Positions 1 through 64,000 of a DNA stretch of 64,000 nucleotides are shown here, one piece after another (the first letter of the stretch is position 1; the number at the start of each line of letters is the position of its first letter). The notes under the pieces were generated by a model. The model was not told where the DNA came from. It saw nothing but the letters and a program-made list of their open reading frames with translations, and ran no database searches. Source of the DNA: a virus. Lineage: Duplodnaviria; Heunggongvirae; Uroviricota; Caudoviricetes. Both the position numbers and the translations under genes were made by a program. The stretch is taken from the IMG/VR virus record IMGVR_UViG_3300028805_000076, positions 8,165 to 72,164 of that record; one strand, 5' to 3'.

Positions 1-27
1 GGGTATGCTTGTGCAAATTCTGATGAA

Positions 28-240
28 GTGGATGACATAATCGCTTGGCTTGAAAAACAAGGTGAACACAATGCCCAGATAGTAAAAAGAGCTACGACTG
101 AAAAACAAAGAGTCCTTCTTACTGAAACAAATGGTGATGCAAATATAGATTGGGACACTCGTAGCCTTCAAGATGTAAAATTTATGTTGAAGTATGGCTT
201 AGATTACATCAAGAAATTGGAAAAACAAGGATATAACTAA
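28..240 (+). CDS. hypothetical protein
   Basis: ATG-to-stop ORF (70 aa) heading the plus-strand block; no recognisable motif. Confidence 0.4.
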   Translation: MDDIIAWLEKQGEHNAQIVKRATTEKQRVLLTETNGDANIDWDTRSLQDVKFMLKYGLDYIKKLEKQGYN

Positions 241-246
241 ACGACT

Positions 247-504
247 ATGAAAAAAGAAATAACAGTCTGTGACGTATGTGGAAGTAACAAGAATGTAACT
301 TCCCTACAAATGCCAGTGCTGCGTGCATATGATGCTACCGAAGGAAGAATTTCTTTCCGACCAATGACATTGGTTATGAGGCCAATCGACCTTTGTGAAG
401 ATTGCTTGCGCAAGAGTACAAATATCATCGACCTAACCATTATGGGATATGGTGAAGTAAAGATTGTCGAGAACAAAGAACTAACAATTACTAATAGCTT
501 ATAA
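247..504 (+). CDS. small zinc-ribbon protein (two CxxC pairs)
   Basis: CDVCG ... CEDC motifs in an 85-aa ORF; tightly packed after the previous gene. Confidence 0.45.
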   Translation: MKKEITVCDVCGSNKNVTSLQMPVLRAYDATEGRISFRPMTLVMRPIDLCEDCLRKSTNIIDLTIMGYGEVKIVENKELTITNSL

Positions 505-507
505 AAC

Positions 508-1071
508 ATGATTAAAGAAGACTATGTAAGTTTTGAAGTGGCCAAGCGGCTTAAAGAGAAAGGGTTTAACGAGCCTTGTAATGGAAGATATTCATATAGA
601 GGAGGAAATGTTATTATAGAAAACTATCCAATTTCTAATGAGTCATTAAAATATCATCCAAATATAGACGGTATTTCTGCACCAACTCTTCAAATGGCCA
701 TAAAATGGTTAGAAGTAGAGCATAGATTATTAATATTAAAGGATTACGTTAATGTTTTCAACAGTGGCTTTTGGTATCGGTTATCTGTGATGAAGATAAA
801 AGAGGACGGAAGCATTGATGATGTATTTGAGTCCTATTGTATACACGATAAAGACTATAATAACGGTTGTAACAGAATAATAAAATATTGCTTAAAACAA
901 TTTAATATAACCCAACAAGATATGGCAAAATATATAGAAAAAGCTACATTAGTAGCGGAGCTAGAGAGAAGGCGTAGTATAAATTCAAAAAACAAATTAA
1001 ACCTTGTTGCCGAATTTGAGGATAATTATCTCCTTTCTTTCATTGACGAACTTGAAGAGAAAGAAGTGTAG
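508..1071 (+). CDS. hypothetical protein
   Basis: 187-aa ORF, 4-nt spacing to the upstream gene. Confidence 0.5.
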   Translation: MIKEDYVSFEVAKRLKEKGFNEPCNGRYSYRGGNVIIENYPISNESLKYHPNIDGISAPTLQMAIKWLEVEHRLLILKDYVNVFNSGFWYRLSVMKIKEDGSIDDVFESYCIHDKDYNNGCNRIIKYCLKQFNITQQDMAKYIEKATLVAELERRRSINSKNKLNLVAEFEDNYLLSFIDELEEKEV

Positions 1072-1109
1072 CAGGATTGAAACATACACTATAAAATGAA
1101 TTAAATAAT

Positions 1110-1478
1110 ATGCCAATAATCTATCCTAAAAGAATTCGTAAAAAACTTTATTCTTTAAATCTTGAAAAAGTTAAAGAAAGTCTTGCGAAGAATGGTTATA
1201 AATTTATACGAGACGGTGGTTTTAAAAAAGAAGATAAACCATTTAAGTTTTGTAATTATCTCTTCTATATACACCCAGAAACTAAACTCAACATTAGAGT
1301 TGGCTATGACTATCCTTTGTTTGGAAATAGAAATGCCATTTTTGAAATTTGTTATACCAAAAACGGCAATCAATGGTGGACAGATGTCATACCTAATTTC
1401 TCACAAAATTGTTGGAAAGAAGTCAGTGATTGGTATGAGTTAGTAAATGGAAAATACGTAAGAAAGAAAATCATATGA
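1110..1478 (+). CDS. hypothetical protein
   Basis: 122-aa ORF; ATGA overlap with the next ORF. Confidence 0.5.
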   Translation: MPIIYPKRIRKKLYSLNLEKVKESLAKNGYKFIRDGGFKKEDKPFKFCNYLFYIHPETKLNIRVGYDYPLFGNRNAIFEICYTKNGNQWWTDVIPNFSQNCWKEVSDWYELVNGKYVRKKII

Positions 1479-1699
1479 ATTCTATCCAAAAGATTCAATC
1501 AAACAAAAAATTACACTTACCGATTTATAACACATTTAAGAATATGGACGAAAAAACAACTGTAACAGTAATAAGCGGCGTTGAAGGCTATTCGATTTAC
1601 ATAAACAATTATCGAATAGCAGGAAACAAGCCGTGGGGAGGAGGAAAAGTTGTCTGCGAGTTCAAAGTTGACAAGAAAAACATCCTTGAACGATTATAA
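1475..1699 (+). CDS. hypothetical protein
   Basis: 74-aa ORF coupled to the upstream gene by overlap. Confidence 0.4.
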   Translation: MNSIQKIQSNKKLHLPIYNTFKNMDEKTTVTVISGVEGYSIYINNYRIAGNKPWGGGKVVCEFKVDKKNILERL

Positions 1700-1714
1700 C
1701 CATAAATAGGTAGG

Positions 1715-2161
1715 GTGCAACTTAAAAACAATACGACTATGACATTCGGTAAATACAAAGGCACATCGGTCAAAGAGATATTGACTTTCGACCTTCAATA
1801 TATCCTTTGGTGCATAGATAACATAGACAACTTAATGCAGCGTCTGGACGATGCTGACAAGCAGATGTTAAAGTATCTCCTCAAACCCCTTGAAGGCATC
1901 AAAAGCAAAAAAGTAGAGGATATTTTGTCTGCACTGGAAGAAAGAGGCATACTCTCGACATATAGTGATTATGTTGATTCAAATGATGACATTATATTCA
2001 GCATTGACACCATCTACGGATTTGCGAGTACCGCAACACGATGTGGCGAAGCGCTATACATCACCGAGTCTAAGATTCGCTTTATAGAGTCGATGATAAG
2101 CAGGTGGGTAAAAAGCATTGCTACAAAAGAAAGATTAAACAAGATATTCCCCCTATACTAA
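1715..2161 (+). CDS. hypothetical protein (DUF3820-like FGKYKG...YILWC motif)
   Basis: N-terminal FGKYKGTSVKEIL...DLQYILWC resembles the DUF3820 signature. Confidence 0.35.
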   Translation: MQLKNNTTMTFGKYKGTSVKEILTFDLQYILWCIDNIDNLMQRLDDADKQMLKYLLKPLEGIKSKKVEDILSALEERGILSTYSDYVDSNDDIIFSIDTIYGFASTATRCGEALYITESKIRFIESMISRWVKSIATKERLNKIFPLY

Positions 2162-2180
2162 TTATAACCCTAAATAATCT

Positions 2181-2444
2181 ATGAAAGAGCTATCAATAGA
2201 ACAAAAAGCAAAAGCTTACGACGAGGCTATTAAGAAAATACAATCCTATGTTGTAGATGAATACGGTTGTACTCGTATAAAAGTTGTTAATGTTTTCCCC
2301 GAACTCAAAGAGTCAGAGGATGAGAGGATAAGGAAAGAACTATTAAATGCTTTTCAAGAATCAGAAGATTCTCTTTATATGGTTCTAACTCCGTTTAGAA
2401 GAGAATCATTTATTGCTTGGCTTGAAAAACAAGTTAAATTATAA
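2181..2444 (+). CDS. hypothetical protein
   Basis: 87-aa ORF. Confidence 0.4.
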   Translation: MKELSIEQKAKAYDEAIKKIQSYVVDEYGCTRIKVVNVFPELKESEDERIRKELLNAFQESEDSLYMVLTPFRRESFIAWLEKQVKL

Positions 2445-2450
2445 AAAATT

Positions 2451-2810
2451 ATGGGATATTATAAAGCAGGTAAATTTTGGAATAATGAAACTCTATGGAA
2501 ATATGTAAAAGATAAGGAAGCTATAGATGTAGACGTGGCACAATTGTCTAATGCAAATTTCAATGGGTGGAATGCACAAACTGTTGCAGATGCAGCAAAG
2601 GAAATAAAAACAATCTTATCAGTGGATTTAAATTATCCGATTATTATTACACAAGACTATCAGATTGTAGATGGATGCCACAGACTTTTAAAAGTAATGA
2701 TAAATAACGGCACAAGCATAAAGGCAGTAATTATTGATATAGATGCAGATGATTTTCCAACACCCGATTATGACGAATGGAAAGCAGTTCAGCAAAAAAA
2801 CAACCAATAA
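2451..2810 (+). CDS. ParB/Srx-like nuclease domain protein (candidate)
   Basis: IVDGCHRL motif (DGxHR) typical of the ParB N-terminal/sulfiredoxin fold. Confidence 0.35.
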   Translation: MGYYKAGKFWNNETLWKYVKDKEAIDVDVAQLSNANFNGWNAQTVADAAKEIKTILSVDLNYPIIITQDYQIVDGCHRLLKVMINNGTSIKAVIIDIDADDFPTPDYDEWKAVQQKNNQ

Positions 2811-2836
2811 AAAAAATATTGGCTGTTTTTTTTTGT
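2801..2836 (+). terminator. intrinsic terminator candidate
   Basis: caaccaat...attggctg stem followed by T9. Confidence 0.4.
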
Positions 2837-2940
2837 TTTTTAACATTTTTTACTTGTATATCATAAAAATATTCACTACCTTTGCACCATCAAAATTAAT
2901 AATAAAAAAAATAATATTAACAACCAAATAAATAACAATT

Positions 2941-3834
2941 ATGGTATTTACAATTATTAAAGCTATTGCAATCGTATTTGGATTAGTGTGGTTTTATTTA
3001 TGTTTTGGCGGTAATGATAACAATCATGTAAATTGTGATGGTATCAAATTTTACAAATTACAAGATGTTAAAATGCAAAGTCCAATTGCACAAAAGATTT
3101 TCGATTTTTACAAATCAATGTTGTTGGATAAAAAACTGATTTTAGCAGAGGTGTTTTGTGATATTGATTTGCGTAGAGAATGGAATAAAATACGTAATGA
3201 TGAAAATTTGGTAAGTGGTCAAGATGCCAATATTATTGATGCATTAGATACATCTTTTTGTCATTATTTACAAGAAATAGCACCATCAAACATTATTTTA
3301 AATCCAGAAGAAAAATGTTATTTTAATTCTCAATTATGTGTAGTTAATACTGTACAAAAAATTGGAAGGAATGTAACGTATGGTGGAATTAGATTTAATG
3401 AGAATGGTGTAAGAAGTGGTAATTGTACTATATATTCAAATGACGTTAGCGGTTTTAAAGTATTTGATTTTGGTACTGTTGTAGTTACCAATCAACGAAT
3501 TATCTTTAAAGGGGAAAACAAAAACAAAGTAATCCCAATTGGTACAATTCTTAGCGTTGACAATTATGAAGATAATGGGGTAATCATTTCAATGAGTAAT
3601 CGAGAAAATCCAATTATCATTCGATTTAGAGCTGATAAGTGTTTTTATCATCGTCCACAAAGCGAGTACTATTGTTTCTATAATGACTTAAATTGGTTTA
3701 ATAAAGCAATCGATAAAGCATTGTATAAACGTTTAATGCCAAAGGAAGTCCAAGATATTAGAAAAGAAGCGGACGAGTTAAATTTTTTGGTAGCTAAAAA
3801 AACAATGGTTGCCGAAGGATTAGAAACAGAATAG
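2941..3834 (+). CDS. membrane-anchored hypothetical protein
   Basis: N-terminal hydrophobic helix MVFTIIKAIAIVFGLVWFYLCFG; 297 aa. Confidence 0.5.
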   Translation: MVFTIIKAIAIVFGLVWFYLCFGGNDNNHVNCDGIKFYKLQDVKMQSPIAQKIFDFYKSMLLDKKLILAEVFCDIDLRREWNKIRNDENLVSGQDANIIDALDTSFCHYLQEIAPSNIILNPEEKCYFNSQLCVVNTVQKIGRNVTYGGIRFNENGVRSGNCTIYSNDVSGFKVFDFGTVVVTNQRIIFKGENKNKVIPIGTILSVDNYEDNGVIISMSNRENPIIIRFRADKCFYHRPQSEYYCFYNDLNWFNKAIDKALYKRLMPKEVQDIRKEADELNFLVAKKTMVAEGLETE

Positions 3835-3857
3835 TAAATTGCAAGGATATACAATTT

Positions 3858-3905
3858 GGCACCAGTTGGATAAAAAAAATCTGACTAGTGCCTATTTTTT
3901 ATTTT
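3858..3905 (+). terminator. intrinsic terminator (ggcaccagt...actagtgcc + T-run)
   Basis: stem-loop plus T6/T4; a near-identical element recurs at 48250-48297. Confidence 0.5.
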
Positions 3906-3968
3906 ACTTAAAATAGTTACTTTTTTTCTTGTTTTTCCGTCATTTTTTTTATATATTTGTAAAAAAAG

Positions 3969-5669
3969 ATGATGGATAAAAAGCATAGGAAACCTAATGG
4001 GTATTGGAATAATTATGAGCATTGTTATGAAGAAGCACAAAAATACAAAACTAGAGGTGAATTTTCAAAAGGATGTGTTGGTGCATATTATTGGTCAAGA
4101 CTTAATGGCTGGATAGATTCTTTTGATTGGCTAGTGAATAATCAAATATTCGGCAATAACCAAGTAGATTGTGTTTATGCTTATGAATTTAATGACCAAA
4201 ATGCTGTGTATGTTGGTAGAACTTTAATGAGAAGAGTGAATAAGAGGGATTATGAACATAGACACAGAGAATATATAGACAAAAATGGTCATACTCACAC
4301 AAATTATGATGGTGTTTATAATTTTTCGTGTGATAACAAATGTGAAATTCCACCTATTAAGATTTTAAAAAATGATTTAACTCTTGAAGAAGGAAGGTTT
4401 TTTGAAAACGAATATGTTGAATCATACAGAAAAAATGGATGGGCAATTATTAATAAAGGAAAAACTGGAAAAAACAGTGGCTCTATTGGTTCATTAAATA
4501 AGGGAAAATGGAATGAAGAAAAATGTAAAATAATAGCATTAGATTGCAAGTCTTTGTCTGAATTTAAAAGAAAAAATGGTAGTGCATATGAAGCATCACG
4601 TATTAATGGATGGCTTAAAAAATTCGATTGGTTTGAAGATACTAGTCAACTTATTAAAAAAGCACTTCTACAAAAAGATAAAAAGTGGACTGAAGAAGAA
4701 TGTTATAATTTAGCAAAAACTTGTAAAACAAAATCAGAATTTCAAAATAAAAGTAGTAGAGCATATGCTGTTTCACATATTAATGGGTGGATGGAAAAAT
4801 ATACTTGGTTTGTTGATGGTTTCTCTTTAATTGAACCAATAAAATGGACTGAAGAAGAATGCAAAAAAATAGCGGTTAAATGTAAAACAAAATCAGATTT
4901 TAGAAATAAAAACGCTTCTGCATATTATTCAGCACTACATCACGGATGGATAAATAATTATGATTGGTTTATAGATGGAAATATAATTGCTGCTGACAAA
5001 CGAAGAATTTACACAGAAGAAAAATGTTTTGAAATTGCTCAGAATTGTAAAACAAAAGCGGAATTTAAAAAAGAAAATAATACAGCATATAATGTTTCAC
5101 GTATTAATGGTTGGATAAAAAACTATACTTGGTTTAAAAGTGGTATAGGAAAAGATAGAAAATGGTCAGAAAGTAATATTAAATTAGAAGCAACAAAATA
5201 CGTGCATAAACGTGAATTTATGCTTGGCTCAAACGTTGCTTATAGGAAAGCAAAAAAAAATAACATTTTAAAAACTATGTTTAAGATTATGAAATTTAAT
5301 TTTAAAGGTTATTTTGATGTACCTTGTTTCGATTTAGAAATCAATGCTGATATATCTATAAATAGTTATAAATATATACAATTCACACATGAAGAATCTC
5401 AAAAAATTGTGTTTAATTACTACAAAGAAGAAATGCAACAAGGAAATGGAATAAAAGTTAAAAATCTTGGATATGAATTTATTAGACTTACTGGTTTTTA
5501 TGATATATTTCCTAAAAAACCAAGTTGGGAAAAATTTAAAAAAGAATTTTGCCCAATTATTCTTTATACATTTGAAATAAAGGATGATATAATTCTTTTA
5601 ACACCAATTAATGTAAATGAAAATAATAAGATTTTCCAAAATGATAAAAATTTGATTTTGAATTTATGA
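3969..5669 (+). CDS. GIY-YIG nuclease-like protein with six tandem ~48-aa repeats
   Basis: VYAYEF...YVGRT...R...EH fits GIY-YIG; repeated KWTEEEC..CKTKSEF..SAY..S.INGW..Y.WF units. Confidence 0.5.
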   Translation: MMDKKHRKPNGYWNNYEHCYEEAQKYKTRGEFSKGCVGAYYWSRLNGWIDSFDWLVNNQIFGNNQVDCVYAYEFNDQNAVYVGRTLMRRVNKRDYEHRHREYIDKNGHTHTNYDGVYNFSCDNKCEIPPIKILKNDLTLEEGRFFENEYVESYRKNGWAIINKGKTGKNSGSIGSLNKGKWNEEKCKIIALDCKSLSEFKRKNGSAYEASRINGWLKKFDWFEDTSQLIKKALLQKDKKWTEEECYNLAKTCKTKSEFQNKSSRAYAVSHINGWMEKYTWFVDGFSLIEPIKWTEEECKKIAVKCKTKSDFRNKNASAYYSALHHGWINNYDWFIDGNIIAADKRRIYTEEKCFEIAQNCKTKAEFKKENNTAYNVSRINGWIKNYTWFKSGIGKDRKWSESNIKLEATKYVHKREFMLGSNVAYRKAKKNNILKTMFKIMKFNFKGYFDVPCFDLEINADISINSYKYIQFTHEESQKIVFNYYKEEMQQGNGIKVKNLGYEFIRLTGFYDIFPKKPSWEKFKKEFCPIILYTFEIKDDIILLTPINVNENNKIFQNDKNLILNL

Positions 5670-5818
5670 ATAAAAAATGGACTAAAGAAACTTGCTATGA
5701 AGAAGCCAATAAATATAAAAAAAGAGGTGATTTTGCCAAATATTGCGGTTGTGCATATAAGGTAGCAAGGAGAAACAAATGGCTTGATGAATTCTATCCA
5801 AAAAAATACACAAAATAA
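5666..5818 (+). CDS. stand-alone copy of the 48-aa repeat unit (50 aa)
   Basis: ATG overlaps the TGA of the upstream gene; MNKKWTKETCYEEANKYKKRGDFAKYCGCAYKVARRNKWLDEFY matches the repeat consensus. Confidence 0.35.
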   Translation: MNKKWTKETCYEEANKYKKRGDFAKYCGCAYKVARRNKWLDEFYPKKYTK

Positions 5819-5831
5819 CTAAATACACGTA

Positions 5832-5885
5832 ACACAAGAAACAGTCAATTTTCAGTAAAAAAACTGTTTCTTGTGTATTTTCTGG
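5832..5885 (+). terminator. intrinsic terminator (13-bp stem)
   Basis: acacaagaaacag...ctgtttcttgtgt then a T-rich tail; ends the plus block. Confidence 0.55.
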
Positions 5886-5924
5886 TAATTTTTTGAAATT
5901 TTCAGGAAAAAATTAAAAATTTTG

Positions 5925-5968
5925 AAAAAAATAAAAAAAAATTAGTCAGACCATTAAAATCTGACTAA
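5925..5968 (-). terminator. intrinsic terminator for the minus block
   Basis: ttagtcaga...tctgactaa hairpin with an A-run on plus (U-run on minus). Confidence 0.45.
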
Positions 5969-5978
5969 TTAAAGGGGG

Positions 5979-6353
5979 TTATCTATGTTGTAATATGCTG
6001 ATTTTCAGTGTTTTATTGATATTATCGATATGTTCTTCAGAGAGTGTTGTACCGAGATAGTGTATGAATTGCGCATCGCTATTATACCAGAAGCTCCAAC
6101 CTTCATAAGTATTATCCCAAGATAGAGTAGTGTTAATGAAATCTACTCTATTATTTTCAATCATGTAAGGCAGATAAAATTTGATGACATTTTGAATATT
6201 CATTTCAATTTTTTTATCTTTCTTAAAGAAGTTGTTTACTCTGGATAATACCTTTTTATTTTTTATATTATTGGCGAATTTATCTGACAGACCGTTTTGA
6301 TTAATGTATCTGATAAACAAATCAATAAGTAATTTAGTATAATATTCTTTCAT
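5979..6353 (-). CDS. small paralog-family protein (FRFLKDNxAYDxY ... EGxxFW family), member 1
   Basis: start moved to an internal ATG (6353) to match paralog N-termini; C-terminal W..T.EG..FW motif. Confidence 0.5.
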   Translation of the reverse strand: MKEYYTKLLIDLFIRYINQNGLSDKFANNIKNKKVLSRVNNFFKKDKKIEMNIQNVIKFYLPYMIENNRVDFINTTLSWDNTYEGWSFWYNSDAQFIHYLGTTLSEEHIDNINKTLKISILQHR

Positions 6354-6384
6354 AATTATAATTAAATAAATTGTTATACACATA

Positions 6385-6402
6385 GGTACTTAATTAAGTA
6401 CC
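6385..6402. repeat. 18-bp perfect palindrome GGTACTTAATTAAGTACC (copy 1)
   Basis: exact palindrome in an intergenic spacer between tandem minus genes. Confidence 0.8.
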
Positions 6403-6753
6403 CTATTTTCCATTGAATTGAGTAAAATGGTATTTGTGTGATATTAATCTCCAATTATAATCTAAATCCAACCAAAAACTATGCCCTTCAAATGTAGTTC
6501 CCCAATTAAAGAAAATGCTAATCCAAGCATCTGGATGATATTTATGTAGCAACTTATATTTCATATCAGCTTCTGAATCACAATATGGTCTACTAGAAAG
6601 ATAATTTTGCGGATGACATAATGAATAATTCAAATAAGAGTCATAAGCATTATTATCTTTCAAAAATCTAAAAAAATATTTCAAAAATTTAATTTTTAAA
6701 TTGGATTTAATTTCTAATAATTGTTCTACAGTTAATTTTTTAACGTGTGTCAT
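6403..6753 (-). CDS. small paralog-family protein, member 2
   Basis: FFRFLKDNNAYDSYLNY and FNWGTTFEGHSFW motifs. Confidence 0.5.
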   Translation of the reverse strand: MTHVKKLTVEQLLEIKSNLKIKFLKYFFRFLKDNNAYDSYLNYSLCHPQNYLSSRPYCDSEADMKYKLLHKYHPDAWISIFFNWGTTFEGHSFWLDLDYNWRLISHKYHFTQFNGK

Positions 6754-6785
6754 AATAAGAGAAATAAGTAGTGTAAGTATCTATA

Positions 6786-7106
6786 CTATTTTTTTTTTAT
6801 ATACAAATCATCATCTAATAAATCTTTCCATTTGGAATGTAAAAAGCTCCAATATAAGCTTCCTTCATCAGTTTTTCTCCAAACGAAAGCTTCCATTATC
6901 CAACTATATGGGCTTAATCGATTAAAGAATTGTCTTATTAAAGTAGGATTCACATCGTTTGTTTCTTTTATTTTTTTTAATGTTTTATACAAAGGATGTC
7001 CTGGGCACATAGCTGTATGAGACATATTGAACGTATACTTATCATATGCATTCTCATCCTTCAAGAATCTACAGAATTTTGGTATTATATCACTGTTTGC
7101 TTCCAT
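6786..7106 (-). CDS. small paralog-family protein, member 3
   Basis: CRFLKDENAYDKY and WRKTDEGSLYW motifs. Confidence 0.5.
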   Translation of the reverse strand: MEANSDIIPKFCRFLKDENAYDKYTFNMSHTAMCPGHPLYKTLKKIKETNDVNPTLIRQFFNRLSPYSWIMEAFVWRKTDEGSLYWSFLHSKWKDLLDDDLYIKKK

Positions 7107-7130
7107 ATGTTATATATATATAGATATATA

Positions 7131-7148
7131 GGTACTTAATTAAGTACC
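7131..7148. repeat. 18-bp palindrome GGTACTTAATTAAGTACC (copy 2)
   Basis: exact copy. Confidence 0.8.
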
Positions 7149-7155
7149 CCATTTT

Positions 7156-7476
7156 TTATAATACTCCAGCCATAAATTCAAAATTGAATTCATTACCTTT
7201 ATCAATTGACTGAAGAAGCTTTTTCCATTCTATATTAATATCCTTCCAAAAGTAATGGCCTTCTTTTGTTTCTCTCCAAATAAAAGCATAGAATAATAGT
7301 TTTTCTAATCGAGCAGTCTGGTAGATGTATTTATCATAATCCCTTTCGTGTTTTATTGGACTACCATTACAATATATGCCATAATAACAATTGTAAACAA
7401 ATTTATCAAAAGCGTTATGTTGTTTTAACAATCTTTCGAATTTTCCAAGTATTTCTTTACGTCTTTCGTTAGTCAT
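7156..7476 (-). CDS. small paralog-family protein, member 4
   Basis: FERLLKQHNAFDKF and WRETKEGHYFW motifs. Confidence 0.5.
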   Translation of the reverse strand: MTNERRKEILGKFERLLKQHNAFDKFVYNCYYGIYCNGSPIKHERDYDKYIYQTARLEKLLFYAFIWRETKEGHYFWKDINIEWKKLLQSIDKGNEFNFEFMAGVL

Positions 7477-7786
7477 AATTATTAGTTATTTTTTTATATA
7501 AAATTTTCCATTTATAATCAAGTTTTGACCAAAAATCCCAACCTTCTATTGTTTCAGACCACGCAAATGCATCATGAATCAAAAAAGGTAACAAATTATT
7601 TTGTTTCATTCGAATAATGTATAAATCAAAGTTTTTTTCTTTTCTTGCTGGATTACTAGTGCAAAGAACTCCATTATAACAGTAATTTACAAATATGTCA
7701 AAAACTCTCTTTTCCTTTAAAAATCTTTCAAATTTTTTAAGGATATATTTATGTTTGTTTATTGCTCTTGCATATTCTTTATTCAT
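7469..7786 (-). CDS. small paralog-family protein, member 5
   Basis: FERFLKEKRVFDIF and WSETIEGWDFW motifs; 8-nt overlap with member 4. Confidence 0.5.
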   Translation of the reverse strand: MNKEYARAINKHKYILKKFERFLKEKRVFDIFVNYCYNGVLCTSNPARKEKNFDLYIIRMKQNNLLPFLIHDAFAWSETIEGWDFWSKLDYKWKILYKKITNNYD

Positions 7787-7805
7787 ATCTTTGTTGATGT
7801 ATATA

Positions 7806-7823
7806 GGTACTTAATTAAGTACC
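7806..7823. repeat. 18-bp palindrome GGTACTTAATTAAGTACC (copy 3)
   Basis: exact copy. Confidence 0.8.
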
Positions 7824-7988
7824 CTTATATTATTTTTAGCATTTTTTTTGAAAATACAATAAATCAACATAAATATATAAAAAAAAATTGATAACGTCAA
7901 TTATCAAATATTAAAAAATATTAAAAAAAGATGAAGGTCGTTTAAGCCTCCATCTTTAACTGATAGCCAGAAATATAATATCTTTTTG

Positions 7989-8237
7989 TTATTTGAGCTT
8001 GCTTTTAAGATATTCCAACCAACGTTTGTTTACATCAGACCAGAAATCTTTGCCTTGAACTGTTTTCTTGAGGAATAATGGGTAGGTACAGAACTTCTTT
8101 GGGTCTTGAATCATCAATTGGAATTTTGCCTTATCATAGGTCTTCCACTGTGCAAGCATTTCATGCTTAAAAACTGGGTATATCTTTGTACGATATAACC
8201 AGTTAATAAAAAGCTTTACGTATTCGAACTGTGACAT
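7989..8237 (-). CDS. small protein distantly related to the paralog family
   Basis: C-terminal VQGKDFWSDVNKRW resembles the family EGxxFW...W motif. Confidence 0.45.
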   Translation of the reverse strand: MSQFEYVKLFINWLYRTKIYPVFKHEMLAQWKTYDKAKFQLMIQDPKKFCTYPLFLKKTVQGKDFWSDVNKRWLEYLKSKLK

Positions 8238-8241
8238 AAAC

Positions 8242-8484
8242 TTAATAACCGATTACAATACGAGCGTTAATGATTTCGCAAACTGGCATATAATACTTGC
8301 CTTTCACATCAACCAAATCCTTCTGTTTAATATTGGCTTTGTCGAAAGGGAATACATCAGCCAAGACTTTCAACTGATTGTTAATTTTGGTCTGAATATA
8401 GTTTGGGCGATAATCTGATGGGTTGATAATGATAGCTTCTGGTACGAGCTGTTTAACGGTTAAAATTACATCTAATTTTGCCAT
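8242..8484 (-). CDS. hypothetical protein
   Basis: 80-aa ORF, 4-nt spacing to the neighbour. Confidence 0.45.
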   Translation of the reverse strand: MAKLDVILTVKQLVPEAIIINPSDYRPNYIQTKINNQLKVLADVFPFDKANIKQKDLVDVKGKYYMPVCEIINARIVIGY

Positions 8485-8629
8485 AATAGTAAAAAAGTAT
8501 TAAAAGTTGACATTTATGTTTTTTTCGTAATGCAAAATTAATACATTTTTCTGTAAAAAGCAAGTTTTGCAAATTAATTAACCATTTATTAACTGAATAT
8601 ATAAAAAATGTTAACACAATAAAAAAAGT

Positions 8630-8690
8630 TGGTAAAAAATTTGGAGATGCCATAAAAAAGCATTAACTTTGCAGCGAGGGAAATAGATGG
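8630..8690 (+). promoter_or_regulatory. Bacteroides-type promoter with extended conserved motif TAACTTTGCAGCGAGGGAA
   Basis: -7 box TAnnTTTG at 8664-8671 followed by the conserved CAGCGAGGGAA. Confidence 0.45.
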
Positions 8691-8830
8691 TCTTGCTTGG
8701 ATACACAGTTTTATTTGGATGAATTTATGGTGTTATAACCCAATCAAAATAATAGGAATCATTTTGATTTCCCATATATTTTATATATAATAGACATAGT
8801 TATTAACACTTTAATTATTTCTATTATATT

Positions 8831-8995
8831 ATGCTATTCGAAGTAACTGAAAATATTGTAGCTACAACTACAGTCACTGTAGAAGCTGCAAATGAAGATG
8901 AAGCTTATGCAAAAGCTGACGAAATTGTTGCAAATATGGATATTTCACAGTTTATGTTGGGTGCTAAATTGGAGGGAAGTTTGCAGAGAATTTGA
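8831..8995 (+). CDS. small acidic protein (54 aa)
   Basis: ATG..TGA ORF below the track cutoff, between promoter 8664 and terminator 9034; antisense promoter downstream. Confidence 0.35.
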   Translation: MLFEVTENIVATTTVTVEAANEDEAYAKADEIVANMDISQFMLGAKLEGSLQRI

Positions 8996-9033
8996 TTAAT
9001 AGATTCAAAATTTTATGTTTGTTATTTTTGAAA

Positions 9034-9066
9034 GATGTGTTTCACAACACATCTCTTTTTTTTTGT
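9034..9066 (+). terminator. intrinsic terminator (gatgtgt-ttcacaa-cacatc + T10)
   Basis: hairpin followed by a long T-run. Confidence 0.6.
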
Positions 9067-9069
9067 CAT

Positions 9070-9110
9070 CTGATGACGCTGCAATTCCCTCGCTGCAAAG
9101 ATACGACTTT
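9070..9110 (-). promoter_or_regulatory. minus-strand copy of the TATCTTTGCAGCGAGGGAA promoter motif
   Basis: reverse complement of 9081-9103 is TATCTTTGCAGCGAGGGAATTGC. Confidence 0.4.
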
Positions 9111-9213
9111 TTTTTGAAAGTACCAAATATTTCTTGTACTTTAACATTTATTTAACACAATAAAAAAAAGAGCACCACCTTTTGGGTGATGCCCTTTGCA
9201 GAATGTTCACGTG

Positions 9214-9528
9214 TTAGATGAACGTGGTGAATGGAACGAAGTCCGTGCCGTTATCGTACTTAATCGTGCAGTACTTCTCGCTGAAATGGAGACGTACACC
9301 GAAGCGCTGAATAAGAGCGTTCACGCGGCTGCATGTGGTCTTTGAGAAGCGGCAAGGATGATTCTCCATATCGGTAATGGTCACATAATCGCGTGTCGCG
9401 TTGGCGATGTGTACACCGTGGAGGTAAACCTTGGATACACCGTTGCGTGTGATAACTTGCGTATTGCTCTTGAAGAAGTTACGGCCATTCATAATGGCTT
9501 TGTTCATTTCTTTCTCAATCTGTCTCAT
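9214..9528 (-). CDS. hypothetical protein
   Basis: 104-aa ORF directly downstream of a minus promoter. Confidence 0.5.
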   Translation of the reverse strand: MRQIEKEMNKAIMNGRNFFKSNTQVITRNGVSKVYLHGVHIANATRDYVTITDMENHPCRFSKTTCSRVNALIQRFGVRLHFSEKYCTIKYDNGTDFVPFTTFI

Positions 9529-9544
9529 AATTGTTACTGTTTTA

Positions 9545-9600
9545 TTGTTTTTGATGGTGCAAAGATAGGGTATTTTGAGCTAATATGCAAGAAAATATTA
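9545..9600 (-). promoter_or_regulatory. Bacteroides-type promoter (-7 box TATCTTTG on minus)
   Basis: plus-strand gcaaagata at 9560-9567; leader AT-rich. Confidence 0.5.
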
Positions 9601-9649
9601 ATCTTTAACAAAACTTTAACTGATGTGTTAAATTAATGTTAAATAACCA

Positions 9650-9700
9650 GAGAAAGTTGCAAATACCAAATAAAAGTCGTATATTTGCACCATCAAAATT
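9650..9700 (+). promoter_or_regulatory. Bacteroides-type promoter (TATATTTG) with the conserved leader
   Basis: -7 box at 9680-9687 then CACCATCAAAATTAAACAATACATTAAAAAA leader before ATG 9729. Confidence 0.5.
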
Positions 9701-9728
9701 AAACAATACATTAAAAAATATAAGAACT

Positions 9729-10043
9729 ATGACAGTAGCAGAACCCCAATTTCACAAGTTAGCTGACGAATACGAGAAGCTTATCCGCAAATTTTTCAAG
9801 GTAAACAACATCAAGGAAGTTGTTTGCACCGACAAGAAAGAACACTTCTTTGACCTTATTGAAGTAAAGAAAAACGGCACAATGACTGTGTATGCTCACG
9901 GTTTGACCAAGACAACGTGGAAGAAGTTGTATTTCGATTTTACAGTTGATTATGCTATATGTCTTGCCAATATGGAGCACGATTTGTTCTTGCAGCAACG
10001 CCAAGGCAAACACGATAAGTTTAACTTTTATTTTTACGATTGA
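9729..10043 (+). CDS. hypothetical protein
   Basis: start set at ATG 9729, ~40 nt after the promoter; the track ORF began upstream inside the promoter. Confidence 0.5.
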   Translation: MTVAEPQFHKLADEYEKLIRKFFKVNNIKEVVCTDKKEHFFDLIEVKKNGTMTVYAHGLTKTTWKKLYFDFTVDYAICLANMEHDLFLQQRQGKHDKFNFYFYD

Positions 10044-10570
10044 TTATGAATAAGAAGTTTTATGTCATCTTGGGTGACGGTGAGTGTGAACGCGCAATAA
10101 CCCCTCTCTGCGACACTGAAGAAGAGGCAGTTGAAAAAGCCTATAAGGTAACTAATACAATCATTGCAAATAAGAAGGAGTTTTGCAAGAAGCTTCGTGA
10201 AGAAAGTTTCACCACTGATACCAAAGATAATGAGTACTACTTGTTTGGTGCTGATGTCCATTTCATCCCAAACATCTACTACATTTCTGAAGCGGATAAG
10301 GATAGTATTAACGAATCTATTGCTGTTCAATTCCCCATCAAAATCGAATCAAATCGAGAGACGAAGTTTGTTATGTGCTCTTACGACAGCAAACATAACA
10401 TAAACATTATGTCTTTGTTTTGTGACACAGTACCAGAATGCTTGAAAGACTTCGTAGAGTCCAATTATATGGTCTTGATTCCATCAATCATTGAGGATGT
10501 GGTTGGCAATTGGCGCACAGTCATCAACAACAAAGTGTATTTCATTGTTCAGCTTAATGTCTATGCCTAA
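10040..10570 (+). CDS. hypothetical protein
   Basis: 176-aa ORF, ATGA overlap with the upstream gene. Confidence 0.5.
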   Translation: MIMNKKFYVILGDGECERAITPLCDTEEEAVEKAYKVTNTIIANKKEFCKKLREESFTTDTKDNEYYLFGADVHFIPNIYYISEADKDSINESIAVQFPIKIESNRETKFVMCSYDSKHNINIMSLFCDTVPECLKDFVESNYMVLIPSIIEDVVGNWRTVINNKVYFIVQLNVYA

Positions 10571-10730
10571 AAAGTTACATATTGTAGTCCCCAAAGCTTT
10601 GGTGAAGCTTGATAATCTGCAAGTCCGTATGGCTTCAGATTATCCCTACGACAACAAACCAACCTATGACGAAGTGCGCCAAGAGATTATCAAAATCCTT
10701 GATATGTTTGAAGATGTTAGCTATAATTAG
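10557..10730 (+). CDS. hypothetical small protein
   Basis: ATG 10557 gives a 14-nt overlap with the upstream gene; the track ORF (10491) is longer. Confidence 0.35.
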   Translation: MSMPKKLHIVVPKALVKLDNLQVRMASDYPYDNKPTYDEVRQEIIKILDMFEDVSYN

Positions 10731-10769
10731 CTAACATTTTTTTTATGTGTTAAATAAATGTTAAACCGT

Positions 10770-10815
10770 CAAAAATATTTGGCGGTTTCTATAAAAATCC
10801 ATATCTTTGCAGCGA
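10770..10815 (+). promoter_or_regulatory. TATCTTTGCAGCGAGGGAA promoter motif copy
   Basis: -7 box 10802-10809. Confidence 0.4.
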
Positions 10816-10833
10816 GGGAAATATGCATATATA

Positions 10834-10872
10834 TAAAAAAAACCATCCTATCGTATTGATAGGATGGAAAAC
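10834..10872. terminator. bidirectional hairpin terminator (ccatcctatc...gataggatgg)
   Basis: 9-10 bp stem flanked by A-run and A/T tail between convergent genes. Confidence 0.45.
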
Positions 10873-10886
10873 TATGAAAAAAGAAA

Positions 10887-11450
10887 CTACTTTTGTATAA
10901 GGAACCTCGGAATGTTGCAACCAACGAAGTTGCCCAATACAATTAAAGGATAATACTTAAAAGCATATAGCTGAATCAGATAATGTTCGGCAGAGAACAT
11001 ATAATAAGCATCAGCAATACTGTGATACATTCCACTCAATATGAATGCAGCTACACCGAAAACTACTAACAGTTTGTTGCCTTGCCTACCACTATTGACG
11101 ATTAACGTCATAATCAGACCACAACCAATACCCTTAAGGAAGTTATCAAATTGACCATCAACTATTCGGTCATCAATGATATTGCTTGCCATATCGTGCT
11201 CTCCTATAACAAAAGCAACCAATGCACAACCACCGATATTCAAGAGCAGTATGCCAAGTAGCTGTAGCCATTCCTTTGGCTGTTTATAATTGAAGAATCC
11301 AGCTTGCCCCGTGTATAAAGGAAGCTTATATTCAATCACAGCAAGCAATCCAAAGGAGAAAAGTACGCTACCATACACTTGTCCAACGTTCAGATATACC
11401 GCTCCACCAAGGGCAATAAGAACGCCCGATAGGATTGAAGACTTAATCAT
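10887..11450 (-). CDS. integral membrane protein (multi-pass)
   Basis: several long hydrophobic segments across 187 aa. Confidence 0.5.
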   Translation of the reverse strand: MIKSSILSGVLIALGGAVYLNVGQVYGSVLFSFGLLAVIEYKLPLYTGQAGFFNYKQPKEWLQLLGILLLNIGGCALVAFVIGEHDMASNIIDDRIVDGQFDNFLKGIGCGLIMTLIVNSGRQGNKLLVVFGVAAFILSGMYHSIADAYYMFSAEHYLIQLYAFKYYPLIVLGNFVGCNIPRFLIQK

Positions 11451-11788
11451 ATCTTTTCAAGTTTAACGTATGAGTGTACGATATTAGGTACTGTGATTTC
11501 GTCTTCGTCATTCAAGCCATTGAACTCACGAATAGACTGTGCCATTGTTTCACAGTTGCTAACAAAATCAAGTGTTGGATATTTAATCACAAACTCACTT
11601 CCCTTATAGTTAGGACAATAGCCAAAGCCATCATATAGCTGAAAAGTCATTGTATGAGGCTTGTTGTCATTGAAGATATTGTTGGAAGCATCGTCATTGA
11701 ACTGAAACGTCTGAATGCAAATTAATTTGCCATACAGTTTCTCTAAAATTTCTTTTGAAATAGGATTTTTCACTTTATTCATATACAA
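11447..11788 (-). CDS. hypothetical protein
   Basis: 113-aa ORF, ATGA overlap. Confidence 0.5.
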   Translation of the reverse strand: MYMNKVKNPISKEILEKLYGKLICIQTFQFNDDASNNIFNDNKPHTMTFQLYDGFGYCPNYKGSEFVIKYPTLDFVSNCETMAQSIREFNGLNDEDEITVPNIVHSYVKLEKI

Positions 11789-11862
11789 TATAAAATTAAA
11801 ATTTCATATCGTAATTATATATTCAAAATATGAATTACGGTATGAAATTTTATTAAATAATG

Positions 11863-12291
11863 TTAATTCTTCTTCTGTTTGTCTTTCTTGGAAGCTTTAA
11901 CCAATGTAGTACCATCACACGTAACACTAATGTGAAACTTCGAAATACCATTGATTTCAGCAGCCTTCATCTTGAACCATTTGCCGTGGTCTACTGGTAG
12001 ATGTCTATCTGGACAACTTGGGTCTGGTGTTTGGTTTGTCCACAGATGAATCATCTCGTGGATAAGGACTTCAAAGGCAGTTTGCTCTTCCAATTGATAA
12101 TAATCAGTCATCCTAATAACATCAATGCTGAACTCATTTCCGTGAGGGGACAAGTCGATGCACTGTTGAAATTCTCCCAAATGAGTCTTCTTGTGTTCAA
12201 TCTCAAAAACTGGTTCTTTCAATTTATTCTCAAAGAATCTCTTGTTGAAGATAGGGAAGTACTTCTTCATAAACTCAATAGTTGGAATCAT
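11863..12291 (-). CDS. SprT-like zinc metallopeptidase domain protein (HEMIH)
   Basis: FEVLIHEMIHLW HExxH motif. Confidence 0.45.
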   Translation of the reverse strand: MIPTIEFMKKYFPIFNKRFFENKLKEPVFEIEHKKTHLGEFQQCIDLSPHGNEFSIDVIRMTDYYQLEEQTAFEVLIHEMIHLWTNQTPDPSCPDRHLPVDHGKWFKMKAAEINGISKFHISVTCDGTTLVKASKKDKQKKN

Positions 12292-12306
12292 ATTACTGTG
12301 TGATTT

Positions 12307-14178
12307 TTATATTAAACTTGTGTCCTTATGCTGTTGATACATTGACTTCTGACTTGGTACGACCTTGAAAGCCCCTACCATAGTGTGGTACACGAGAAGT
12401 CTCATATTGCCACCGATGCACGTGCCACTGTTCTTGTCAATCTCGGCATCCAAAACGAGAGAGACGCACGAGAGCCCGAAGTCATCAGTTGTGAGATAGT
12501 CACGATTCTTCTCAAGTTGGAATTGCTTGAGCTTGTCAGCTCTGAATCCAAACACGAGACTGTCACTTGTGAAACTGTCAAAACGCTTTACTTGGGAAGA
12601 CACTGCATAATTGTTCTTACCTTGCATATGCGCCTCATTGAAGTAGTCATAGCTACAGTCAATGTTTTTATCCTTCAGCATCTTGTCAAAAATAATCTTT
12701 GCATTCTCTGAACAAGACTTGCGTCCCTTGCAACGACTGAAGAAGAACTCTACCTCTTCTTTGGTCAAGTCTATAGCGAAGTTGCCACAAGGTGCTGAAG
12801 CAAGAACAGATGTAGCATCCAATTCGTTTGCACTGCAAACCCATTCCTTCTCTGTCTTGTCAGTTGGAACATTCTCCCTATCAGCAAAGTTCTGCTCATA
12901 CTGACTGTACTGTGTGGCGTGGAATTTGTTGACGAAGAACAACGTATTCAGTCTTTTGTTTTCAGACCTATATCCACACATACGTCCAAGCAAGGCTTGT
13001 GCAGTTGCAGCAGCAGACAAGCTGTAGTCATACACTAAGTATGTATAGTCCTTGAAGTTGCCGTGAATCGTTACACCAGCTCTGAATGCACCCTTGATTA
13101 ACACGAGAAGTGGTTTGGTAGGTATCTTTTGTTCCAAGAGAATAGGAAGTGTCACACCTTCGAACTTCTTGTTGAACTCAATGGCATCTATTTGTTCCTT
13201 GAGCCTATCAGAAAGCTTGTCATAGTTGAGCTTGCTTGTTGAAGCATCCATTTGATAGACATCAAAATTATACTTCACGAAGTTACGCTCTACCAATTCC
13301 TCATTCTTGCGTGTACGCACGAAGAAGATACCGTCAATGCCATCAGCCTTGCAACGAGTCAAGCCCTCACGAAGGGCAAGCAGAATGTCTCCAACATCCT
13401 CACAGTGTGACTTTGCATCGTGGACGAGTCCTTCATTGATGTACTCGCTGACTCCAACGTAACCACTGTTTGTTGGAAGCTCGATAATCTCCTTGCACTC
13501 ATTGACATCAGATATTACCTCGCTGAAAGGCGTTGCAGATACTGAAACAATGTAGATGTTACGAGAAATAAGCTCGTTTGGATTTCTCCAATTGATGCCT
13601 TGCTTCTCCAAGAACTGTGTGAGCTTATTCTTCTTGCCGCTACCGTAATGACATTCGTCAATGAAAAGAATGGAATTGTCAATAGAGCCATCAAAGCCCA
13701 TCAAGTCACTGTTTTTAAGAAGAAAATACTTCTTTTGTGTCTTGTACTTCAAAGAACGCTTTCCATTGTAGGTGTTCTCTACGGTTGCATCGCTGACTTG
13801 CTTGATGACACGCTCGAACGTTTGCTCCTTAAGACCACAGTCATTCATACCACAAAGGAAGAAGAACTTGTTGACCATCATAGTCTTATCCAAGTGCAAT
13901 GCATTGACAATATTAACAACAGCATTCACTGCACCAGTTTTTCCACTCTGCATCTTTGCAACTAGAATCACGTGGTTACGTCTTGTTTCTGCTCGATTGA
14001 AAGCCAAAAGTATATTCTTTGCACATTCAATTTGGGTGTCGTGTATATAACCATCGCACCCAATAGAGCCACTTCTGAATAAATTGTTATCAGACGATAA
14101 AATAAGATTTGTAATTACTTCTGTTTGAGTAAGAGTTTCTGTCATAGTTATTTTAATATTTTTGCAAAAATACACCAA
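12307..14178 (-). CDS. SF2 DExH-box helicase/ATPase family protein
   Basis: Walker A AKMQSGKTG, motif II FIDECH, motif III SAT, motif VI QALLGRMCGYR. Confidence 0.55.
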   Translation of the reverse strand: MVYFCKNIKITMTETLTQTEVITNLILSSDNNLFRSGSIGCDGYIHDTQIECAKNILLAFNRAETRRNHVILVAKMQSGKTGAVNAVVNIVNALHLDKTMMVNKFFFLCGMNDCGLKEQTFERVIKQVSDATVENTYNGKRSLKYKTQKKYFLLKNSDLMGFDGSIDNSILFIDECHYGSGKKNKLTQFLEKQGINWRNPNELISRNIYIVSVSATPFSEVISDVNECKEIIELPTNSGYVGVSEYINEGLVHDAKSHCEDVGDILLALREGLTRCKADGIDGIFFVRTRKNEELVERNFVKYNFDVYQMDASTSKLNYDKLSDRLKEQIDAIEFNKKFEGVTLPILLEQKIPTKPLLVLIKGAFRAGVTIHGNFKDYTYLVYDYSLSAAATAQALLGRMCGYRSENKRLNTLFFVNKFHATQYSQYEQNFADRENVPTDKTEKEWVCSANELDATSVLASAPCGNFAIDLTKEEVEFFFSRCKGRKSCSENAKIIFDKMLKDKNIDCSYDYFNEAHMQGKNNYAVSSQVKRFDSFTSDSLVFGFRADKLKQFQLEKNRDYLTTDDFGLSCVSLVLDAEIDKNSGTCIGGNMRLLVYHTMVGAFKVVPSQKSMYQQHKDTSLI

Positions 14179-14220
14179 AAATCTGTAAAAAGCAAAAATA
14201 CAACTACATTTAACTTGAAA

Positions 14221-14463
14221 TTAACATATTTCATAAAATTTCTTAATACTGTCCATTATACTGAATAACTCAAAATTTGACAGTGCTGTCAGCTTATAGA
14301 TATAACCAAGAGGGAATTGAATCTTTCCAATTCCATCCTCAATAAATACATTAATATCAGTTGTCCCGTAATTAACATAAACGTTTGGAATTGAAAGACG
14401 ATATTGTTCATCTTCTTTACCATATCTTCGCATCAGCTTATGTATTCCCAATAATAGATTCAT
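14221..14463 (-). CDS. hypothetical protein
   Basis: 80-aa ORF. Confidence 0.45.
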   Translation of the reverse strand: MNLLLGIHKLMRRYGKEDEQYRLSIPNVYVNYGTTDINVFIEDGIGKIQFPLGYIYKLTALSNFELFSIMDSIKKFYEIC

Positions 14464-14488
14464 ATTATATAGTATTATATGTATATAA

Positions 14489-14506
14489 GGTACTTAATTA
14501 AGTACC
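14489..14506. repeat. 18-bp palindrome GGTACTTAATTAAGTACC (copy 4)
   Basis: exact copy, followed 18 nt later by a hairpin with a T-run. Confidence 0.8.
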
Positions 14507-14519
14507 CTATTCTTAATGT

Positions 14520-14556
14520 GCAAAAGCATCAGCTTTCACAAGCTAATGCTTTTTAG
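14520..14556 (+). terminator. hairpin + T5 (loop contains TTTCACAAG)
   Basis: gcatcagc-tttcacaa-gctaatgc then ttttt. Confidence 0.4.
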
Positions 14557-14595
14557 AACCCACGAAAAAATAGGTAAAGTTATGAAGAAAGTATG

Positions 14596-14685
14596 TTGGT
14601 AGAGATGGATTTGAACCACCGAAGCCTCATAAGAGGCGACTGTGCCACTAAACACAGCCCCATTTGACCGCTTTGGTATCTACCG
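14596..14685 (-). tRNA. class-II-like tRNA (long variable arm), atypical 8-nt anticodon loop, anticodon unresolved
   Basis: acceptor cGGTAGA/TCTACCa, D arm CCA-AAGCGGTCAAA-TGG, T arm GGTGG-TTCAAAT-CCATC, variable hairpin GCCTC-TTAT-GAGGC; anticodon stem CTGTG/CACAG encloses TTTAGTGG. Confidence 0.45.
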
Positions 14686-14687
14686 AA

Positions 14688-14779
14688 TGGTTGATAGAGA
14701 GGGATTCGAACCCTCGAAGCCTCCGAAGAGGCGGTTGAGCTACTAACACAACCCCATTTGACCGCTTTGGTATCTATCG
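14688..14779 (-). tRNA. class-II-like tRNA, paralog of the previous, encoded CCA, anticodon unresolved
   Basis: same 5' half; T arm GAGGG-TTCGAAT-CCCTC; 3' end TCTATCA-A-CCA; loop region TTAGTAG. Confidence 0.45.
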
Positions 14780-14872
14780 GGTAATTAAACCATCATTGTG
14801 TCTTAATTACAATACGATTATATACACAAAAGCGGTCAAACAGAAATGTTTTTTGTTAATAAGTGTTAAGAT

Positions 14873-15325
14873 TTACTTCAAATACAAGTTCTCCAAACGG
14901 TTGTTGAACTTATTACCATCTTTATGGAAAAGACGATGACCACCTTCTATTGAGCCATTGAATGTTTCATAGACAAGATAACAAGCTGTAAGCTGTACTT
15001 GCCCCCACATACTGCGATTCAAGCGAACTGTCGGATTCTTGTGGCTTTTGTTTGCTGTCTGCTTCATAACATGCTTGGTGTATTTGTTGCGAATACGACC
15101 AAGGTTTGAAGCCTCATAGCCAATATATGGGGAATCTTTCCAAAACTCAATTTCATCCACGTCATAGTTGATAACAAGCCATCCATATTCATCAGAAAGA
15201 TAGTTGTTGATGGCATCATAATCGTCAGCTTCAATGTAATTTGGAAGCTCTACCTCGGTTGGAAGGGTGATGTCTTCGCCATCAGTCTTCCATACAATGT
15301 TAATAGCTTTATATTTACAATCCAT
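14873..15325 (-). CDS. HNH homing endonuclease (NUMOD4 + HNH_3-like)
   Basis: YIGYEASNLGRIRN (NUMOD4-like) and GGHRLFHKDGNKFNNRLENL (HNH); start set at ATG 15325 below the promoter. Confidence 0.6.
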   Translation of the reverse strand: MDCKYKAINIVWKTDGEDITLPTEVELPNYIEADDYDAINNYLSDEYGWLVINYDVDEIEFWKDSPYIGYEASNLGRIRNKYTKHVMKQTANKSHKNPTVRLNRSMWGQVQLTACYLVYETFNGSIEGGHRLFHKDGNKFNNRLENLYLK

Positions 15326-15334
15326 AGTGATATT

Positions 15335-15380
15335 GTTTTTTAACGCTGCAAAGATAGGTAAAAATCGGCAATGCTGCAAG
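15335..15380 (-). promoter_or_regulatory. Bacteroides-type promoter (TATCTTTGCAGCG on minus)
   Basis: plus gctgcaaagata 15346-15356. Confidence 0.5.
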
Positions 15381-15424
15381 ATTTAACGACACTTTAACAA
15401 AACATTAACCAATATGTTAAATTA

Positions 15425-15485
15425 AAGTTAAAGTACCAGAAATATTTGGAATTGTAGTGAAAAAGCTCTATCTTTGCAGCGAGGA
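15425..15485 (+). promoter_or_regulatory. repeat-module promoter TTAAAGTACCAGAAATATTTGG...TATCTTTGCAGCGAGG
   Basis: -33 TTTG and -7 TATCTTTG (15469-15476); module repeated at 17460, 20925, 23770. Confidence 0.45.
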
Positions 15486-15498
15486 AAATAGCGTACGG

Positions 15499-15537
15499 CA
15501 AAAAAAATGGCATCATCTCATTTCGAGATAATGCCAT
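15499..15537 (-). terminator. intrinsic terminator for minus gene 15556-16005
   Basis: aatggcat...atgccatt stem with an A8 run on plus (U8 on minus). Confidence 0.5.
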
Positions 15538-15555
15538 TCCTTAATGATGTCAGTG

Positions 15556-16005
15556 TTATGGAATTGTTATCTTTCCCTCGGCAATTTCATCCTTCAATTT
15601 GTCGATAAAAGATACAAGCCCATCAGCATACTCCTTCAAGTCATCCCAATCCGTGCGACTCTCGCACAAGTCTTCGGGTGAACTCTTTGACAAGTCACAG
15701 TAGTACAAATCGTTGTCATACTCCATTTCGCCATAAGCAAGCTTTTCAAAACAGTTTGTGACTTCGCCATAACATTGATAGGAATATCCTTTGGAAATCA
15801 TCTTTTTCATTGCGAAGCTCCAATATTCTGACTCGTTGCGTCTGCGGTCAGCGAAGTATTCTTGAACTGTCACCAATTGGCCGTTAGCTTCGATATACTC
15901 TTGTATAGCTGCTTCACGTTCAAGCCCTATCTTATTAGAATTGTTGAGAGCTTCGATAAAGCTCTTCCATTGGCTGTCCGTGTTATACTTGTAAATCTTC
16001 AACAT
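15556..16005 (-). CDS. hypothetical acidic protein
   Basis: 149-aa ORF. Confidence 0.5.
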   Translation of the reverse strand: MLKIYKYNTDSQWKSFIEALNNSNKIGLEREAAIQEYIEANGQLVTVQEYFADRRRNESEYWSFAMKKMISKGYSYQCYGEVTNCFEKLAYGEMEYDNDLYYCDLSKSSPEDLCESRTDWDDLKEYADGLVSFIDKLKDEIAEGKITIP

Positions 16006-16017
16006 AGCTTTAATTGT

Positions 16018-16338
16018 TTACTTTTCAACATGCTCTTGCTGAATTTCACCACAGCACAACATAATGTCTCCGTAGGTGATGTCTCTTGGCTGTAACTCGT
16101 CCAAACCGCGATAGCAAAGAACTTCCTCTGCAAGCTTCTTGTGCCTTACCACATACTCACGTTTAGGATACGTTATCAAGATACGCTGTGGGGCTGTAGT
16201 GTCCTCTTTGTCAGCCAACTTGCCAATTGCGAACCCATTGAAGCACTCTACGTCATAACAGTGCTCCTTATCGTCTTTGAAGAACTTCTTGTCATAAAAG
16301 ACAATATCTTGTTCAAAAATTACATTTTTTCTTGCCAT
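16018..16338 (-). CDS. hypothetical protein
   Basis: 106-aa ORF. Confidence 0.5.
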   Translation of the reverse strand: MARKNVIFEQDIVFYDKKFFKDDKEHCYDVECFNGFAIGKLADKEDTTAPQRILITYPKREYVVRHKKLAEEVLCYRGLDELQPRDITYGDIMLCCGEIQQEHVEK

Positions 16339-16341
16339 AGT

Positions 16342-16500
16342 TTACTTGAATATAGTTACAATTTTGTTACGAGGAATACGGTTTTCGCGGCAGAAGGTCA
16401 CAGCTTCAGTATATTTGTCGAACTCGTTTCTTTCGTCCATTGAGACAAAATCGTCAATCTTGACCGAAGCCCATACAATATATTTCTTTTCCTTCTTCAT
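16342..16500 (-). CDS. small protein (52 aa)
   Basis: ATG 16500..TAA 16342, coupled 3 nt from both neighbours; below the ORF-track cutoff. Confidence 0.35.
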   Translation of the reverse strand: MKKEKKYIVWASVKIDDFVSMDERNEFDKYTEAVTFCRENRIPRNKIVTIFK

Positions 16501-16503
16501 AGC

Positions 16504-16596
16504 TTAATTCTCACCGTTAGTCATAAACACTTCAATAAGCTTGGGAATAAAGCCACAAAAGGCTACAATACCGAAAAATACGAATGGATGCATCAT
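16504..16596 (-). CDS. 30-aa hydrophobic peptide
   Basis: MMHPFVFFGIVAFCGFIPKLIEVFMTNGEN, ~45 nt after a promoter/leader module. Confidence 0.3.
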   Translation of the reverse strand: MMHPFVFFGIVAFCGFIPKLIEVFMTNGEN

Positions 16597-16629
16597 AATA
16601 GTATTGGTTTTTATTGTTAGTACTTGTTT

Positions 16630-16680
16630 TAATTTCACTGTGCAAATATAGTGCTTTTAATTGACACCGCAAACAAAAAC
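16630..16680 (-). promoter_or_regulatory. Bacteroides-type promoter (TATATTTG on minus)
   Basis: plus caaatata 16643-16650 with the conserved leader. Confidence 0.45.
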
Positions 16681-16762
16681 AGTAAGTTTAACAAAAGTTT
16701 AACTGTATTGTTAAAAAATGTAAAATGGCACTGACTTGCCACTGTCAGTGCCATCGAGTCAA

Positions 16763-17335
16763 TCAAGCTCTCTTGCCTTTTGAAGTGTTGTGGGCTTGTG
16801 TGCCATACTCCTTCCAACCAAAGGTTGCAGCTACGAAAGGACGAATGCTCTTGGTGCGCTTGAAGAACTTCTCTTCGGTGTCGATAACTCCATTGACAAT
16901 ATCATTCACGATTTTCTCTGCCTCATCGTGTGTATCAACATAACGATAGACAACATAGTTCCATCCATCGTGGTGAGCGCCTTCAGCACGAACATTGTAC
17001 TTGTCTGCATAGAAGCAAACATCGTCACAGCCGATACTTGTGGTAAGCACTTTATTGACGTTAGTGCCAATAATCTTGCCTCCTTTTCTGCGGCCATACC
17101 AAAATCCAGCATCAACGAAACCTACGATATAGCCAACCCCTTCAATATTGAGGTTGCAAACTTCATCGTAAAGCCCATCCAAAATGCATTGATAGACCCT
17201 TTCATTGTCAATATCTTCAACGTCACAGTCATTGCACTCTGCAAGCATTTCGCGTGTTTCCTTAACAACCTCTTCGTCATAACAGTCAAAACTGCTGAAG
17301 ATAGTGAGCTTCACTTGCTTAATGTTCTTTGCCAT
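16763..17335 (-). CDS. hypothetical protein
   Basis: start set at ATG 17335 (MAKNIKQ) ~45 nt below the promoter. Confidence 0.5.
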   Translation of the reverse strand: MAKNIKQVKLTIFSSFDCYDEEVVKETREMLAECNDCDVEDIDNERVYQCILDGLYDEVCNLNIEGVGYIVGFVDAGFWYGRRKGGKIIGTNVNKVLTTSIGCDDVCFYADKYNVRAEGAHHDGWNYVVYRYVDTHDEAEKIVNDIVNGVIDTEEKFFKRTKSIRPFVAATFGWKEYGTQAHNTSKGKRA

Positions 17336-17369
17336 AGTTTTATTTGCTTTTAATGTTAGTAATTGTTTT

Positions 17370-17410
17370 AATTTCACGGTGCAAAGATAGGGAAAAAATC
17401 AATACCATCC
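17370..17410 (-). promoter_or_regulatory. promoter + conserved leader (TATCTTTGCACCGTGAAATTAAAACAATTACTAACATTAAAA)
   Basis: plus gcaaagata 17382-17389. Confidence 0.55.
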
Positions 17411-17459
17411 AACTTTTTTCTTAACATTAACAAAACTTTAACCGATATGTTAAATTAAT

Positions 17460-17515
17460 GTTAAAGTACCAGAAATATTTGGAATTGTCACCAAAAACCC
17501 TTATCTTTGCAGCGA
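17460..17515 (+). promoter_or_regulatory. repeat-module plus promoter TATCTTTGCAGCGAGGGAAAGAGCATACAGC
   Basis: -7 box 17502-17509. Confidence 0.45.
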
Positions 17516-17552
17516 GGGAAAGAGCATACAGCTACTTGTCATCAAAAGAGAC

Positions 17553-17588
17553 AAAAAAAAGGACACCCGACAGTAGTCGGATGCCCTC
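17553..17588 (-). terminator. intrinsic terminator downstream of the tRNA-Leu 3' exon
   Basis: ggacacccgac-agta-gtcggatgccc with an A8 run on plus. Confidence 0.55.
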
Positions 17589-17621
17589 CAAACAATTATT
17601 ACTAACCTTAAAAACACGTTG

Positions 17622-17670
17622 TAGCTCAAGTGGGATTCGAACCCACACGGTCGAATGACCAAGGGATTTT
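17622..17670 (-). tRNA. tRNA-Leu(UAA) 3' exon (positions 35-84)
   Basis: AAAATCCCT-TGGTCATTCGACCG-TGTGGGTTCGAATCCCAC-TTGAGCTA; near-identical to the 3' half of E. coli tRNA-Leu(UAA). Confidence 0.7.
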
Positions 17671-18451
17671 CTTACTACTCTTGCTTTGATACAAGCCAAC
17701 TTCGTGAGTTGTTGTAGTCTGGACTATTTCTTCACCATGCCAATTTGGTTTAGGTGTTTCGTATATAGTCTCTACGCCATTTAGGATAAATATCCATTTA
17801 GTAAGCCATCGCCAAAGTTTATGTCACCATAAACAAGGTTTCTGTTTGTTAGCGAAATTCTACTTCCCAATATTTTTTATTTATTGTTTTTTCCTTTCGG
17901 AAAGGAAGCACTCTTAATGTTTAGACCTCGATAATTATCTGTTTGTGCGTGGCAATTAGGGCATAAAATTTCAAGATTCTCTAATCTATCATCGGTTGTT
18001 ATTCCATTTTTATGGTGTAACTCCAATGGTATTTTTTTACCCATCCATTTTGTAAGCCCACAACATTCACATTTTTCTTCTTTAATTTGTTCTCTAAAAA
18101 GCCTATTTTTTAATTTATAAGAACTATAATGAGAATTCTCAACTAATAATTCATCGGTTTTTATTTGGCGTTTAGGATTAAATTTTAAACCTATATTCCA
18201 ACCTTTACCCGTAAAATGTGAAATATCAATTTCATACTTTTCAATAATTTTATGAAGAGTATTATAATTCCCACCACAAGGTTTTAAATTAAAAAACCTA
18301 AGCATTTCAGCAATACTATGTGAACATTTTGCTGCTTCTACATATTCTTCTTTCGTTCTTTCTTTTCTCATATCATATTACTTTAATAATAAATAGTACG
18401 ATATGAGAAAAAGTAATCACGAAATTATGACTATATTTTGGCCTTTACCAA
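17671..18451 (-). other. group-I-like intron in the tRNA-Leu anticodon loop (U34/A35), carrying an HNH ORF
   Basis: classic tRNA-Leu(UAA) intron position; exon ends in U, intron ends in G; R-like AGACUAUAUAC and S-like GAAAUAGUCC elements after the ORF. Confidence 0.6.
17877..18371 (-). CDS. HNH endonuclease (intron-encoded)
   Basis: CECCG...ELHHKNGITTDDRLENLEILCPNCH. Confidence 0.65.
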   Translation of the reverse strand: MRKERTKEEYVEAAKCSHSIAEMLRFFNLKPCGGNYNTLHKIIEKYEIDISHFTGKGWNIGLKFNPKRQIKTDELLVENSHYSSYKLKNRLFREQIKEEKCECCGLTKWMGKKIPLELHHKNGITTDDRLENLEILCPNCHAQTDNYRGLNIKSASFPKGKNNK

Positions 18452-18486
18452 AAGTCCCTAGTGTCTACCAATTCCACCACTGAGCC
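18452..18486 (-). tRNA. tRNA-Leu(UAA) 5' exon (positions 1-34)
   Basis: GGCTCAG-TG-GTGGAATTGGTAGACAC-T-AGGGA-CTT matches tRNA-Leu D-arm TGGTGGAATCGGTAGACAC and anticodon stem AGGGA/TCCCT. Confidence 0.7.
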
Positions 18487-18530
18487 ATCATTTTTGCTAT
18501 TATATAAAATAAATATAACAAACAAAAAAA

Positions 18531-18767
18531 TTAGGCTCGTAAGGCTTCAAGTTTTTCCTCTATTGCCTTTGGTGTGATAGCTTCACCGCCACCGAAGTAA
18601 ACAGTGCCGTAATAGGTGTCATCGAAAGAGTCATAGACTTCATAACGGCCATTGCCGATAATGCTCAAGTCCACTTCTCCATAACCTTTAACGTAATATG
18701 ATGTCTTCTTCATTGTTGTAAGTTTCAAATTAAATGGGGCGCTTGCTTTTCTTCGGAAGCGCCCCAA
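18531..18767 (-). CDS. hypothetical protein
   Basis: 78-aa ORF. Confidence 0.45.
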   Translation of the reverse strand: MGRFRRKASAPFNLKLTTMKKTSYYVKGYGEVDLSIIGNGRYEVYDSFDDTYYGTVYFGGGEAITPKAIEEKLEALRA

Positions 18768-18780
18768 CAGTTAAAATTGG

Positions 18781-19329
18781 TTAGCTTGCAGCTACAGTCA
18801 CTACTTCAGATGCTACAGTTGGAGTCGAGTCTGAAATTGCCTCTGAAACCATAGAAACGAGCTTCTTCACATCGATGCTCTTTTCCTTGGAATTGTAAGC
18901 CGTGAGTGGAAGAGTATCCACAGCAGACTTGAAAAGCTCAAAGTCAGTGGTGACAGTGTTGTAGATACTGTAAGCTGCGTGGTACACGCGGTCGCTTGGA
19001 TGCGCGTATCCGAAGTGTGCTCCGAAGTACTTGGCGAACTCTACGATTGCCTTGGCGGTTTCTGCGTTCCACTTCGTATGAGCTGCAACAAAGCCGCTCA
19101 ACTTGTATGCGGAAGACGTACAACCTACATAGGTGAGACACGTCATTGGAACACTCATTTCGTCAGCTATCTTGATGGCCTCCTTGCAGACCTTCTTGAG
19201 AAGACCGTACTGACGAAGGTTCAACGAAGGTGCAACAGCCATAATGCGAATGGCATCGTTGAGGCTCTTCTTTGCAAAGTCAGCACCAAGAATTGCACAC
19301 AGATTCTCTAAAGTAATTTTCTTTGCCAT
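18781..19329 (-). CDS. hypothetical protein
   Basis: 182-aa ORF. Confidence 0.5.
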   Translation of the reverse strand: MAKKITLENLCAILGADFAKKSLNDAIRIMAVAPSLNLRQYGLLKKVCKEAIKIADEMSVPMTCLTYVGCTSSAYKLSGFVAAHTKWNAETAKAIVEFAKYFGAHFGYAHPSDRVYHAAYSIYNTVTTDFELFKSAVDTLPLTAYNSKEKSIDVKKLVSMVSEAISDSTPTVASEVVTVAAS

Positions 19330-19364
19330 AGTTGTAATTTGTTTTTTAATGTTAGTAAAATTTG

Positions 19365-19640
19365 TTAAAGTAAATTGTTCTCCTTGAGCATCGATTCTAA
19401 ATCGGAAGTCTCAAAGACATAGCAATAGTCTTCCAACTCTCTATCGTATCCGACATTGTGGTCAAGAACAGTGTCTGCATCAAGCTCTCCGACTTCAGTG
19501 CCATCTACCTTTACGGTGAACTTCTCGTCAGTGAAAGGATTTTCACTATCTGCATCGAACGAGTAGGTCAAGCTAACCTTGCGTCCGTCAGCCGTATCAA
19601 AATTGATAGGCGCTAATAAAGTTTCTACAAAAAGTCTCAT
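19365..19640 (-). CDS. hypothetical acidic protein
   Basis: 91-aa ORF 25 nt below a promoter. Confidence 0.5.
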   Translation of the reverse strand: MRLFVETLLAPINFDTADGRKVSLTYSFDADSENPFTDEKFTVKVDGTEVGELDADTVLDHNVGYDRELEDYCYVFETSDLESMLKENNLL

Positions 19641-19654
19641 AATCGTGTTGTTTA

Positions 19655-19700
19655 TTAATTTTTACACCGCAAAGATACAGGAGATTTTTGAATTTTCCAA
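19655..19700 (-). promoter_or_regulatory. Bacteroides-type promoter (TATCTTTG on minus)
   Basis: plus caaagata 19670-19677. Confidence 0.5.
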
Positions 19701-19799
19701 GAAATTTTACGTCTTTAACATTATTTTAACATTTCAGTTAACAAATGTTAGTTCTGACGAAAGTCTTCGGCATAGCCTTCTTTGTTTTTTTAATGTTAA

Positions 19800-19976
19800 T
19801 TACTGTGCGATACCTAACACCCAAGAAGCCCTAAAGTACTTCAAAGCTTGTGTCGGTGTCATTGGCTTTGGTGTTTTTTCCATTGTAGGCTGTGAAGCAA
19901 GAAGCCCACGTTTGCCACTATAGCACACCTTCCAATTTGTGAACCTTTCGGTTATTGTTACGATTTCTTTATCCAT
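19800..19976 (-). CDS. small protein (58 aa)
   Basis: ATG 19976 ~30 nt below promoter 20006-20013; below the ORF-track cutoff. Confidence 0.3.
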   Translation of the reverse strand: MDKEIVTITERFTNWKVCYSGKRGLLASQPTMEKTPKPMTPTQALKYFRASWVLGIAQ

Positions 19977-19994
19977 AGTCTTGTTTGTTTTTTA

Positions 19995-20035
19995 ATTTCA
20001 CGGTGCAAAGATAAGGAAAAAATCAATACCATCAA
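19995..20035 (-). promoter_or_regulatory. promoter + conserved leader
   Basis: plus caaagata 20006-20013. Confidence 0.5.
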
Positions 20036-20092
20036 AGAATTTTCAGTTATTTAACCAGTTTTTAACATATGTGTTAATTGAATTTAACAAAA

Positions 20093-20110
20093 GGTACTTA
20101 TTTAAGTACC
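20093..20110. repeat. palindrome variant GGTACTTATTTAAGTACC (copy 5)
   Basis: 8-bp arms intact, centre changed. Confidence 0.7.
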
Positions 20111-20385
20111 CCATATGCATATATACAAACAAAAAAAAATGGACACAGTTTCACAACTATATCCATTTTATCTTTTACCTTGTGCCACTTTCACAAGCTC
20201 GTCACACGGTAACACATCTTTCATCTTATCGAGTGTTGTGTTTTTTCATTAATTTTGTTTTTCAGTTTATAAAAATACTCGATAAAAAATCCTTTGCCAT
20301 CACTCTTTCCTCTAATATAAATATATACAATTTTTTATTAAAATCAAAATTTATTCATATTTTTTTTTAATTTTTTTTTTGTTTA

Positions 20386-20813
20386 TTAAATATACTCCAA
20401 TACCTCACAGTAGATTTTTTCCCTCTCTTCGTCAGTCAAGACAAGCTCTTCACAGTTCTCGTCTTCGAAAGTATTACCGCACCATACTTCGATGTTACCT
20501 TCTTCGTTAACTACGAGACAGTCCACACGAGCACCATTGTGACGAATGCCGAAGTCACTTACAGTGATGCAGTTGTCTTCATATTCTTCAAAAAGGTCGT
20601 AAATACAAGTTTCAACACTTCCAATAACGTTACTGTTTTCTTTTTTGATGTTAATACTTTATAGTGTTGCCACACACCATCATTTACACACTGTTGAGCA
20701 AGCTCTTCAGCTTCTTCCTTGGTTTTGAACTTCTTTGGGCTAATACACACACCTTGCTTTGCCAAAGCAATCAAGAACCATTTTTTATTTGAATTGTTAT
20801 TAGTTGTTGCCAT
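20386..20813 (-). CDS. hypothetical protein; two frames joined by a putative -1 frameshift at A AAA AAG
   Basis: 0-frame ORF 20559-20813; the -1 frame is open for 84 codons (20386-20646) with no ATG, starting exactly at the heptamer (minus strand, 20640-20646). Confidence 0.35.
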
Positions 20814-20829
20814 ACATCTTTGTTTTTTT

Positions 20830-20860
20830 CTTGGTGCAAAGTTACGAAATTAATAGCATA
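20830..20860 (-). promoter_or_regulatory. Bacteroides-type promoter (TAACTTTG on minus)
   Basis: plus caaagtta 20837-20844. Confidence 0.5.
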
Positions 20861-20924
20861 TCAGCAAGAAATAATACTGTATTAACAAATTTTTAACAGT
20901 ATAGTTAAATCCAAGTTAAAGTAC

Positions 20925-20970
20925 CAGAAATATTTTGTACTCTCACGAAAAAGCCCTATCTTTGCAGCGA
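20925..20970 (+). promoter_or_regulatory. repeat-module plus promoter TATCTTTGCAGCGAGGGAAAGAGCATACAGC
   Basis: -7 box 20957-20964; the first ~40 transcribed nt match copy 17510-17550. Confidence 0.45.
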
Positions 20971-21007
20971 GGGAAAGAGCATACAGCTACTTGTCATCAG
21001 AAGACAC

Positions 21008-21037
21008 AAAAAAAGCATCGAGCATAATGCCCGATGC
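21008..21037 (-). terminator. intrinsic terminator downstream of tRNA-Gln
   Basis: gcatcgagc-ataat-gcccgatgc with an A7 run on plus. Confidence 0.5.
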
Positions 21038-21074
21038 AAAAACATTAAAAAACAATAACTATTAACAAAGCTTG

Positions 21075-21147
21075 TTGTCCCTCCAAGACTCGAACTCGGA
21101 CTTTCAGACTCAAATTCTGACGTGCTAACCATCTACACCAAGGGACA
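21075..21147 (-). tRNA. tRNA-Gln(UUG)
   Basis: acceptor TGTCCCT/AGGGACA, anticodon stem TCAGA/TCTGA, loop ATTTGAG, T arm CCGAG-TTCGAGT-CTTGG. Confidence 0.7.
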
Positions 21148-21149
21148 GT

Positions 21150-22125
21150 GTTGAATTGCTTTTATAAATATATAAAAAAATAAAATATAAAGCAAATAGA
21201 AAAGAAAAAAAAAGTGCCGATGGGAGCCAACGTGCCAAGTGCCGTGCGATAGTGGGGACTTTCTCATATTCATAGGTCCGCACCTTGCAGTGCGTAGGGG
21301 CGATTGTTGTAGCTCTCATCGGCTTTTACCCAAGGGCCGACTGTGCGGCATAGTTATGCGGCATTAACTATCCTAACTCATTTATTTTGCCGCTAATAAT
21401 GAGATTATTGGAACCTTGGTTTCAAGGGGCATTCTCGTGGACTCGATGGCGTAGAAAGGCGCAAGTATCTGCTGTTCGGAGTGGCACAGTGACCGCGTAA
21501 AGCGTGTTATAGTTTGTGCAGACTCGGAATAATGTCTCTCGTGGGAACCGCGTAAACATAAACGTGCGGTAAAATGAGACTTACGTAATGCGTTGTAGCA
21601 CCTTGGATAGGATATAATCGCCTATCCACGAAAATGCCCGAAAATTTATATTTCCTTAGCTTGAATATCGAATTCTATCTTGTCGATGTGCATAACTTGT
21701 GCGCTTGTTGAGCTAATATTATACATGCAGTTTGTTCAATGCACCAAGTATAGAAGAAATTAACAGTTTTAATTGGGCTGTCCCCTAATGTGCTGCCTCA
21801 TAGCTGTAGGATTTACAAGTTACACTTACCTTTAGATTCATTTCTCAATTAATAATTTTGATTTACCCTCAAAGGGGTCGGTCTCTTGCATTCATCGGTA
21901 TGTCGGTCAGTTAAGTTGTTGATTATTACCGTATATAAAATTATAATAAAATCTATGATTCTACTACATTTTATTTCTTGCTTCAACGAAACACTGCTTT
22001 TTAGGAACATAAAGTTCGGCCATCCACAGTTGGTTTCTCCACAAGCGTAAATTCGGTAGTACGGCTACCTATTTTTTATTAGAATATGTGTTAACTGTTA
22101 CAAACCCCACTGTTTGGTTGGGCTA
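21150..22125. ncRNA. ~1-kb ORF-free GC-enriched region; candidate large structured RNA
   Basis: no ORF of 60 aa or more on either strand apart from one that overlaps the tRNA; many local hairpins (e.g. ggatagg-atataatcg-cctatcc); composition visibly richer in G+C than the flanks. Confidence 0.3.
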
Positions 22126-22251
22126 TCACTTTGCCCAATAACTACCCTCTTTGGCGAAGATGCTGTAACGAATCTCGTCCTTACCAAACTTGTGCGGTAC
22201 TGCGAAAACGCGCTTGCTTTCTACTGCTGCATTAAAACGTCCTTTTGCCAT
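22126..22251 (-). CDS. small protein (41 aa)
   Basis: ATG 22251 ~40 nt below promoter 22294-22301. Confidence 0.3.
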   Translation of the reverse strand: MAKGRFNAAVESKRVFAVPHKFGKDEIRYSIFAKEGSYWAK

Positions 22252-22284
22252 AGTTGTTAGTTGTTTTTATTTGTTTTATTAATT

Positions 22285-22315
22285 TTGACGATGCAAAGAT
22301 AGGGTATTTATCGTT
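22285..22315 (-). promoter_or_regulatory. Bacteroides-type promoter
   Basis: plus caaagata 22294-22301. Confidence 0.5.
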
Positions 22316-22344
22316 ACCATCCAAGAAATTTTAGGTCTTTAACA

Positions 22345-22620
22345 TTATTTTAACACTTCGTGAACAATATTCAAACTTGTGACTACTGAATGAGTGTCAT
22401 TTGTATTATAAGTGTACTCACAATACATAACGTCATTGCCATCAGAATTGGTTATCTTAACAACACATTTGTTTTCATTTGGGTCAAGATTCTCAACAAC
22501 GATTGACAGATTTTCGCCCAAAACTTTTTTTAAGTTTGCCACTAAAGATTGCGGAAGATAGGAAATAACCATTCCCACACCAATTCCCAAACGATTGAAA
22601 ATATCTTGTAATACTGTCAT
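22345..22620 (-). CDS. hypothetical protein
   Basis: 91-aa ORF. Confidence 0.45.
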   Translation of the reverse strand: MTVLQDIFNRLGIGVGMVISYLPQSLVANLKKVLGENLSIVVENLDPNENKCVVKITNSDGNDVMYCEYTYNTNDTHSVVTSLNIVHEVLK

Positions 22621-22626
22621 ACCTTA

Positions 22627-22774
22627 TTTATTATTTATGTTTGCGAATAAATACATAAGATGTAAAAGAAGCTGAAGAACATTGGTCTTTCTTTTCATCT
22701 TCAATAATTGGAGATATGTAATAAGCATTATCCATTATCTCAAGTTTTGTTCCATTTGCATTATTTACCAACAT
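22627..22774 (-). CDS. small protein (48 aa) candidate
   Basis: ATG ~22774 about 30 nt below promoter 22804-22811. Confidence 0.25.
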
Positions 22775-22794
22775 AGTTGTTACTGTTTTTTAAT

Positions 22795-22825
22795 TTCGTA
22801 ACACAAAGATATAATAAATAATAAT
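22795..22825 (-). promoter_or_regulatory. Bacteroides-type promoter
   Basis: plus caaagata 22804-22811. Confidence 0.45.
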
Positions 22826-22944
22826 CAAATCCAAGAAATAACTGTGAAAAAATATTAATGTGAATAGATTTTAACATTTAAGTACCCTATATAATAATGG
22901 CTTGACGATTATCGCCAAGCCATCTATCTGCAAGTCAGAAGAGA

Positions 22945-23646
22945 TTAGGCATAGACAAAGGTGATTGACTTGCTTGGGTCATACTCCATCACGTCAGTGC
23001 CATCACTTGCCATCTTGAGAAGAGCGTGAATGCCTTTCGTGGTCGCTGTTATATTTTCACCGATACGCTCGTTGAGCTGCTTGATGCCCAAACGTTTGCC
23101 ATCTTTCGAGCCATAGACCACTTCCTTGCCCTTATACATTGGATTCGCATAGAGCTGCGCTTCAACGCACCCATCAGCTATCTTGTTGATTGCGGTGAGC
23201 ATATCGTCCATTGCATAGGCAAGCTTCTCGATATAGCCGTAAATGTCCTTGTCTGACTTCTTCGCTATCTTCTCTATTTTAATAGCCGCATCAGTTGCTT
23301 TGTGGTGAGCTTCCACAAATTCCTCGAAATGTGGCTGAATATGCTCGTCACGAACGATTGTGCGCCAAATGTTGCCCCACTGCTTGTATCCGTGACGGAA
23401 GTAAGCCATATAGCTCTTGGAGAGCTTGAAGCTCGTGTTGATGTTTGCCACTTGCATTGCCAAGAGACGCATAGCGGTGACACTGCGCTTCTTCTTCGCT
23501 GCCCTCTTCTCGTCTGCTTCTGCTTCCTTCTTCTTGGCTCTCTTCATTTCCTTGTACTCACGAAGTGATACCTTGCTTCCATCACTCAAATAGATTGTTG
23601 TCTCGTCCAAATAATCGGACACACTGAAAGAACGATTCTTTGCCAT
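22945..23646 (-). CDS. hypothetical protein
   Basis: start set at ATG 23646 (MAKNRSF) ~45 nt below the promoter. Confidence 0.5.
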   Translation of the reverse strand: MAKNRSFSVSDYLDETTIYLSDGSKVSLREYKEMKRAKKKEAEADEKRAAKKKRSVTAMRLLAMQVANINTSFKLSKSYMAYFRHGYKQWGNIWRTIVRDEHIQPHFEEFVEAHHKATDAAIKIEKIAKKSDKDIYGYIEKLAYAMDDMLTAINKIADGCVEAQLYANPMYKGKEVVYGSKDGKRLGIKQLNERIGENITATTKGIHALLKMASDGTDVMEYDPSKSITFVYA

Positions 23647-23649
23647 ATT

Positions 23650-23705
23650 GCTATTGTTTTTAATGTTAGTAATTGTTTTAATTTCACGGTGCAAAGTTAC
23701 GCATT
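23650..23705 (-). promoter_or_regulatory. promoter + conserved ~60-nt leader module
   Basis: plus caaagtta 23692-23699; aatgttagtaattgttttaatttcacggtgcaaag shared with 17340-17390. Confidence 0.55.
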
Positions 23706-23769
23706 TTTTTTGACTCAACCAAATTTTTTACAAAAAAAATGATGCCTATTAAGTTTATTTAACAATTGT

Positions 23770-23835
23770 GTTAAATTCAGGTTAAAGCCATTAAAATATT
23801 TTGTACTCTCACAAAAAAGCACTATCTTTGCAGCG
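23770..23835 (+). promoter_or_regulatory. repeat-module plus promoter TATCTTTGCAGCGAGGGAA
   Basis: -7 box 23823-23830. Confidence 0.45.
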
Positions 23836-23854
23836 AGGGAATTGAGTGTGGTCA

Positions 23855-23872
23855 GATACTTAATTAAGTACC
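23855..23872. repeat. palindrome copy 6 (GATACTTAATTAAGTACC)
   Basis: one substitution from the consensus; lies ~25 nt after the plus promoter. Confidence 0.7.
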
Positions 23873-23887
23873 CTATTTGGCAGCACA

Positions 23888-23930
23888 AAAAATGGCATCG
23901 ACTTTCACAAGCCAATGCCATTTTTCTTTT
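23888..23930 (+). terminator. intrinsic terminator (loop TTTCACAAG)
   Basis: aatggcatcgac-tttcacaa-gccaatgccatt + tttttctttt. Confidence 0.5.
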
Positions 23931-24042
23931 ATATTCCTACTGTACCTTTGTGGTAAAGTGCTATTCGTGCGCTCCCTCGGAACAGTAAAAATATAAATAG
24001 CTTAAAGTTTCAATTTAGTGCACTGTAGAAACTTTTTTTTCA

Positions 24043-24528
24043 CTAATTTCTATCATCTTCCTCGTCAGACTGCTTATGATAGTCTTCATCATTCTCGGTG
24101 CTCCAAACAACCTTGCGCTCTTCTTGGTCATATATTTCAATGTCATCACTGTGAGAGTCACCCCACCAATAATCGGCAACTGCTGAAGCAATAACATCGG
24201 CCAAATAATCCGAAGAATATAGAATATCGTCTTCTCGACCGACAATGCGCTGACAATAACGGTCTTGGTCTTGGTACTCATAATCGCGTGTGCGCTTGTT
24301 GTAAAACGTCTCATAAGAGTCGCTAATACAAAGCCAATCAATCAACAGTTCGGGGTCGTGCTCGAAAAGGTCATCAAGCTCGGTCTCTTCAATTCCATCG
24401 GGGTAATACTCTTCCAAAAGCTCTTGAAGCTTCTTAATTTCGTCCTCGGTGAAAAGGTCATAGACAACTTGTGCGCCACGTGACCACTTAATGTCGGTCA
24501 AATTCTTTTCTTTATAGACTTTAATCAT
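24043..24528 (-). CDS. hypothetical acidic protein
   Basis: 161-aa ORF. Confidence 0.5.
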   Translation of the reverse strand: MIKVYKEKNLTDIKWSRGAQVVYDLFTEDEIKKLQELLEEYYPDGIEETELDDLFEHDPELLIDWLCISDSYETFYNKRTRDYEYQDQDRYCQRIVGREDDILYSSDYLADVIASAVADYWWGDSHSDDIEIYDQEERKVVWSTENDEDYHKQSDEEDDRN

Positions 24529-24559
24529 ATCAGTAGAAATTAAAAGTTAATAATTATTG

Positions 24560-24590
24560 TTTTGACGGTGCAAAGTTAGTAAAAATATCA
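24560..24590 (-). promoter_or_regulatory. Bacteroides-type promoter
   Basis: plus caaagtta 24571-24578. Confidence 0.5.
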
Positions 24591-24658
24591 ATACCACCCA
24601 AATATTTCATCAAAAAAATGAATATTATTCACATTATTTAACATATCAGCTATATATG

Positions 24659-24676
24659 GGTACTTATTTAAGTACC
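24659..24676. repeat. palindrome variant GGTACTTATTTAAGTACC (copy 7)
   Basis: same variant as copy 5. Confidence 0.7.
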
Positions 24677-24864
24677 TATTAACAAATGCCCAAACCAAAT
24701 TGATGGAATGGGCATTTTGTTTAGAATAAGCTAACTGAAAGCCTCATAAGCCACAAGATACCGAAGTATCCTATACATACTGTTGCCACACACACGATAA
24801 AGCAACACAGTATGAAAGCCAAGTATTTGGCATAATCGAGCACCTCTTTCATAACAGTACTGTA

Positions 24865-25392
24865 TTAGACTTCAAGCTCCACAAGAGGCACCCAAATTTT
24901 GGTGCTGCCTACTCTCTCATTGGGGGTGTGCCAACTGCTTTCATCGGCATCGTTTGGAGTGTCAAAATAATTGCGGTGTGCCACAAAATCCTTCATACGT
25001 GCCTTCTTCTCTGCTTCAGTGTGGACACCCATAACATCCCAAATGTCTTCGTCACTCACAGTAAAGTGATTGCCCTTAAGTGGACCGTACACGAGCATCG
25101 AGACTTGCGTTGTCTCTTGCTTGTTTGCATCGAGCTTAACCACGATATGCGCGGTAGAGTCATTGTTGGTATTCATACCCACTTTGACAACCTTGAAGAA
25201 CGTGGTGTGCTTGCCTTGAATGCACTTGAAGAAACTGTATTCAACATACACAGTGCGCACCTCCTTAAACTTTGGATGCTTGTCATAATCATCCTTATTG
25301 GCCTTCCACCAAGAATTGGCTGCGGTAGTGGTTGGAAACTCTGCAACTGCATTTGCAGTGCCATCGGTGTAATAAACCTTGATTTGATACAT
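24865..25392 (-). CDS. hypothetical protein
   Basis: 175-aa ORF. Confidence 0.5.
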   Translation of the reverse strand: MYQIKVYYTDGTANAVAEFPTTTAANSWWKANKDDYDKHPKFKEVRTVYVEYSFFKCIQGKHTTFFKVVKVGMNTNNDSTAHIVVKLDANKQETTQVSMLVYGPLKGNHFTVSDEDIWDVMGVHTEAEKKARMKDFVAHRNYFDTPNDADESSWHTPNERVGSTKIWVPLVELEV

Positions 25393-25399
25393 AGCTTTG

Positions 25400-25455
25400 T
25401 TGTTTTTTAATGTTAGTACTATTGTTTAATTTTCACGGTGCAAAGGTACGCATTT
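25400..25455 (-). promoter_or_regulatory. promoter + conserved leader module
   Basis: plus caaaggta 25441-25448. Confidence 0.55.
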
Positions 25456-25544
25456 TTTTTGAATTGTGCAATAGTTTACCCAAAAAAAATGCATTTTATT
25501 AACATCATTTAACATTTGCCCCTATTTCAGCTATAAAAGACTGT

Positions 25545-25590
25545 TCAGAGCTGTATGCTCTTTCCCTCGCTGCAAAGATAGTGGTTTTTT
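25545..25590 (-). promoter_or_regulatory. second upstream promoter, minus-strand copy of TATCTTTGCAGCGAGGGAAAGAGCATACAGC
   Basis: reverse complement of 25550-25580. Confidence 0.4.
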
Positions 25591-25711
25591 CAATACAATC
25601 CAAATTTTTTGGCAAGAAAATGCATTTCATTTAGATTATTTAACATTTGGCCATATAGATACAAAAAAATGCCCACACTTTTCAGTGTAGGCATTGCAAG
25701 CATCTGCCGTG

Positions 25712-26056
25712 TTACTCTTCGTCTTCAGTGCAGATTTCAATCAACGCGCAAGCGCAAGAAGGAAGAGAAGGCTGTGCTTTGTGATAGACCGCCATCATAA
25801 AATCGTCAAAGACACTACGAGCGCGAATGGCATCAATCAAGTGCTCCAAATTCTTGATGCGGAGTGTCTCGATGTCGCGTGTCTCGTCACCCCACTTGAT
25901 AGTGACGTGCTTTGTCACTTTGTCTTGAGCAAGTGTGTAGTAGTCGGCTTTGTAATGCTCAAACTTTGCAAGCACAACCACTTCGGTGTTATAACTCTTC
26001 ATCAACTCAACGATAGCGGCAACAAGTGCCATCTTGTAAAGACCTTTGTAAAACAT
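25712..26056 (-). CDS. hypothetical protein
   Basis: 114-aa ORF. Confidence 0.5.
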   Translation of the reverse strand: MFYKGLYKMALVAAIVELMKSYNTEVVVLAKFEHYKADYYTLAQDKVTKHVTIKWGDETRDIETLRIKNLEHLIDAIRARSVFDDFMMAVYHKAQPSLPSCACALIEICTEDEE

Positions 26057-26059
26057 AGT

Positions 26060-26115
26060 TTTGTTGTTTTAATGTTAGTAACTCTTGTTTAATTTTCACG
26101 GTGCAAAGATAGTGC
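26060..26115 (-). promoter_or_regulatory. promoter + conserved leader module
   Basis: plus caaagata 26104-26111. Confidence 0.55.
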
Positions 26116-26188
26116 TTTTTTCAATACCATCCAAATTTTTTGCCAATAAAATGCATTTTGTTTAGTTTTTTTAACATTTGGGGCTATA

Positions 26189-26206
26189 GATACTTATTTT
26201 AGTACC
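26189..26206. repeat. degenerate palindrome copy 8 (GATACTTATTTTAGTACC)
   Basis: arms largely conserved. Confidence 0.5.
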
Positions 26207-26259
26207 CAAATATATAATGAAAAATGCCCCACACTGAAAAGTGTGGGGCATCCTCTGCG

Positions 26260-26802
26260 TTAGTCGCGCTCGTAGCGCTTATTTCCTTGCCAAATGCGAA
26301 CGATGTTCGTGACAGTGATGTCCTTGACCTCAACAACCTCTTCGGGAGTCAAGCCATATTCGAGCTGCTTCTTGCAAACTGAATGGCTGCGAAGGAAGGT
26401 TTTGATTTCGGCTTCCTCTTCGGGAGTAGCTTCGCGCCCATCAACGAAATACGTGCTTGTTACCTTGCTATTGCCGTTAGATGCGATGCGAAGATAAGTT
26501 ACTGTGGGGTCGGTGTCCTTCGTGAGGAAATAAGGATAATCGCTCCACGAACGGCCTGTGGGCTTGTCCTCTTCGTAAGGCTTGGATTCTACGTCAATAC
26601 CCAACTCCTTGGCTCTGCGCTCTATTGTGGAGCTGTAGCCTCTGCCGATAGCGATGTTGTGGTAGTGACTTGCCTTCGTCACACGTCCGTAAAACTTGTT
26701 ACCCCTCTTGTTCATTGTGGGGACTGTCACAATATCCATCTCTACACCGAAGGTGTTGCGCTTGATGGACTTAACCACCTCTTCTAAAGTCATTTTTGTC
26801 AT
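26260..26802 (-). CDS. hypothetical protein
   Basis: 180-aa ORF. Confidence 0.5.
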   Translation of the reverse strand: MTKMTLEEVVKSIKRNTFGVEMDIVTVPTMNKRGNKFYGRVTKASHYHNIAIGRGYSSTIERRAKELGIDVESKPYEEDKPTGRSWSDYPYFLTKDTDPTVTYLRIASNGNSKVTSTYFVDGREATPEEEAEIKTFLRSHSVCKKQLEYGLTPEEVVEVKDITVTNIVRIWQGNKRYERD

Positions 26803-26804
26803 AG

Positions 26805-26865
26805 CTTTGTTGTTTTAATGTTAGTAGCTGTTGTTTAATTTTCACGGTGCAAAGGTACGCATTTT
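26805..26865 (-). promoter_or_regulatory. promoter + conserved leader module
   Basis: plus caaaggta 26850-26857. Confidence 0.55.
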
Positions 26866-26999
26866 TTTTGGCACCACCAAATATTTTGCCAAAAAAATGC
26901 ATTTTATTAACATCATTTAACAGTTCAGCTATATTTCAGCTATATACAAAAATTTCGCGTATAAACGCTTTTTTATTCCAAATGATAAATCTATCCACT

Positions 27000-27390
27000 G
27001 AATAATTAAAATGCAAAATAGAGCCATTTCTGCGCAAATATGGGCATATTTCCGTATATACACGCGTATATGCGTATGCGTGGGCATATATGGGTATATG
27101 GATGGGGCATATACCTAACTATTGGGGGCGATGCCTCCCCCACCCTCCCCCTCCTACGCATCCCCTCCCCCCGACCGAGTTTTTGGGGGCTTACCAAACG
27201 GCAACGGTTTCTTGAATAAAATTTTCCAGAAATTTTTGTCTTTTTGAGGAAGGGGGTGGGGTGTTTTAATTATTGAGTGGTTTTAAAAAAATTCCAGAAA
27301 AATTTTTCTATAATTTTATAGAGCTGATATTATAATTAATTTTGGTATTTTTTTATCGTTTCATATATTTATATAAAAATACATTTATAA
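27000..27390. repeat. low-complexity G/C-tract region with short direct repeats, no ORF
   Basis: gggcatat repeated 4 times; a ~40-nt polypyrimidine tract then gaggaagggggtggggtg; ttccagaaa(a)atttttg/c twice; AT-rich stretch before 27392. Confidence 0.5.
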
Positions 27391-27391
27391 T

Positions 27392-27697
27392 ATGAAAAAT
27401 ATAATTAGATTAACAGAAAATGACTTACATAGAATAGTAAAGAATGCAGTAACAAGAATATTAACTGAAGGTAATCAATGGATTGGCGATTTTGGTAGAG
27501 AGAATTTCAATATGTTGCAACAGAAAGTAAATGATTGTGGTGGGGCGTGTTCATTTTCATTGAATGGTACAGATTTTACGATAACACCTAGCCAAAGAGG
27601 TTTTTTAATACAAAGCGGAACTGATTTTGGATATGAATCGTTTCAAATAGATTCTGCGTTGAAAGCTGCTTGGAAATATTATAATGGTGTGAGATAA
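27392..27697 (+). CDS. protein with an N-terminal IRLTEN-type domain (paralogs at 30959-31453 and 54866-55321)
   Basis: MKNIIRLTENDLHRIVKNAVTRILTEG shared with MKNRIRLTENQLTNIIKECVRDIL and MAKKIRLTENELRNVVAESVKRVL. Confidence 0.5.
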   Translation: MKNIIRLTENDLHRIVKNAVTRILTEGNQWIGDFGRENFNMLQQKVNDCGGACSFSLNGTDFTITPSQRGFLIQSGTDFGYESFQIDSALKAAWKYYNGVR

Positions 27698-27725
27698 TTA
27701 TACTATTATGTAAAGTAAAGAATAA

Positions 27726-27770
27726 ATAAGCAACCAATATTTTAATTTATTGGTTGCTTATTTTTTTATC
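27726..27770. terminator. bidirectional terminator hairpin (aagcaaccaata...tattggttgctt)
   Basis: 12-bp stem + T7 between convergent genes; a paralogous copy at 30915-30958. Confidence 0.5.
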
Positions 27771-28454
27771 TTTTTCCAAGAGTTTCAAAAGTGATTTAGT
27801 TCTTTTGATTGTTTCTTTTGCTGCTTCAGCAAGTGTTTTACCATTGAAATCTTTTTCGTCTTTTTCTTTCTTGCTTGTATATCCTCTGTGTGGATATTGA
27901 AAATAATTGTTAAAAAGATTTACATTTGTCAACAGATTCTTGTTGGTAATGCTGAAATTAAAATTGAGTGTTATTTGTTCGTACAGTATTGGCAACTTGT
28001 TAATGTGGTTATCGTCTTCAGCACGAACTATGTAACCATGAATCAAATTAACGGTAATTGTATGTTCGTTTATAATCTGTTTGTCTATGCAGATGTTAAA
28101 TGACGAGTCACCTATCCAACCGTATTCTTCTCCTATTTCAATTGAATCGTAGAACTGATGTGCAAGATTGAATGGTTCTGTTCCGAATACTTCGCAATAG
28201 CACATGTAGTATAAGGTTAAAGTATTGAGATAAGAACGTCCATAAAGCCAATTTGTATCTGCGTGTTTTTCGTCAAGTATTACCTCATCTTGATTGACAA
28301 AATAGAAAGCATAATACAGTTGGCAATATTTTCCAAAATCATATTTTATCATACTCTTTCTGTAGAATTTGTCATTAGTTGCAAACTTGACAAGACGTTT
28401 CTTTTTTGCTGCATCGAGCAGATTGAGGATGTCTTTAATTGTAATTTGAACCAT
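27747..28454 (-). CDS. hypothetical protein, paralog of 30105-30824
   Basis: clear full-length similarity (ITIxxILNLLDxAK...GTEPxNLA...EIGxEYGW). Confidence 0.5.
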   Translation of the reverse strand: MVQITIKDILNLLDAAKKKRLVKFATNDKFYRKSMIKYDFGKYCQLYYAFYFVNQDEVILDEKHADTNWLYGRSYLNTLTLYYMCYCEVFGTEPFNLAHQFYDSIEIGEEYGWIGDSSFNICIDKQIINEHTITVNLIHGYIVRAEDDNHINKLPILYEQITLNFNFSITNKNLLTNVNLFNNYFQYPHRGYTSKKEKDEKDFNGKTLAEAAKETIKRTKSLLKLLEKDKKISNQ

Positions 28455-28511
28455 ATATGTTTTTATTATTGAATTAAATCATATGTATTCCATCTGATAA
28501 CACAATCTTTT

Positions 28512-28955
28512 TCAGATTCGATGGAATAAGAAAGACCAATTTGGTGGAAAACAAAACGTAGGTTTTTTTTCCAATAAGTATCCACAAGAATAATAATAAT
28601 ATGTTTCTGCAATATCCCACAAGCGTGGATAATAGATTTCTTTTTGAAAATTATTTTTTGCCTCATTAACCTTTTGGACAATATCATCTAATAGTTCCTT
28701 ATATTTTTCCCCATAACGAGTTTCCTTAAAAACTCTGTTTTTAAATTCAATATCTTCCTTTATTAAATTTTCAACATATTCATCGAGTTCTTTTTCTGAC
28801 AATGACAATAGTTTTGGGTCGATTTCTTTAAAATGATAATCGTCTTTAGGGTTTATAGCCATAGCAAAATTTGCATCATATCTACAGCCATAAATTTTTC
28901 CTTTATGGGTAATGAAATAAATCAAATTCTTATAGCGATTGTTAAATTTTGACAT
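28512..28955 (-). CDS. hypothetical protein
   Basis: 147-aa ORF. Confidence 0.5.
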   Translation of the reverse strand: MSKFNNRYKNLIYFITHKGKIYGCRYDANFAMAINPKDDYHFKEIDPKLLSLSEKELDEYVENLIKEDIEFKNRVFKETRYGEKYKELLDDIVQKVNEAKNNFQKEIYYPRLWDIAETYYYYSCGYLLEKKPTFCFPPNWSFLFHRI

Positions 28956-29047
28956 TTTTTCTGCGACTTATGCGCATTTTGCTTGGAATTCAGAACCAAG
29001 TGCAAGATAAGTTTTTACTTCTTCTTGTGTCATAATATAATTAAAAT

Positions 29048-29569
29048 TTACTTATTATTGTAATAGTATTGTGTGTTTTTGATTGAATTTGTTGGTATAA
29101 TTTTTGTCAGCACTATTTTATCGGAGATGATTTCACCGTATTCGTTCACGTAATATTGTGTTCCTTTTGGCAAGTATCCTTCTATGAGGTATGCTGTTGC
29201 ATCTTTAAAGAAATTATCTTTAAGCAGATATGTTGTGATGTTATATATTGATTGGTCTAAGAACGTTACCACTCCAACACTTAACCTCTTTATTCCACCA
29301 AATATGCTACCAATTACAAATGGGTTCACCTTGCATTTTGAAGCGTCATAGCTATGAAAACCTTGGTTTCCCCTGTATGTTTTACTTTCTTTATTGTAGG
29401 ATATATCAATGGTTGTCTGATATTCTTTGTCTAGTATGTAGTTGAATGAGGTATACCAGTAACCGCACAATTGTCCAAATCTCATTTTGCACACCTTAAA
29501 GATTTTGACAGTACCGTCAGAGACAAGTGGGATTGGTGGCAATGGTGATGCGTTTTTAGTCCAGCACAT
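29048..29569 (-). CDS. hypothetical protein
   Basis: 173-aa ORF. Confidence 0.5.
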   Translation of the reverse strand: MCWTKNASPLPPIPLVSDGTVKIFKVCKMRFGQLCGYWYTSFNYILDKEYQTTIDISYNKESKTYRGNQGFHSYDASKCKVNPFVIGSIFGGIKRLSVGVVTFLDQSIYNITTYLLKDNFFKDATAYLIEGYLPKGTQYYVNEYGEIISDKIVLTKIIPTNSIKNTQYYYNNK

Positions 29570-29590
29570 GTTGTTATGTTTTTTTTTGTT

Positions 29591-29752
29591 TTAGAAATAT
29601 ATGAATTCTTCTGATGTTGAAATAACTTCCTTTTGTTCACCCCACAGTAGTGCTACTTGTACATTGCAGCCGCTATCGCAATATTTACAATCTGATGTGA
29701 TAGATATTTTAAGGTTATCCTTGATTAATTGGATTATTTCTGTTTTACTCAT
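29591..29752 (-). CDS. small Cys-rich protein (53 aa)
   Basis: ATG overlaps the stop of the upstream gene; CKYCDSGC motif. Confidence 0.3.
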   Translation of the reverse strand: MSKTEIIQLIKDNLKISITSDCKYCDSGCNVQVALLWGEQKEVISTSEEFIYF

Positions 29753-30108
29753 TTGACTATATATTTGTTTGGATTTGTCAGAATATCGTTAAGTTTTTTT
29801 TCAGCATCTTCCTTTGTATCGAAGTATGTTCTGTTTACGCTTGTTGTTCCTTTTCTCCATTGAACGAGTTGGCAGTTGTCAAGTTGTTTACCTTTGTAGA
29901 TACATAGTCCATATTCTGATGTATAGTCACCCCATGTGATGGTCTTGCAGATGAAATACATTGTCTTGGTGTTTATTTTTTCACCGAGGACGTTATAGTT
30001 GCTTGTTGTATATTCCTTTACGCTGTAGGTTACTGCTGTTGGATTTTCGTCACCGATTGATTTCCAACTATTGAACCAATCGATTATTTTATTGAAAAAA
30101 TTTTTCAT
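29749..30108 (-). CDS. hypothetical protein
   Basis: 119-aa ORF. Confidence 0.5.
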   Translation of the reverse strand: MKNFFNKIIDWFNSWKSIGDENPTAVTYSVKEYTTSNYNVLGEKINTKTMYFICKTITWGDYTSEYGLCIYKGKQLDNCQLVQWRKGTTSVNRTYFDTKEDAEKKLNDILTNPNKYIVK

Positions 30109-30824
30109 TTTTTATTTTTGATTTTTTTAAGTATTTCCAATGCCTTTTTGTTTCTCTTGATAGTCATTTTTGTAGACGTGATGATGTCAAATGCTTTATC
30201 TGGAAGTGGTGCGATTGTTTCTTCCTTTCCGTTTACAATTATTGTTGTGGTCAATGGGTAGTGTGCTTGATTTGGGTATTCGAATATTGCATCTAAACGC
30301 TTGATTTCTTCCAATAAATTTTCATTTTTTGGATTGATTTTAAAGCATTCGGTATATTCTTCGGAGAACATTGGCAAACCAGCGTTACTGTTGCAATAAA
30401 GTAATTTTACGGTAATTGTTCCGTTTTCAGACAATTGTTTGTCTGTACATATATTGAATGGGTTTCCGTGCCATCCGTATTCACCGCCTATTTCGATATA
30501 GTCGAACAGTTCTTGTGCAAGATTGTATGGTTCTGTACCGAATAATTCAAGATAGCACTTATAGTAAGCGCCTACTGTAACAATATATCGTTTGCCGCAC
30601 ACATATTCTTTTCCTCTGAAATATTCTGTATCTATATGTTTGTGGTCCAATGGTACTTCATTATACACATCGAAGCAGTAATACAGATAGCGGTAATCAC
30701 CGAAAAAATCGTTTTCTATCCAATCATTCTGCTTGAAGACATCGTTGCTTCCATACTTTACCAAGCCCCTTTCTTTTGCCACATCGAGCAGATTGAGGAT
30801 TTCATTGATTGTAATCTTAACCAT
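30105..30824 (-). CDS. hypothetical protein, paralog of 27747-28454
   Basis: see paralog. Confidence 0.5.
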   Translation of the reverse strand: MVKITINEILNLLDVAKERGLVKYGSNDVFKQNDWIENDFFGDYRYLYYCFDVYNEVPLDHKHIDTEYFRGKEYVCGKRYIVTVGAYYKCYLELFGTEPYNLAQELFDYIEIGGEYGWHGNPFNICTDKQLSENGTITVKLLYCNSNAGLPMFSEEYTECFKINPKNENLLEEIKRLDAIFEYPNQAHYPLTTTIIVNGKEETIAPLPDKAFDIITSTKMTIKRNKKALEILKKIKNKK

Positions 30825-30847
30825 ATTCTTTTATGTGTTATATATTT

Positions 30848-30878
30848 TTTCTTATTGCAAAGATACTGAATATATTTT
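30848..30878 (-). promoter_or_regulatory. Bacteroides-type promoter
   Basis: plus caaagata 30858-30865. Confidence 0.45.
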
Positions 30879-30914
30879 ATATTATCAAGATAATTTTGTT
30901 AAAATAGGTTAAAA

Positions 30915-30958
30915 TAAAAAAAGCAACCAATATTTGATTTATATTGGCTGCTTTAATA
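30915..30958. terminator. hairpin paralogous to 27726-27770
   Basis: agcaaccaatat...atattggctgct. Confidence 0.4.
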
Positions 30959-31453
30959 TTAAGCTCTGAAGTCATTTTTATCGAAATGTTGTTGCCCATA
31001 GAAGTTGTTAAGGTGTTGCGCTCTTCTTTTTGCTCTTGCTGCGCTTTGTGTTCTTGCCCTTGGTGGTATGAATTCTGCATTTGGCACTTCGTCAACGTAG
31101 TCTCCCTTCTTGTCCACGTAGCGTTTCAAGCTTCTGTTGCCGTATTCGTTGTTACGAGGTATATGGTTGCTTGCGAAGTATGTATTCTTATCCTTGTCAT
31201 ATGGATTTGCTGGTTTCATTGTCATTACATCATTGAACAAATCGTATTCTGCGTCCTCATCGTTGTTCACGTCTGCGTAGGTTTGTGCAAGTTGGTCTGC
31301 TCTTTGCTTTTGTCCTTTTTCTATCATTTTGTCGTGAGCTGACTTGACTGTTGCATATGAAAGACCTTGGCCGTGAGCTTCGAGTATATCTCTAACGCAT
31401 TCTTTTATTATATTGGTCAATTGGTTTTCTGTTAATCTGATTCTATTTTTCAT
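30959..31453 (-). CDS. IRLTEN-domain protein (paralog)
   Basis: N-terminal MKNRIRLTENQLTNIIKECVRDIL. Confidence 0.5.
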   Translation of the reverse strand: MKNRIRLTENQLTNIIKECVRDILEAHGQGLSYATVKSAHDKMIEKGQKQRADQLAQTYADVNNDEDAEYDLFNDVMTMKPANPYDKDKNTYFASNHIPRNNEYGNRSLKRYVDKKGDYVDEVPNAEFIPPRARTQSAARAKRRAQHLNNFYGQQHFDKNDFRA

Positions 31454-31573
31454 AAAATTGCATTTTACAATAAATATAAAATAATTCTATAAAGAAATGA
31501 AAATGTATTATATAAAAATGGGGATAGTAACTAAATACTACCTCCATTTTTATTTGTCAGCTTAATTTTAGTT

Positions 31574-32419
31574 CTAACGCTTGCCTATAGCGCTTGACAT
31601 ATCGAGCATCATATTGGAACCGCTCATAACGGTTGGCACTGTTCCGTTCCACTTCTCAATCCAATCCTCTTGTACGATGAGTGGGCTAAGTGAAGCTGCG
31701 ATGGTGCGGTTGTAGTATGCTTCAGCGTCTGCCTTAATCTGCATAGCCTCTGCTGCACCCTTTGCTTCTGCGATACGAATCTTTGCCTCTGCTTCAGCCT
31801 CCTTGACTTTATTTTCTGCCTTGAGAGCTGACTGTACGGCTGCGTTCTTTTCGTTAATCATCTGTGCGAGTGACTGAGGAGGCGTAATCTGTGATGTGAA
31901 TTCCTCCACGATGAATCCCTCGTCCATAAGGGATGATTCGAGGCGATTGCGCACGTCACGCTCGAAGTTTGCGCGATTTGACATAAGTGAGTCTGACGTG
32001 TACTGATTTGCGCATGTACGGTAAGCTTCGTAGATACAAGTGCGGATGTATCCGTTCTCAAGGTCTTCGATACCCTTACGGTACTTGACAAAGATGTCGC
32101 AAGCCTTCTCAGGGTTGATGCGGTAAGCGATTGTCGGGTCCATCGAGAATACTGAAGCGTCCTTTGCGTTGACGTTGAATGCCTCGTAGTTCTTACGCTG
32201 AATGAATGTTGGGTATGTGAACACGCTTGTGGTGATTGGGTTATAGAATACCCATCCCTTGCAAGTACCTTCCACTCCACCATAGTCTTGCTCATTAGCT
32301 GACCACTTATGGAACTTGATACCGATTTCACCCGAATCGATTACGGAGCAAGAAGCTGCACATAAGCTGATGAGGATAAACGCAATCACTGAAGAAATGA
32401 TTAACTTAATGTTGCCCAT
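31574..32419 (-). CDS. SPFH/band-7 (prohibitin/HflC-like) lipoprotein
   Basis: signal peptide with LCAASC lipobox-like segment; C-terminal coiled-coil AEAEAKIRIAEAKGAAEA typical of SPFH proteins. Confidence 0.5.
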   Translation of the reverse strand: MGNIKLIISSVIAFILISLCAASCSVIDSGEIGIKFHKWSANEQDYGGVEGTCKGWVFYNPITTSVFTYPTFIQRKNYEAFNVNAKDASVFSMDPTIAYRINPEKACDIFVKYRKGIEDLENGYIRTCIYEAYRTCANQYTSDSLMSNRANFERDVRNRLESSLMDEGFIVEEFTSQITPPQSLAQMINEKNAAVQSALKAENKVKEAEAEAKIRIAEAKGAAEAMQIKADAEAYYNRTIAASLSPLIVQEDWIEKWNGTVPTVMSGSNMMLDMSSAIGKR

Positions 32420-32461
32420 TTTGTTTTAATTTTTTTAAAGGTTTATAATGTTGATTAATTT

Positions 32462-32492
32462 TAACACTGCAAAGATACGGACTTTTTTTTGT
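32462..32492 (-). promoter_or_regulatory. Bacteroides-type promoter
   Basis: plus caaagata 32470-32477. Confidence 0.45.
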
Positions 32493-32538
32493 ATTTGCAA
32501 GTAAATTTTGTTAAAAGAAGTTAACTGTGTTATTTTTT

Positions 32539-33072
32539 TTAATTATTATTGGAAAGACCTAATTCCTTTTGTAACTTGTAATATAGGTTAAGCTTTGCTT
32601 TACGTTCGTTCTCTTCCCACGTTTCTTTATCTGTGATAATATGTTGGAGGTATTCGTCAGACCAAGTTAGCTGATATACTGGGAATCTTACAATAGCTCC
32701 GTTGTCACAATGTCCTTCGACAGTATGGTTTCTATGGTTAAAATAATAACGGTTAACTTTGGTAAAGTTGATGTCCTTTTTTGCCAAGTAATATCCTACT
32801 CTTTTGCAATTGTTTTGGAAAACAGAATCCATGATTTCATAATCTTCCAAAAAGCCTTCACCCACTGGTATTTCCCATCTTACTTCTGCTTCACTGCAAA
32901 TTGGTAGAATGGAATATCCAAGCTGATTAAGTATTCTTTGAACTTCATCTGAAGGGTAAGGAATCAAGATTGATTTTTTGCCCAACTTCTTTGCCTCTTG
33001 CACTTGTTGTTGAATGTTTTGGATTCTTTCGTCATCATAGAAGATGTTATATTCTTGTGTTGGCATAATCAT
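32539..33072 (-). CDS. hypothetical protein
   Basis: start set at ATG 33072 (MIMPTQEY), which removes the overlap with the upstream gene. Confidence 0.45.
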   Translation of the reverse strand: MIMPTQEYNIFYDDERIQNIQQQVQEAKKLGKKSILIPYPSDEVQRILNQLGYSILPICSEAEVRWEIPVGEGFLEDYEIMDSVFQNNCKRVGYYLAKKDINFTKVNRYYFNHRNHTVEGHCDNGAIVRFPVYQLTWSDEYLQHIITDKETWEENERKAKLNLYYKLQKELGLSNNN

Positions 33073-33080
33073 TTTGTATA

Positions 33081-33383
33081 TTATTTTGTAGGAACCAAAG
33101 GTTCGAAATATGTTAAATCTTCTGGATATTCTTTTAAGAAAAGCTCGCACTTTCGTCTTTTAAGAACTGCAATTTGCTGTTCGATTTGGTCAAGCTTATA
33201 TTGCATAACTTCTGATTTAGGGACAAATTTATAAGTGGCTTGATACTCCTTCAGATATTTATCGAAGAAATAATATCTATGACCGATTGTTAGACAACCC
33301 TTTTCATCTACAGCTCCATAGCTTACAACTTTGCAGCCATCTTCAACATAAGTCATTTTGACGTACTTGTACTTTCCTTCCAT
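33081..33383 (-). CDS. tandem paralog family (Y.Y.K.T...YG..D....L), member 1
   Basis: MEGKYKYVKMTYVEDGCKVVSYGAVD similar to the neighbours. Confidence 0.5.
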   Translation of the reverse strand: MEGKYKYVKMTYVEDGCKVVSYGAVDEKGCLTIGHRYYFFDKYLKEYQATYKFVPKSEVMQYKLDQIEQQIAVLKRRKCELFLKEYPEDLTYFEPLVPTK

Positions 33384-33388
33384 ATGTT

Positions 33389-33676
33389 TTAAAAATAAAT
33401 CAATTTAACTGCTGATTCTGAAGACACATTATCTTTTCTTTTTCTAAGTTCGTTCATTTGTTCAAGAATGAATTTCCTTTTATGGTTTTCGACTACAATT
33501 CTTGGTACTTCATCAAATCTTGTATCAACAAGTAATTTTTTAAACAACTCGAAATCCAAATGTATATAGTTATAATGAAATATATTTGTTTTTGTATCCA
33601 ATACGCCAAAACGATAATTGTAAGGCTTATTAGTATTAGATGTCATTTTGTAGAACTTATAGTTGTCTTCTTCCAT
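33389..33676 (-). CDS. tandem paralog family, member 2
   Basis: MEEDNYKFYKMTSNTNKPYNYRFGVLD...EVPRIVVENHKRKFILEQMNELRKRK. Confidence 0.5.
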   Translation of the reverse strand: MEEDNYKFYKMTSNTNKPYNYRFGVLDTKTNIFHYNYIHLDFELFKKLLVDTRFDEVPRIVVENHKRKFILEQMNELRKRKDNVSSESAVKLIYF

Positions 33677-33678
33677 GC

Positions 33679-33969
33679 TTAAACGTAATGACTGATATAT
33701 ATTAATTCTTTTGGTTTTTCCGCATAGATTTTTTCTTTTCTTTCTCTAAGCTTATTAAGTTGTTCAAGCAATTTTTTCTGCTTATAAACCATAACTTCGG
33801 TTTTTGTAACTTCCTCGAAAGTGTAGTATGGGCTAAATCGTTTATACAAATCAAAATCATAGGAAAAGTTACCTACACACAAACAATTTGTTCTAGTGTT
33901 TACCGCACCGTATTTGATTGCTTTTGAGCTTTTATGTGTTATTTTAATGTATTTATATTCGTCTGTCAT
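33679..33969 (-). CDS. tandem paralog family, member 3
   Basis: MTDEYKYIKITHKSSKAIKYGAVN...LLEQLNKLRERK. Confidence 0.5.
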   Translation of the reverse strand: MTDEYKYIKITHKSSKAIKYGAVNTRTNCLCVGNFSYDFDLYKRFSPYYTFEEVTKTEVMVYKQKKLLEQLNKLRERKEKIYAEKPKELIYISHYV

Positions 33970-34286
33970 TTCTTCTTTTGATGAATTGGTGGTACAAAAT
34001 CACTTATTAAAACCAAGTCTTTTGGCTCTTCATAATCAGTTTGATGTATTCTTGACCTAAGAGCGTTGATTTGGTCAAGGATATATCGTTTTTTATTGTT
34101 TAGTACAACAATTTTTGGTACTTCCTAAAACGTTAAACAATCTCGACCGATTTTAGACTTGTATGTATTAAAATTCAGTATTGCGCCAGTTCTCAAGTAT
34201 ATTTGATTGTTTTCATCTACACAACAATAATGAACTTGTTGTGTACATTTGTTAGTAACTTTATAGTATTTAAAATTTTCTACCAT
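33966..34286 (-). pseudogene. tandem paralog family, member 4, interrupted by an in-frame TAG (codon 54)
   Basis: MVENFKYYKVTNK...F*EVPKIVVLNNKKRYILDQINALRSR; the family alignment continues in frame after TAG at 34125-34127. Confidence 0.4.
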
Positions 34287-34304
34287 TGTCTAATGATTAA
34301 TTTC

Positions 34305-34330
34305 TGTATTGCAAAGATACATATTTAATT
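34305..34330 (-). promoter_or_regulatory. Bacteroides-type promoter
   Basis: plus caaagata 34312-34319. Confidence 0.45.
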
Positions 34331-34408
34331 TAACACTTGAAAGTAAAAAGTGTTAAAAAAACAAAAAAAAGAGAGTAACATTTAAGTTTCTCTCTTTTTT
34401 ATTTTTTG

Positions 34409-35644
34409 TTAATCGATATGAAGAACTTTCTTAAACATATCCACGACATCTTCATGACCAGTATGTTTTCCTTTATCCTCACTAATCTTGCAAGTATCGG
34501 AGAAGAATGGGTAATTACTGTTCTCTTTGATTGCAAGGAGCTTGATAACGATATTCATTGGTTTGATTTCATCTACGATACCTTTCCAATCGTTTGTCCA
34601 AGCTGTTCCTATACCATAACTGATTTTAGGATATTCTTTTCCAATGACTTTCTGGATATGGCAAGCATCATCGATTGACAATGCATTACTGAAGATGATT
34701 ATCTTTTCCTTTGGGTCGATGCCAAGAGAGCTGTATTTGTCACAAATCTTGTGGAACTGTTCGAAGTTGTCACCACTATCAATTCGAAGTCCATCGAAAC
34801 AGTTTGCAAAGTCTTTGTTGAAGTTTCGAGCAAAGGCATCGAAGCCGTAGGTATCATACAAGTATGTTCCCAAAGCACCCTTGAATGTATGTCTCCATTT
34901 TTCCATTGCAATCTTATTGGCAAGCAGTGGACCATACAGACCAGCGATACCGCTAATCCATTCGTGTGCCATTGTTCCGATTGGTGTGGTGTTGTACTTC
35001 ATTGCAAGGTAAACGTTAGATGTACCAACGCACTTGCCATTTGTTTGACAAAGTGGTGATAGGAATGTTGGTCTATTTTTGGTTGCATTAAGCATTGCTT
35101 TGAGAGCAGTTTCCTCCGTTTCGAAAGAAGAACGTCTTCGAGTGCCGAAATCAGCCCATACGCATCCATTGTCAATCATTTGTGCTGCCTTGACAAACGA
35201 CTTTGTATAATACTTTTTGTAATCGAATTTTTTGTCAAGTTCAGTAATCTTGTAATAGAGTTCTGAAACGATTGCAAGAACCATTACTTCTAGCAGAACA
35301 GTTTCTGCCCACAGACCTTCGAAAATGATATGCAGATGCCCATCTGTATCTTGTGAAACGTTAACAAGGTCGGAATTGAATCGGAAACCACGAAGATAAG
35401 TGAAGAACCATTGTGGAAGGTACTTGCACTTTTCCTTCATAAAGTTTATTTCCTCTTCTGTGATTGTCAATGTTTCGAGAGTTTGTATTTCGGCTTTTAA
35501 GAATTGGTCAAAATGTTTTGGATAAACTGTTTTGTTCCTATCAACAAACTCGTACCTTACGATTGCATCTGGAAAGTTATCCACGATTGCGCAGCACATT
35601 GTAAGTTTGTACAAGTCTGTATCTGTAAAGTGTTTAATAATCAT
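34409..35644 (-). CDS. NAPRTase-family phosphoribosyltransferase (PncB/NadV-like; NAD salvage)
   Basis: TDLYKLTM, FGTRRRS and GTMAHEW motifs; start set at ATG 35644, 5 nt below the upstream gene. Confidence 0.6.
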   Translation of the reverse strand: MIIKHFTDTDLYKLTMCCAIVDNFPDAIVRYEFVDRNKTVYPKHFDQFLKAEIQTLETLTITEEEINFMKEKCKYLPQWFFTYLRGFRFNSDLVNVSQDTDGHLHIIFEGLWAETVLLEVMVLAIVSELYYKITELDKKFDYKKYYTKSFVKAAQMIDNGCVWADFGTRRRSSFETEETALKAMLNATKNRPTFLSPLCQTNGKCVGTSNVYLAMKYNTTPIGTMAHEWISGIAGLYGPLLANKIAMEKWRHTFKGALGTYLYDTYGFDAFARNFNKDFANCFDGLRIDSGDNFEQFHKICDKYSSLGIDPKEKIIIFSNALSIDDACHIQKVIGKEYPKISYGIGTAWTNDWKGIVDEIKPMNIVIKLLAIKENSNYPFFSDTCKISEDKGKHTGHEDVVDMFKKVLHID

Positions 35645-35648
35645 AAAA

Positions 35649-36092
35649 CTATTCTTCTGTTTCTTTGTTAGTTTCTGTTGGTGTAGTTTTCTTACTTTCG
35701 TATGGATTGGTAAGGAATTCGAATACTTCCTCCTTGTTGTCGGCAAAATCGAAAGCGTTGTTACTTGAAAGATGGGCTATGATGATGTCTTCAACTTCAT
35801 CGTTACGGTCTTCTACAGTCCACTCACCGAACGACATATCATCATATACGATATAGCAATTACGGAGAGTAATGGCCATTCTATCGGTGGACTTGATTTC
35901 CTTGCCGTGCACACAAACGCATTCTACAGTTTCACCGTCTTCTGTCGTAATCTTGTCAACACTGACGCTGAATACATTGAATGCATTTGCTCCGTGTGGG
36001 TATACGTGAGCGAATTTCTTGTTAAGAAGAGCTTCTACTACCTCTTTAATCTTTTCAACTGCCACTTGGGTCTTTGTAATTACTTCTGCCAT
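35649..36092 (-). CDS. hypothetical acidic protein
   Basis: 147-aa ORF. Confidence 0.5.
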   Translation of the reverse strand: MAEVITKTQVAVEKIKEVVEALLNKKFAHVYPHGANAFNVFSVSVDKITTEDGETVECVCVHGKEIKSTDRMAITLRNCYIVYDDMSFGEWTVEDRNDEVEDIIIAHLSSNNAFDFADNKEEVFEFLTNPYESKKTTPTETNKETEE

Positions 36093-36119
36093 TTAATTGA
36101 ATTTTTTAAGTTGTTTTAA

Positions 36120-36148
36120 TTACAATGCAAAGATACACCTTTTTTCAT
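36120..36148 (-). promoter_or_regulatory. Bacteroides-type promoter
   Basis: plus caaagata 36128-36135. Confidence 0.45.
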
Positions 36149-36178
36149 TAAAAAGCAAGAAATAATTTATAAAATATG

Positions 36179-36448
36179 TTAAAACCCACATATTGCGCAT
36201 AGCATGCTTTCTATTGGGTTATCAAACTTCATCATATGGTCATTTCGTATTCTACCATCCTCTTGAATGTCATATCTAACGTTTTTATACATTATATAAT
36301 AACCATTTACACCAGCTTGTGCAATTTGAGCTTGCACATAATATAATTGCAATTCGTTATGAATTATTCCTATGCATTCATTTTCTGGTGAAAATACTTT
36401 CATAGTGAAATTCTGTATTTGTTTGGTTGGTAATACATTAATTGCCAT
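36179..36448 (-). CDS. hypothetical protein
   Basis: 89-aa ORF. Confidence 0.45.
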   Translation of the reverse strand: MAINVLPTKQIQNFTMKVFSPENECIGIIHNELQLYYVQAQIAQAGVNGYYIMYKNVRYDIQEDGRIRNDHMMKFDNPIESMLCAICGF

Positions 36449-36453
36449 AATTT

Positions 36454-36669
36454 CTAATGTTCACAAATAAAATAAAACTTGTTGTTACAAAAGGGGCAAG
36501 TGAAGACTTCTTTCCATCTCATTGTTACGCCATACTTACCATCTTCAACTTTTTCTACGTCTTGTATTTCTACAGACAAGTCATTATAGTTTTTCAAATA
36601 AGAATCTACATTTTCCCCACAATGCGGACATAATGGGGAATAATCTTTATCGTGTAATATTTCTTTCAT
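36454..36669 (-). CDS. zinc-ribbon protein (CPHCG...CPFCN)
   Basis: two CxxC pairs. Confidence 0.45.
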   Translation of the reverse strand: MKEILHDKDYSPLCPHCGENVDSYLKNYNDLSVEIQDVEKVEDGKYGVTMRWKEVFTCPFCNNKFYFICEH

Positions 36670-36896
36670 CAGTCATTAATTTTTTTGCGCATAACATCAC
36701 CATTTGTGTCAGTAATGTATATGTATTTATTCTTTTCAGATGGAAGAGAATTGCTGATAGACCATTCTGAATCGTTTTCGCTTACCAATAAGATGGAACC
36801 GTCAGACCATTTGCACCTATAATACTTTCCATCATATCCAACTATCATTACAGTATGTTTACCGTCAGTGATTGCATCACCTATTTTAAATTTCAT
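36669..36896 (-). CDS. hypothetical protein
   Basis: 75-aa ORF, coupled. Confidence 0.45.
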   Translation of the reverse strand: MKFKIGDAITDGKHTVMIVGYDGKYYRCKWSDGSILLVSENDSEWSISNSLPSEKNKYIYITDTNGDVMRKKIND

Positions 36897-37210
36897 ATCT
36901 CATTATAACCTTTTATTATTTTAAGATTTGGGTTAAAAAACACATTTCCAATCACATGATAAGCAAAATCCCTAATCCAATCGCCAACTATTGTTTCTAC
37001 AAATTCAAACGAATTATGATAATCAGAAGCAGTTGACATAATTTTGTGATTGTTATCCAAGAATATCTCTTGTCTTACTGGTGCTCTGTCTGAACACAAT
37101 CCATCACCATTATAATTCGATTCTAAAACGTCACCAACATAAATTGGTGTTCCAATGCAATCATAAATACCAGTAAACTGTCTGCAATCATATTTATATG
37201 GAATATACAT
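36893..37210 (-). CDS. hypothetical protein
   Basis: 105-aa ORF, ATGA overlap. Confidence 0.45.
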   Translation of the reverse strand: MYIPYKYDCRQFTGIYDCIGTPIYVGDVLESNYNGDGLCSDRAPVRQEIFLDNNHKIMSTASDYHNSFEFVETIVGDWIRDFAYHVIGNVFFNPNLKIIKGYNEI

Positions 37211-37460
37211 AATTTTATGATTTTAAGTGTTCTATACTGTAGTTAGTATATACATTTTTATTTTCAAACAGAAAAAAACACCTTGGATTTTTTATTCCAA
37301 AGTATTTTTTAATCCAATCAATTTACCCAAACTTCTTCATCGTAGGAATCTTTTTCGATTGCGTTTCTGTAGAATTCGATTTCATCAATAGAAACTGGTT
37401 TATAGTTGTTAGCATCGACACCAACATCGTAACCGAATGGTTTACAGCAAATAGTCATAA

Positions 37461-37925
37461 TTATTTTCTTGTATATTTTTTTTCAATGTGATACATATTT
37501 TTAGTTGCCTTAAGAGCAAGCCCATCTTCTATAAGGTTTTCTGTATCAAAGAAGTTAGAAAGAAGAAAGGCATCGGCTTTTCTTGTATATTTAGCAAAAA
37601 CAAATGGAGAATTCTTCTCTGCATAATCATCATCCTCATGTTCGAGTTCAAAGATTGGCTGATTGAGTAAATCAGCAAATATATCCTTTTCAACTTGCAT
37701 CATTGACTCTGGTTGACGCAAATATGGTTTGATTTCTGATACGTAGGCTTGAATAGCTCCTTTGTCATCAATTGGCTTGAAATTAAACAAAAAATTACCG
37801 TCACCATCATCAAACCCACCTATGAGTTCTAGTGGTTGTGTATAACCGTCTACCTTGCACTTTACGTGATAGGGGGCTAATGCACATAAAACAGTAAACA
37901 TTTTAAATTTTTGTTCGTTTGTCAT
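37461..37925 (-). CDS. hypothetical protein
   Basis: 154-aa ORF. Confidence 0.5.
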   Translation of the reverse strand: MTNEQKFKMFTVLCALAPYHVKCKVDGYTQPLELIGGFDDGDGNFLFNFKPIDDKGAIQAYVSEIKPYLRQPESMMQVEKDIFADLLNQPIFELEHEDDDYAEKNSPFVFAKYTRKADAFLLSNFFDTENLIEDGLALKATKNMYHIEKKYTRK

Positions 37926-37940
37926 AATTATTTTTTTTAA

Positions 37941-38138
37941 TTAAGTATTTAATGTTGGTTGTACAATAACACCATCTTTAATTAATTTAATGGAAATAGG
38001 CTCTTGCATACAAATATCAAAATCGTCTTTGTAATATTCATTGAATACACTGATAGCTGATGTTAGACTATCTGCGGCAACAGCAACCTTTTTACACAAT
38101 TCACTGTGCTCTATTTCATATAAGTTCATCGTATCCAT
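37941..38138 (-). CDS. hypothetical protein
   Basis: 65-aa ORF. Confidence 0.4.
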   Translation of the reverse strand: MDTMNLYEIEHSELCKKVAVAADSLTSAISVFNEYYKDDFDICMQEPISIKLIKDGVIVQPTLNT

Positions 38139-38472
38139 TTTTTTCTCTTTCTAAACGTAATAATGTCCATAAATCTCTTCGCGCATGGCTCATTTCCCAA
38201 GGATAGTCGGTTAAGTTTCCATGTATATCCATAAAGATTTTAATAGTTTCGTTTCCAATAACGTCATTTGAATCTCTATGACCAACAAAATAGAAATCGT
38301 TAAGAATACTAATGTCGTGAGCTTTATGAATATATTTTACAACGTTAACCCTAAACTTATTGACTTGCTCTGCTGTCAAATCTCCAACAAATTCATCATT
38401 AACAAATAATTTGATTGTATTGTTTTCTACTTGTGGAATTTGAAGAGCAGTTTCTTTCTCTGTCATATTCAA
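38116..38472 (-). CDS. hypothetical protein
   Basis: 118-aa ORF. Confidence 0.45.
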   Translation of the reverse strand: MNMTEKETALQIPQVENNTIKLFVNDEFVGDLTAEQVNKFRVNVVKYIHKAHDISILNDFYFVGHRDSNDVIGNETIKIFMDIHGNLTDYPWEMSHARRDLWTLLRLEREKNGYDELI

Positions 38473-38479
38473 TTTTGTT

Positions 38480-39271
38480 TTAATTGTACATTCCTTCTTT
38501 AGCTTTAAGAGCGTAGCCTTTCAAAATTAGACCATTAAAATCAATATGATGATAATTTAGAAAGTCAAATATTGCTGAATTTGGAACTTTTGTTCCATCT
38601 TCAAGGTGGGCATAAATGTCAAAAGAGTAATATTCCTCACATTCCTCGTCTGTCATATCTTCCATTGGGCGAAGATATGGTTTTATATCCTCAAGGTCAT
38701 GCCAGTGATGACCACTATCAACAATAACAAAGTCATCTTCTATAGTAAAAGCACCAATAATTGTAGAATTTGATTCATAATGAGTAATTGTTTCATCATT
38801 CAAATCATTTACGTTAGTAATATTGAAAGATAACTTTATCTTTGTGTTTGTACCAACTCTAGCAGCTAAATCACTGAATATTAATCTTTTTTCCACTAGC
38901 GCCAAAGGATAGATGTCTCTGACATCAAGAATTCTTCTCTCAACAATGTTTTCCCTTGGGAATATGTATTCAAACTCGTTGAGAATCTTATACCTTGATA
39001 CAGTAAACTCGTTAATTGTAAAGCCATTAGATACAAGTTCCTCCAAATCTCTTTTTGAGAACCACTTCTGTAGTGTTTCTTTGGATGGTGCACTTGCAAA
39101 CCATCTTGTTCCCTCTTCTCCGTAGATTGGGTCGAATTCCATTGGCAAATCACGGCATTTACCGTCTGTCAACATGTCGAACAAAGGTTCCCATGTGCCA
39201 TCGAACTTACGCCACAATCCTTTTTCTTGTTGGGTGTGCTCAACCCTATATACTTTAATATTGCCCATCAT
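38480..39271 (-). CDS. hypothetical protein
   Basis: 263-aa ORF. Confidence 0.5.
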   Translation of the reverse strand: MMGNIKVYRVEHTQQEKGLWRKFDGTWEPLFDMLTDGKCRDLPMEFDPIYGEEGTRWFASAPSKETLQKWFSKRDLEELVSNGFTINEFTVSRYKILNEFEYIFPRENIVERRILDVRDIYPLALVEKRLIFSDLAARVGTNTKIKLSFNITNVNDLNDETITHYESNSTIIGAFTIEDDFVIVDSGHHWHDLEDIKPYLRPMEDMTDEECEEYYSFDIYAHLEDGTKVPNSAIFDFLNYHHIDFNGLILKGYALKAKEGMYN

Positions 39272-39295
39272 AACTCTATAGTACCTAATTCAAAT

Positions 39296-39553
39296 TTATC
39301 TTTGTTTATTTTTTGCATATTCACTATATTTATTTGAAATTTTGTGCCAAAATTCATATCCATCTTCTGTACACGAGAAAAAAAATGCGGTTTCAATCAA
39401 ATCTATTCTGTCTAAATGTACTATAACATACATAGCCCAATTAACCCAGTTGTAAAATCTAATGTGGTGGCTCTTAAAGAAAGCGTTGAAATATTTCTCA
39501 TAAACTCCGTTATCTTTCAAGAATCGTAAAAAGTCAATTAGTGTTTTATTCAT
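39296..39553 (-). CDS. small paralog-family protein (second array), member 6
   Basis: LIDFLRFLKDNGVYEKYF ... CTEDGYEFW. Confidence 0.5.
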   Translation of the reverse strand: MNKTLIDFLRFLKDNGVYEKYFNAFFKSHHIRFYNWVNWAMYVIVHLDRIDLIETAFFFSCTEDGYEFWHKISNKYSEYAKNKQR

Positions 39554-39812
39554 TATATACTTGTTTTAAATCAACTAAAATTTTATACCAAAAATCATAT
39601 CCCTCATTTGAAGAAGCAAATGTAAATGCCCCTCCAAGAATATAATTTTTAGGTATTGTAAAATTAGACAATCTACGCTCAGCCCAATTCAGCCAATATT
39701 TTGTTTTGTCTTGATTACCTATCATTCTATATGAAAAAAAATTTTCAAAATAAGCATTATACGCTGAATGGTCTTTTAACACCCTTAAAAACTGCTTTAT
39801 TGTTTCATTCAT
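39546..39812 (-). CDS. small paralog-family protein, member 7
   Basis: IKQFLRVLKDHSAYNAYF ... SSNEGYDFW. Confidence 0.5.
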   Translation of the reverse strand: MNETIKQFLRVLKDHSAYNAYFENFFSYRMIGNQDKTKYWLNWAERRLSNFTIPKNYILGGAFTFASSNEGYDFWYKILVDLKQVYNE

Positions 39813-40081
39813 AATTTAATTTTATCAAGTTCGCTTACAATATCCCACCAAAATTCTGAACCTTCTTCGGAAAATGAAAAACTGAATGCACCACTAACAA
39901 GCATAGAAATTTCTCTACCAAATACTTCACCATTTAAGCACATATTAGCCCAATATTTCCAATATGTATATGGGTCAACATCATCTATTTGACGGCTTGA
40001 AAAGAAATTGTTGAAATATTTCTCATAAGCCCCCTTATTTTTCAATATTCTGAAAAAGAGCTGTATATTTTTTTCGTTCAT
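39809..40081 (-). CDS. small paralog-family protein, member 8
   Basis: IQLFFRILKNKGAYEKYF ... SEEGSEFWW. Confidence 0.5.
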   Translation of the reverse strand: MNEKNIQLFFRILKNKGAYEKYFNNFFSSRQIDDVDPYTYWKYWANMCLNGEVFGREISMLVSGAFSFSFSEEGSEFWWDIVSELDKIKL

Positions 40082-40181
40082 ATTGCAAATATATTAAAAA
40101 AAAAAGTAATATACAATGATAAACAGTTAAATTATGTTAAATGGCAACAATTCGTATTTTTTACCAACTGTTGCCATAATT

Positions 40182-40931
40182 TTAGACTATCTTAAACGTT
40201 TCTGTATCAAGTATATATGCTGCTGCATTGTCAAGCATTTTGCAGTTACCGAATTCCATTATATCACCATATGCTACTTTGTAGTCTTTATCATAATAAG
40301 CTTGTATAGTGTGGCCGAATACTTGCTTGATGTTTCTGATTTTATTGTCTTCTTTAGCTACATCTTCTTGCGTTTCGTGTACGTCTGCCCAAATGCAAGA
40401 GCTGAAAGCATCATATCCACCTCTGTAGAACGATACCATATAAAACAATTCCATTCCATTTGGACTGTTTGGCAATTCATTTAATGTAGTGCTGATTAAG
40501 TTAATGTCTATTTCTTTATCGCCAAATACTTTGTTATACCAAGAACTATTGATTCCTGCGTGGGTAAACAATATATCATCAGCAACGAATGAAATATTGA
40601 ATAAATTAAGCTTCTCTACAAACAATGAATGGATTTCATCATGATGTTCTTTAGAATGCCTACTATGATAATATGACAGATTATAATAGCTGTCATATAC
40701 ATATGGGAAATCGTGGTTTCCAAGCAGAAGCACTACTTTTTCCATATTTTCTTGCTTGAATGCTATAATCTGTTTGAAAATATCGATTGCAGTCAAAACA
40801 TCTATATGCTCAAAGTCATATGGGTCTAAATAGTCACCAAGGAATATAACCTTGTCATATTGAGATATATCTTCACACGGCTTTTTCCAAAAATCTCTAC
40901 CGTGAACATCTGGTATTACTAAAATTTTCAT
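40182..40931 (-). CDS. calcineurin-like metallophosphoesterase
   Basis: DVHG, GDYLD and GNHD motifs. Confidence 0.6.
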   Translation of the reverse strand: MKILVIPDVHGRDFWKKPCEDISQYDKVIFLGDYLDPYDFEHIDVLTAIDIFKQIIAFKQENMEKVVLLLGNHDFPYVYDSYYNLSYYHSRHSKEHHDEIHSLFVEKLNLFNISFVADDILFTHAGINSSWYNKVFGDKEIDINLISTTLNELPNSPNGMELFYMVSFYRGGYDAFSSCIWADVHETQEDVAKEDNKIRNIKQVFGHTIQAYYDKDYKVAYGDIMEFGNCKMLDNAAAYILDTETFKIV

Positions 40932-41057
40932 ATCTTAAAAATTGTAAATATATCGATATTATATAAAAAAAATATTAGAATAAAAAAAAATTACTATTAT
41001 ATTATATTTTAATTTAGTTCTAAAATACCTTATATTTATTATTATAAATATAAAATT

Positions 41058-44000
41058 ATGGAGATAACTAATAGTATTGTCAAGAATTGTTTAACTGAAT
41101 ATGTACAAGATAGGTTTCAATTATTGACTGAAGACCAAAAAAGAACAATTCGCAACAAAATAACAAGGGGTGTTTCATCAAGAGTACCTCATCGTGTCGA
41201 TGATACCAAAATGATTGAGAAATTGGTTGATGATATATGGAATACATATGTTCTTCACCCACTTCACGATGGGGTTCATCATAGGCAAAATGATGAAATC
41301 ACTATAATCAATCAGAACATTGAAAGATTGATTCCATATGTTATAAAACAAAAAAGTGATAATGAATCTGAAAATGTTACTTACTATATTACAACAAATC
41401 CAAGAATTCGTAACAGTTGGGAGAACTTGATACAATCACAAAGGCAGAACAGAAATGTAACTTTGTGGGGAAACGATGGTGGAGATTTGACTTATTGGGA
41501 TGTAAACAAACGTTATAATGATGCTGTAAATTCTGCTAAAAACACTAAAATTGAAGGCAAGTACCATTACTCTGTTTACAAGGTAGAAAACTACGATACA
41601 CCAATTGAAGGGTTGGGAATGACAGTTAGTGAACTTGGACAGTATACTGGAGGAAAAGGCTCGCTAAAATGTGTTCCGTTGTGCTATACACAATCTCTAA
41701 ATACGTATAACAATTACACAAAAGGCAATGAATACAACATGTATGCTCTACTGCGTGACGGTTGGCAGAATGAACCATGCAAAATGACAGAAGGTTATCC
41801 ATTGGACAGCTATGGTTTGTCAATACTATTTGTAATTGTAGACCCTAATGGAAACATTGCATACAACAATGTAAGATGGAATCACGGACCAAAGGGGTAT
41901 CCAAGAAGTGTTGACAATATATTCACTTATAAGGAATTGGCAGAAATTGTTGGTAGCGATGTAATGGAACAAATTAACACTACTGCTGATGTGGACCAAT
42001 CGTTACGTTTTACATATGAGGTTGAAACTAAACTTAAAGAAGGTCAAGATATTAACGACATATTTATGTCTAAAGGTACAGAACGCTGTGGTTATATACC
42101 AGTTTGTTATATGCATAAATGGAATTTTCTTGATTCTTCAAAGTCTTTGTTATGTGACGAATGGTTCGATGGTGTTGGTAGTTTTCATCCAAATGGTTTT
42201 AGTTATGTCTATAAAAGCAACTTATATAACTTTATTGATTTTAATGGAGAACTTGTTTGGGATAGACCGCTTGAAGAATGGTTTAATCACATTGATTCGT
42301 GGTCATTTGATGTTTATGGCTTGTGTAGGGTTATGAAAGACTATCATTATAATTGGTTAAAGACTGATGGTACACTATTATTTAATAACCAACAACAAGA
42401 ATGGCTAGATAGAGCTAGTGATTTTCATAATCAAATTGCTTATATAAAATTACATGGTAAATACAATTATATTAGAACTGATGGTTCATTGGTTTGGGAT
42501 TATGATGACACACAATATTGGTTTGATGATGTTGCTGATAAAGGTTTTAATAACTCCAATGTTGCTATGGTAACAATTGACAGATTGGTTAATTTATTGA
42601 AAACAGATGGAACACTAGTTTGGAATAAACCACCTGAATTATGGTTTAATCACATTGTTGCTAATGATAGTAACAAAGATATATACCAAGTAGAACGTTC
42701 CAATAAATATAATTTCTTAAGAATGGATGGTACATTGGTTTGGCAGAAACCTTTTAATGAATGGTTTACATCAATTGGAGCATTCTATAATGGTTTGGCA
42801 AAAGTAACTACATCATTTGGTGAAACATATAATTTTATTAAAATGGACGGAACATTGCTGTTTGACGAAACAGATGATACAAAACATTTTGATAAAATTG
42901 GTAATTTCGCTAGTGGACCAGCATTTGTTTGCATAAATAATAAATATAATTTCATTAGAGAAGACGGAACTTATATTTGGGATAAACCAATAGGGCAATG
43001 GTTTGATAGTGTTAGCGAATATTTTAGAGAAGGTTTTGCTTGTGTGCGCAAGAAAGGAGTTGCAAATTTTATATCTACAGAAGGAAAGTTGTTATGGAAG
43101 AAACCATTAAAAGATTGGTTCAGTGGTGTAGACCCTTTTTATCAAGGGATAGCACAAGTACGAAAGAATGGCAAAAATAATTACATACGAACAAACGGGA
43201 AATTAGTTTTGAATAAACCATTTGATGAGTGGTTTTTCTGGATGGGTAAGGTTATAAATAGCCCTAATATATTTATTGTAAGAGATGCAATGAGATATAA
43301 CTATATTAAAGATGGTGAATTGTTATATAACCAACCGCATACAAAATGGTTTACTGATATAAGCAGAATGCTTGATAAAATCAATGATAATATATCTGGC
43401 TTCCTTGTACAAAAGGGATATAGGCACAATTTCTTGAAACTTGATGGAACACTTCTCAATAGCAGTTTCGTAAGTAAAAGTGAATTAGAATCTATAATTC
43501 GAAGAATAAAACATCAATCGTCCAATATACAAGAATCCTTAAGGGAATATGTAACTAAAAATTTACAACTTCTTACTGAAGACCAGAAGAAGACAATTCG
43601 TAACAAGATTGCAAGAGGTATTGTTTCAATGACTAATCTTGATGTAAACAGTACAGAAGTACAATCGTTAGTAGATAATGTTTGGAACATTTACGTTGTA
43701 CACCCAATTGAAGGCGAAAAGCGTCAGAATGACGAGATTACTGTAATTAATCAGAACATTGAAAGATTAGTACCGTATGTATTGAAGCAAAATGATTCTG
43801 AAAATTACTTTATAAGCAGCAATCCAAGGATTCGTAAAAGTTGGGAAAACTTGATACAAACCCAAAGGCAGAACAGACAAACCAATATATGGCAAGACAA
43901 TGATAATTTGCTTTATTGGAACACAAATAAAAAGTATAATGATGCAATAAATGCAGCAACAAGTGAAGAAATTAAAGGCAAGTATCATTATAGTGTGTAT

Positions 44001-47000
44001 AAGATAGAAGATTACAATACACCAATTGAAGGCTTGGGAATGACTGTTACAGAACTTGGCAAGTATACTGGTGGACAAGGCGCAGTTCCTTTGTGTTATA
44101 CACAATCTCAAGGTACATATAACAGTTATACTGAAAACAATCAATTTAATATGTATGCTGTGTTGCGTGATGGATGGCAGAATGAACCTTGTGAGATTGA
44201 AGAAGATTATCCATTGGATAGCTACGGTTTATCAATGATATTTGTAATTATTGATGAAAATGGAAAGATTGAATACAGTAATGTTAGATGGAATCACGGA
44301 CCAAGAAATTACAAAAGAAGTGTTGACAACATATTCTCGTACAATGAATTGAGGGATATTGTTGGAAGTAATGTAATTAAGCAAGTTGGGGCAAATGTAG
44401 AAATAGACACATCGTTACAATTGACATATGAGGTAGAGAAAAAGTTGAAACAAGACTTATCTATTTACCAAATATTTGGTAATGTTGGCTTTTTTAATGA
44501 CGGTTTGGCAAAGGTTTTCTATTCTGGTTTATACAATTACATAGATTCATCTGGAGACTTACTAACTGATGAATGGTTTGACTTTTGTTCTCCATTTCAA
44601 AATGGGCTTGCTGTGGTACGAAAAGGACATAAGGCAAATTATATAAAGACAGACGGTACTTATTTATACAACACAGATAATACTGATGATTGGTTTACTA
44701 TGGCAAGTTATTTTGATGAAAATGGTTCTGCTATCGTTGGAAAGAATCATAAATACAATTTTATTCTAAAAGATGGTACATTCATTTGGAAAGGTGAATG
44801 GTTTGATTGGGTTGGTGATTTTATTAATGATATTGCTCTAGTTAAAAAAGATAACAAAGCTAATTTTTTAAGATTTGATGGTACATTAGTTTGGAATTAT
44901 GAAAATACAAATGATTGGTTTAATGATGCTACTAATTTTAGTGCGGATTATCATGTCTCATTGGTTCAAAAAAATGGTAAATTTAATTATTTGAAGACTG
45001 ATGGTACATTTGTTTGGAATTATCTTGACACAAAGAAATGGTTTGATGGTTCTTATCATTTTTTTGATGGTATAGCTCAAGTTAAAGTCAACTATAAACA
45101 TGAAGAAAAATGGAACTACCTCAAACTAGATGGAACTTTTTTATGGAAGAAGCCACTAAAACAGTGGTTTGATAATGCTTATAGGTTTGATGAAGGTGTT
45201 GGTATAATAGAATATAAAGGCAAAAAAAATTGGTTAACAGCCAAAGGTGAAATATTTTGTCAAGATATGTGGTTTGATGGGGTTGGAACATTTCACGAAG
45301 GGATTACTAAAGTAGAAATAAACGGTAAATTTAACTTTTTAAATAGTAATGCTAAGTTATTGTGGGGGTCTTACGATGACACAACAGATTGGTTTGATTA
45401 CGTTGATAGGATTGAGCAAGGGTATGCTAAAGTAAGAAAACAAGGACGTTGGAACATATTACGACCAGATGGTAAATTATTGTGGGATTATTCAAATCCT
45501 CAAGATTGGTTTAATAATATTGGACCACTTGATAAAGAAGAAATAATATCTGTTTCAAAAGATGGTAAAAGTAATTATTTAAATCTTCAAGGTAAACTTC
45601 TAAACCAAAATTGGTTTGATAGTTGTTTTGTATTTGAGAATGGAGTTGGTAAAGTTCAAAAAGACCAACACATGAATCTAATCAGAAAAGATGGCACATT
45701 TGTATGGAACAGACCATTGAAAGATTGGTTTATTTTCATTGGCGAAGTAGACGATTTTGGTTGTGCAGAGGTATACACACATTATCAAGGTGCAACTGTT
45801 GGTAACGTATTGAAAATAGAAGATGGTACGTTACTGTGGAAGAAAAGTCCAAAATTCTGGTTTCGTTACATTGACGTTAATGAGATATTACCAAATGGTG
45901 TAAAAGGTTATAGAGTCTCAAAGGCAATAAAGACTATGATGAAATATAACTTCTTAAAGTTAGATGGTACTCTTCTTTTCAAAACATTTTTATCTGTTCA
46001 CAGCTATAAGTTGGCAATGAATGCTTTAAGTAATAATGATAATCAAATAATACAAGAATCTTTACGAGAATATGTTAAAGATAAGTCGTTGTTGGCTGAA
46101 GCCGATTCACGAATTAAGGGAACTAGAAACACAATTAAAAGGGGTATTGCTGCAATAACCAAACTTGACATTAATGACCCTATTGTAGAAAACTTGACAA
46201 ATGATGTTTGGAATACTTATGTTGTTCATCCTATCGCAAATGAAAATCGTCAGCTTGACGAATATATTGCCATTAGGAATAATGCTGACAGACTTCTTAT
46301 GTACGCTGTAAAACAGAACCAAGATGGTACATATTACATAACAAAAAATCCACGTTTGAAAAATGGCTTTGAGAATCTTATTCAAGCACAAAGGAAAGAT
46401 AATACAAAACAAATACTTGATAATAATGCAAATTTGTTCCAATGGTATAACACACAGAAATACAATCAAGCATTGGAAAACTTACAAGCCAATAGTAAAA
46501 AAATACAAGAAGGCAAATATAGTTACAAAGCATATCCAATCACTGATTTTTATGATAACATTAAAGGCTTGGGAATGACTGTTGAAGACCTTGGGGAGTG
46601 GACTGGTAGTGAAGAAGCTGTCGAATTGTGCTATACTCAATCTGAAGATACGTATAACCAATATACACACGGCAACAAATACAATATGTATGCTTTATTG
46701 CGCCAAGGTTGGCAAGACGAGCCTTGTGAGAAAGGAGAAGGTTATCCTTATGACAGCTACGGTCTTTCTATGATATTCGTAATTATCGATTATAATGGTG
46801 ATATAGCTACAAGTAATGTTAGATGGAATCACGGTGACAATTCTTATTCTAATGTAGATAATATGTTCACCTATTCTAAATTAGTACAAATTGTTGGTTC
46901 TAACATACTTAATAAAATACATTGTACATATAATGATGACATAACTCGTAATATGTCACTTATAGTAAGACTTGAAAAAGCTTTAAGCAATATTGATGCA

Positions 47001-48194
47001 ACTGATGTTGATTCATTTTGCGATGCTTTCGATAACATTTCACGCCAATATGAAGATTTGGAAAATGTTGAGCTATTTACTCTTGGAAGTGATAGGCTAA
47101 TAACCGTAGAATATGAAGAAACATATGCAAATATATATGATATAAAAGAGAAGCATTTTATTTCCGATGAATGGTTTTCTAGTATTTCGAATTATTCATG
47201 CGGCTATAGTACAGTACAATTCTTAAATGATGGAACATGGAATTTTATTGATGAAGAAGGCAATTTTTTAAATGACAAGCGTTATGACCACTGTTATGAT
47301 TTTGACAACGGATACGCTGTTGTTAAAAATAATCAAGAAATGTATGAAGTAATAAATATAAAAGGTGAATCATTATTTACCACAGATAGACGAGTCAGGT
47401 TTATTGGAGAAGAACGTGTAGCTTATGAAGACATTAATTATTCTTTATTATTGGATATGCGCGGTAAAAAAGTAGTTGACACATATTTTGATTATATTGG
47501 TTATTTTTACTGCGAAGGATATATTACAGTAAGTGTTGATAATAGAGTTAATTTTATAGACGCAAATGGAAAATATTTATCAGACGTTTGGTATCTTGAT
47601 GTTGAAAGACCATTTTCAAACGGCTGTGCTATAGTTAAATATGATAATGGTATGATAAATATGATTAATAAAAAATGTCAAAAGCTACTTAAAGAAGATG
47701 CTATAAGATGGAAAACAATGTATGATTATGTATATGAGAATGTATTGTACTATATATTTGATTTAGGCAGTCGTATTAAAGAATTTGTAAAAACAAACGG
47801 TCAAATTATATGTGATGCTCTAACTTTTAGTGATTCAAATAAACTTAGGAGGTTAAAAATACAATTTTTAGATTATAGTTGGAACTATTTAAAAGATGAT
47901 GGTACAATGTTATTACCATATAATTGTTATGAAATTTCAAATTTCTATGAGCATGATTATATTCAAGATATAAAGTTTGCAATTATCAAAAAAGAACCAA
48001 GTAAAGAATGTATTATTGATGTAAACGGAAATGAAATGACAGAAGAATATATATCAATGTATCCTTTAACAAGAACTGAAAACTATGTTGCTTTAGGTGT
48101 AAAAGGTCCAGATGATGGTTACAAAATTGATTATCAGTTTAACGCAATACCAATAAGTAAGGATGAATTTGTTAAGATGATAATGGATAATTAA
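41058..48194 (+). CDS. giant protein (2378 aa) of three tandem ~820-aa modules: unknown N-terminal Cys/His domain + KWG-like beta-propeller repeats
   Basis: module N-termini LTEDQKRTIRNKI...NQNIERL..YV.KQ at ~aa 1, ~820 and ~1660; conserved block YHYSVYK..GLGMTV.ELG.YTG...CYTQS..YN.YT..N.YNMYA.LR.GWQ.EPC...YP.DSYGLS..FVI.D.NG....NVRWNHG; then dozens of (K)YNFI..DGT..W..P...WFD....F..G.A.V repeats. Confidence 0.6.
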   Translation: MEITNSIVKNCLTEYVQDRFQLLTEDQKRTIRNKITRGVSSRVPHRVDDTKMIEKLVDDIWNTYVLHPLHDGVHHRQNDEITIINQNIERLIPYVIKQKSDNESENVTYYITTNPRIRNSWENLIQSQRQNRNVTLWGNDGGDLTYWDVNKRYNDAVNSAKNTKIEGKYHYSVYKVENYDTPIEGLGMTVSELGQYTGGKGSLKCVPLCYTQSLNTYNNYTKGNEYNMYALLRDGWQNEPCKMTEGYPLDSYGLSILFVIVDPNGNIAYNNVRWNHGPKGYPRSVDNIFTYKELAEIVGSDVMEQINTTADVDQSLRFTYEVETKLKEGQDINDIFMSKGTERCGYIPVCYMHKWNFLDSSKSLLCDEWFDGVGSFHPNGFSYVYKSNLYNFIDFNGELVWDRPLEEWFNHIDSWSFDVYGLCRVMKDYHYNWLKTDGTLLFNNQQQEWLDRASDFHNQIAYIKLHGKYNYIRTDGSLVWDYDDTQYWFDDVADKGFNNSNVAMVTIDRLVNLLKTDGTLVWNKPPELWFNHIVANDSNKDIYQVERSNKYNFLRMDGTLVWQKPFNEWFTSIGAFYNGLAKVTTSFGETYNFIKMDGTLLFDETDDTKHFDKIGNFASGPAFVCINNKYNFIREDGTYIWDKPIGQWFDSVSEYFREGFACVRKKGVANFISTEGKLLWKKPLKDWFSGVDPFYQGIAQVRKNGKNNYIRTNGKLVLNKPFDEWFFWMGKVINSPNIFIVRDAMRYNYIKDGELLYNQPHTKWFTDISRMLDKINDNISGFLVQKGYRHNFLKLDGTLLNSSFVSKSELESIIRRIKHQSSNIQESLREYVTKNLQLLTEDQKKTIRNKIARGIVSMTNLDVNSTEVQSLVDNVWNIYVVHPIEGEKRQNDEITVINQNIERLVPYVLKQNDSENYFISSNPRIRKSWENLIQTQRQNRQTNIWQDNDNLLYWNTNKKYNDAINAATSEEIKGKYHYSVYKIEDYNTPIEGLGMTVTELGKYTGGQGAVPLCYTQSQGTYNSYTENNQFNMYAVLRDGWQNEPCEIEEDYPLDSYGLSMIFVIIDENGKIEYSNVRWNHGPRNYKRSVDNIFSYNELRDIVGSNVIKQVGANVEIDTSLQLTYEVEKKLKQDLSIYQIFGNVGFFNDGLAKVFYSGLYNYIDSSGDLLTDEWFDFCSPFQNGLAVVRKGHKANYIKTDGTYLYNTDNTDDWFTMASYFDENGSAIVGKNHKYNFILKDGTFIWKGEWFDWVGDFINDIALVKKDNKANFLRFDGTLVWNYENTNDWFNDATNFSADYHVSLVQKNGKFNYLKTDGTFVWNYLDTKKWFDGSYHFFDGIAQVKVNYKHEEKWNYLKLDGTFLWKKPLKQWFDNAYRFDEGVGIIEYKGKKNWLTAKGEIFCQDMWFDGVGTFHEGITKVEINGKFNFLNSNAKLLWGSYDDTTDWFDYVDRIEQGYAKVRKQGRWNILRPDGKLLWDYSNPQDWFNNIGPLDKEEIISVSKDGKSNYLNLQGKLLNQNWFDSCFVFENGVGKVQKDQHMNLIRKDGTFVWNRPLKDWFIFIGEVDDFGCAEVYTHYQGATVGNVLKIEDGTLLWKKSPKFWFRYIDVNEILPNGVKGYRVSKAIKTMMKYNFLKLDGTLLFKTFLSVHSYKLAMNALSNNDNQIIQESLREYVKDKSLLAEADSRIKGTRNTIKRGIAAITKLDINDPIVENLTNDVWNTYVVHPIANENRQLDEYIAIRNNADRLLMYAVKQNQDGTYYITKNPRLKNGFENLIQAQRKDNTKQILDNNANLFQWYNTQKYNQALENLQANSKKIQEGKYSYKAYPITDFYDNIKGLGMTVEDLGEWTGSEEAVELCYTQSEDTYNQYTHGNKYNMYALLRQGWQDEPCEKGEGYPYDSYGLSMIFVIIDYNGDIATSNVRWNHGDNSYSNVDNMFTYSKLVQIVGSNILNKIHCTYNDDITRNMSLIVRLEKALSNIDATDVDSFCDAFDNISRQYEDLENVELFTLGSDRLITVEYEETYANIYDIKEKHFISDEWFSSISNYSCGYSTVQFLNDGTWNFIDEEGNFLNDKRYDHCYDFDNGYAVVKNNQEMYEVINIKGESLFTTDRRVRFIGEERVAYEDINYSLLLDMRGKKVVDTYFDYIGYFYCEGYITVSVDNRVNFIDANGKYLSDVWYLDVERPFSNGCAIVKYDNGMINMINKKCQKLLKEDAIRWKTMYDYVYENVLYYIFDLGSRIKEFVKTNGQIICDALTFSDSNKLRRLKIQFLDYSWNYLKDDGTMLLPYNCYEISNFYEHDYIQDIKFAIIKKEPSKECIIDVNGNEMTEEYISMYPLTRTENYVALGVKGPDDGYKIDYQFNAIPISKDEFVKMIMDN

Positions 48195-48249
48195 AAAGTG
48201 AACTATATACTTGTTGACACCGAAAAATTATTTATGCAAAATTTAAAAA

Positions 48250-48297
48250 ATTGGCACCAGTTAGGTAAAAAAATCTGACTGATGCCATTTTTTTGTA
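48250..48297 (+). terminator. intrinsic terminator, paralog of 3858-3905
   Basis: ggcaccagt...actgatgcc + T7. Confidence 0.5.
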
Positions 48298-48329
48298 TAT
48301 TCTAAAATATTTATAGATAAATAATGGAG

Positions 48330-48371
48330 ATAGAGTAAAATCTGATTTTGCTCAGACTATTTTTTTTTTAA
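48330..48371 (+). terminator. hairpin + T10
   Basis: gagtaaaa-tctga-ttttgctc then tttttttttt; a related element at 59670-59711. Confidence 0.45.
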
Positions 48372-48392
48372 TTGAATTAAAATCATTATATT

Positions 48393-49124
48393 ATGTTATA
48401 TCTAAAATTATTTCAAACGGAACAAGAAAGACAAGCGTGTACAGAGACACAAGAATATGTGTCTTATACAAAAGAAAGTGATAAGGTGAATATACACCCA
48501 AAAGCATTATTCTGTAAATTAACACTTAACAATGGTGAAGTGGTTGAAATTGAAGGTAGTGGAGAATTAACATATGCTATGACAATACCATATACAGCAA
48601 CAACAGTCAGTGTTGAAATTGGTGACATATGTACAAGTATTAGTTATAGTGTTTTCTATGGTTGTAGTGGATTAACAAGTGTAACAATAGGAAATAGTGT
48701 TACAAGTATTGGTTATGCTGCTTTCCGTAATTGTAGTGGTTTAACAAGTTTAGATTTAGGCAATGGTGTTACAAGTATTGGTAGGGAGGCTTTCTATGGT
48801 TGTAAATCATTAACAAGTATAACGATACCAGATAGTGTTACAAGTATTGGTGAGGGTGCTTTCGAAGATTGTAATCCATTAACAAGTGTAACAATAGGAA
48901 ATAGTGTTACAAGTATTGGTGCTACTGCTTTCTATAATTGTAATAATTTAACTAGTATTACCTCATTAGCAACAACAGCACCATCAATTTCAAATAATAC
49001 ATTCCGATATGTAAAAACAAGTGGTACATTATATGTTCCACAAGGTAGTAGTGGATATGATACTTGGATGCAGAATGCAGACTATTATTTAGGAAAATAT
49101 AATTGGACTAAGGTAGAGCAATAA
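48393..49124 (+). CDS. BspA-type leucine-rich-repeat protein (copy 1)
   Basis: repeated NSVTSIG.xAF.xC..LTS.TI units. Confidence 0.55.
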   Translation: MLYLKLFQTEQERQACTETQEYVSYTKESDKVNIHPKALFCKLTLNNGEVVEIEGSGELTYAMTIPYTATTVSVEIGDICTSISYSVFYGCSGLTSVTIGNSVTSIGYAAFRNCSGLTSLDLGNGVTSIGREAFYGCKSLTSITIPDSVTSIGEGAFEDCNPLTSVTIGNSVTSIGATAFYNCNNLTSITSLATTAPSISNNTFRYVKTSGTLYVPQGSSGYDTWMQNADYYLGKYNWTKVEQ

Positions 49125-49227
49125 TATTTTTTTTATTCAGCAAATGATATAGACCCAGAAGACAATGATACTCCACTTTAATTAATGATATGCAATTTTG
49201 CACTAGTTAAGTAAATTAAAAGCAATA

Positions 49228-49273
49228 AAAGCCAAATACAAGCAATATACTGCAAGTATTTGGCTTTATTTGT
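49228..49273 (+). terminator. intrinsic terminator (gccaaatac...gtatttggc + TTTATTTG)
   Basis: 9-bp stem; identical element at 60555-60600. Confidence 0.55.
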
Positions 49274-49375
49274 ATAATTATTCAAATTTTCAATTCAATG
49301 TCTACAAATATATAATTCAAAGAAAATTTGGCATCAGTTGGTAATTAATTTACCAAACTGGTGCCAAATTGTATA

Positions 49376-49645
49376 TCATTGCCTATTTTTTAATTGCATT
49401 CTGTTCATTACATAAACAGCCTCTTCTTCACAGTCGAATTCCAAGCTTTGCTCGAACCATAATGAGGTATATCCAAAAAAGTAGTTGCAAGCGATAACAT
49501 ATCGAGTTTTGCCATTTCTTTGCTTTTTGATTATTTTATACCTTTTAGCAAAACTTGCATATTCACCGTTTGTCTGTATAGCGTGATAGTGCAAATATAA
49601 TGCAATAAAAGGTGATAAAAGAAGCATCCCTAAAATAAATCCCAT
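49376..49645 (-). CDS. small membrane protein
   Basis: N-terminal hydrophobic helix. Confidence 0.4.
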   Translation of the reverse strand: MGFILGMLLLSPFIALYLHYHAIQTNGEYASFAKRYKIIKKQRNGKTRYVIACNYFFGYTSLWFEQSLEFDCEEEAVYVMNRMQLKNRQ

Positions 49646-49709
49646 AGTAGTAATTTTTTTTTACGATGCAAATATAGCAATATTAATTGATATTAGCAAT
49701 TTTTTTTAG

Positions 49710-51230
49710 TTAAAAATCGTTAATAGTGCTTTCCATCATTTCTATATCCACCTCACCTTTATCTATACGCTTGCTTTCCAACAAGAAGAAAGCCTCTGTT
49801 TTAAGCTTGAACGCTTCTTTTATTTCATCGCCAACGATTCTCAATACAAAGCCTTCACGAGGTACTTTATTATGACAGAGAGGTTCATTCTTTTCCATAA
49901 AGAATCTTTTTTCCTTACCAAGAAGTTCAAGTACATTTTCATTCCAATGATTTTTGGTATCAACTTCTGGATAAAAATCAGCCAACTTGCCACGGAAAAG
50001 CACGTCAAGTACGAAAAGCCTGTCAGCAATTTCTGGGCGTTCATTCATTAGATTCTTTGTCCAATTTATCACTTCATCAACTTCCCATTCTTTTTTAGAG
50101 CCATCTTCGTTAGTTGTTGTTATTCTATATGGCATAAATTTGTTATGACCAACTTCACATCCATAATCGTAATTTCCAGTAGCAAACATTTTTTGCAAGC
50201 CAGTTTCATAACCAAAAATTTCGCCATAAACGGTCATACCTTCTTGTATAGCCCCTTTCAATATCTCGTTATATTCAGCCCATACGTCTGTTTTATAATA
50301 ACATTCTGTGCTATTTTCGTTGATATATTGGTTTCTAATTTGGTGTCTAGATGAATATATGGTATCATATACATATTCTATCTTTTGGAATTTGATAGGC
50401 AATGAATGGCAAACCTTATTCACTATGTTGGTTAGCCAACCAAATGGTGTACTATATTGCTTTGGTCTTTTTGTTAGAACATTTGCAAATATGGCAGAAG
50501 TGCCATGTATTTTAGTAGTAATAATTACTTCAGTATCTGGTTTAATCAAATTAAAATTCTTCTTAAGTGGCTGTGTGTCATAATGAAAGAAGAATTGACC
50601 TGGAATCATTCGGTCATATCGTTTGATTTTATTTTGGCTCCACGTATATTCTCGTACAATTCTTTTTTTCGGTGGTATATATGGAACATATGCTTTGATA
50701 AACAATTCACCATTGACAGTATCAAAGTCGTAACCGATATAATCCTTCAAATTGATATTAACTATTTCTGGGCAAAACTTTTCCATTGTTTCTATACTAA
50801 ACAAGAAACCGCTAGAAGCAACACCTCTAAGTCTAATCATTTTTACTCTTCGGTGTTTGGTAAAAAAACCAGTGTTTTCTTTAATCAACGATTCCAATCT
50901 TGAAACTTCTTCCAAATCTTGATTTGTTTTTGCCAATTGAAGCTGTGTAAGGAGTTTACCTACTTGAACAGCATTTGCGTTCTTGTCGAATTCGCTTTGT
51001 TCAAACAGATTATTTACTGACAAGAACCGTTCATTCAATTGTGTTTCATTTTCAGCATAGAACATCAAATCACCTTGCTTTACCAAATCTCGTCTGACTA
51101 CAATTGTTTGCCCGTTTACTTTTGTTGATGCAAGAAAATCAGAATTTGGTATAGGTTCAATCTCGCCAACCTCAATGATTGACGCACAGTATTCGTGGTT
51201 TATATGTTCTGATTGTTCTAGTATTTTCAT
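49710..51230 (-). CDS. RNA ligase, Rnl2-like nucleotidyltransferase with a ~200-aa N-terminal extension
   Basis: motif I TKIHGTS (T4 Rnl2 is KIHGTN), motif IV EGFVLR, motif V FKLK. Confidence 0.55.
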   Translation of the reverse strand: MKILEQSEHINHEYCASIIEVGEIEPIPNSDFLASTKVNGQTIVVRRDLVKQGDLMFYAENETQLNERFLSVNNLFEQSEFDKNANAVQVGKLLTQLQLAKTNQDLEEVSRLESLIKENTGFFTKHRRVKMIRLRGVASSGFLFSIETMEKFCPEIVNINLKDYIGYDFDTVNGELFIKAYVPYIPPKKRIVREYTWSQNKIKRYDRMIPGQFFFHYDTQPLKKNFNLIKPDTEVIITTKIHGTSAIFANVLTKRPKQYSTPFGWLTNIVNKVCHSLPIKFQKIEYVYDTIYSSRHQIRNQYINENSTECYYKTDVWAEYNEILKGAIQEGMTVYGEIFGYETGLQKMFATGNYDYGCEVGHNKFMPYRITTTNEDGSKKEWEVDEVINWTKNLMNERPEIADRLFVLDVLFRGKLADFYPEVDTKNHWNENVLELLGKEKRFFMEKNEPLCHNKVPREGFVLRIVGDEIKEAFKLKTEAFFLLESKRIDKGEVDIEMMESTINDF

Positions 51231-51236
51231 AGTAAG

Positions 51237-51905
51237 CTATTCTAATTTTTGGCATTCTTCTTCAGAGTACAAAGAATGCAGTTTATTAATCCACCAAGCG
51301 GTTTTGACTTTAACTGATGGTCGTTGTTGACCTTTCATTAATGTTGAACGTTTGAAAACAACACCTTCCTTGATATTAAGTGGGTTGCCAATATCGGTTA
51401 TTTTTTGTATTTGTGAAATTATGTCATAATCTAAAGACCCAACATATACAAGTTGAGCCACTTCAATTCCACAATCAGAAAACAATTTCCAAAAAATATT
51501 TGGTTCTATATATCCTTTCTTTTTCAAGAAAACATCAATTAGAGCCAAATGCATATCATCACCTTCGACATGTTTACCAGCAAAAGATTGCTCACCATAC
51601 CATTCAAAAAAGAATGTTATTTCGTCAATGCCGTTAAACACACCTTTTTTCTTTGAATTTTCAGCAATAATATTTTCAAGTATTTCTCCGTATTTAGATG
51701 CTTTGAAAAATTTTACTGCGTCTCCAAGCTGTTCGCTGTTTTCATCTACTGTAACTGTTCTTGAGCCATAATTAGCCCATTGCTTCTTTTTACAATTATA
51801 TGCCGCACAAAAATTTTGCCCGTCCAACTTATTAAAACCCCAAACAGTTTCACCTTTCAGTGTACCATCGTCTTGTATTCTAGGAATACTGTTATAATGT
51901 TTCAT
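51237..51905 (-). CDS. second covalent nucleotidyltransferase (RNA/DNA ligase-like adenylyltransferase domain)
   Basis: motif I NKLDGQN (KxDG), EGVVFK, VKVK. Confidence 0.45.
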   Translation of the reverse strand: MKHYNSIPRIQDDGTLKGETVWGFNKLDGQNFCAAYNCKKKQWANYGSRTVTVDENSEQLGDAVKFFKASKYGEILENIIAENSKKKGVFNGIDEITFFFEWYGEQSFAGKHVEGDDMHLALIDVFLKKKGYIEPNIFWKLFSDCGIEVAQLVYVGSLDYDIISQIQKITDIGNPLNIKEGVVFKRSTLMKGQQRPSVKVKTAWWINKLHSLYSEEECQKLE

Positions 51906-51916
51906 ATGAATTAACC

Positions 51917-52186
51917 TTAAGTAGCGTGTTTAAAGAATTTACGGATTACTATCCAATACGTGCACACTAAAGTGAATACAGAAATCCCATGCTCAACATA
52001 AATGAATTTAATGTCTTCGTTAGAAAAATCCTTGCAAATCAAATTACGGATTATTACTAAAGCAAAGCACACAATATACATTACAAATAAAAATATTTGT
52101 TGCCAAGGTTTAATACTCATATTTATTATTATTTTGTTCTTATTATTCGTCACTGCCAATATATTTGCATAAACAAATAAAGGCAA
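51917..52186 (-). CDS. small membrane protein
   Basis: two hydrophobic segments. Confidence 0.4.
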   Translation of the reverse strand: MPLFVYANILAVTNNKNKIIINMSIKPWQQIFLFVMYIVCFALVIIRNLICKDFSNEDIKFIYVEHGISVFTLVCTYWIVIRKFFKHAT

Positions 52187-52376
52187 TTATTAAAATTACA
52201 GTCCACATACTATTTCTATTTTAAGGCCACGTCCATGATTTAACATATCAATGAACTCTTGAATGGAAATTTCCTTTATTTCTGTATATGATTCACTATG
52301 ATTTCGTTTGCAAGACAAACAGCATCTGTCACATTCTATTATTGTACCGAAAGGCATACAATCATAATAAGTAATT

Positions 52377-52640
52377 TTAACTGTCTTTTGTATTGAAAAT
52401 TACAGCTCTATCAATCAATAGTGTGGAATCGTCAGTAGAAAAGACTTGTTTACCATTAAAGAAATGTTCACATCCAAGTTCGCTGATGGATATTATTTTC
52501 CTTTGGGCAGAAATTCCATAATCAGAATTAGATAGATTATTTTCTAGCATTTTCGCAGCATTATCAAACGAATTGGATACAACATAAAATGTACCCAATC
52601 CATTTGTTGTTATTCTATACAATTTAATATCACTCATCAT
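52377..52640 (-). CDS. hypothetical protein
   Basis: 87-aa ORF. Confidence 0.4.
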   Translation of the reverse strand: MMSDIKLYRITTNGLGTFYVVSNSFDNAAKMLENNLSNSDYGISAQRKIISISELGCEHFFNGKQVFSTDDSTLLIDRAVIFNTKDS

Positions 52641-53146
52641 TTAAAATTCTTCCAGTTTTCAAAACTCATCATAATAAAATAATATTTATCGAATGGCTTT
52701 ATTTGAAACCATACGCGATTATTACTATTATTGCCTTGGATAAAATATGCCCCATATATCTTATTATTAACATCTATAACAGAATCTTCATTAATTTTAT
52801 CACATCCGCAACATTGATAATTTGGATGAAAAGTAAAATAATCAACAAGAAAATTGAAATTTTCCTTAATGGTTTCAGCGTTATAACTATCGTGGTCAGT
52901 CACCCACAACTTGTAAACCTTTCCGCTTATAGTGTCAATATATACGTTTACATTATGATATAAGTAATTACCAAAAAAGTATTCACGATTATTAATATGT
53001 TTTGGAACAAAACCTTTTTGGCATAGCTGTTCCTTGACAGTTTCATAAGAGCCATCAATTTGGATACCATTGAATGTGGTTATATTTTGGCTAAATGAAA
53101 CTATAGTACAGAATAAAAATGTTAATAATAAGAATATGTGTTTCAT
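52637..53146 (-). CDS. secreted hypothetical protein
   Basis: signal peptide MKHIFLLLTFLFCTIVSFSQ. Confidence 0.45.
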   Translation of the reverse strand: MKHIFLLLTFLFCTIVSFSQNITTFNGIQIDGSYETVKEQLCQKGFVPKHINNREYFFGNYLYHNVNVYIDTISGKVYKLWVTDHDSYNAETIKENFNFLVDYFTFHPNYQCCGCDKINEDSVIDVNNKIYGAYFIQGNNSNNRVWFQIKPFDKYYFIMMSFENWKNFK

Positions 53147-53159
53147 TTAAATTACCGAT

Positions 53160-53513
53160 TTATGCATTAACTGGATAATCTTCTCTCCAATACTTTGTAG
53201 ATTCAGATGTTTCTTCAACTTCTTTGTCTGAATTCATATATTCAACAAATTTACCTTCATCGAAACCAAAACTAAAATTACTGAAAAATTTACCAAAATA
53301 CAAAAGAGCTTTTTTAATTGTCGCAGTTTTGCCTTGCTTGACACCTTTGTTAAGGACATCCGTCAATGTATCTCCAGTTGGATTATCTACGCATTCTTGT
53401 GCGGCAGAAATATATGCATCAATGGCGGCATCATATGCCGCTTGATTATATTTGTATTTAGTGGCAAAAGCTTTTGCCTTTTCGGTAATAACGTCTCGCA
53501 TATTTTTTTTCAA
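53160..53513 (-). CDS. hypothetical protein
   Basis: 117-aa ORF. Confidence 0.45.
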   Translation of the reverse strand: MKKNMRDVITEKAKAFATKYKYNQAAYDAAIDAYISAAQECVDNPTGDTLTDVLNKGVKQGKTATIKKALLYFGKFFSNFSFGFDEGKFVEYMNSDKEVEETSESTKYWREDYPVNA

Positions 53514-53519
53514 ATATTG

Positions 53520-53888
53520 TTAGAAATTTTGACGTGGAGCAAGGTCAATCTCGTCAAGCAATTTACGAATGTTAACACCATTTCTAGCCGCATCCTCAAG
53601 AATTTCCTTAACCTTTGCGGTCTGTTCTTCATCAAGTTCACTCTTACGAGCTTCAACGAGTCTTAGCAAGTGGTCTTCAAACTTTTCAACAGCTTCCTTA
53701 GTATCCATTGTATTAAGAACACTCTCAATTGCATTTAGGCAAATGTCGTTTACATTGACACGTTTGCCAAAATCAGCAGCCTTGTCCTTGAACTGTTCAC
53801 TCACTTCTGTTGCAGTCTTTGCTGCGGATGAAATAAGCTCTTGCATACGAGCATTCAATTCATCAAAATTAATCTTAAAATTTTTCAT
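53520..53888 (-). CDS. hypothetical protein (helical, acidic)
   Basis: 122-aa ORF. Confidence 0.45.
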   Translation of the reverse strand: MKNFKINFDELNARMQELISSAAKTATEVSEQFKDKAADFGKRVNVNDICLNAIESVLNTMDTKEAVEKFEDHLLRLVEARKSELDEEQTAKVKEILEDAARNGVNIRKLLDEIDLAPRQNF

Positions 53889-53939
53889 AATTTAACTTAT
53901 TGTTTAAAAAAGTGAATAATTTGTTGTATACATAGTATC

Positions 53940-54383
53940 TTAATTTAAATACATAACACCATCTTGAGGTGAAATATAACAATCAAAAACATAATTTGAG
54001 TATTTAACCCTCCACGTATCAGATGTTACCCAAAGGTTTTTTTGAGCAAATTCATCAATTTGTGAAATAAAGTCAGAATAGCTTAAATTACTTCTTAAAA
54101 TTTTAGCTAATGAAACGAATGTTTCTGTATTAAATGTTGTAGCATAATAAGGTTGATATAAAGTATGAATTGTATGCTTGCCATAAATATTTATTCCAAT
54201 TTTATCATTTAAACATGAAATGTCAAAATGATATGTATCAAATGCCCTTCCTATAAAAACTTTTTGACCATCAATAAAATATTTAGCTGATATTTTTTCT
54301 GCAAGTTTATTTAAAAATTCCAATTGTGTCATATAATTGTATGATTTGTACTGTGAGTATATAGTAAAAAAAATAAAAAACAA
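53940..54383 (-). CDS. hypothetical protein
   Basis: 147-aa ORF. Confidence 0.45.
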   Translation of the reverse strand: MFFIFFTIYSQYKSYNYMTQLEFLNKLAEKISAKYFIDGQKVFIGRAFDTYHFDISCLNDKIGINIYGKHTIHTLYQPYYATTFNTETFVSLAKILRSNLSYSDFISQIDEFAQKNLWVTSDTWRVKYSNYVFDCYISPQDGVMYLN

Positions 54384-54469
54384 AAAAAATTGTAAAAAAA
54401 AATCATCTTGAATTTTTTTTGATTACACATATATTTATATATATAATATTTTTTAATTCAAATAAAACA

Positions 54470-54856
54470 ATGAATACAAGAAGGTTAATAAGAGAGTCAA
54501 GAAGATTTAGAAAAATGCTAGGTGAAGCATATGGTGATGATATGCCTCAAATGAGAGGTGGTCAAGGCCAAATGCCTAATGATGGCGCAATGCCTAACCA
54601 AGGTGGTCAAATGCAGCAGTCTATGAATGATGAATATATGGAGACAAATGAGGGTGAAGCAAATGCGCCTTATGAGGAAGAAACTGAACACAACAATGTA
54701 ATTGACCAAATCAGACAATTGGCTATCAAGGGTATTGCTCAATATGCAGATGATATTGAATCAGAGCAATATCAATCGTTAAAGAAGATTTGGCTTTTGA
54801 CAGATAAGTTCTATGAAGGACTTGAAAACGAAGAAGGAAATAATGTTAAAAAATAA
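54470..54856 (+). CDS. Q/G/M-rich hypothetical protein
   Basis: start set at MNTRRLIRE; the track ORF began in an AT-rich spacer. Confidence 0.4.
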   Translation: MNTRRLIRESRRFRKMLGEAYGDDMPQMRGGQGQMPNDGAMPNQGGQMQQSMNDEYMETNEGEANAPYEEETEHNNVIDQIRQLAIKGIAQYADDIESEQYQSLKKIWLLTDKFYEGLENEEGNNVKK

Positions 54857-54865
54857 GTAAATACA

Positions 54866-55321
54866 ATGGCAAAAAAGATAAGATTAACAGAAAACGAATT
54901 GCGTAATGTTGTTGCAGAATCAGTAAAAAGAGTACTTAAGGAAATGCAGTATGGAACAGCTGGTTATGCATCTGGTAGAGCAGCTAGGCAAGCAGCAAAT
55001 CCTAGTTTTGGGCAAAAAATAAATGATAGACTAGGAGGCATGTTCGGTAAAACTTCACAAGAATATGCAGACCAATCGGCAAGAATAAGAAGAATGGGAC
55101 AAGAGAAAGCTGATAATGCTGATAAGGCGTATTATGATAAGCAATGCCAATTAGACCCAGCTTTCGCTGAACAATACCCTACATTTAACGATTATAAATA
55201 TAGAGGTTATTCAAATACAAAACAATTTAAAGATGAATATAACAGTGGTAGAAATGGTAATCCATATTATAAACGAGGAAAAGGGTTTACAAGTGATATT
55301 CCAAAGTTCGGTAATTCATAA
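54866..55321 (+). CDS. IRLTEN-domain protein (third paralog)
   Basis: MAKKIRLTENELRNVVAESVKRVLKE. Confidence 0.5.
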   Translation: MAKKIRLTENELRNVVAESVKRVLKEMQYGTAGYASGRAARQAANPSFGQKINDRLGGMFGKTSQEYADQSARIRRMGQEKADNADKAYYDKQCQLDPAFAEQYPTFNDYKYRGYSNTKQFKDEYNSGRNGNPYYKRGKGFTSDIPKFGNS

Positions 55322-55352
55322 AAATTAATTATAGATAAAATAGTTTATTTGT

Positions 55353-55952
55353 ATGTCTTTACTTTTAAAAATACCAGAAAAATTTCAACCTATTAGATAT
55401 ATAGAAGAAGTTATATCACAATTTATCACAGAAGCTGTTGATAAAGTAATAGATGATGATAGATATAATCATTGTGGATTTGAAATGCTTATTGGTATTC
55501 CAGGTTGCGGTAAATCAACATATATAAAAAAAATACAGATAGATAATGCTGATATTGTTGTTATAAGTCCAGATAATATTCGTAGAGAATTAACTAGCAA
55601 TGTATCAGACCAATCACAAAATGTAAATGTTTGGAATATTGCGTTAGAAAAAATAATTCAGAACATTTCTAATGGCAAATATGTAATATTAGATGCAACA
55701 AATGTTAGCACTTATTATCGAACACAATTGCTTAATAACATAAAAAATGCTGTCGGTAATAACGTTAAAACATATGCAACTGTATTTTATAGTGACCCAG
55801 ATATATCCAAAAAAAGAATATCAACAGATATTGCAAATGGTATAGATAGAGCCAATGTTCCATATGAAATCATTGATAAGATGTATGAAGATTATTTGGA
55901 AACATTGCAAACTATTAAAACAGAAGGTTTTGATAAAATATTTTGGCAATGA
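55353..55952 (+). CDS. P-loop polynucleotide-kinase-like protein
   Basis: GIPGCGKST Walker A and ILDATN; small ~200-aa kinase fold near the RNA ligases. Confidence 0.45.
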   Translation: MSLLLKIPEKFQPIRYIEEVISQFITEAVDKVIDDDRYNHCGFEMLIGIPGCGKSTYIKKIQIDNADIVVISPDNIRRELTSNVSDQSQNVNVWNIALEKIIQNISNGKYVILDATNVSTYYRTQLLNNIKNAVGNNVKTYATVFYSDPDISKKRISTDIANGIDRANVPYEIIDKMYEDYLETLQTIKTEGFDKIFWQ

Positions 55953-55975
55953 TATATATTTATTATTATAATTAA

Positions 55976-56013
55976 CAAAAAAAGACCAAGATTTATGTCT
56001 TGGTCTTTTTTTG
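55976..56013. terminator. bidirectional terminator (gaccaagat...tcttggtc)
   Basis: A7 upstream, T7 downstream. Confidence 0.55.
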
Positions 56014-56244
56014 TTTCTTTATCAATTCTTTTTCTTGATAATCAAATTTCTCAATCTTGTATTCTGTTTTTCTTTTTGTGCTTTTAGTAATTGATTTTGA
56101 TTTGTCACAGCATTGTTTCAGAACTACCTCCAATTCTTCGGCAGTGTCAGTTATTGGTGTAAAGGTCTCTTGGAACCACTTTGTCCAAGTGATTCCAGAG
56201 TTAGAGAAATATTCATATCTGCTTATAATCCTATATTTTTCCAT
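55993..56244 (-). CDS. hypothetical protein
   Basis: 83-aa ORF. Confidence 0.4.
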   Translation of the reverse strand: MEKYRIISRYEYFSNSGITWTKWFQETFTPITDTAEELEVVLKQCCDKSKSITKSTKRKTEYKIEKFDYQEKELIKKQKKTKT

Positions 56245-56291
56245 ACATTATAAAATGTATATAGTAAATATTGGAAAATAAAGAGTTATTA

Positions 56292-56447
56292 CTCCTTTTT
56301 CTTGAATTTCTTGACAATCCAATCCTTGATTGCCTTTATTTTGTCAATTGCCTTGATTACGAACGATGGCAATTCATTTGTCTTATATGCTGTATAGATA
56401 ATATAAGACAAAAATAAAATGATTAAAATGTAAATTACTTTTGCCAT
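56292..56447 (-). CDS. small membrane protein (51 aa) candidate
   Basis: MAKVIYILIILFLSYIIYTAY hydrophobic helix. Confidence 0.25.
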
Positions 56448-56510
56448 AATATAATGTTTTTTTTAATTCTTTATTGTTTCAGAATATTTATAAATAAATA
56501 TTTCGCTTAA

Positions 56511-57671
56511 ATGAAAAAGGAAGAATTAATTGAAATAAAGAAAGATAAAACTGGTACTGGTTTGCTTATAGAGCACGATGGATATATCAAACCAAACAGT
56601 CAACTAATCAAGGAAAGTATGGATGGTGAATGGCATTGTCCATTTCCATTCGTAGTTGATGCCGTATTTCAAAAGGCTGACGTAAAAAATGCGAATGGTC
56701 GTATTTATCCAAGAAAAATACTTGAAAGGGAAATTGAAAACTATCAGCAAAAAATACGTGAACATAGAGCACTAGGGGAATGCTATACACCAGATGTATT
56801 AGTCTTATGTGTAGATGGTTGGAAATGTATTTCTAGTATCACAGAAAATGATTCTGTATTAACTTTAAACACCTCTACCAACGAAATTGAAATCCAAAAA
56901 GTATCCAAAAAAATTGAATATGATTATGATGGTGAAATGATTAGGTTAGAAAGCAGTAACATATCTGATTTAGTTACACCAAATCATGGGTATCCAATAT
57001 ATAATGATAAAGATATTTTTGAAAATTTTTACACTGCTGAAGACATATTTAATGGTAATATAAATAATATTGAAAAATGTTATATTCCTAAATTTGTACC
57101 ATCTTTTGCTAATTGTGTTTCATTAAACAAAAATAAATTAATAGTTACAAAAGAAAATTATTGTGGGAAAGTAATGTGTATAGAAGTACCAAATCATACT
57201 TTTTACGTTATGTCAAATGGTAAATGCCATTGGAGTAAAAACTGCAATCACCCTAGTGATTCCACTATAGACCTTGGAAGAATCAGCCATAATATCATTG
57301 AATTGCATTGGGAAGGAAATACAGTAGTAGGTAAGCTTGAATTGAATATCAGTGAAGGTTTTAGAAGAAGCGGTATTTGCTCAACTCTTGGTGATACTGT
57401 TGCTAATCTTCTATTGAATGGCTATAAGATTGGTGTATCTTCTAGAGCAGTAGGAAGCGTAGAACAGAAACTTGGTGTACTAGTGGTTGGAGATGACCTA
57501 GAACTTATTTGTTGGGATGTGGTTAGCGACCCTAGTACAAATAATGCTTGGATAAGTATGAATGGTAAAGAAGAAATGCAAACTTGGATTGAAAATAAAG
57601 AAAATGTTGGAAATTCAAAAAATATTATTTCTGAAAAAATTACCAAAATAAAAAATATTTTAAATGGTTAG
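56511..57671 (+). CDS. protein with a mini-intein; extein resembles a T4 gp21-like prohead protease (low confidence)
   Basis: Hint blocks: CYTPDVLVL..DGWKCISSI (A), LVTPNHGYPIY (B), VMCIEVPNHTFYVMSNG (F), SKN|C (G). Confidence 0.5.
   Translation: MKKEELIEIKKDKTGTGLLIEHDGYIKPNSQLIKESMDGEWHCPFPFVVDAVFQKADVKNANGRIYPRKILEREIENYQQKIREHRALGECYTPDVLVLCVDGWKCISSITENDSVLTLNTSTNEIEIQKVSKKIEYDYDGEMIRLESSNISDLVTPNHGYPIYNDKDIFENFYTAEDIFNGNINNIEKCYIPKFVPSFANCVSLNKNKLIVTKENYCGKVMCIEVPNHTFYVMSNGKCHWSKNCNHPSDSTIDLGRISHNIIELHWEGNTVVGKLELNISEGFRRSGICSTLGDTVANLLLNGYKIGVSSRAVGSVEQKLGVLVVGDDLELICWDVVSDPSTNNAWISMNGKEEMQTWIENKENVGNSKNIISEKITKIKNILNG
56781..57242 (+). other. mini-intein (Hint domain, 154 aa, no endonuclease domain)
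   Basis: Cys1 at aa 91, terminal Asn at aa 244, +1 Cys. Confidence 0.5.
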
Positions 57672-57691
57672 TTCGAAGATTATATCCCAAA

Positions 57692-58678
57692 ATGATATTT
57701 ATTAATATAAATATTATTTTTTGTATGGGTAAAAAATTAACAACAGAAACGTTTAAAATACAATTAGAAAAAGAACATCCAAATCTAGAATTGTTATCTG
57801 AATATAATGGAAATAAAAATTATATAACTGTACGATGTAAAATACATAACTACGTTTTTAATACAAAACCAAATTGGCTTCATAAAGGGCAAGGATGCCA
57901 AAAATGTTATGATGAAAAAAGAGGTGAAACAACAAGGAAAAAAATAGAAGATTTTATAAAAGAAGCGAATTTAATTCATAAAAATAAATATGATTATTCT
58001 AACGTTGTTTATAAAAACAATAAAGCCAAAATCTGTATAATTTGCCCAATTCATGGTGAATTTTGGCAAACTCCAAATAAACATTTAAGTGGTCAAGGAT
58101 GTCCAAAATGTTCTGGTAAAAATAAAACAACAGAAGAAATTATTGATATTTTCAACAAAATTCACAAAAATTATTATAACTATAATAAAGTTGAATATAA
58201 AAATAATAAAGCTAAAATATGCATAATTTGTCCTATTCATGGTGAATTTTGGCAAACACCAGAAAAACATATTCAAGGAGAGGGTTGTCCATTATGTAAA
58301 TCTAGTAAATTAGAAATGACTGTTAGAAATTTTTTATTAGATAATAATATTGATTTCATAAGGCAAGCCAAATTTAATTGGCTAGGCAAACAATCATTAG
58401 ATTTTTATTTGCCAATATATAATATTGCAATCGAATGCCAAGGAGAACAACATTTTAAAGAATTTAGTGGGAAATTTAAACTTAAAAATACATTAGATAA
58501 AAGAATACAATTAGATATAACAAAAAATGATTTATGTAACAAAAATGGGATAAAAATATTTTATTTCTTTAATAGAAAATGGGAACATAAATCTTTAGAT
58601 AAAATTTTCAATAACATATATAATTCCAATGTGATATTTGAAAATGAAATTAGTAAATTAAAAGATATTTTAAGTTAA
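57692..58678 (+). CDS. zinc-finger repeat protein with a C-terminal DUF559/Vsr-like PD-(D/E)xK nuclease domain
   Basis: two ~60-aa repeats ...CPIHGEFWQTP.KH..G.GCP.C; C-terminal DFYLPIYNIAIECQGEQH. Confidence 0.45.
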   Translation: MIFININIIFCMGKKLTTETFKIQLEKEHPNLELLSEYNGNKNYITVRCKIHNYVFNTKPNWLHKGQGCQKCYDEKRGETTRKKIEDFIKEANLIHKNKYDYSNVVYKNNKAKICIICPIHGEFWQTPNKHLSGQGCPKCSGKNKTTEEIIDIFNKIHKNYYNYNKVEYKNNKAKICIICPIHGEFWQTPEKHIQGEGCPLCKSSKLEMTVRNFLLDNNIDFIRQAKFNWLGKQSLDFYLPIYNIAIECQGEQHFKEFSGKFKLKNTLDKRIQLDITKNDLCNKNGIKIFYFFNRKWEHKSLDKIFNNIYNSNVIFENEISKLKDILS

Positions 58679-58683
58679 TAGTT

Positions 58684-58875
58684 ATGGCCGATAAGGATGA
58701 TATTATAAAAATTCACAAAAAGATAAAATTCCAAACAATTTGTCCAATTTGTGACACAGAAATACATTTTTCAATGTGGAACATTATATTTGGTTTTAGC
58801 CCAGCAGAATCATTAATGTGTCCATATTGTACAAGCAAATTTGAACTTACTGACGAAAATATGCAACACATATAA
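58684..58875 (+). CDS. zinc-ribbon protein
   Basis: CPICD...CPYC. Confidence 0.4.
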   Translation: MADKDDIIKIHKKIKFQTICPICDTEIHFSMWNIIFGFSPAESLMCPYCTSKFELTDENMQHI

Positions 58876-58904
58876 ACATTTTCATACGGAAGAATATGAG
58901 ATTA

Positions 58905-58947
58905 TAAAAAAAACACAATCATATTAATGATTGTGTTTTTTTTTTGC
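58905..58947 (+). terminator. intrinsic terminator (acacaatcat...tgattgtgt + T10)
   Basis: hairpin + T-run. Confidence 0.55.
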
Positions 58948-58983
58948 TGTTGCCGTTATTATAAATAACTTATTATCAGACAA

Positions 58984-59472
58984 TTAGTACGCGAGTATAG
59001 CGTAGTCAAATCTCAAGGTAATCTGAATTTCTGCCAAATCATCTGATGAATAATCAAGTGTTTGGAAGTTTGCCTTTGTACACATAGTGTTCTTCAGAAT
59101 CCACTTGGATACAACAACACCAGTTGGGTCAAGCATTTCAAGCTCAACATCACGCTTATAGCCAGCAGCATAACCTTGACGTCCTGTAACTGATTCAGAA
59201 TGAAGTCTCACCCATTCCATTACAGCTTGCGATGCCGAAGGTCCAATTGGGTCTCTCAAAGTTACATCCATTGTATCCCAAGTATAACGGCCAACAACCC
59301 AAGTAGAAGTGTTCAAGAAAGGAATTTCTGTATCCTTCTGACTAATCTGTGGACGAGCTGCTGATTTGCACCACCACTCTTGTATACCTAAATCTGCTGG
59401 AAATCTCAAGAGCCATCTATTTTTTCTTAGAGGCTCATAATTCAACGGCATTTTTAAAAGTAAATCCGACAT
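58984..59472 (-). CDS. contractile-tail tube protein (T4 gp19-like) candidate
   Basis: N-terminal KNRWLLRF and C-terminal EIQITLRFDYAIL resemble gp19-family motifs. Confidence 0.4.
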   Translation of the reverse strand: MSDLLLKMPLNYEPLRKNRWLLRFPADLGIQEWWCKSAARPQISQKDTEIPFLNTSTWVVGRYTWDTMDVTLRDPIGPSASQAVMEWVRLHSESVTGRQGYAAGYKRDVELEMLDPTGVVVSKWILKNTMCTKANFQTLDYSSDDLAEIQITLRFDYAILAY

Positions 59473-59669
59473 AATTAATTAATTATTTAATAATATATTA
59501 TTTTATATATAAATATAGTAAATATATTTTTTTAAAAAAAACATTTAAAAAAAAATTAATTTTTTTGATAATGAGATATAATTTGATACTATTCGTGTGA
59601 TTTAATTACTTACTGATACCAATTTTCTTTTTCATAAAGATATTTATATAAAAATAAAATAATGAAGAT

Positions 59670-59711
59670 AGTCTGAGTAAATCTGATTTACTCAGACTTT
59701 TTTTTTTGTAA
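59670..59711 (+). terminator. intrinsic terminator (agtctgagtaaa-tctga-tttactcagact + T11)
   Basis: 12-bp perfect stem. Confidence 0.6.
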
Positions 59712-59910
59712 AAAAATCTATAAATATATTATATCTAAAATTATTTCAAACTGAAGCAGAAAGACAAGCGTGTGCTGAAACACAAGAATATGTGTCATAT
59801 ACAGTAGAAAGTGATAAGGTGAATATACATTATGAACCATTTTTTGCAAATTAACACTCAATAATGGAGAAGTTATAGAAATTGAAGGAAGTGGCGAATT
59901 AACAAATGCT

Positions 59911-60543
59911 ATGACAATTCAATATTCAGCAACAACAGTTAGTGCTGAAATTGGCAATAAATGCACAAGTATTGGCGAATATGCTTTTGAAAATATTGAA
60001 AGTGATGCTGGTTTTGGTTTGCTAACAACAGTCAATATTTCTAATGGTGTTACAAGTATTGGTGAGGGTGCTTTCGCTTATTGTACATCATTAACAAGTG
60101 TTACCATACCAAATAGTGTTACAAGTATTGGTGCAGTTGCTTTCTATGGTTGTACCTCATTATCAAGTATCACAATTCCAAATAGTGTTACAAGTATTGG
60201 TGAATGTACTTTCCAAAATTGTACATCTTTATCTAGCATAACAATACCAAATAGTGTTACAAGTATTAGTCAATTGACTTTCGATAATTGTACATCTTTA
60301 TCTAGTATAACAATACCAAATAGTGTTACAAGTATTGGTAAAAATGTTTTCAATAGTTGCACATCATTAACAAGTATTACATCGTTAGCCACAACAGCAC
60401 CATCAATTTCAAATATTACATTCAGAAATGTAAAAACTGGTGGTACATTATATGTTCCAAGTGGCAGCAGTGGTTATGACGTATGGATGGGAACTGGAAT
60501 CTATTATTTAGGAAAATATAATTGGACAAAAGTAGAACAATAA
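59911..60543 (+). CDS. BspA-type LRR protein (copy 2; the N-terminal region upstream is degenerate)
   Basis: same repeat units and identical C-terminus; 59737-59910 is homologous to the copy-1 N-terminus but lacks the ATG and has a 1-nt deletion. Confidence 0.5.
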   Translation: MTIQYSATTVSAEIGNKCTSIGEYAFENIESDAGFGLLTTVNISNGVTSIGEGAFAYCTSLTSVTIPNSVTSIGAVAFYGCTSLSSITIPNSVTSIGECTFQNCTSLSSITIPNSVTSISQLTFDNCTSLSSITIPNSVTSIGKNVFNSCTSLTSITSLATTAPSISNITFRNVKTGGTLYVPSGSSGYDVWMGTGIYYLGKYNWTKVEQ

Positions 60544-60554
60544 CAAGCACAATA

Positions 60555-60600
60555 AAAGCCAAATACAAGCAATATACTGCAAGTATTTGGCTTTATTTGT
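60555..60600 (+). terminator. intrinsic terminator identical to 49228-49273
   Basis: gccaaatac...gtatttggc. Confidence 0.55.
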
Positions 60601-60627
60601 ATAATTATTCAAAATTTCTATTCAATG

Positions 60628-61224
60628 TCAACAAGTATATAGTTCCTTTTTTTTATTTCTCATTTCCTTAATAGGGAGCATCAAATCTTCATATCCATAA
60701 ATTTTAGAACCAATATATTCCTTGCAATATGACTTTCTCATCAGTCGATTGTTATATTTTCCCAATTCGAATTGTGTGGATGATTTTGTCCTTTTCTTTC
60801 CATCAAACTGTGTTGGCCTCCAATTTTTGTCTTTACTTAATGCTTCGCCCATTTTTTCGTGAGCTGTCTTTATATATAGTTTATAATCGTGATTTTCATC
60901 TGACAGAGCTTTTACAATACCTCCACAAAAATTACAAATTCTCCTTGATAGTCCCAAACCTTGATAATCTGGTAGTATTACTATTCTGCTGATGCTCATT
61001 CCATAAGGTATACCAGTTCTTGGTGTATTTATTAATCCAACAAAAGCTATAGGCACATCATTCCATTCAAATATAAAGCATTTACACGATGGATTGAGCT
61101 TTTCAGTCAAATAATGATGTCTATAGAATCCAAGTGTATACCAAGCACTTGGTTCAACTCTTCTCACAGTTAGATTTATTTTTGGTTTTTCTCCTTTCTC
61201 CTTATATATTAATCGGTTTTGCAT
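60628..61224 (-). CDS. GNAT-family acetyltransferase-like protein
   Basis: RIVILPDYQGLGLSRRI fits GNAT motif A. Confidence 0.45.
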   Translation of the reverse strand: MQNRLIYKEKGEKPKINLTVRRVEPSAWYTLGFYRHHYLTEKLNPSCKCFIFEWNDVPIAFVGLINTPRTGIPYGMSISRIVILPDYQGLGLSRRICNFCGGIVKALSDENHDYKLYIKTAHEKMGEALSKDKNWRPTQFDGKKRTKSSTQFELGKYNNRLMRKSYCKEYIGSKIYGYEDLMLPIKEMRNKKKELYTC

Positions 61225-61906
61225 CGCTTAAAATCTCTTTTTCATCTAATTTATTGTATTCCTCATATGGTTGATGACCAGCATATATAAAATGTTCTAT
61301 TTCACATTCATTGTTTTTCTGTTTGTTAAGATTAAACACCCAATCTGGTTGTAACCATTCTATTATATCAAAATGGCAAGATGCTAGAATAATATGCATA
61401 TTATGTTTTCTAATATATCTTTGCAGTGCGAAAGACATTGATTTAGCGACATCTCTGTTAACTACGCTTGTAAATTCATCAATGAATATGGTATCCCCAT
61501 CCTTTGCTGTTCCAATTTTCCAAGCTAGTTCAAAACGCGCAAATTCACCATTACTTAATTGGCCTACTCTTCGCAACAATGTAGGAATACTTGATAAACC
61601 GATACCAAAATATAGTTCACATACTTCTTCTGGTGATTTATTTGGAAATTGTGCAATGATTGGTTTTTCATAGTTATAGGCTATTTCTGTAGTCCCTACC
61701 CTCAATTTATTAAGGACGGTGGATTTGCCGCTACCGCTATTACCTAATATTATTCCTATATTCCATTCAAATGACGAAAGTTCCTCTTCGTTAATCATTG
61801 GAACTATTGTTGTCGTTTGTTCTCTGTTTTGAATATCAAATTTCTCATATAGATATTCTGTATATTCACTATTAATAATGTTTGATGTTAAAATTATATT
61901 AGACAT
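61202..61906 (-). CDS. minimal ABC-type ATPase
   Basis: Walker A GNSGSGKST, signature-like LSNGE, Walker B IFIDEF, H-loop SCH. Confidence 0.5.
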   Translation of the reverse strand: MSNIILTSNIINSEYTEYLYEKFDIQNREQTTTIVPMINEEELSSFEWNIGIILGNSGSGKSTVLNKLRVGTTEIAYNYEKPIIAQFPNKSPEEVCELYFGIGLSSIPTLLRRVGQLSNGEFARFELAWKIGTAKDGDTIFIDEFTSVVNRDVAKSMSFALQRYIRKHNMHIILASCHFDIIEWLQPDWVFNLNKQKNNECEIEHFIYAGHQPYEEYNKLDEKEILSDAKPINI

Positions 61907-62008
61907 ATAAAGTTAATTTATGTTAATTATATAAATATTTTTTTAATTTACAAAAGAGTATTTAATGAAAAAATATACTATTTATGTTTAAGAAAAGAGT
62001 TTCATGTC

Positions 62009-62407
62009 ATGGCTATTGCAAAAAAGAAAAAAAAGAATAGAGTAAAGGGTAGAAAATATGTGAGCTTTGGTGGATGGAATGATTTTGTACACAGTGAGCA
62101 TCAAAATTTTAACAAAATACCCACTAAATTAATATATATTGACAAGCTAAAAGAACTTGAAGATTCAATCGAAGAAGGACAAGGGCAAGCTGTTAATATA
62201 AAAGGTGGTGACAATATCACTATAAAAAAAGGGGATAATAATAGTGTTACGATAGGTGTTAAATTGGAAAAAAATCACGAAGAACATTACAGCAGTGGTT
62301 CTTATGTAATTAAGTCTGGTTCAAATCTTGATGAAATAGTTGAAATTTTAATTAAATCTGTTAATGAAAATGCAGATGCTATAGATGGTGAAAAAATTAA
62401 CATTTAA
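62009..62407 (+). CDS. hypothetical protein
   Basis: 132-aa ORF. Confidence 0.45.
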   Translation: MAIAKKKKKNRVKGRKYVSFGGWNDFVHSEHQNFNKIPTKLIYIDKLKELEDSIEEGQGQAVNIKGGDNITIKKGDNNSVTIGVKLEKNHEEHYSSGSYVIKSGSNLDEIVEILIKSVNENADAIDGEKINI

Positions 62408-62427
62408 AAAAAAACAATAACTAAATT

Positions 62428-64000
62428 ATGTCAAATTCTATTGTACAACAAAAACTTTTGCAATTCTTAAGAACTAAAAACATTTATGCTAATAGAATTG
62501 CAGCAACACAAGCCTTAATGTCTTTAACACCAGCAGTATTTGGGGACAAAGATTGTGATGGTGCACCTATTCTTGCCCGATATAAAGATGATGAAGGTCA
62601 AATTAAGACTGTTATTGGTGTATGCTACTATGAAAATGGTAAGTTCTCAGTAACTGTATATGACGATGGTTCAGATTATTATGAGGAACTTGCAGAAATG
62701 CTCAACCAAGTCATTGATAGTGTTGGACTTGAAGTTGTTGACGATGTAATCACCTATGTCGCTGACCCAAACTGTGAATTGATTGCTAATGCAAATACTG
62801 TAAAGGAAGCAATTGATATACTAGGCAACACGCTCGAAGATTTGGAATACAAGATTGAAGAAATTGAACCCGAATCTGGTGAAACAGAAGTATATAAGAA
62901 GTATCAATTAATTGATAACGAAGGATTTGGACACGGCACAATTTCAATTCCTAAGGATAAGTTCCTTGAAAAAGCTGAATTGGTTCAAAGATACCAAAAG
63001 GATGGGAAATGGATTGAGGAACCAGCTTTGGAATTAACATTTGTACTTGCTGATGGTTCGACCGAAATTGTTGACATCCCTATCAAGGACTTGATTGATA
63101 CTACAGATATTGCTTCAGATAAAGAGTTGAAGGCTGTTGAAGATGCTATTGGCGGTGAGTATGATGCTGAAAATAATGTGTTCAATCTTGATATGGATGG
63201 TCAAGTTATTGGCGATGCAACAACTGTTGTTGAAGCACTTGAAGCACTTGACTTGAAGATGAGTGAGCAAAGTGGTATTACACCTATTTCGGTTGATACA
63301 AGTGGTGGAACAATATCGCTTAACTATAATGATTGTGAATTAGCTGGTCTCCAAGTGAACGAAGAAAAGCTTGATGTATCATTTGATTTCGGAACATTCG
63401 AATATGACATAGTTGTCGCAGAATCTGCTGATGATATTGATGCTATTGACAATCCTAATGAAACTATTCTTATTTTGAACAGTCAAGATGGCGTTTCAGC
63501 ATTGGCAAACAAGACTTTCAAGTCAATCACATATAAGGATGATGCAATTGAAGCTGATTCAAGGATGAATGTTTCTGATAGCTTGACTTTGGATAATGTT
63601 ACTGTGGAAGGACCAAAGGGTACTTCAAACGGTGCTTTGTTGTATACAGCTCCAGTAGTAAACATCAACAATTCTTCTGTTAAAAGCGGTTCTACGGTAT
63701 ACAATGTATTCGAACAATTGTCAAATGGTCCAGAACTTACTGAATTCAATGCAAACCACGTTATCGTTGATAATACAGATTTGAAGCATAACGTATTCAA
63801 TATTTATAAGGTAGCTAACGATGCAGTAATTACTATTAAGAATAGCTACTTCAATATGGATATGAACAATTCAAATGCTTTGAGACTTGCTAACTATACA
63901 AACTCAACTGGTGTAACAGTTGTATTTGAAAATGTAGGTTGGACATATGAAAATGCTTCTTATACCGCAAGTAGCCTTGATTGGGCTGGACTTGTAATAT
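62428..64000 (+). CDS. large structural-like protein (5' partial; runs off the window end)
   Basis: open frame from ATG 62428 to the window end (>520 codons), absent from the ORF track because there is no stop; S/T/N-rich segments are beta-helix-like. Confidence 0.4.
   Translation, partial: MSNSIVQQKLLQFLRTKNIYANRIAATQALMSLTPAVFGDKDCDGAPILARYKDDEGQIKTVIGVCYYENGKFSVTVYDDGSDYYEELAEMLNQVIDSVGLEVVDDVITYVADPNCELIANANTVKEAIDILGNTLEDLEYKIEEIEPESGETEVYKKYQLIDNEGFGHGTISIPKDKFLEKAELVQRYQKDGKWIEEPALELTFVLADGSTEIVDIPIKDLIDTTDIASDKELKAVEDAIGGEYDAENNVFNLDMDGQVIGDATTVVEALEALDLKMSEQSGITPISVDTSGGTISLNYNDCELAGLQVNEEKLDVSFDFGTFEYDIVVAESADDIDAIDNPNETILILNSQDGVSALANKTFKSITYKDDAIEADSRMNVSDSLTLDNVTVEGPKGTSNGALLYTAPVVNINNSSVKSGSTVYNVFEQLSNGPELTEFNANHVIVDNTDLKHNVFNIYKVANDAVITIKNSYFNMDMNNSNALRLANYTNSTGVTVVFENVGWTYENASYTASSLDWAGLVI

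What the first reader, a model, noticed from the sequence alone, without database searches (positions are those of the whole stretch)
5979..8237. Tandem array of five or six small paralogous proteins (FRFLKDNxAYDxY ... W.ET.EG..FW family)
Five consecutive minus-strand genes encode 105-125-aa proteins, and a sixth is more distant. All share an N-terminal (F/L)xRFLK(D/E)xxAYDxY motif and a C-terminal aromatic W(R/S)xTxEGxxFW...W motif, but are otherwise highly diverged. Three further members sit at 39296-40081. Each gene in the first array is preceded by the 18-bp palindrome GGTACTTAATTAAGTACC. A diversifying multi-copy family of this kind in a phage is typical of host-interaction or anti-defence loci, but its function is unknown.
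Basis: seen in the sequence. Interest (0 to 1): 0.6.

Follow-up and report, generated by a model that had tools for sequence, protein, structure and literature searches.

The report
Fast-evolving small phage protein family array
A large gut or rumen phage carries nine diverged copies of a small helical protein of unknown function that is widespread in phages and evolves faster than its neighbours, which suggests a host-binding accessory protein rather than an enzyme, but no function has been shown.

Summary
The gene family is real. Six consecutive minus-strand genes (5979-8237) and three more (39296-40081) encode 82-124-aa proteins. A profile built only from other phages' sequences recognises all nine (E 2.5e-10 to 9e-22).

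The palindrome claim is only partly right. GGTACTTAATTAAGTACC precedes three of the six array genes. It also occurs at five other intergenic sites, so it is a phage-wide regulatory element, not a mark of this family.

An exhaustive search finds 3,715 cluster representatives. They occur as single genes, as tandem gene arrays (up to 13 copies) and as 2-8 repeats within one protein. The family is found in Crassvirales, in other large phages and in one 5.8-kb microvirus, and is rare in bacterial genomes.

Against a ~95%-identical relative, the family shows a marked nonsynonymous excess (75:22 versus 57:117 in neighbours), and one member is replaced by a 47%-identical allele.

Best reading: a non-enzymatic binding scaffold, probably directed at host proteins. 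This is an inference, not a demonstration.

The parts
5940..5970 (-). Intrinsic terminator (13-bp stem plus T-run) that closes the array
   Evidence: -14.6 kcal/mol, z -5.05
5979..6353 (-). Family member g6, 124 aa (an alternative ATG at 6383 gives 134 aa); divergent member with a C-terminal extension
   Evidence: E 5e-12; dN/dS 1.38 against L004
6385..6402 (.). 18-bp palindrome GGTACTTAATTAAGTACC (class A), 31 nt upstream of the g6 ATG
   Evidence: conserved at the same place in L004/L005
6403..6753 (-). Family member g5, 116 aa; replaced by a 47-50%-identical allele in the otherwise ~95%-identical relative
6786..7106 (-). Family member g4, 106 aa
   Evidence: E 9e-22; dN/dS 1.29
7131..7148 (.). 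18-bp palindrome (class A), 24 nt upstream of the g4 ATG
7156..7476 (-). Family member g3, 106 aa; its start overlaps the end of g2 (7469-7476)
7469..7786 (-). Family member g2, 105 aa; the protein modelled with AlphaFold2 (pLDDT 89.4)
7806..7823 (.). 18-bp palindrome (class A), 19 nt upstream of the g2 ATG
7920..7957 (-). Terminator-like hairpin plus T-run separating g1 from g2-g6
   Evidence: -14 kcal/mol, z -3.1
7989..8237 (-). Family member g1, 82 aa, the most distant; it starts 4 nt after the stop of the unrelated 80-aa gene 8242-8484
   Evidence: E 2.5e-10
39296..39553 (-). Family member, 85 aa (second cluster)
39546..39812 (-). Family member, 88 aa (second cluster)
39809..40081 (-). Family member, 90 aa (second cluster; the only acidic copy, pI 4.9); lies just downstream of the Metallophos gene 40182-40931
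14489..14506 (.). Same palindrome outside the array, upstream of an 80-aa gene and the ResIII helicase operon
20093..20110 (.). Palindrome variant (class B, TTAAATAA centre), followed about 70 nt later by a Bacteroidota-type promoter
23855..23872 (.). Palindrome with 1 mismatch, intergenic, following a terminator hairpin
24659..24676 (.). Palindrome variant (class B)
26189..26206 (.). Palindrome variant (class B, 3 mismatches)

Best explanation
The nine genes encode copies of one uncharacterised, phage-borne helical domain of about 85 aa. Its conserved residues form a structural scaffold: an aromatic and aliphatic core (F, F-L, Y, F, W, F-W, W), a Thr/Glu helix cap and a Gly turn. Its exposed positions and central loop vary freely.

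I infer that the proteins are non-enzymatic binding modules made as accessory proteins. Each paralogue would bind a different, or a differently shaped, target, most probably host proteins such as defence or regulatory factors. Duplication, rapid amino-acid change and allele swapping would track variation in those targets.

Shown here: homology, the predicted fold class, the distribution, the copy-number pattern and the accelerated protein evolution.

Inferred: that the function is binding, that the targets are host proteins, and the timing of expression.

The 18-bp palindrome is a separate, phage-wide regulatory element. It is either a promoter or operator, or a 5' mRNA hairpin, and it divides genes g2-g6 into three units.
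For: - Real family: all nine proteins match an HMM built without window sequences.
- Very widespread: 3,715 representatives at E<=1e-3.
- Mostly viral: about 95 of 119 motif hits in IMG/VR are true members, against 9 of 120 in bacterial genomes.
- Present across unrelated viruses: Crassvirales, a phage with a T4-type prohead protease (this window), and a 5.8-kb microvirus. The function therefore cannot depend on one phage's own machinery.
- No enzyme signature. Conserved columns are F, L, K, Y, A, W, T, E and G only. There is no hit in Pfam, NCBIfam, PADLOC or PDB.
- The AlphaFold2 model is a confident helical bundle (pLDDT 89.4) with a low-confidence, length-variable central segment.
- Nonsynonymous excess against neighbours: 75:22 versus 57:117, p 1e-12. 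dN/dS is 0.77, 1.29 and 1.38 for three members, against 0.34 or less for neighbours.
- Substitutions cluster at the variable positions inside the C-terminal motif.
- g5 is swapped for a 47%-identical allele within about 95%-identical flanks.
- Expansions recur independently: 13 copies in L055, 9 in L060, 8 or more in L006, and 2-8 repeats within single polypeptides.
- In Crassvirales and other contigs the genes sit in blocks of small co-directional unknown ORFs.
Against: - No target, no expression data and no phenotype are available.
- dN/dS near 1 rests on 4 synonymous and 25 nonsynonymous changes per gene. It is equally compatible with relaxed constraint. One orthologue even replaces the nearly invariant Gly.
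- Most members are basic (median pI 9.1). This would also fit nucleic-acid binding, or may simply reflect AT-rich coding.
- The family is single-copy in most phages.
- No known anti-defence fold or family matches.
- No conserved neighbour points to any pathway.
Confidence: 0.35

Rival explanations
1. The proteins are small nucleic-acid-binding proteins: transcription or translation regulators, or architectural DNA- or RNA-binding proteins. The paralogues would recognise different sites, and the tandem repeats in long homologues would give multivalent binding to a polymer.
For: - 55 of 69 members have pI above 8, and K/R residues are conserved at K17, R21, K24 and K92.
- Homologues carry 2-8 repeats in one chain, as expected for binding a polymer.
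- Some loci lie next to RNA-repair genes: Thg1 overlaps a member in L006, RtcB and RNA ligase are present in L251, and Metallophos lies beside the second window cluster.
- Expansions of small DNA-binding domains in large phages are documented, for example about 35 zinc-ribbon copies in Bacillus phage G (PMC7824862).
Against: - No helix-turn-helix or other nucleic-acid-binding family is detected.
- One window copy and the long repeat proteins P0021 and P0030 are acidic.
- The conserved positions are mostly buried-type aromatic residues.
- Basic pI is expected anyway in a 26-30% GC genome.
- RNA-repair neighbours are not consistent across loci.
Confidence: 0.22
2. The genes are superinfection-exclusion or immunity-like proteins. 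Each paralogue would neutralise a different toxin or effector from competing phages or bacteria, by analogy with the tandem immunity-gene arrays of polymorphic toxin systems.
For: - Tandem diverged paralogues, repeats within single polypeptides and allele replacement resemble immunity-gene arrays. That resemblance rests on general knowledge and was not tested here.
- The distribution is viral and patchy.
Against: - No toxin gene lies next to either cluster in the window or in the related loci.
- The family is rare in bacterial genomes (9 of 120 motif hits), whereas immunity families are typically abundant there.
Confidence: 0.1
3. The copies are decaying or neutral duplicated ORFs with little present function, or minor structural or assembly proteins.
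For: - dN/dS is about 1 in two copies, and the conserved Gly is lost in one orthologue.
- No function can be assigned.
Against: - All nine ORFs are intact.
- Order and number are conserved in relatives.
- dN/dS is 0.23-0.45 in three copies, including the deeply diverged g5 pair.
- The core motif is kept across thousands of homologues.
- The genes lie outside the structural-gene context.
Confidence: 0.1

Closest known systems
PHROG 16354 (also 10949, 25460 and 20568), phage protein clusters of unknown function
   Same: Direct sequence-profile matches. Seven of the 9 window proteins and 42 of 69 aligned homologues hit phrog_16354, mainly through the C-terminal W-x-x-T-x-E-G-x-x-F-W region.
   Different: These PHROGs carry no annotation. 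The matches are weak (best E 2e-7) and mostly partial, so the window proteins extend these clusters rather than sitting inside them.
Hypothetical proteins of Crassvirales: cr6_1 gp79 (YP_010112668.1), cr56_1, and Rudgehvirus jaberico WEU69917.1
   Same: Same domain (HMM E 4e-13 for cr6_1). They lie in blocks of small unannotated genes.
   Different: They are single copies in phages of about 90-100 kb. The window phage is not crAss-like (it has a T4-type prohead protease) and has nine copies.
Lineage-specific expansions of small domains in large phages, for example about 35 zinc-ribbon copies in Bacillus phage G (PMC7824862)
   Same: Many paralogous small proteins of one simple domain in a large phage genome, with function inferred only as binding.
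   Different: The fold is different (all-helical, with no metal ligands conserved). Here only the three-gene cluster and the g2/g3 pair are clearly local duplications.
Early anti-defence gene sets that share a conserved regulatory sequence in archaeal viruses (PMC11065993), and Aca-regulated acr operons
   Same: Small fast-evolving accessory genes preceded by a shared, conserved, partly palindromic regulatory motif.
   Different: Here the motif also precedes a helicase operon and other units. No regulator has been identified. Neither early expression nor any anti-defence activity has been shown.
Bromodomain-type left-handed four-helix bundles

Membership tests
The F-x-R-F-L-K / W-x-x-T-x-E-G-x-x-F-W phage domain (family as defined here; overlaps PHROG 16354) | Significant match to a profile built from homologues outside this phage | tested here: met
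The F-x-R-F-L-K / W-x-x-T-x-E-G-x-x-F-W phage domain (family as defined here; overlaps PHROG 16354) | Both motifs present: an N-terminal helix F..(R)FLK...Y..Y and a C-terminal (A)F.W..T.EG..FW.....W | tested here: met
   Alignments A1 and A2. g1 (7989-8237) and g6 (5979-6353) have degenerate N-terminal motifs. The second-cluster copies have F in place of the first W.
PHROG 16354 | hmmscan match to the PHROG profile | tested here: met
   7 of 9 proteins match at E<=0.1 (best 3.8e-6). The matches are partial (profile positions 47-69 for g2).
Any curated Pfam, NCBIfam or PADLOC family | Match at or near the curated threshold | tested here: not met
   No consistent hit for the 9 window proteins, 69 homologues or 20 long homologues.
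Bromodomain | Four-helix bundle with ZA and BC loops forming an acetyl-lysine pocket (conserved Asn/Tyr) | tested here: inconclusive
MazG-like dATP/dGTP diphosphohydrolase (PF18909) | Presence of the PF18909 domain | tested here: not met
   Only one distant homologue (P0077) fuses PF18909 (E 5e-30) to two copies of the domain. The window proteins lack it.
Aca-controlled anti-defence operon | Palindromic operator in the promoter, an adjacent helix-turn-helix regulator, and a demonstrated inhibitor | tested here: inconclusive
   A palindrome is present at 3 of the 6 genes and is conserved in relatives. No HTH regulator was identified in the array. Inhibitor activity cannot be tested with these tools.
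   56 of 63 IMG/VR stretches hold a single copy. Expansions (2, 2, 2, 2, 3, 8 and 13 copies) are sporadic. The stretches are short, so these counts are lower bounds.

The most novel reading that the evidence does not exclude
The array reveals a very large phage domain family that no curated library yet describes. It has at least 3,700 clusters at 50% identity. It occurs as single genes, gene arrays and intra-protein repeats, and it is found in both tailed phages and microviruses. On this reading it is a new helical fold that serves as a general, hypervariable-surface scaffold with which phages bind and neutralise host defence or regulatory proteins.
Probability: 0.25. Interest if true: 0.65.

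Novelty: new member of a known kind. Interest (0 to 1): 0.4.

Why it matters
If the domain is a general binding scaffold aimed at host factors, its thousands of variants would be a large, unexplored source of phage-encoded inhibitors. Many come from phages of gut and rumen Bacteroidota. The nine-copy phage would then offer a natural panel of specificities to test.

As things stand, the result mainly adds an anatomical and evolutionary description to a family that was already clustered in PHROGs without annotation. It also corrects the idea that the palindrome belongs to the family.

Tried and rejected
- Megablast of 5000-12000 against INPHARED found no match. tblastn with g2 found nothing. Only a crAss-type member retrieved annotated phages, all labelled 'hypothetical'.
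- Pfam, NCBIfam and PADLOC scans of window members, 69 homologues and 20 long homologues found nothing consistent.
- The search for related loci with the alignments failed because no stretch was conserved enough. I replaced it with a degenerate DNA pattern for W-x-x-T-x-E-G-x-x-F-W.
- The two indexed homologue searches returned only close relatives and no source names. The cluster look-up gave no names beyond 'hypothetical protein'.
- Guilt by association failed. Clustering the neighbouring ORFs across loci gave only lineage-specific unknown ORFs. RNA-repair and Metallophos neighbours are not consistent.
- I tested whether the palindrome is tied to the family. It is absent from the other arrays examined (L055, L060, L006), so I rejected the idea.
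- I considered whether the palindrome acts as a terminator for the genes. It follows canonical terminators at other sites and lacks a T-run on the coding strand, so I rejected this.
- I briefly considered stop-codon recoding to explain the short ORFs at 14-34 kb. I set it aside because the helicase and NAPRTase genes in that region are intact.
- A literature search for the palindrome sequence found nothing.
Full report
**1. The observation**

The region 5979-8237 holds six consecutive minus-strand ORFs:
- g6, 5979-6353: 124 aa from the ATG used by two of three gene calls and by orthologues; 134 aa if the ATG at 6383 is used.
- g5, 6403-6753: 116 aa.
- g4, 6786-7106: 106 aa.
- g3, 7156-7476: 106 aa.
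- g2, 7469-7786: 105 aa.
- g1, 7989-8237: 82 aa, the most distant member.

A second cluster of three ORFs lies at 39296-39553, 39546-39812 and 39809-40081 (85, 88 and 90 aa).

All nine align (A1). They share an N-terminal helix motif F-x-R-F-L-K-x-x-x-(A)Y-x-x-Y and a C-terminal motif (A)F-x-W-x-x-T-x-E-G-x-x-F-W-x(6)-W.

Homology does not depend on the window's own sequences. An HMM built from 60 homologues from other sources scores the nine proteins at E 9e-22 to 2.5e-10. A six-frame scan of the whole window finds exactly these nine. Pairwise identities are 13-42%.

The palindrome statement is only partly right. GGTACTTAATTAAGTACC occurs exactly at 6385, 7131 and 7806, upstream of g6, g4 and g2 only. 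It occurs again at 14489 (exact) and at 20093, 23855, 24659 and 26189 with 1-3 mismatches. That is 8 sites against 0.07 expected by chance.

**2. Anatomy of the locus**

Read on the minus strand, the order is as follows:
- the unrelated 80-aa gene 8242-8484, followed 4 nt later by g1;
- a hairpin plus T-run terminator (about 7920-7957);
- an AT-rich spacer;
- palindrome, then g2 and g3 (overlapping ORFs);
- palindrome, then g4 and g5;
- palindrome, then g6;
- a strong terminator (5940-5970).

The same order, and palindromes at the same four positions (including the one before the helicase operon), are kept in a related phage (L004/L005).

The palindrome sites fall into two classes:
- **Class A** has a TTAATTAA centre (6385, 7131, 7806, 14489). 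It lies 19-33 nt upstream of a start codon and is followed by TATATA-like sequence.
- **Class B** has a TTAAATAA centre (20093, 24659, 26189). About 70 nt further on lies a motif TTTG...TA(T/A)CTTTGCACCGT. From general knowledge this resembles the Bacteroidota -33/-7 promoter consensus.

At sites outside the array the palindrome sits just after canonical terminator hairpins. It is therefore not the terminator of the upstream unit.

I conclude that it is a phage-wide regulatory element, either a promoter or operator or a 5' mRNA hairpin. It is absent from arrays of this family in other phages.

**3. The phage**

The window lies on a 141-kb metagenomic contig (ERZ27256871). Relatives occur in JGI samples 3300031994 and 3300032030 and on a 370-kb contig.

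The window encodes:
- a T4-type prohead protease (Peptidase_S77);
- a NAPRTase;
- a ResIII helicase;
- an RNA ligase;
- a Metallophos phosphoesterase;
- a 2,378-aa protein with WG repeats.

GC content is 26-42%. It has no close relative among 50,697 deposited phage records. The repeated TAnnTTTG-type motifs suggest a Bacteroidota host. This is an inference.

**4. The family outside this phage**

An exhaustive profile search of 1.84 billion cluster representatives gave 3,715 hits at E<=1e-3 and 143 at E<=1e-10.

Many hits are stand-alone proteins of 80-135 aa. Of the 150 best hits, 55 are 200 aa or longer, and nearly all of these carry 2-8 tandem copies of the domain in one chain. The longest of these often match the C-terminal motif alone.

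A degenerate DNA pattern for W-x-x-T-x-E-G-x-x-F-W returned 119 IMG/VR stretches, about 95 of which hold an HMM-confirmed member. The same pattern in 596 Gb of bacterial and archaeal genomes returned 120 stretches, of which only 9 are true members. Those come from Alistipes, Tidjanibacter, Bacteroidales, Anaerovoracaceae, Saccharibacteria and Sulfurospirillum assemblies. The family is therefore predominantly viral.

It occurs in three kinds of virus:
- **Crassvirales**, as single-copy 'hypothetical proteins' inside blocks of small genes: cr6_1 gp79, cr56_1 and Rudgehvirus jaberico of Bacteroides cellulosilyticus.
- **Large phage contigs.**
- **A complete 5.8-kb microvirus**: OQ686887.1, CDS 3790-4047, E 3e-9.

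Copy number is usually one: 56 of 63 stretches with a confident hit hold a single copy. Expansions recur independently: 13 tandem genes in L055 (a 266-kb contig), 9 in L060 (229 kb), 8 or more in L006, 3 in L042, and multi-domain proteins in L008.

**5. What kind of protein it is**

No curated library knows the domain.
- Pfam, NCBIfam and PADLOC give nothing consistent for the window proteins, 69 homologues or 20 long homologues.
- A profile search of PDB sequences is empty.
- Only PHROGs of unknown function match: 16354, 10949, 25460 and 20568.

The AlphaFold2 model of g2, built with the 69-sequence alignment, is confident (pLDDT 89.4, pTM 0.79). It is all-helical: long N- and C-terminal helices, two shorter helices, and a low-confidence central segment. 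The model of g6 agrees (pLDDT 80).

Structural searches gave no convincing neighbour:
- BFVD returns only uncharacterised members of the same family.
- AFDB50 could not be searched.

The conserved columns are F19, (R21), F22, L23, K24, Y29, Y/F32, N35, I70, A73, F74, W76, T79, E81, G82, F85, W86, L89, (K92) and W93. This looks like an aromatic core with a Thr/Glu helix cap and a Gly turn. It does not look like a catalytic constellation (inference).

The central region varies in length and sequence. Most members are basic: the median pI is 9.1, and the window copies range from 8.7 to 9.8 except one at 4.9. The long repeat proteins, however, look rich in acidic residues (sequences; their pI was not computed).

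The only fusion to a known domain among those examined is P0077. It joins a MazG-like dATP/dGTP diphosphohydrolase N-domain (PF18909, E 5e-30) to two copies of the family domain.

**6. Evolutionary behaviour**

Against the relative L004/L005 the region is about 95% identical at the DNA level. Across g5 it drops to 60-72%. The two g5 alleles share 47-50% of residues and have dS 0.87, which indicates replacement by recombination rather than local divergence.

For the other members, dN/dS is:

| Gene | dN/dS |
|---|---|
| g1 | 0.30 |
| g2 | 0.77 |
| g3 | 0.23 |
| g4 | 1.29 |
| g6 | 1.38 |

Ten neighbouring genes range from 0.00 to 0.34.

Pooled nonsynonymous to synonymous differences are 75:22 in the family against 57:117 in the neighbours (Fisher p 1e-12). 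Without the large helicase the neighbour figure is 46:55 (p 5e-6). Counts per gene are small (4 synonymous changes in each of g4 and g6), so positive selection cannot be separated from relaxed constraint.

In g2 and g4 the replacements concentrate at the non-conserved positions inside and just after the C-terminal motif. One orthologue replaces the nearly invariant Gly.

On a neighbour-joining tree the three genes of the second cluster form a clade (35-42% identity), and g2 and g3 are sisters (41%). The remaining array members are as distant from each other as from homologues in other phages. Array 1 is therefore either old or assembled from several sources.

**7. Interpretation**

The evidence supports a non-enzymatic, structurally simple domain. 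It is mobile among very different phages, is duplicated repeatedly, and changes its surface quickly.

The explanation I consider most likely (confidence about 0.35) is a binding scaffold directed at variable targets, probably host proteins such as defence or regulatory factors. The paralogues would cover different targets. Presence in a microvirus and in Crassvirales argues that the function does not depend on any one phage's own machinery.

The rivals are:
- **Nucleic-acid binding or regulation (0.22).** For: basic charge, conserved K/R, intra-chain repeats, and occasional RNA-repair neighbours. Against: the neighbours are inconsistent.
- **Immunity or superinfection-exclusion proteins (0.10).**
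- **Decaying ORFs or minor structural proteins (0.10).**

None of these was tested functionally, and neighbourhood analysis yielded no conserved partner.

**8. Comparison with what is known, and novelty**

The family overlaps unannotated PHROG clusters and unannotated Crassvirales proteins, so its existence is recorded in databases but uncharacterised.

As a phenomenon, a tandem array of fast-evolving small accessory genes with shared upstream motifs is familiar in phages. Examples are the expansions of small domains in jumbo phages (PMC7824862) and the anti-defence gene sets that share regulatory sequences (PMC11065993).

I therefore class it as a new member of a known kind, of moderate interest. 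The breadth of the family (thousands of clusters, three architectural forms, two viral realms) and the lack of any Pfam model or fold neighbour make it a reasonable candidate for experimental follow-up.

Noticed in passing
window 3969-5669 (+) and 5666-5818 (+): A 566-aa protein holds about five internal repeats of a roughly 60-aa unit (KWTEEEC..A..CKT..EF......AY..A...GW......WF). The adjacent 50-aa ORF is one more such unit. The only match is PHROG 20046 (unknown function). In the related phage this gene is replaced by a 375-aa protein that is only 32% identical.
   Followed up: partly
window 56511-57671 (+): The T4-type prohead protease (Peptidase_S77) matches Pfam only over residues 244-350, with a weak Intein_splicing hit at residues 107-237. 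The protease may be interrupted by an intein. The next gene (57692-58678) has DUF723, DUF4379 and CapR-type zinc-finger modules.
   Followed up: no
window 9535-9710, 15325-15500, 17358-17533, 20813-20988, 23668-23855: An intergenic cassette of about 170 nt is repeated at least five times. It holds a plus-strand CTATCTTTGCAGCGAGGG motif, paired TTTAAC/GTTAAA repeats, and a minus-strand CCTATCTTTGCACCGTGAAA motif 129 nt away. These look like divergent Bacteroidota-type promoters with regulator sites. CTTTGCACCGT occurs 7 times exactly on the minus strand between 17 and 27 kb.
   Followed up: partly
window 14595-14685 and 14688-14779 (-): ARAGORN calls two adjacent, unusually long tRNA-like genes (91 and 92 nt). 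It calls one with an undetermined, four-base anticodon 'tagt' and the other as tRNA-Thr(agt). A tRNA-Gln(ttg) lies at 21074-21147.
   Followed up: no
window 6403-6753 versus L004 10343-10690: One family member is swapped for a 47-50%-identical allele (dS 0.87) inside flanks that are about 95% identical between two related phages. This is a clear recombinational cassette exchange.
   Followed up: yes
L250 (OQ686887.1, microvirus) 3790-4047: A complete 5.8-kb Microviridae genome encodes an 85-aa member of the same family between the pilot-protein gene and the replication-initiator gene.
   Followed up: partly
L055 2953-6616 (IMGVR_UViG_3300002092_001784, 266 kb): Thirteen head-to-tail genes of the same family, each about 80-85 aa and spaced about 245 nt apart. 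This is the largest array seen.
   Followed up: partly
L006 4107-5254: A Thg1-like (tRNA-His guanylyltransferase family) gene overlaps the start of a family member by 4 nt. An RNA ligase and a Band_7 gene lie nearby. Bacteroidota-type TAtCTTTGCA promoter motifs recur across the locus.
   Followed up: partly
P0077 (distant homologue, 272 aa): A MazG-like dATP/dGTP diphosphohydrolase N-domain (PF18909, E 5e-30) is fused to two copies of the family domain. This is the only fusion to a known domain that I found.
   Followed up: partly
window 6385-6402, 7131-7148, 7806-7823 (+ strand): On the plus strand (antisense to the genes) the palindrome is followed by T-rich sequence and scores as terminator-like. 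It might also block antisense transcription.
   Followed up: no

Follow-up and report, generated by a model that had tools for sequence, protein, structure and literature searches.

Almost no regulatory signals have so far been experimentally defined in the uncultivated jumbo phages of gut Bacteroidota. In the 64 000-nt stretch of viral DNA analyzed here (the window), an 18-bp perfect palindrome, GGTACTTAATTAAGTACC, recurs between genes, which raises the question of what such a sequence does there. The original prediction offered an operator for a dimeric phage or host regulator, an RNA processing hairpin or a nuclease target, and set aside an ordinary intrinsic terminator. Our analysis favors, at a probability of roughly 0.55, a sequence-conserved stem-loop of the terminator or attenuator type that marks gene ends in giant T4-like phages from Bacteroidota of the gut or rumen; the palindrome is probably not a repressor binding site. 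Being short and searchable, the sequence can be combined with the TAnnTTTG promoters of these genomes to give a partial map of their transcription units.

The phage and its variable region

Pfam and PHROG matches in the window include markers of a T4-like jumbo phage: a prohead protease (Peptidase_S77), an RNA ligase, an NAPRTase, a Kyanoviridae Gp96 protein and HNH/NUMOD4 endonucleases. Nucleotide and protein searches found no close relative among GenBank phages. An intein/HINT-like insert (weak Pfam matches) is located in the prohead protease gene, which is followed by an HNH endonuclease gene, with more HNH/NUMOD4 ORFs elsewhere in the window (Table 1). The T4 late-promoter consensus TATAAATA lies 1–14 nt upstream of several start codons, including those of a 2378-aa ORF and the prohead protease gene, and its position ahead of probable late genes suggests T4-like late transcription. 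As an explanation for the palindrome, a late promoter of the T4 type was rejected, since the consensus does not occur after the palindromes.

Promoters recognized by Bacteroidota sigma-A have a −33 TTTG box and a −7 TAnnTTTG box. About 25 promoters of this type, of the form TAnnTTTGCA..G, were found in the window and point to a Bacteroidota host. Between 8.6 and 27 kb, nearly every small gene has its own promoter (TTG...TAnnTTTGCA(C/G)CG), and the small ORFs of this variable, ORFan-rich region belong to no known families. Canonical terminators, with a G+C-rich hairpin and a T-run, are common in the window. Rfam at gathering thresholds returned tRNAs only. ARAGORN called two adjacent tRNA-like genes of 91–92 nt, a tRNA-Thr(agt) and one whose anticodon has four bases (tagt); neither was reported by the Rfam tRNA model at the gathering score.

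Copies of the palindrome in the window

Four exact, four near-exact and one truncated copy of the palindrome were identified, all within 6.3–26.2 kb (Table 1). The pattern search, allowing up to three mismatches, gave eight matches against 0.07 expected by chance, and none of 100 shuffles reached eight; these coordinates and counts agree with the original prediction, whose half-site we place at 22878–22886. A literature search for the sequence found nothing. The neighboring genes are on the minus strand throughout, and 'sense' refers to that strand below. With the most plausible gene calls every copy is intergenic, as first proposed. The only listed ORFs that overlap copies, 20071–20370 (+) and 23715–23921 (−), both cross terminators and promoters and are probably not genes.

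The copies fall into two classes. Class A comprises the four exact copies, each directly followed by TAT(A/G)T or TTATATA and then by a start codon, with no host-type promoter after it; the measured distances to these minus-strand starts are in line with the 19–40 nt given before. In class B (20093, 22878, 23855, 24659 and 26189), the copy is followed by the motif ATGTTAAA and then by a host-type promoter 66–155 nt downstream. The reported position of these copies after a ttaacat motif was found for 20093, 24659, 26189 and the half-site, and not for 23855. Only the copies at 6385 and 7131 are intercistronic, both within a tandem array of five diverged paralogous ORFs (5979–7786, minus strand). 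These ORFs are 105–123 aa long and share a G..FW...W motif; they have only weak matches to phrog_16354, and related ORFs occur at about 39.3–39.7 kb and in one metagenome locus (L026). Seven of the nine copies (six full and the truncated one) have a terminator or hairpin 7–55 nt ahead of them.

The predicted folding energy of the palindrome as an RNA hairpin is −6 to −12 kcal/mol, and G.U pairs make the fold slightly more stable on the sense strand. The earlier finding that no U-tract follows on either strand is right for the sense direction, where no copy has a clear one (the best is TTTTG at 20093). It does not hold for the plus strand, on which all four exact copies have at least five T within the next eight bases and are flagged as terminator-like by a terminator scan. 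This T-richness may be no more than the complement of A-rich 3′ ends in the upstream genes.

Table 1. Palindrome copies and neighboring features in the window, and leader loci of related phages
Feature	Position	Strand	Context
Exact palindrome	6385–6402	−	Abuts TAG stop of gene 6403–6753; ATG at 6350, 31 nt on
Exact palindrome	7131–7148	−	7 nt past stop of 7156–7476; ATG at 7106, 24 nt on
Exact palindrome	7806–7823	−	55 nt behind canonical terminator 7879–7907; 19 nt before ATG at 7786, which opens the first gene of the five-paralogue array
Exact palindrome	14489–14506	−	15 nt behind canonical terminator 14522–14554, which comes after the two tRNA-like genes; 25 nt before ATG at 14463
Loop variant (sense AAAT), 1 mismatch	20093–20110	−	20 nt behind terminator 20131–20169; TTTTG next in sense direction, then promoter (−7 box 20006–20013)
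Truncated copy, GGTACTTAA	22878–22886	−	12 nt behind hairpin 22899–22921, which is weaker than the canonical terminators and has ATTATTAT after it instead of a T-run; promoter downstream at about 22804–22821
Variant, sense GGTACTTAATTAAGTATC, 1 mismatch, G.U at pair 2/17	23855–23872	−	14 nt behind terminator 23887–23925; plus-strand promoter 23823–23841 ends just upstream of the palindrome
Loop variant, 1 mismatch	24659–24676	−	7 nt behind terminator 24684–24718; 80 nt upstream of −7 box 24571–24578
3-mismatch variant, sense GGTACTAAAATAAGTATC	26189–26206	−	13 nt behind terminator 26220–26251; −7 box 26104–26111 lies 77 nt downstream
tRNA-like genes (ARAGORN)	14595–14685, 14688–14779	−	Adjacent
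HNH/NUMOD4 ORFs	14873–15379, 17877–18371		
Prohead protease gene	56511–57671		Intein/HINT-like insert
HNH endonuclease gene	57692–58678		Follows prohead protease gene
Late-promoter consensus TATAAATA	41043, 56489, 59648(−), 27373(−), 54439(−)		1–14 nt upstream of start codons
Promoters with TTTGCAGCGAGG(G/A)AA	8668(+), 9085(−), 10806(+), 15473(+), 17506(+), 20961(+), 23827(+), 25562(−)		
CTTGTGAAAG motif	14533–14542, 20188–20197, 23902–23911	−	Each 27–80 nt upstream (sense) of a palindrome
GTTAA(A/C) / TTAAC repeat clusters	about 15390–15450, 17400–17470, 19690–19740, 20030–20090, 20870–20930		Between −33 box and palindrome or divergent promoter
Leader loci of relatives	L002 8380–8516; L006/L251, L031, L042, L052, L065, L070, L072, L074, L089, L094, L099, L102, L107, L112		Outside the window

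Placement at gene ends in related phages

The exact 18-mer is present in five other IMG/VR contigs of 280–400 kb and in 82 metagenome loci. Allowing up to three mismatches, we collected 180 distinct sites from related phage contigs and loci; the collection was drawn by similarity to the 18-mer, so that conservation of the core is partly by construction, and related sites in it are partly dependent on one another. The exact sites comprise 57 in co-directional, nine in convergent and none in divergent contexts, and the corresponding numbers with near-copies included are 101, 28 and two. Counted by intergenic region, with classes that rest on rough gene calls (ORFs of at least 50–60 aa), the element occurs in 35% of convergent (32/92), 17% of co-directional (119/694) and 3% of divergent regions (2/69; Fisher p = 3e-7 for convergent versus divergent). 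Of the 101 co-directional sites, 59 lie −13 to +30 nt from the upstream stop codon, which is often inside the element, either as GGT ACT TAA or as a TAG that shares the element's first G. The spacing to the next start codon is broad, from 1 to about 200 nt. Genes and elements alternate in arrays at two metagenome loci (L026 and L029) as they do in the window array.

The element is preceded by A or G and mostly followed by T or C, so that most stems exceed 7 bp. Behind the hairpin there is a T-run at 27 of the 101 co-directional sites and an A-run at five. A host-type promoter comes after 31 sites in relatives, and a T-tract is present at 22 of these, including 18 of the 23 that are stop-adjacent; no other hairpin was apparent by eye in the printed sequences of these 23 sites. 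By this inspection, the hairpin with its T-tract is the only apparent terminator-like structure from stop codon to promoter at such sites in relatives, and the dismissal of a terminator role in the original prediction was too strong.

The clearest series comes from an orthologous position in eight phages, between a gene ending in ..EWYA* and a conserved promoter, where the site is retained in the way that the original prediction had suggested checking. The core GGTACTT/AAGTACC is kept and followed by a T-tract, the loop varies (AATT, GAAT, ATTT, AAAC, GAAA, AATA), and the pairs flanking the core covary (AU, GC, GU, UA), with 95.8% of cells paired compared with 39–65% when the partners are slid. 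This series shows that selection acts on a stem-loop. Gene-end placement, near-absence from divergent regions, T-tracts, freely varying loops and covarying stem extensions together indicate a gene 3′-end RNA hairpin rather than an operator. The hairpin among the functions first proposed is supported by the same placement, variable loops and flanking covariation, and also by a leader RNA in relatives that carries the palindrome as its apical hairpin.

Read in the direction of the genes, the 5′ arm is more conserved than the 3′ arm, and the two outer pairs have 26 G.U against five A.C combinations (binomial p = 2e-4). This excess fits selection on the sense transcript, and it is confounded by AAGTATA variants. 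We downgraded it as proof of RNA-level selection because these 3′-arm variants make an AU-rich TATA sequence before the next start codon. An RNase III site was also considered and rejected, as the stem is much too short.

Comparison with known gene-end elements

The closest described system is the stem-loop part of the PeSL/PmSL cassettes of T4-type phages (Arbiol et al. 2010, PMC2839356; Comeau et al. 2014, PMC4122927). These cassettes are found in hyperplastic regions, join a terminator or attenuator stem-loop to an early promoter and mediate modular shuffling; the terminator or attenuator function of the PeSL stem-loop was proposed, and tested for phage RB49 (PMC2839356, PMC4122927). Like PeSL, the palindrome is found in a hyperplastic, ORFan-rich early region of a T4-like phage, lies between an upstream stop codon and a strong host-type promoter (five class B copies and 31 sites in relatives), has a stem motif that is relatively conserved within the phage group, and is associated with indels or replacements between close relatives (at 6385, 20093 and 22878, a small sample). 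It differs in having promoters of the Bacteroidota type (−33 TTG, −7 TAnnTTTG) where PeSL has the sigma-70 type, and an exact A/T-rich 18-mer shared across distinct phages where PeSL has a loose G-run/C-run. In addition, the element occurs alone between packed genes, inside a leader RNA and, in the window, behind a separate canonical terminator. The PeSL idea of terminator–promoter cassettes as shuffling units would be extended by this element from phages of Proteobacteria to another host phylum.

With intrinsic terminators, the element shares a hairpin right past the stop codon, a T-tract after it at part of the sites in relatives and sometimes an A-tract before it, and a distribution over gene 3′ ends that is enriched in convergent and depleted in divergent regions. 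Unlike them, it has a short, A/U-rich stem and a conserved sequence, and the window copies have no sense U-tract. REP elements are thought to act as mRNA 3′-end stabilizers or attenuators and as recombination hot spots. The REP/BIME sequences of enterobacteria resemble the palindrome in being short, repeated and extragenic, located at gene 3′ ends in co-directional and convergent but not divergent regions; the present element differs in being found in a phage and in being a perfect palindrome of 18 bp, where REP is imperfect and about 35 bp long. Conserved C(UUCG)G hairpins are found in the intercistronic regions of T4. These are likewise small hairpins of conserved sequence that recur between cistrons of a T4-type phage, with another sequence and loop type; the stability of the present hairpin does not involve a special tetraloop.

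We propose that the palindrome is the DNA image of an RNA stem-loop with a 7-bp core (GGUACUU/AAGUACC) and a 4-nt loop, often extended by flanking pairs, which would serve as a standard end-of-cistron element in one clade of T4-like jumbo phages from Bacteroidota of the gut or rumen. At or across a stop codon and with a U-tract, it would be the intrinsic terminator of the upstream gene and would insulate the next host-type promoter; the stem-loop and the early promoter together would make up a PeSL-like cassette. For copies that have no U-tract and lie between closely spaced genes, a role as an attenuator, or as a hairpin by which RNA 3′ ends are protected or defined, is more likely. The window copies would be of a weaker kind, two of them intercistronic and seven behind a terminator, where they would act on read-through transcripts. 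Because these copies have no clear sense U-tract and mostly follow a terminator, we infer their exact role: they may be attenuators or back-up terminators, RNA-end hairpins, or both, and recombination linkers as well. Actual termination or RNA stabilization, and any protein partner, are likewise what we infer from the observations above. Some features argue against our proposal. The seven copies behind a terminator would not be on terminated transcripts, an A/U-rich stem of 7 bp would make a weak terminator, and the core sequence is kept while the canonical terminators in the window drift, which is not expected if only a hairpin is needed.

Core conservation and a leader RNA in relatives

The 18-mer core is kept in unrelated contexts and across phages without other nucleotide similarity, which points to sequence-specific recognition by a protein or in recombination, and the strictness of this conservation in the stem hints at a partner acting in trans. 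It is possible, if unlikely, that the 18-nt hairpin is the site of a dedicated phage RNA-binding or RNA-processing protein, which would provide 'operon punctuation' by cutting or protecting the transcript at every cistron boundary, in a logic comparable to that of Cas6 on CRISPR repeats. In some relatives, a Cys-rich protein of 75–81 aa is possibly this factor and would then autoregulate through a structured leader that contains the same hairpin.

This leader, of about 115–140 nt, was found in at least 14 distinct relatives (Table 1) between a TAtaTTTG promoter and the Cys-rich ORF (MDKIKRYR..C.YCDSY.EC..GNGCSAFDNS..), with the palindrome as its apical hairpin. Its elements are ordered GGGGCAA ... 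GGUAUC ... hairpin ... AAAUCUUGCG(U/C)CA ... UUGCCCC, such that GGGGCAA and UUGCCCC form a closing helix and two covarying helices surround the conserved loops GGUAUC and AAAUCUUGCG(U/C)CA. The helices other than the palindrome have nine double-change pairs versus 3.6 in shuffles and are 91.6% paired. One leader (L006) was retrieved without requiring the palindrome, and its hairpin GGTACTTATTTAAGTACT has a loop change and a G.U pair. Half of these Cys-rich ORFs have GT* at their end, which places the end inside a second copy of the palindrome. The leader has no Rfam match and the protein no Pfam family, and we consider the leader a candidate for a new cis-regulatory RNA. In IMG/VR, the protein was found in one further contig only; a tighter leader pattern retrieved only two true leaders there, and a loose gapped pattern only noise. 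Neither the leader nor the Cys-rich ORF has a counterpart in the window, and as the protein is absent there and rare in IMG/VR, it is not a candidate for the partner in this phage.

Differences from a close relative

A search with the helicase protein gave a single match, to IMG/VR contig 3300028888_000044 (387 kb), which is 91–96% identical to the window. Seven of the nine palindrome positions are base-for-base the same in this roughly 93% identical relative, variants included, while the flanks differ. The pattern GGTACTTANNTAAGTACC has six matches in the whole contig, all in the region homologous to 6–26 kb of the window. Three changes between the two phages are linked to palindromes, a small sample. 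Gene 4 of the paralogue array (6403–6753) is only 60–66% identical between the phages while its neighbors are 90–100% identical; one of its identity breaks falls exactly on the edge of the 6385 palindrome, a copy that is kept in the relative, and the gene appears from this profile to have been swapped. The 20093 copy is part of a 42-bp segment, with AACAAAA repeats at its boundaries, that is missing from the relative. The palindrome corresponding to 22878 is complete there, and the half-site of the window is therefore a derivative with an 11-bp deletion.

With the same 18 bases at many cistron boundaries, the palindromes provide islands of identity for exchange, duplication and loss of cassettes. 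An element that is primarily mobile or recombinogenic at the DNA level, whether REP-like, attC-like or a nuclease target, with secondary effects on expression, would be compatible with these three changes, and the internal stop codons, the gene-element arrays and the placement at 3′ ends and not in divergent regions resemble REP and attC. HNH/NUMOD4 endonuclease genes are also nearby. We nevertheless regard this as an unlikely account. No RAYT or other Y1 (IS200-type) transposase, integrase or other recombinase was seen among the window ORFs scanned. Moreover, 18 bp is short for homologous exchange, breakpoints are to be expected at any conserved island even if no dedicated mechanism exists, slippage at short repeats can explain the indels, and the T-tracts and sense-strand polarity indicate selection on transcripts, as in the stem-loop reading.

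Operator and promoter interpretations

In the operator interpretation, a dimeric phage or host protein would bind the 18-bp dyad and repress or activate promoters, or form a roadblock at the ends of transcription units. The dyad is perfect, its core sequence is conserved over the 180 sites beyond what pairing requires, the distance to the −7 box is 77–80 nt in three window modules with 76–77 nt recurring in relatives, and a roadblock would be compatible with gene-end placement. Over all sites, however, the downstream −7 box is anywhere between 30 and 148 nt away, which is no fixed position. Together with this spacing, the contrast between divergent and convergent regions and the stop codons inside the element disfavor the operator first proposed. 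Many sites lie between genes about 25 nt apart, and an operator gives no role to T-tracts or covarying stem extensions and no reason for the loop centre to be free to vary. The suggested search for a helix-turn-helix protein gave none, as about 41 window ORFs contained no Pfam domain for DNA binding, whether HTH, RHH or other. We therefore consider this interpretation quite improbable.

Bacterial genomes show no enrichment either, with 12 exact matches in 596 Gb against about nine expected by chance. Three of the 12 are mis-binned phage contigs from relatives of this phage, and several are a single type of site in Gallionella. This near-chance number indicates that the palindrome is an element of a phage clade and not a regulatory site in wide use among hosts. 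A small conserved gene (MNAIPAQEIKRRGIA...) of Gallionella and other MAGs (L025, L027, L030, L032, L034, L060, L077) has the identical 18-mer between a −10-like box and its ribosome-binding site. There the 18-mer resembles an autoregulatory operator, which could be counted in favor of the operator interpretation, and its identity with the phage element is most likely a coincidence of sequence.

The TATA-like sequence that follows all four exact copies, 19–31 nt before the ATG, could instead belong to a phage-specific middle-type promoter, in which palindrome and TATATA are read by a modified host polymerase or a phage polymerase to serve genes without a host-type promoter, analogous to MotA-box middle promoters or the N4 hairpin promoters. 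At 7806 and 14489, the next genes follow a terminator and have no TAnnTTTG promoter, so that some promoter is needed. There is also a precedent in the PmSL elements of phage nt-1, in which a stem-loop is combined with a middle promoter. Several observations make such a promoter very unlikely. In relatives the ATG is sometimes 1–4 nt past the element, leaving no room for a promoter, and many sites have T-runs after them or are in convergent regions. Translation initiation regions in Bacteroidota typically lack Shine–Dalgarno sequences and are AU-rich, and a TATA-rich sequence before the start codon is expected in any case. No phage polymerase or activator was found in the window, where the 2378-aa ORF has WG/beta-propeller repeats and is not a polymerase.

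That the copies have no function and are by-products of gene and promoter-module duplication, as might be suggested by the three copies of the tandem paralogue array and by four others in promoter modules that are paralogous (TATAGCTGA..ATGTTAAA) but do not all have a palindrome, is scarcely credible, because the 18-mer is identical where paralogues have strongly diverged and flanks differ, recurs in unrelated contexts in phages without other nucleotide similarity, and is conserved in the close relative while its flanks diverge, the opposite of the neutral expectation.

Other repeated signals in the window

Additional repeated motifs were observed in the region of the palindromes (Table 1). 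The motif CTTGTGAAAG occurs three times against 0.23 expected; in two of the three cases it forms the loop of a canonical terminator, and in two metagenome loci (L104 and L110) the palindrome is preceded by the same loop. Eight promoters share TTTGCAGCGAGG(G/A)AA, with none expected. Most are divergent from the promoter of a protein gene and reach the neighbor's bidirectional terminator after 40–90 nt, which predicts short transcripts whose 5′ ends conserve the sequence GCGAGGGAA. Transcription from the promoter at 23827 (+) would run through the 23855 palindrome on the plus strand. GTTAAAT/ATTTAAC-like motifs are plentiful near the window promoters, and the clusters of GTTAA(A/C) and TTAAC repeats may be an UP-like element or the binding site of another factor.

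What the first reader, a model, noticed from the sequence alone, without database searches (positions are those of the whole stretch)
17460..17552. Repeated plus-strand promoter TATCTTTGCAGCGAGGGAA with a conserved ~40-nt initial transcript, pointing antisense to the gene block
Eight copies of the extended motif exist. Plus-oriented copies are at 8664, 10802, 15469, 17502, 20957 and 23823, and minus-oriented copies at about 9096 and 25573. The motif combines the Bacteroides -7 box TAnnTTTG with an invariant GCAGCGAGGGAA start region. Copies 17502 and 20957 share a further ~40 nt (AGAGCATACAGCTACTTGTCATCARAAGASACAAAAAAA) and are preceded by an identical upstream element (TTAAAGTACCAGAAATATTTGG). 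Between 10.8 and 41 kb every protein gene is on the minus strand, so these promoters would make antisense or small non-coding RNAs. Two of them read straight across tRNA genes. This is a conserved transcription unit with no annotated product.
Basis: partly seen in the sequence, partly recalled or inferred. Interest (0 to 1): 0.6.

Follow-up and report, generated by a model that had tools for sequence, protein, structure and literature searches.

The report
ORF-less phage promoters facing neighbours' terminators
A giant phage of Bacteroidota carries eight copies of a strong host-type promoter with no gene behind it, most of them aimed head-on at the terminator of the neighbouring gene, so they probably make short non-coding antisense transcripts that act on that neighbour.

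Summary
Eight copies of TATCTTTGCAGCGAGGGAA (at most 1 mismatch) lie between 8.6 and 25.6 kb, against 0.01 expected by chance. They form a subclass ("class B") of a family of about 28 promoters in the window. The family has a -33 TTTG, a -7 TAnnTTTG and two upstream GTTAA repeats, the same layout as in Bacteroides phage B40-8.

Class A members are followed by an A-rich leader and an ORF. Class B members have a G-rich purine start (GAGGGAA) and no ORF.
- Six class B copies fire into the A-run and hairpin that terminates the converging gene or tRNA.
- Three of those six are exact back-to-back partners of a class A promoter, around a TTAAC-N6-TTAAC-N6-GTTAA-N6-GTTAA palindrome.
- One copy drives a small conserved ORF. 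One sits in tandem upstream of a class A promoter.

The same ORF-less GGGAA-start class occurs in related 387, 401 and 317 kb phage contigs. One position, facing tRNA-Leu(UAA), is conserved in all of them. The transcript body is poorly conserved and has no shared structure.

Best reading: these are non-coding convergent "counter-promoters" acting in cis, by collision-assisted termination or antisense pairing. No expression data exist, so the function is inferred. I rate it a new variant of known promoter-terminator cassettes, of moderate interest.

The parts
8626..8683 (+). Class B promoter B1 (TAACTTTGCAGCGAGGGAA). Its upstream GTTAA repeats are degenerate. It drives a 155-nt leader, a 54-aa ORF (8831-8995) and a terminator at 9032-9064.
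   Evidence: The whole unit is about 100% identical to the 387-kb relative, where the surrounding region is about 91% identical.
9084..9160 (-). Class B promoter B2. It stands alone between two terminators and fires into the back of the plus-strand terminator at 9032-9064.
10745..10821 (+). Class B promoter B3. It stands alone between the plus-strand terminator at 10715-10744 and the minus-strand terminator at 10835-10867, which it faces.
15409..15488 (+). Class B promoter B4 (GGAAA variant). It is the exact divergent partner of the class A promoter at 15337-15416(-) and faces the terminator at 15500-15536(-).
17442..17521 (+). Class B promoter B5, the copy inside the reported coordinates. GTTAA repeats at 17449 and 17460, -33 TTTG at 17478-17481, -7 box at 17502-17509, start region at 17510-17520. 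It is the divergent partner of the class A promoter at 17371-17449(-).
17550..17589 (-). Intrinsic terminator of the minus-strand tRNA-Leu unit (hairpin plus T8). Read on the plus strand it is the A8 run plus hairpin met by B5 transcription 43 nt after the -7 box.
17621..18486 (-). tRNA-Leu(UAA), interrupted in the anticodon loop by a 781-nt intron that carries an HNH endonuclease ORF (17877-18371). It is the gene converging on B5.
   Evidence: ARAGORN with introns allowed; HNH; 3' exon similar to Lak phage DNA
20897..20976 (+). Class B promoter B6. It is the divergent partner of the class A promoter at 20825-20904(-) and faces the terminator at 21008-21037(-) of tRNA-Gln (21074-21147).
23763..23842 (+). 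Class B promoter B7.
23887..23925 (.). Terminator with an A6 run, a hairpin and a T5 run, so it can act in both directions. It ends the minus-strand gene 24043-24528 and probably also the B7 transcript.
   Evidence: 7 of the 8 bases after the hairpin are T in the B7 direction
25561..25612 (-). Class B promoter B8. It lies in tandem, in the sense direction, 59 nt upstream of the GTTAA elements of the class A promoter at 25429-25515(-), which drives gene 24865-25392.
17371..17449 (-). Class A (mRNA) promoter, back-to-back with B5. TATCTTTGCACCGTGAAATTAAAAC..., followed by a 42-nt A-rich leader and then gene 16763-17335.
17427..17464 (.). Palindromic core TTAAC-N6-TTAAC-N6-GTTAA-N6-GTTAA shared by the divergent promoter pair. 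Half-sites repeat every 11 bp. The same core occurs at the pairs around 9605-9642, 15394-15431 and 20882-20919.

Best explanation
The motif marks a separate, ORF-less class of phage promoter ('class B').

What the sequence shows:
- It has the host-type signals: -33 TTTG, a 19-20 nt spacer, -7 TAnnTTTG, and in 6 of 8 copies two GTTAA upstream repeats. This layout also occurs in Bacteroides phage B40-8.
- Class B differs from the phage's gene promoters ('class A') only in the first dozen transcribed bases. Class B has G-rich purine GAGGGAA(A/T). Class A has an A/U-rich leader followed by an ATG.
- Class B sits in the gaps of a densely promoted block of small genes and tRNAs. It is placed head-on, 23-56 nt from the A-run and hairpin that terminates the converging neighbour. 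It is often the outward half of a palindromic two-way promoter cassette.

Inferred mechanism:
1. Host RNA polymerase starts 3-6 nt after the box.
2. It makes a non-coding transcript that runs into the back of the neighbour's terminator.
3. The act of convergent transcription is what matters, together with the automatic complementarity to the neighbour's 3' end. It would stop read-through by polymerase collision at the hairpin, so insulating each cassette, and/or pair with the neighbour's 3' end as lambda OOP RNA does. A folded, trans-acting RNA is not the likely product.
4. The invariant start sequence is most simply a class tag, set by promoter-escape needs or read by a phage-lineage factor.
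For: Promoter identity:
- 8 copies against 0.01 expected.
- All 8 have TTTG 19-20 nt upstream of TAnnTTTG, matching the sigma-ABfr consensus quoted in PMC7366714.
- An nhmmer profile finds about 28 family members in the window.
- The same GTTAA-N6-GTTAA-N36-37-TAnnTTTG layout precedes genes in phage B40-8.

Class split:
- Across four lineages, 41 of 57 non-GGG promoters have an ORF of at least 50 aa starting within 70 nt. Only 1 of 35 GGG-start promoters does (Fisher 8e-12).

Position:
- 6 of 8 window copies face an A-run plus hairpin 23-56 nt downstream. Those hairpins are the intrinsic terminators of the converging units.
- The same arrangement holds in L077, L081 and L082 and in the 401-kb and 317-kb contigs.
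- The copy facing tRNA-Leu(UAA) is syntenic in four genomes, although its transcript and hairpin sequences have diverged.

Selection:
- The 19-nt core is 151/152 identical to the 387-kb relative, while the flanks are 92-95% identical.
- The 401-kb and 317-kb lineages were found through the GTTAA palindrome, independently of the start region, and also carry GGGAA-type starts.

Against a structured RNA:
- The transcript bodies share no fold, have no Rfam match and evolve fast.

Precedent:
- Collisions between converging polymerases at a hairpin stop read-through (bioRxiv 10.1101/2022.10.23.513370).
Against: - There is no expression evidence of any kind. The start site, strength, timing and RNA length are all inferred.
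- An insulator or antisense role needs only a promoter. It does not explain why 12 transcribed bases are invariant.
- Two of the eight copies (8664, 25580) do not face a terminator. In the 401-kb phage, half of the GGG-start promoters point in the sense direction, in tandem with a gene promoter.
- Only 5 of 18 facing hairpins have a T-rich tail in the class B direction. Most transcripts have no obvious end and could run for kilobases antisense to genes.
- The terminators already look strong, so extra insulation may not be needed.
- The relatives L077, L081 and L082 were found by searching for the exact motif. Their invariance is therefore ascertainment, not independent evidence.
Confidence: 0.45

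Rival explanations
1. The invariant start region is a loading or recognition tag. It would be an operator overlapping the start site, or an ops/Q-like site on the non-template strand or nascent RNA, read by a phage-lineage-specific factor. That factor would switch class B on or off, or make its polymerases resistant to terminators. The result would be timed, long antisense transcription that shuts off the early block, and long sense transcripts from the tandem copies.
For: - The 12-nt start is uniform within a genome but differs between lineages: CAGCGAGGGAA, CAGTGGGGGAACAG and AGGTGGGAA. Class A starts vary from copy to copy.
- The conservation is confined to the core. The downstream sequence differs from copy to copy and diverges from the 387-kb relative faster than the core does. 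Simple gene conversion would not stop there.
- Most copies lack a terminator in their own direction.
- Tandem class B then class A arrangements exist.
Against: - No candidate factor (sigma, NusG-like, Q-like or repressor family) was seen among about 80 window ORFs.
- In the 401-kb phage the number of G and A residues in the tag varies, which argues against a strict binding site.
- There are no timing data.
Confidence: 0.15
2. The transcripts do not matter and the element works at DNA level. It could be the mirror half of a symmetric upstream element that helps the partner gene promoter, through shared polymerase recruitment or divergent-transcription supercoiling. Or it could be a repeated promoter-terminator cassette kept uniform by recombination, serving as a crossover point for shuffling gene cassettes, like PeSLs in T4-type phages.
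For: - Three copies are exact mirror partners of gene promoters around a palindromic core with half-sites every 11 bp.
- The phage is T4-like (tail tube gp19 and prohead protease families).
- The region is a patchwork of small ORFs, HNH genes and tRNAs with higher GC than its flanks.
- A 442-nt gene-sized indel against the 387-kb relative starts right at the terminator faced by B4.
- Intergenic modules share 75-90% identity with each other.
- PeSLs are described as composite terminator/promoter motifs that mediate indels (PMC4122927).
Against: - Class B also occurs without any partner promoter (10802, 9103, L081).
- Its own -33 and -7 signals are closer to consensus than those of class A. A passive mirror image would not need that.
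- Only one of about six indels abuts a class B module.
- Homogenisation by recombination would not leave the adjacent transcript sequence unrelated between copies.
Confidence: 0.2
3. The promoters make primers. The purine-rich start would give a stable RNA-DNA hybrid (R-loop) next to an easily opened A/T run, so the divergent pairs would act as origins of replication, as at the T4 uvsY and gene 34 origins.
For: - The first 11-12 transcribed bases are almost all purines, and an A7-9 run lies 23-56 nt downstream.
- Divergent pairs of such promoters exist in the 401-kb phage.
- All 8 copies lie in one 17-kb region of a 387-kb genome.
Against: - Eight to twenty or more origins within a few kilobases is implausible.
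- The A-run is simply the neighbour's terminator tail, and the tandem copies lack it.
- GC skew only follows gene orientation, with no origin-like turn in the cluster.
Confidence: 0.05
4. The products are trans-acting small RNAs. One possibility is decoys that mimic the promoter-bearing 3' half of the 47-nt Bacteroides type II-C CRISPR repeat (an RNA anti-CRISPR). Another is sponges for a host RNA-binding factor.
For: - The published repeat GTTGTGATTTGCTTTCAAATTAGTATCTTTGAACCATTGGAAACAGC (PMC6390457; PMC5609589) shares TATCTTTG-N7-GGAAA(C/G)AGC with copies 17502, 20957 and 25580. The 401-kb phage has GGGAAAACAGC.
- Five of 18 facing units have a terminator that also works in their own direction, which would give discrete RNAs of roughly 90-100 nt.
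Against: - The 5' half of the repeat, which is the part that pairs with tracrRNA, is absent, and there is no array.
- The resemblance was noticed after the fact, and 8 of its matching bases are the generic -7 box.
- There is no conserved fold and the bodies evolve fast.
- There is no Rfam match.
- Ordinary Bacteroidota gene promoters in metagenomes also carry TTTGCAGCGAGG(G/A)AA.
Confidence: 0.04

Closest known systems
Bacteroidales phage promoters with GTTAA upstream repeats (as in Bacteroides phage B40-8; basis of the strong 'phage promoter' used in Bacteroides engineering, Whitaker et al. 2017, recalled from memory and not readable here)
   Same: The layout is the same: GTTAA-N4-7-GTTAA-N34-38-TAnnTTTG with a -33 TTTG. 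B40-8 has 5 strict matches, all upstream of genes. In this window, 17 promoters match the strict pattern against 0 in shuffles.
   Different: In B40-8 every copy points with the genes and is followed by an A-rich leader and an ORF. Class B has a G-rich purine start and no ORF, and is aimed at a neighbour's terminator or paired back-to-back with another promoter.
PeSL (promoter-early stem-loop) cassettes of T4-type phages (PMC2839356, PMC4122927)
   Same: Both are short, repeated, composite terminator-plus-early-promoter modules. Both lie between small, variable genes in hyperplastic regions of T4-like phages and are associated with indels between close relatives.
   Different: In a PeSL the promoter points away from the stem-loop, towards the next gene. 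Here an extra promoter points into the stem-loop. Only one indel boundary was seen next to a class B module.
Collision-driven bidirectional termination between convergent units (Ju et al. 2019; Wang et al., bioRxiv 10.1101/2022.10.23.513370)
   Same: Two converging transcription units flank a hairpin. Head-on collision at the hairpin prevents read-through.
   Different: That system was described for convergent cellular gene pairs in E. coli. Here one partner would be a dedicated, ORF-less promoter repeated after many genes of a phage. No transcription data exist for it.
Lambda OOP RNA and similar phage cis-antisense RNAs
   Same: The promoter lies just beyond the 3' end of a gene and points back into it. 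The RNA is automatically complementary to the target's 3' end, including its terminator.
   Different: OOP is a single 77-nt RNA with its own terminator and a defined target (cII). Class B is a multi-copy family with a shared 5' tag, and most copies lack their own terminator.

Membership tests
Bacteroidota sigma-ABfr-type promoter | -7 box TAnnTTTG | tested here: met
   8 of 8 copies. The consensus is quoted in PMC7366714.
Bacteroidota sigma-ABfr-type promoter | -33 TTTG about 19-21 nt upstream of the -7 box (the spacing range is from memory) | tested here: met
   8 of 8 copies have TTTG, with a 19-nt spacer (20957, 23823) or a 20-nt spacer (the other six).
Bacteroidota sigma-ABfr-type promoter | Transcription actually starts a few bases downstream | not testable with these tools
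   No RNA data are available. The contigs retrieved are DNA assemblies.
GTTAA-repeat phage promoter (B40-8 type) | Two GTTAA repeats 4-7 nt apart, 34-38 nt upstream of TAnnTTTG | tested here: met
   6 of 8 class B copies and 11 other promoters in the window match; 8664 and 25580 have degenerate repeats. B40-8 has 5 strict matches.
GTTAA-repeat phage promoter (B40-8 type) | Drives a downstream gene through an A-rich leader | tested here: not met
   Only 1 of 35 GGG-start promoters has an ORF starting within 70 nt, against 41 of 57 for class A.
PeSL cassette | Composite stem-loop terminator plus early promoter, repeated in intergenic gaps of a variable region of a T4-like phage | tested here: met
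   Map. T4-like structural families. Modules similar to each other.
PeSL cassette | Promoter co-directional with the terminator, serving the next gene | tested here: not met
   Class B points into the terminator. The co-directional role is filled by class A.
PeSL cassette | Indels between close relatives are bounded by the modules | tested here: inconclusive
   One indel (15554-15995) abuts the B4 terminator and one (near 9530) lies next to an A/A promoter pair. Four others are not clearly bounded by modules.
Cis-antisense RNA (OOP-like) | Promoter beyond the 3' end of the target, convergent, with the transcript overlapping the target's 3' end | tested here: met
   True by position for 6 of 8 copies.
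Cis-antisense RNA (OOP-like) | Own terminator giving a discrete short RNA | tested here: inconclusive
   5 of 18 facing hairpins have a T-rich tail in the class B direction (window copy 23823, L077, L081, L082, 401_e). The rest do not.
Cis-antisense RNA (OOP-like) | RNase III-dependent effect on the target | not testable with these tools
   This needs experiments.
Structured trans-acting small RNA | Conserved secondary structure or covariation, or a match to a known family | tested here: not met
   No shared fold. No Rfam match at gathering score or at E<=1. The transcript body is 92.5% identical to the relative against 95% for the upstream flank.
Type II-C CRISPR repeat with internal promoter (BfragL47-II) | Full 47-nt repeat, including the 5' GTTGTGATTTGC part, arranged in an array with spacers | tested here: not met
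   Only TATCTTTG-N7-GGAAA(C/G)AGC is shared (repeat sequence, class B sequences). There is no 5' half and no array.

The most novel reading that the evidence does not exclude
Giant T4-like phages of Bacteroidota may carry a dedicated, portable class of gene-less 'counter-promoters'. These would be marked by a purine-rich 5' tag that a phage factor reads, and installed head-on behind each early gene and tRNA. Their job would be to control those genes by programmed polymerase collision or by blanket antisense transcription. That would be a genome-wide regulatory layer built from promoters alone.
Probability: 0.2. Interest if true: 0.7.

Novelty: new variant of a known kind. Interest (0 to 1): 0.5.

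Why it matters
If these promoters are active, a phage devotes many of its strongest host-type promoters to making no protein. There are 8 in 17 kb here and more in relatives. They are placed with conserved geometry against neighbours' terminators. That would be a clear natural example of convergent transcription used as a designed regulatory or insulating part.

It would also give compact, portable parts for Bacteroides engineering: a strong promoter, an insulator and a two-way cassette. It would add a transcription layer to the poorly known biology of 300-400 kb Bacteroidota phages.

If they are inactive or incidental, the result is still useful. It defines two promoter classes and the cassette structure of the variable early region.

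Tried and rejected
1. Host origin of the motif. A scan of 185,579 species genomes for TANNTTTGCAGCGAGGGAA gave 33 isolated hits, none in a comparable promoter setting (no GTTAA repeats, single copies, mostly non-Bacteroidota). The motif is not a copied host promoter or a prophage element.
2. Wider distribution of the exact motif. In IMG/VR it occurs only in one 387-kb contig that is 94-95% identical to the window. The other 28 loci hit by the 15-mer are chance.
3. Small peptides. Some copies have an ATG or TTG 5-9 nt after GAGG, but three have none. The one at 10802 is cut to 3 codons in the relative by an indel. Rejected.
4. Known RNA families. There is no Rfam match over 8-27 kb other than tRNAs. 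A permissive scan of 17.5-18.8 kb gave only noise.
5. Shared RNA fold. In some copies the 5' GAGGG pairs with a CCCUC next to the hairpin (15469, 17502), but not in others. Rejected as a family feature.
6. Origin of replication. GC skew simply tracks gene direction.
7. A trans factor in the window. No sigma, NusG, Q or repressor family was found among the ORFs scanned.
8. The Whitaker 2017 paper, for the published phage-promoter consensus, is not held. B40-8 was scanned directly instead.
9. Distant relatives through the neighbouring helicase protein. Only the close relative was found. The palindromic GTTAA core worked instead.
10. Transcript-derived contigs. The look-up returned only DNA assemblies.

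Full report
OBSERVATION

The 19-mer TATCTTTGCAGCGAGGGAA occurs 8 times in the window with at most one mismatch. The copies are at 8664+, 9085-9103-, 10802+, 15469+, 17502+, 20957+, 23823+ and 25562-25580-. Shuffles give 0.01 expected.

All eight copies lie between 8.6 and 25.6 kb. Copies 17502 and 20957 share a further ~40 nt and a nearly identical upstream element. Only the first 12 nt after the -7 box are common to all eight.

WHAT THE WINDOW IS

The window has no close relative among deposited phages. The only hit is a tRNA fragment similar to Prevotella Lak megaphages.

It is 91-97% identical (mostly 94-95%) to a 387.5-kb IMG/VR contig. Its ORFs include T4-type tail tube and prohead protease families, BspA-type leucine-rich repeat proteins, RNA ligases and HNH endonucleases.

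So it is a T4-like giant phage of a Bacteroidota host. The stretch from about 8.5 to 27 kb is a block of small unknown ORFs, HNH genes and tRNAs. Its GC content is somewhat higher than that of the flanks.

THE MOTIF IS ONE SUBCLASS OF A LARGE PROMOTER FAMILY

Every copy has a TTTG 19-20 nt upstream of TAnnTTTG. This is the -33/-7 consensus of the Bacteroidota primary sigma factor (PMC7366714).

Six copies also have two GTTAA repeats 6 nt apart, 37 nt upstream of the box. A strict pattern for this layout finds 17 sites in the window and none in shuffles. A profile built from them finds about 28 sites.

The same layout precedes genes in the unrelated Bacteroides siphovirus B40-8. From memory, it matches the phage promoter consensus of Whitaker et al. 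2017, but that paper could not be read here.

The family splits into two classes after the box:
- Class A reads GCA(C/T)CGT(N)AAAA... and is followed by an A-rich leader and an ATG 18-56 nt downstream.
- Class B, the finding, reads GCAGCGAGGGAA and has no ORF.

CONTEXT

- Six class B copies fire into an A7-9 run plus hairpin 23-56 nt after the box: 9103-, 10802+, 15469+, 17502+, 20957+ and 23823+. On the other strand these hairpins are the intrinsic terminators of the converging gene or tRNA.
- Copy 17502 faces a tRNA-Leu(UAA) that carries a 781-nt intron with an HNH gene.
- Copy 20957 faces tRNA-Gln.
- Three copies (15469, 17502, 20957) are exact back-to-back partners of class A promoters. 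The GTTAA coordinates of the two partners always differ by 7, which gives a palindrome TTAAC-N6-TTAAC-N6-GTTAA-N6-GTTAA.
- Two copies (9103, 10802) stand alone between two terminators.
- Copy 8664 drives a 155-nt leader and a 54-aa ORF. That unit is essentially 100% identical to the relative.
- Copy 25580 lies in tandem upstream of a class A promoter.

RELATIVES

The exact motif is absent from 185,579 species genomes in any comparable context. In IMG/VR it occurs only in the 387-kb relative, where the same 8 orthologous copies sit in one ~17-kb region.

Three short metagenome contigs (L077, L081, L082) are more diverged and keep the motif and the terminator-facing layout. They were found by searching for the motif itself, so their invariance is not independent evidence.

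A search for the palindromic GTTAA core does not depend on the start region. It found a 401-kb and a 317-kb phage contig.
- Divergent pairs in these contigs carry starts such as TACCTTTGCAGTGGGGGAACAGCGAAGG and TATCTTTGAGGTGGGAA.
- In the 401-kb phage, many intergenic gaps hold three promoters. One GGG-start promoter faces the upstream gene's terminator. One GGG-start promoter points the other way, about 60 nt upstream of a class A promoter. The class A promoter then precedes the gene.

Across all four lineages, 41 of 57 class A promoters have an ORF of at least 50 aa starting within 70 nt. Only 1 of 35 GGG-start promoters does (Fisher 8e-12).

The copy facing tRNA-Leu(UAA) is in the same position in four genomes, although its transcript and hairpin sequences differ.

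SELECTION

Against the 387-kb relative:
- the 19-nt core is 151/152 identical;
- the 75 nt upstream are 94.9% identical;
- the next 56 nt downstream are 92.5% identical.

My calculation from these numbers: with 6.2% background divergence, one or fewer changes in 152 positions has a probability of about 7e-4. For the 88 start-region positions alone it is about 0.02.

The transcript bodies share some pieces within a lineage, for example AGAGC(A/G)TACAGC and GTCATCAG. They have no common fold and no Rfam match.

Five of 18 facing hairpins also have a T-rich tail in the class B direction, so they could end the class B RNA at roughly 90-100 nt. The others do not.

INTERPRETATION

Shown:
- a real, non-random, conserved, ORF-less promoter class;
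- a lineage-specific purine-rich start;
- placement head-on against neighbours' terminators, often as half of a palindromic two-way cassette.

Inferred:
- Host polymerase starts 3-6 nt after the box and transcribes into the back of the terminator.
- Because the body is unconstrained while the position and the first 12 nt are constrained, a cis role is most likely. That role would be convergent transcription that stops read-through by collision at the hairpin (precedent), and/or an antisense RNA complementary to the neighbour's 3' end, as with lambda OOP.

This reading does not explain the invariant start. A tag read by a phage factor is the main alternative. Other alternatives are a DNA-level role (mirror half of the partner promoter, or a PeSL-like recombination module, with weak support), R-loop priming, and a trans-acting or CRISPR-repeat-like RNA. 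The resemblance to the CRISPR repeat is a lead only.

VERDICT

The element is a new variant of known kinds: Bacteroidales phage promoters, promoter-terminator cassettes and cis-antisense units. It is not a new principle, and its activity is untested. Interest is moderate.

Noticed in passing
window 17621-18486 (-): tRNA-Leu(UAA) interrupted in the anticodon loop by a 781-nt intron that carries an HNH endonuclease ORF (17877-18371). Default ARAGORN and Rfam miss it. The 401-kb and 317-kb relatives have an intron-less tRNA-Leu(UAA) at the same position.
   Followed up: partly
window 14595-14779 (-): Two tandem tRNA-like genes of 91-92 nt with long variable arms. One has an 8-nt anticodon loop that ARAGORN reads as 'tagt'; the other is called tRNA-Thr(agt). 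Their identity is unclear. Only one of the two reached the Rfam tRNA gathering score, and only in the more permissive regional scan (32.3 bits against a threshold of 29).
   Followed up: no
window 8664-9064 (+): The unit behind class B copy 8664 comprises a 155-nt leader, a 54-aa ORF (8831-8995) and a terminator. It is essentially 100% identical to the 387-kb relative, where the surrounding DNA is about 91% identical, with one amino-acid change. The leader may be a conserved RNA element.
   Followed up: partly
window 7131-7148, 14489-14506, 23860-23877; L091 7791-7815: The palindromic hairpin GGTACTTAATTAAGTACC recurs. At 7130 and in the 317-kb phage it is followed by a T-run, so it acts as a terminator. 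At 14489 and 23860 it lies in the spacer between a class B start (or its remnant) and a terminator.
   Followed up: no
window 14480-14556: This stretch resembles the transcribed tail of copy 23823 (hairpin, CTATT, A-run, terminator of the two tRNAs). No class B promoter sits in front of it. An 80-aa ORF (14221-14463) is there instead, which suggests a lost or replaced copy.
   Followed up: no
window 16632, 17371, 23681, 25429, 26092, 26838 (all -): Six class A promoters share a nearly identical long leader, GTGAAA(A)TTAAA(A)CAA..ACTAACA(T/A)TAAAA, in front of unrelated small ORFs. This is a second repeated regulatory module.
   Followed up: no
window 15554-15995: The 149-aa ORF at 15556-16005 is absent from the 387-kb relative and replaced there by about 133 nt. 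The breakpoint lies right next to the terminator faced by class B copy 15469. Other indels against the relative are at about 9530, 16359-16499, 19751-19799, 20093-20127 and 21931-22103.
   Followed up: partly
window 17502-17525, 20957-20980, 25557-25580: TATCTTTG-N7-GGAAAGAGC resembles the 3' half of the published 47-nt Bacteroides type II-C CRISPR repeat (...TATCTTTGAACCATTGGAAACAGC). The 401-kb phage has GGGAAAACAGC. This may be chance or a shared promoter start preference.
   Followed up: partly
window 27392-27767 (+): A 101-aa plus-strand ORF with its own strong plus-strand terminator sits inside the otherwise minus-strand block.
   Followed up: no
window 41058-48194 (+): A 2378-aa ORF with no PHROG family match.
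   Followed up: no
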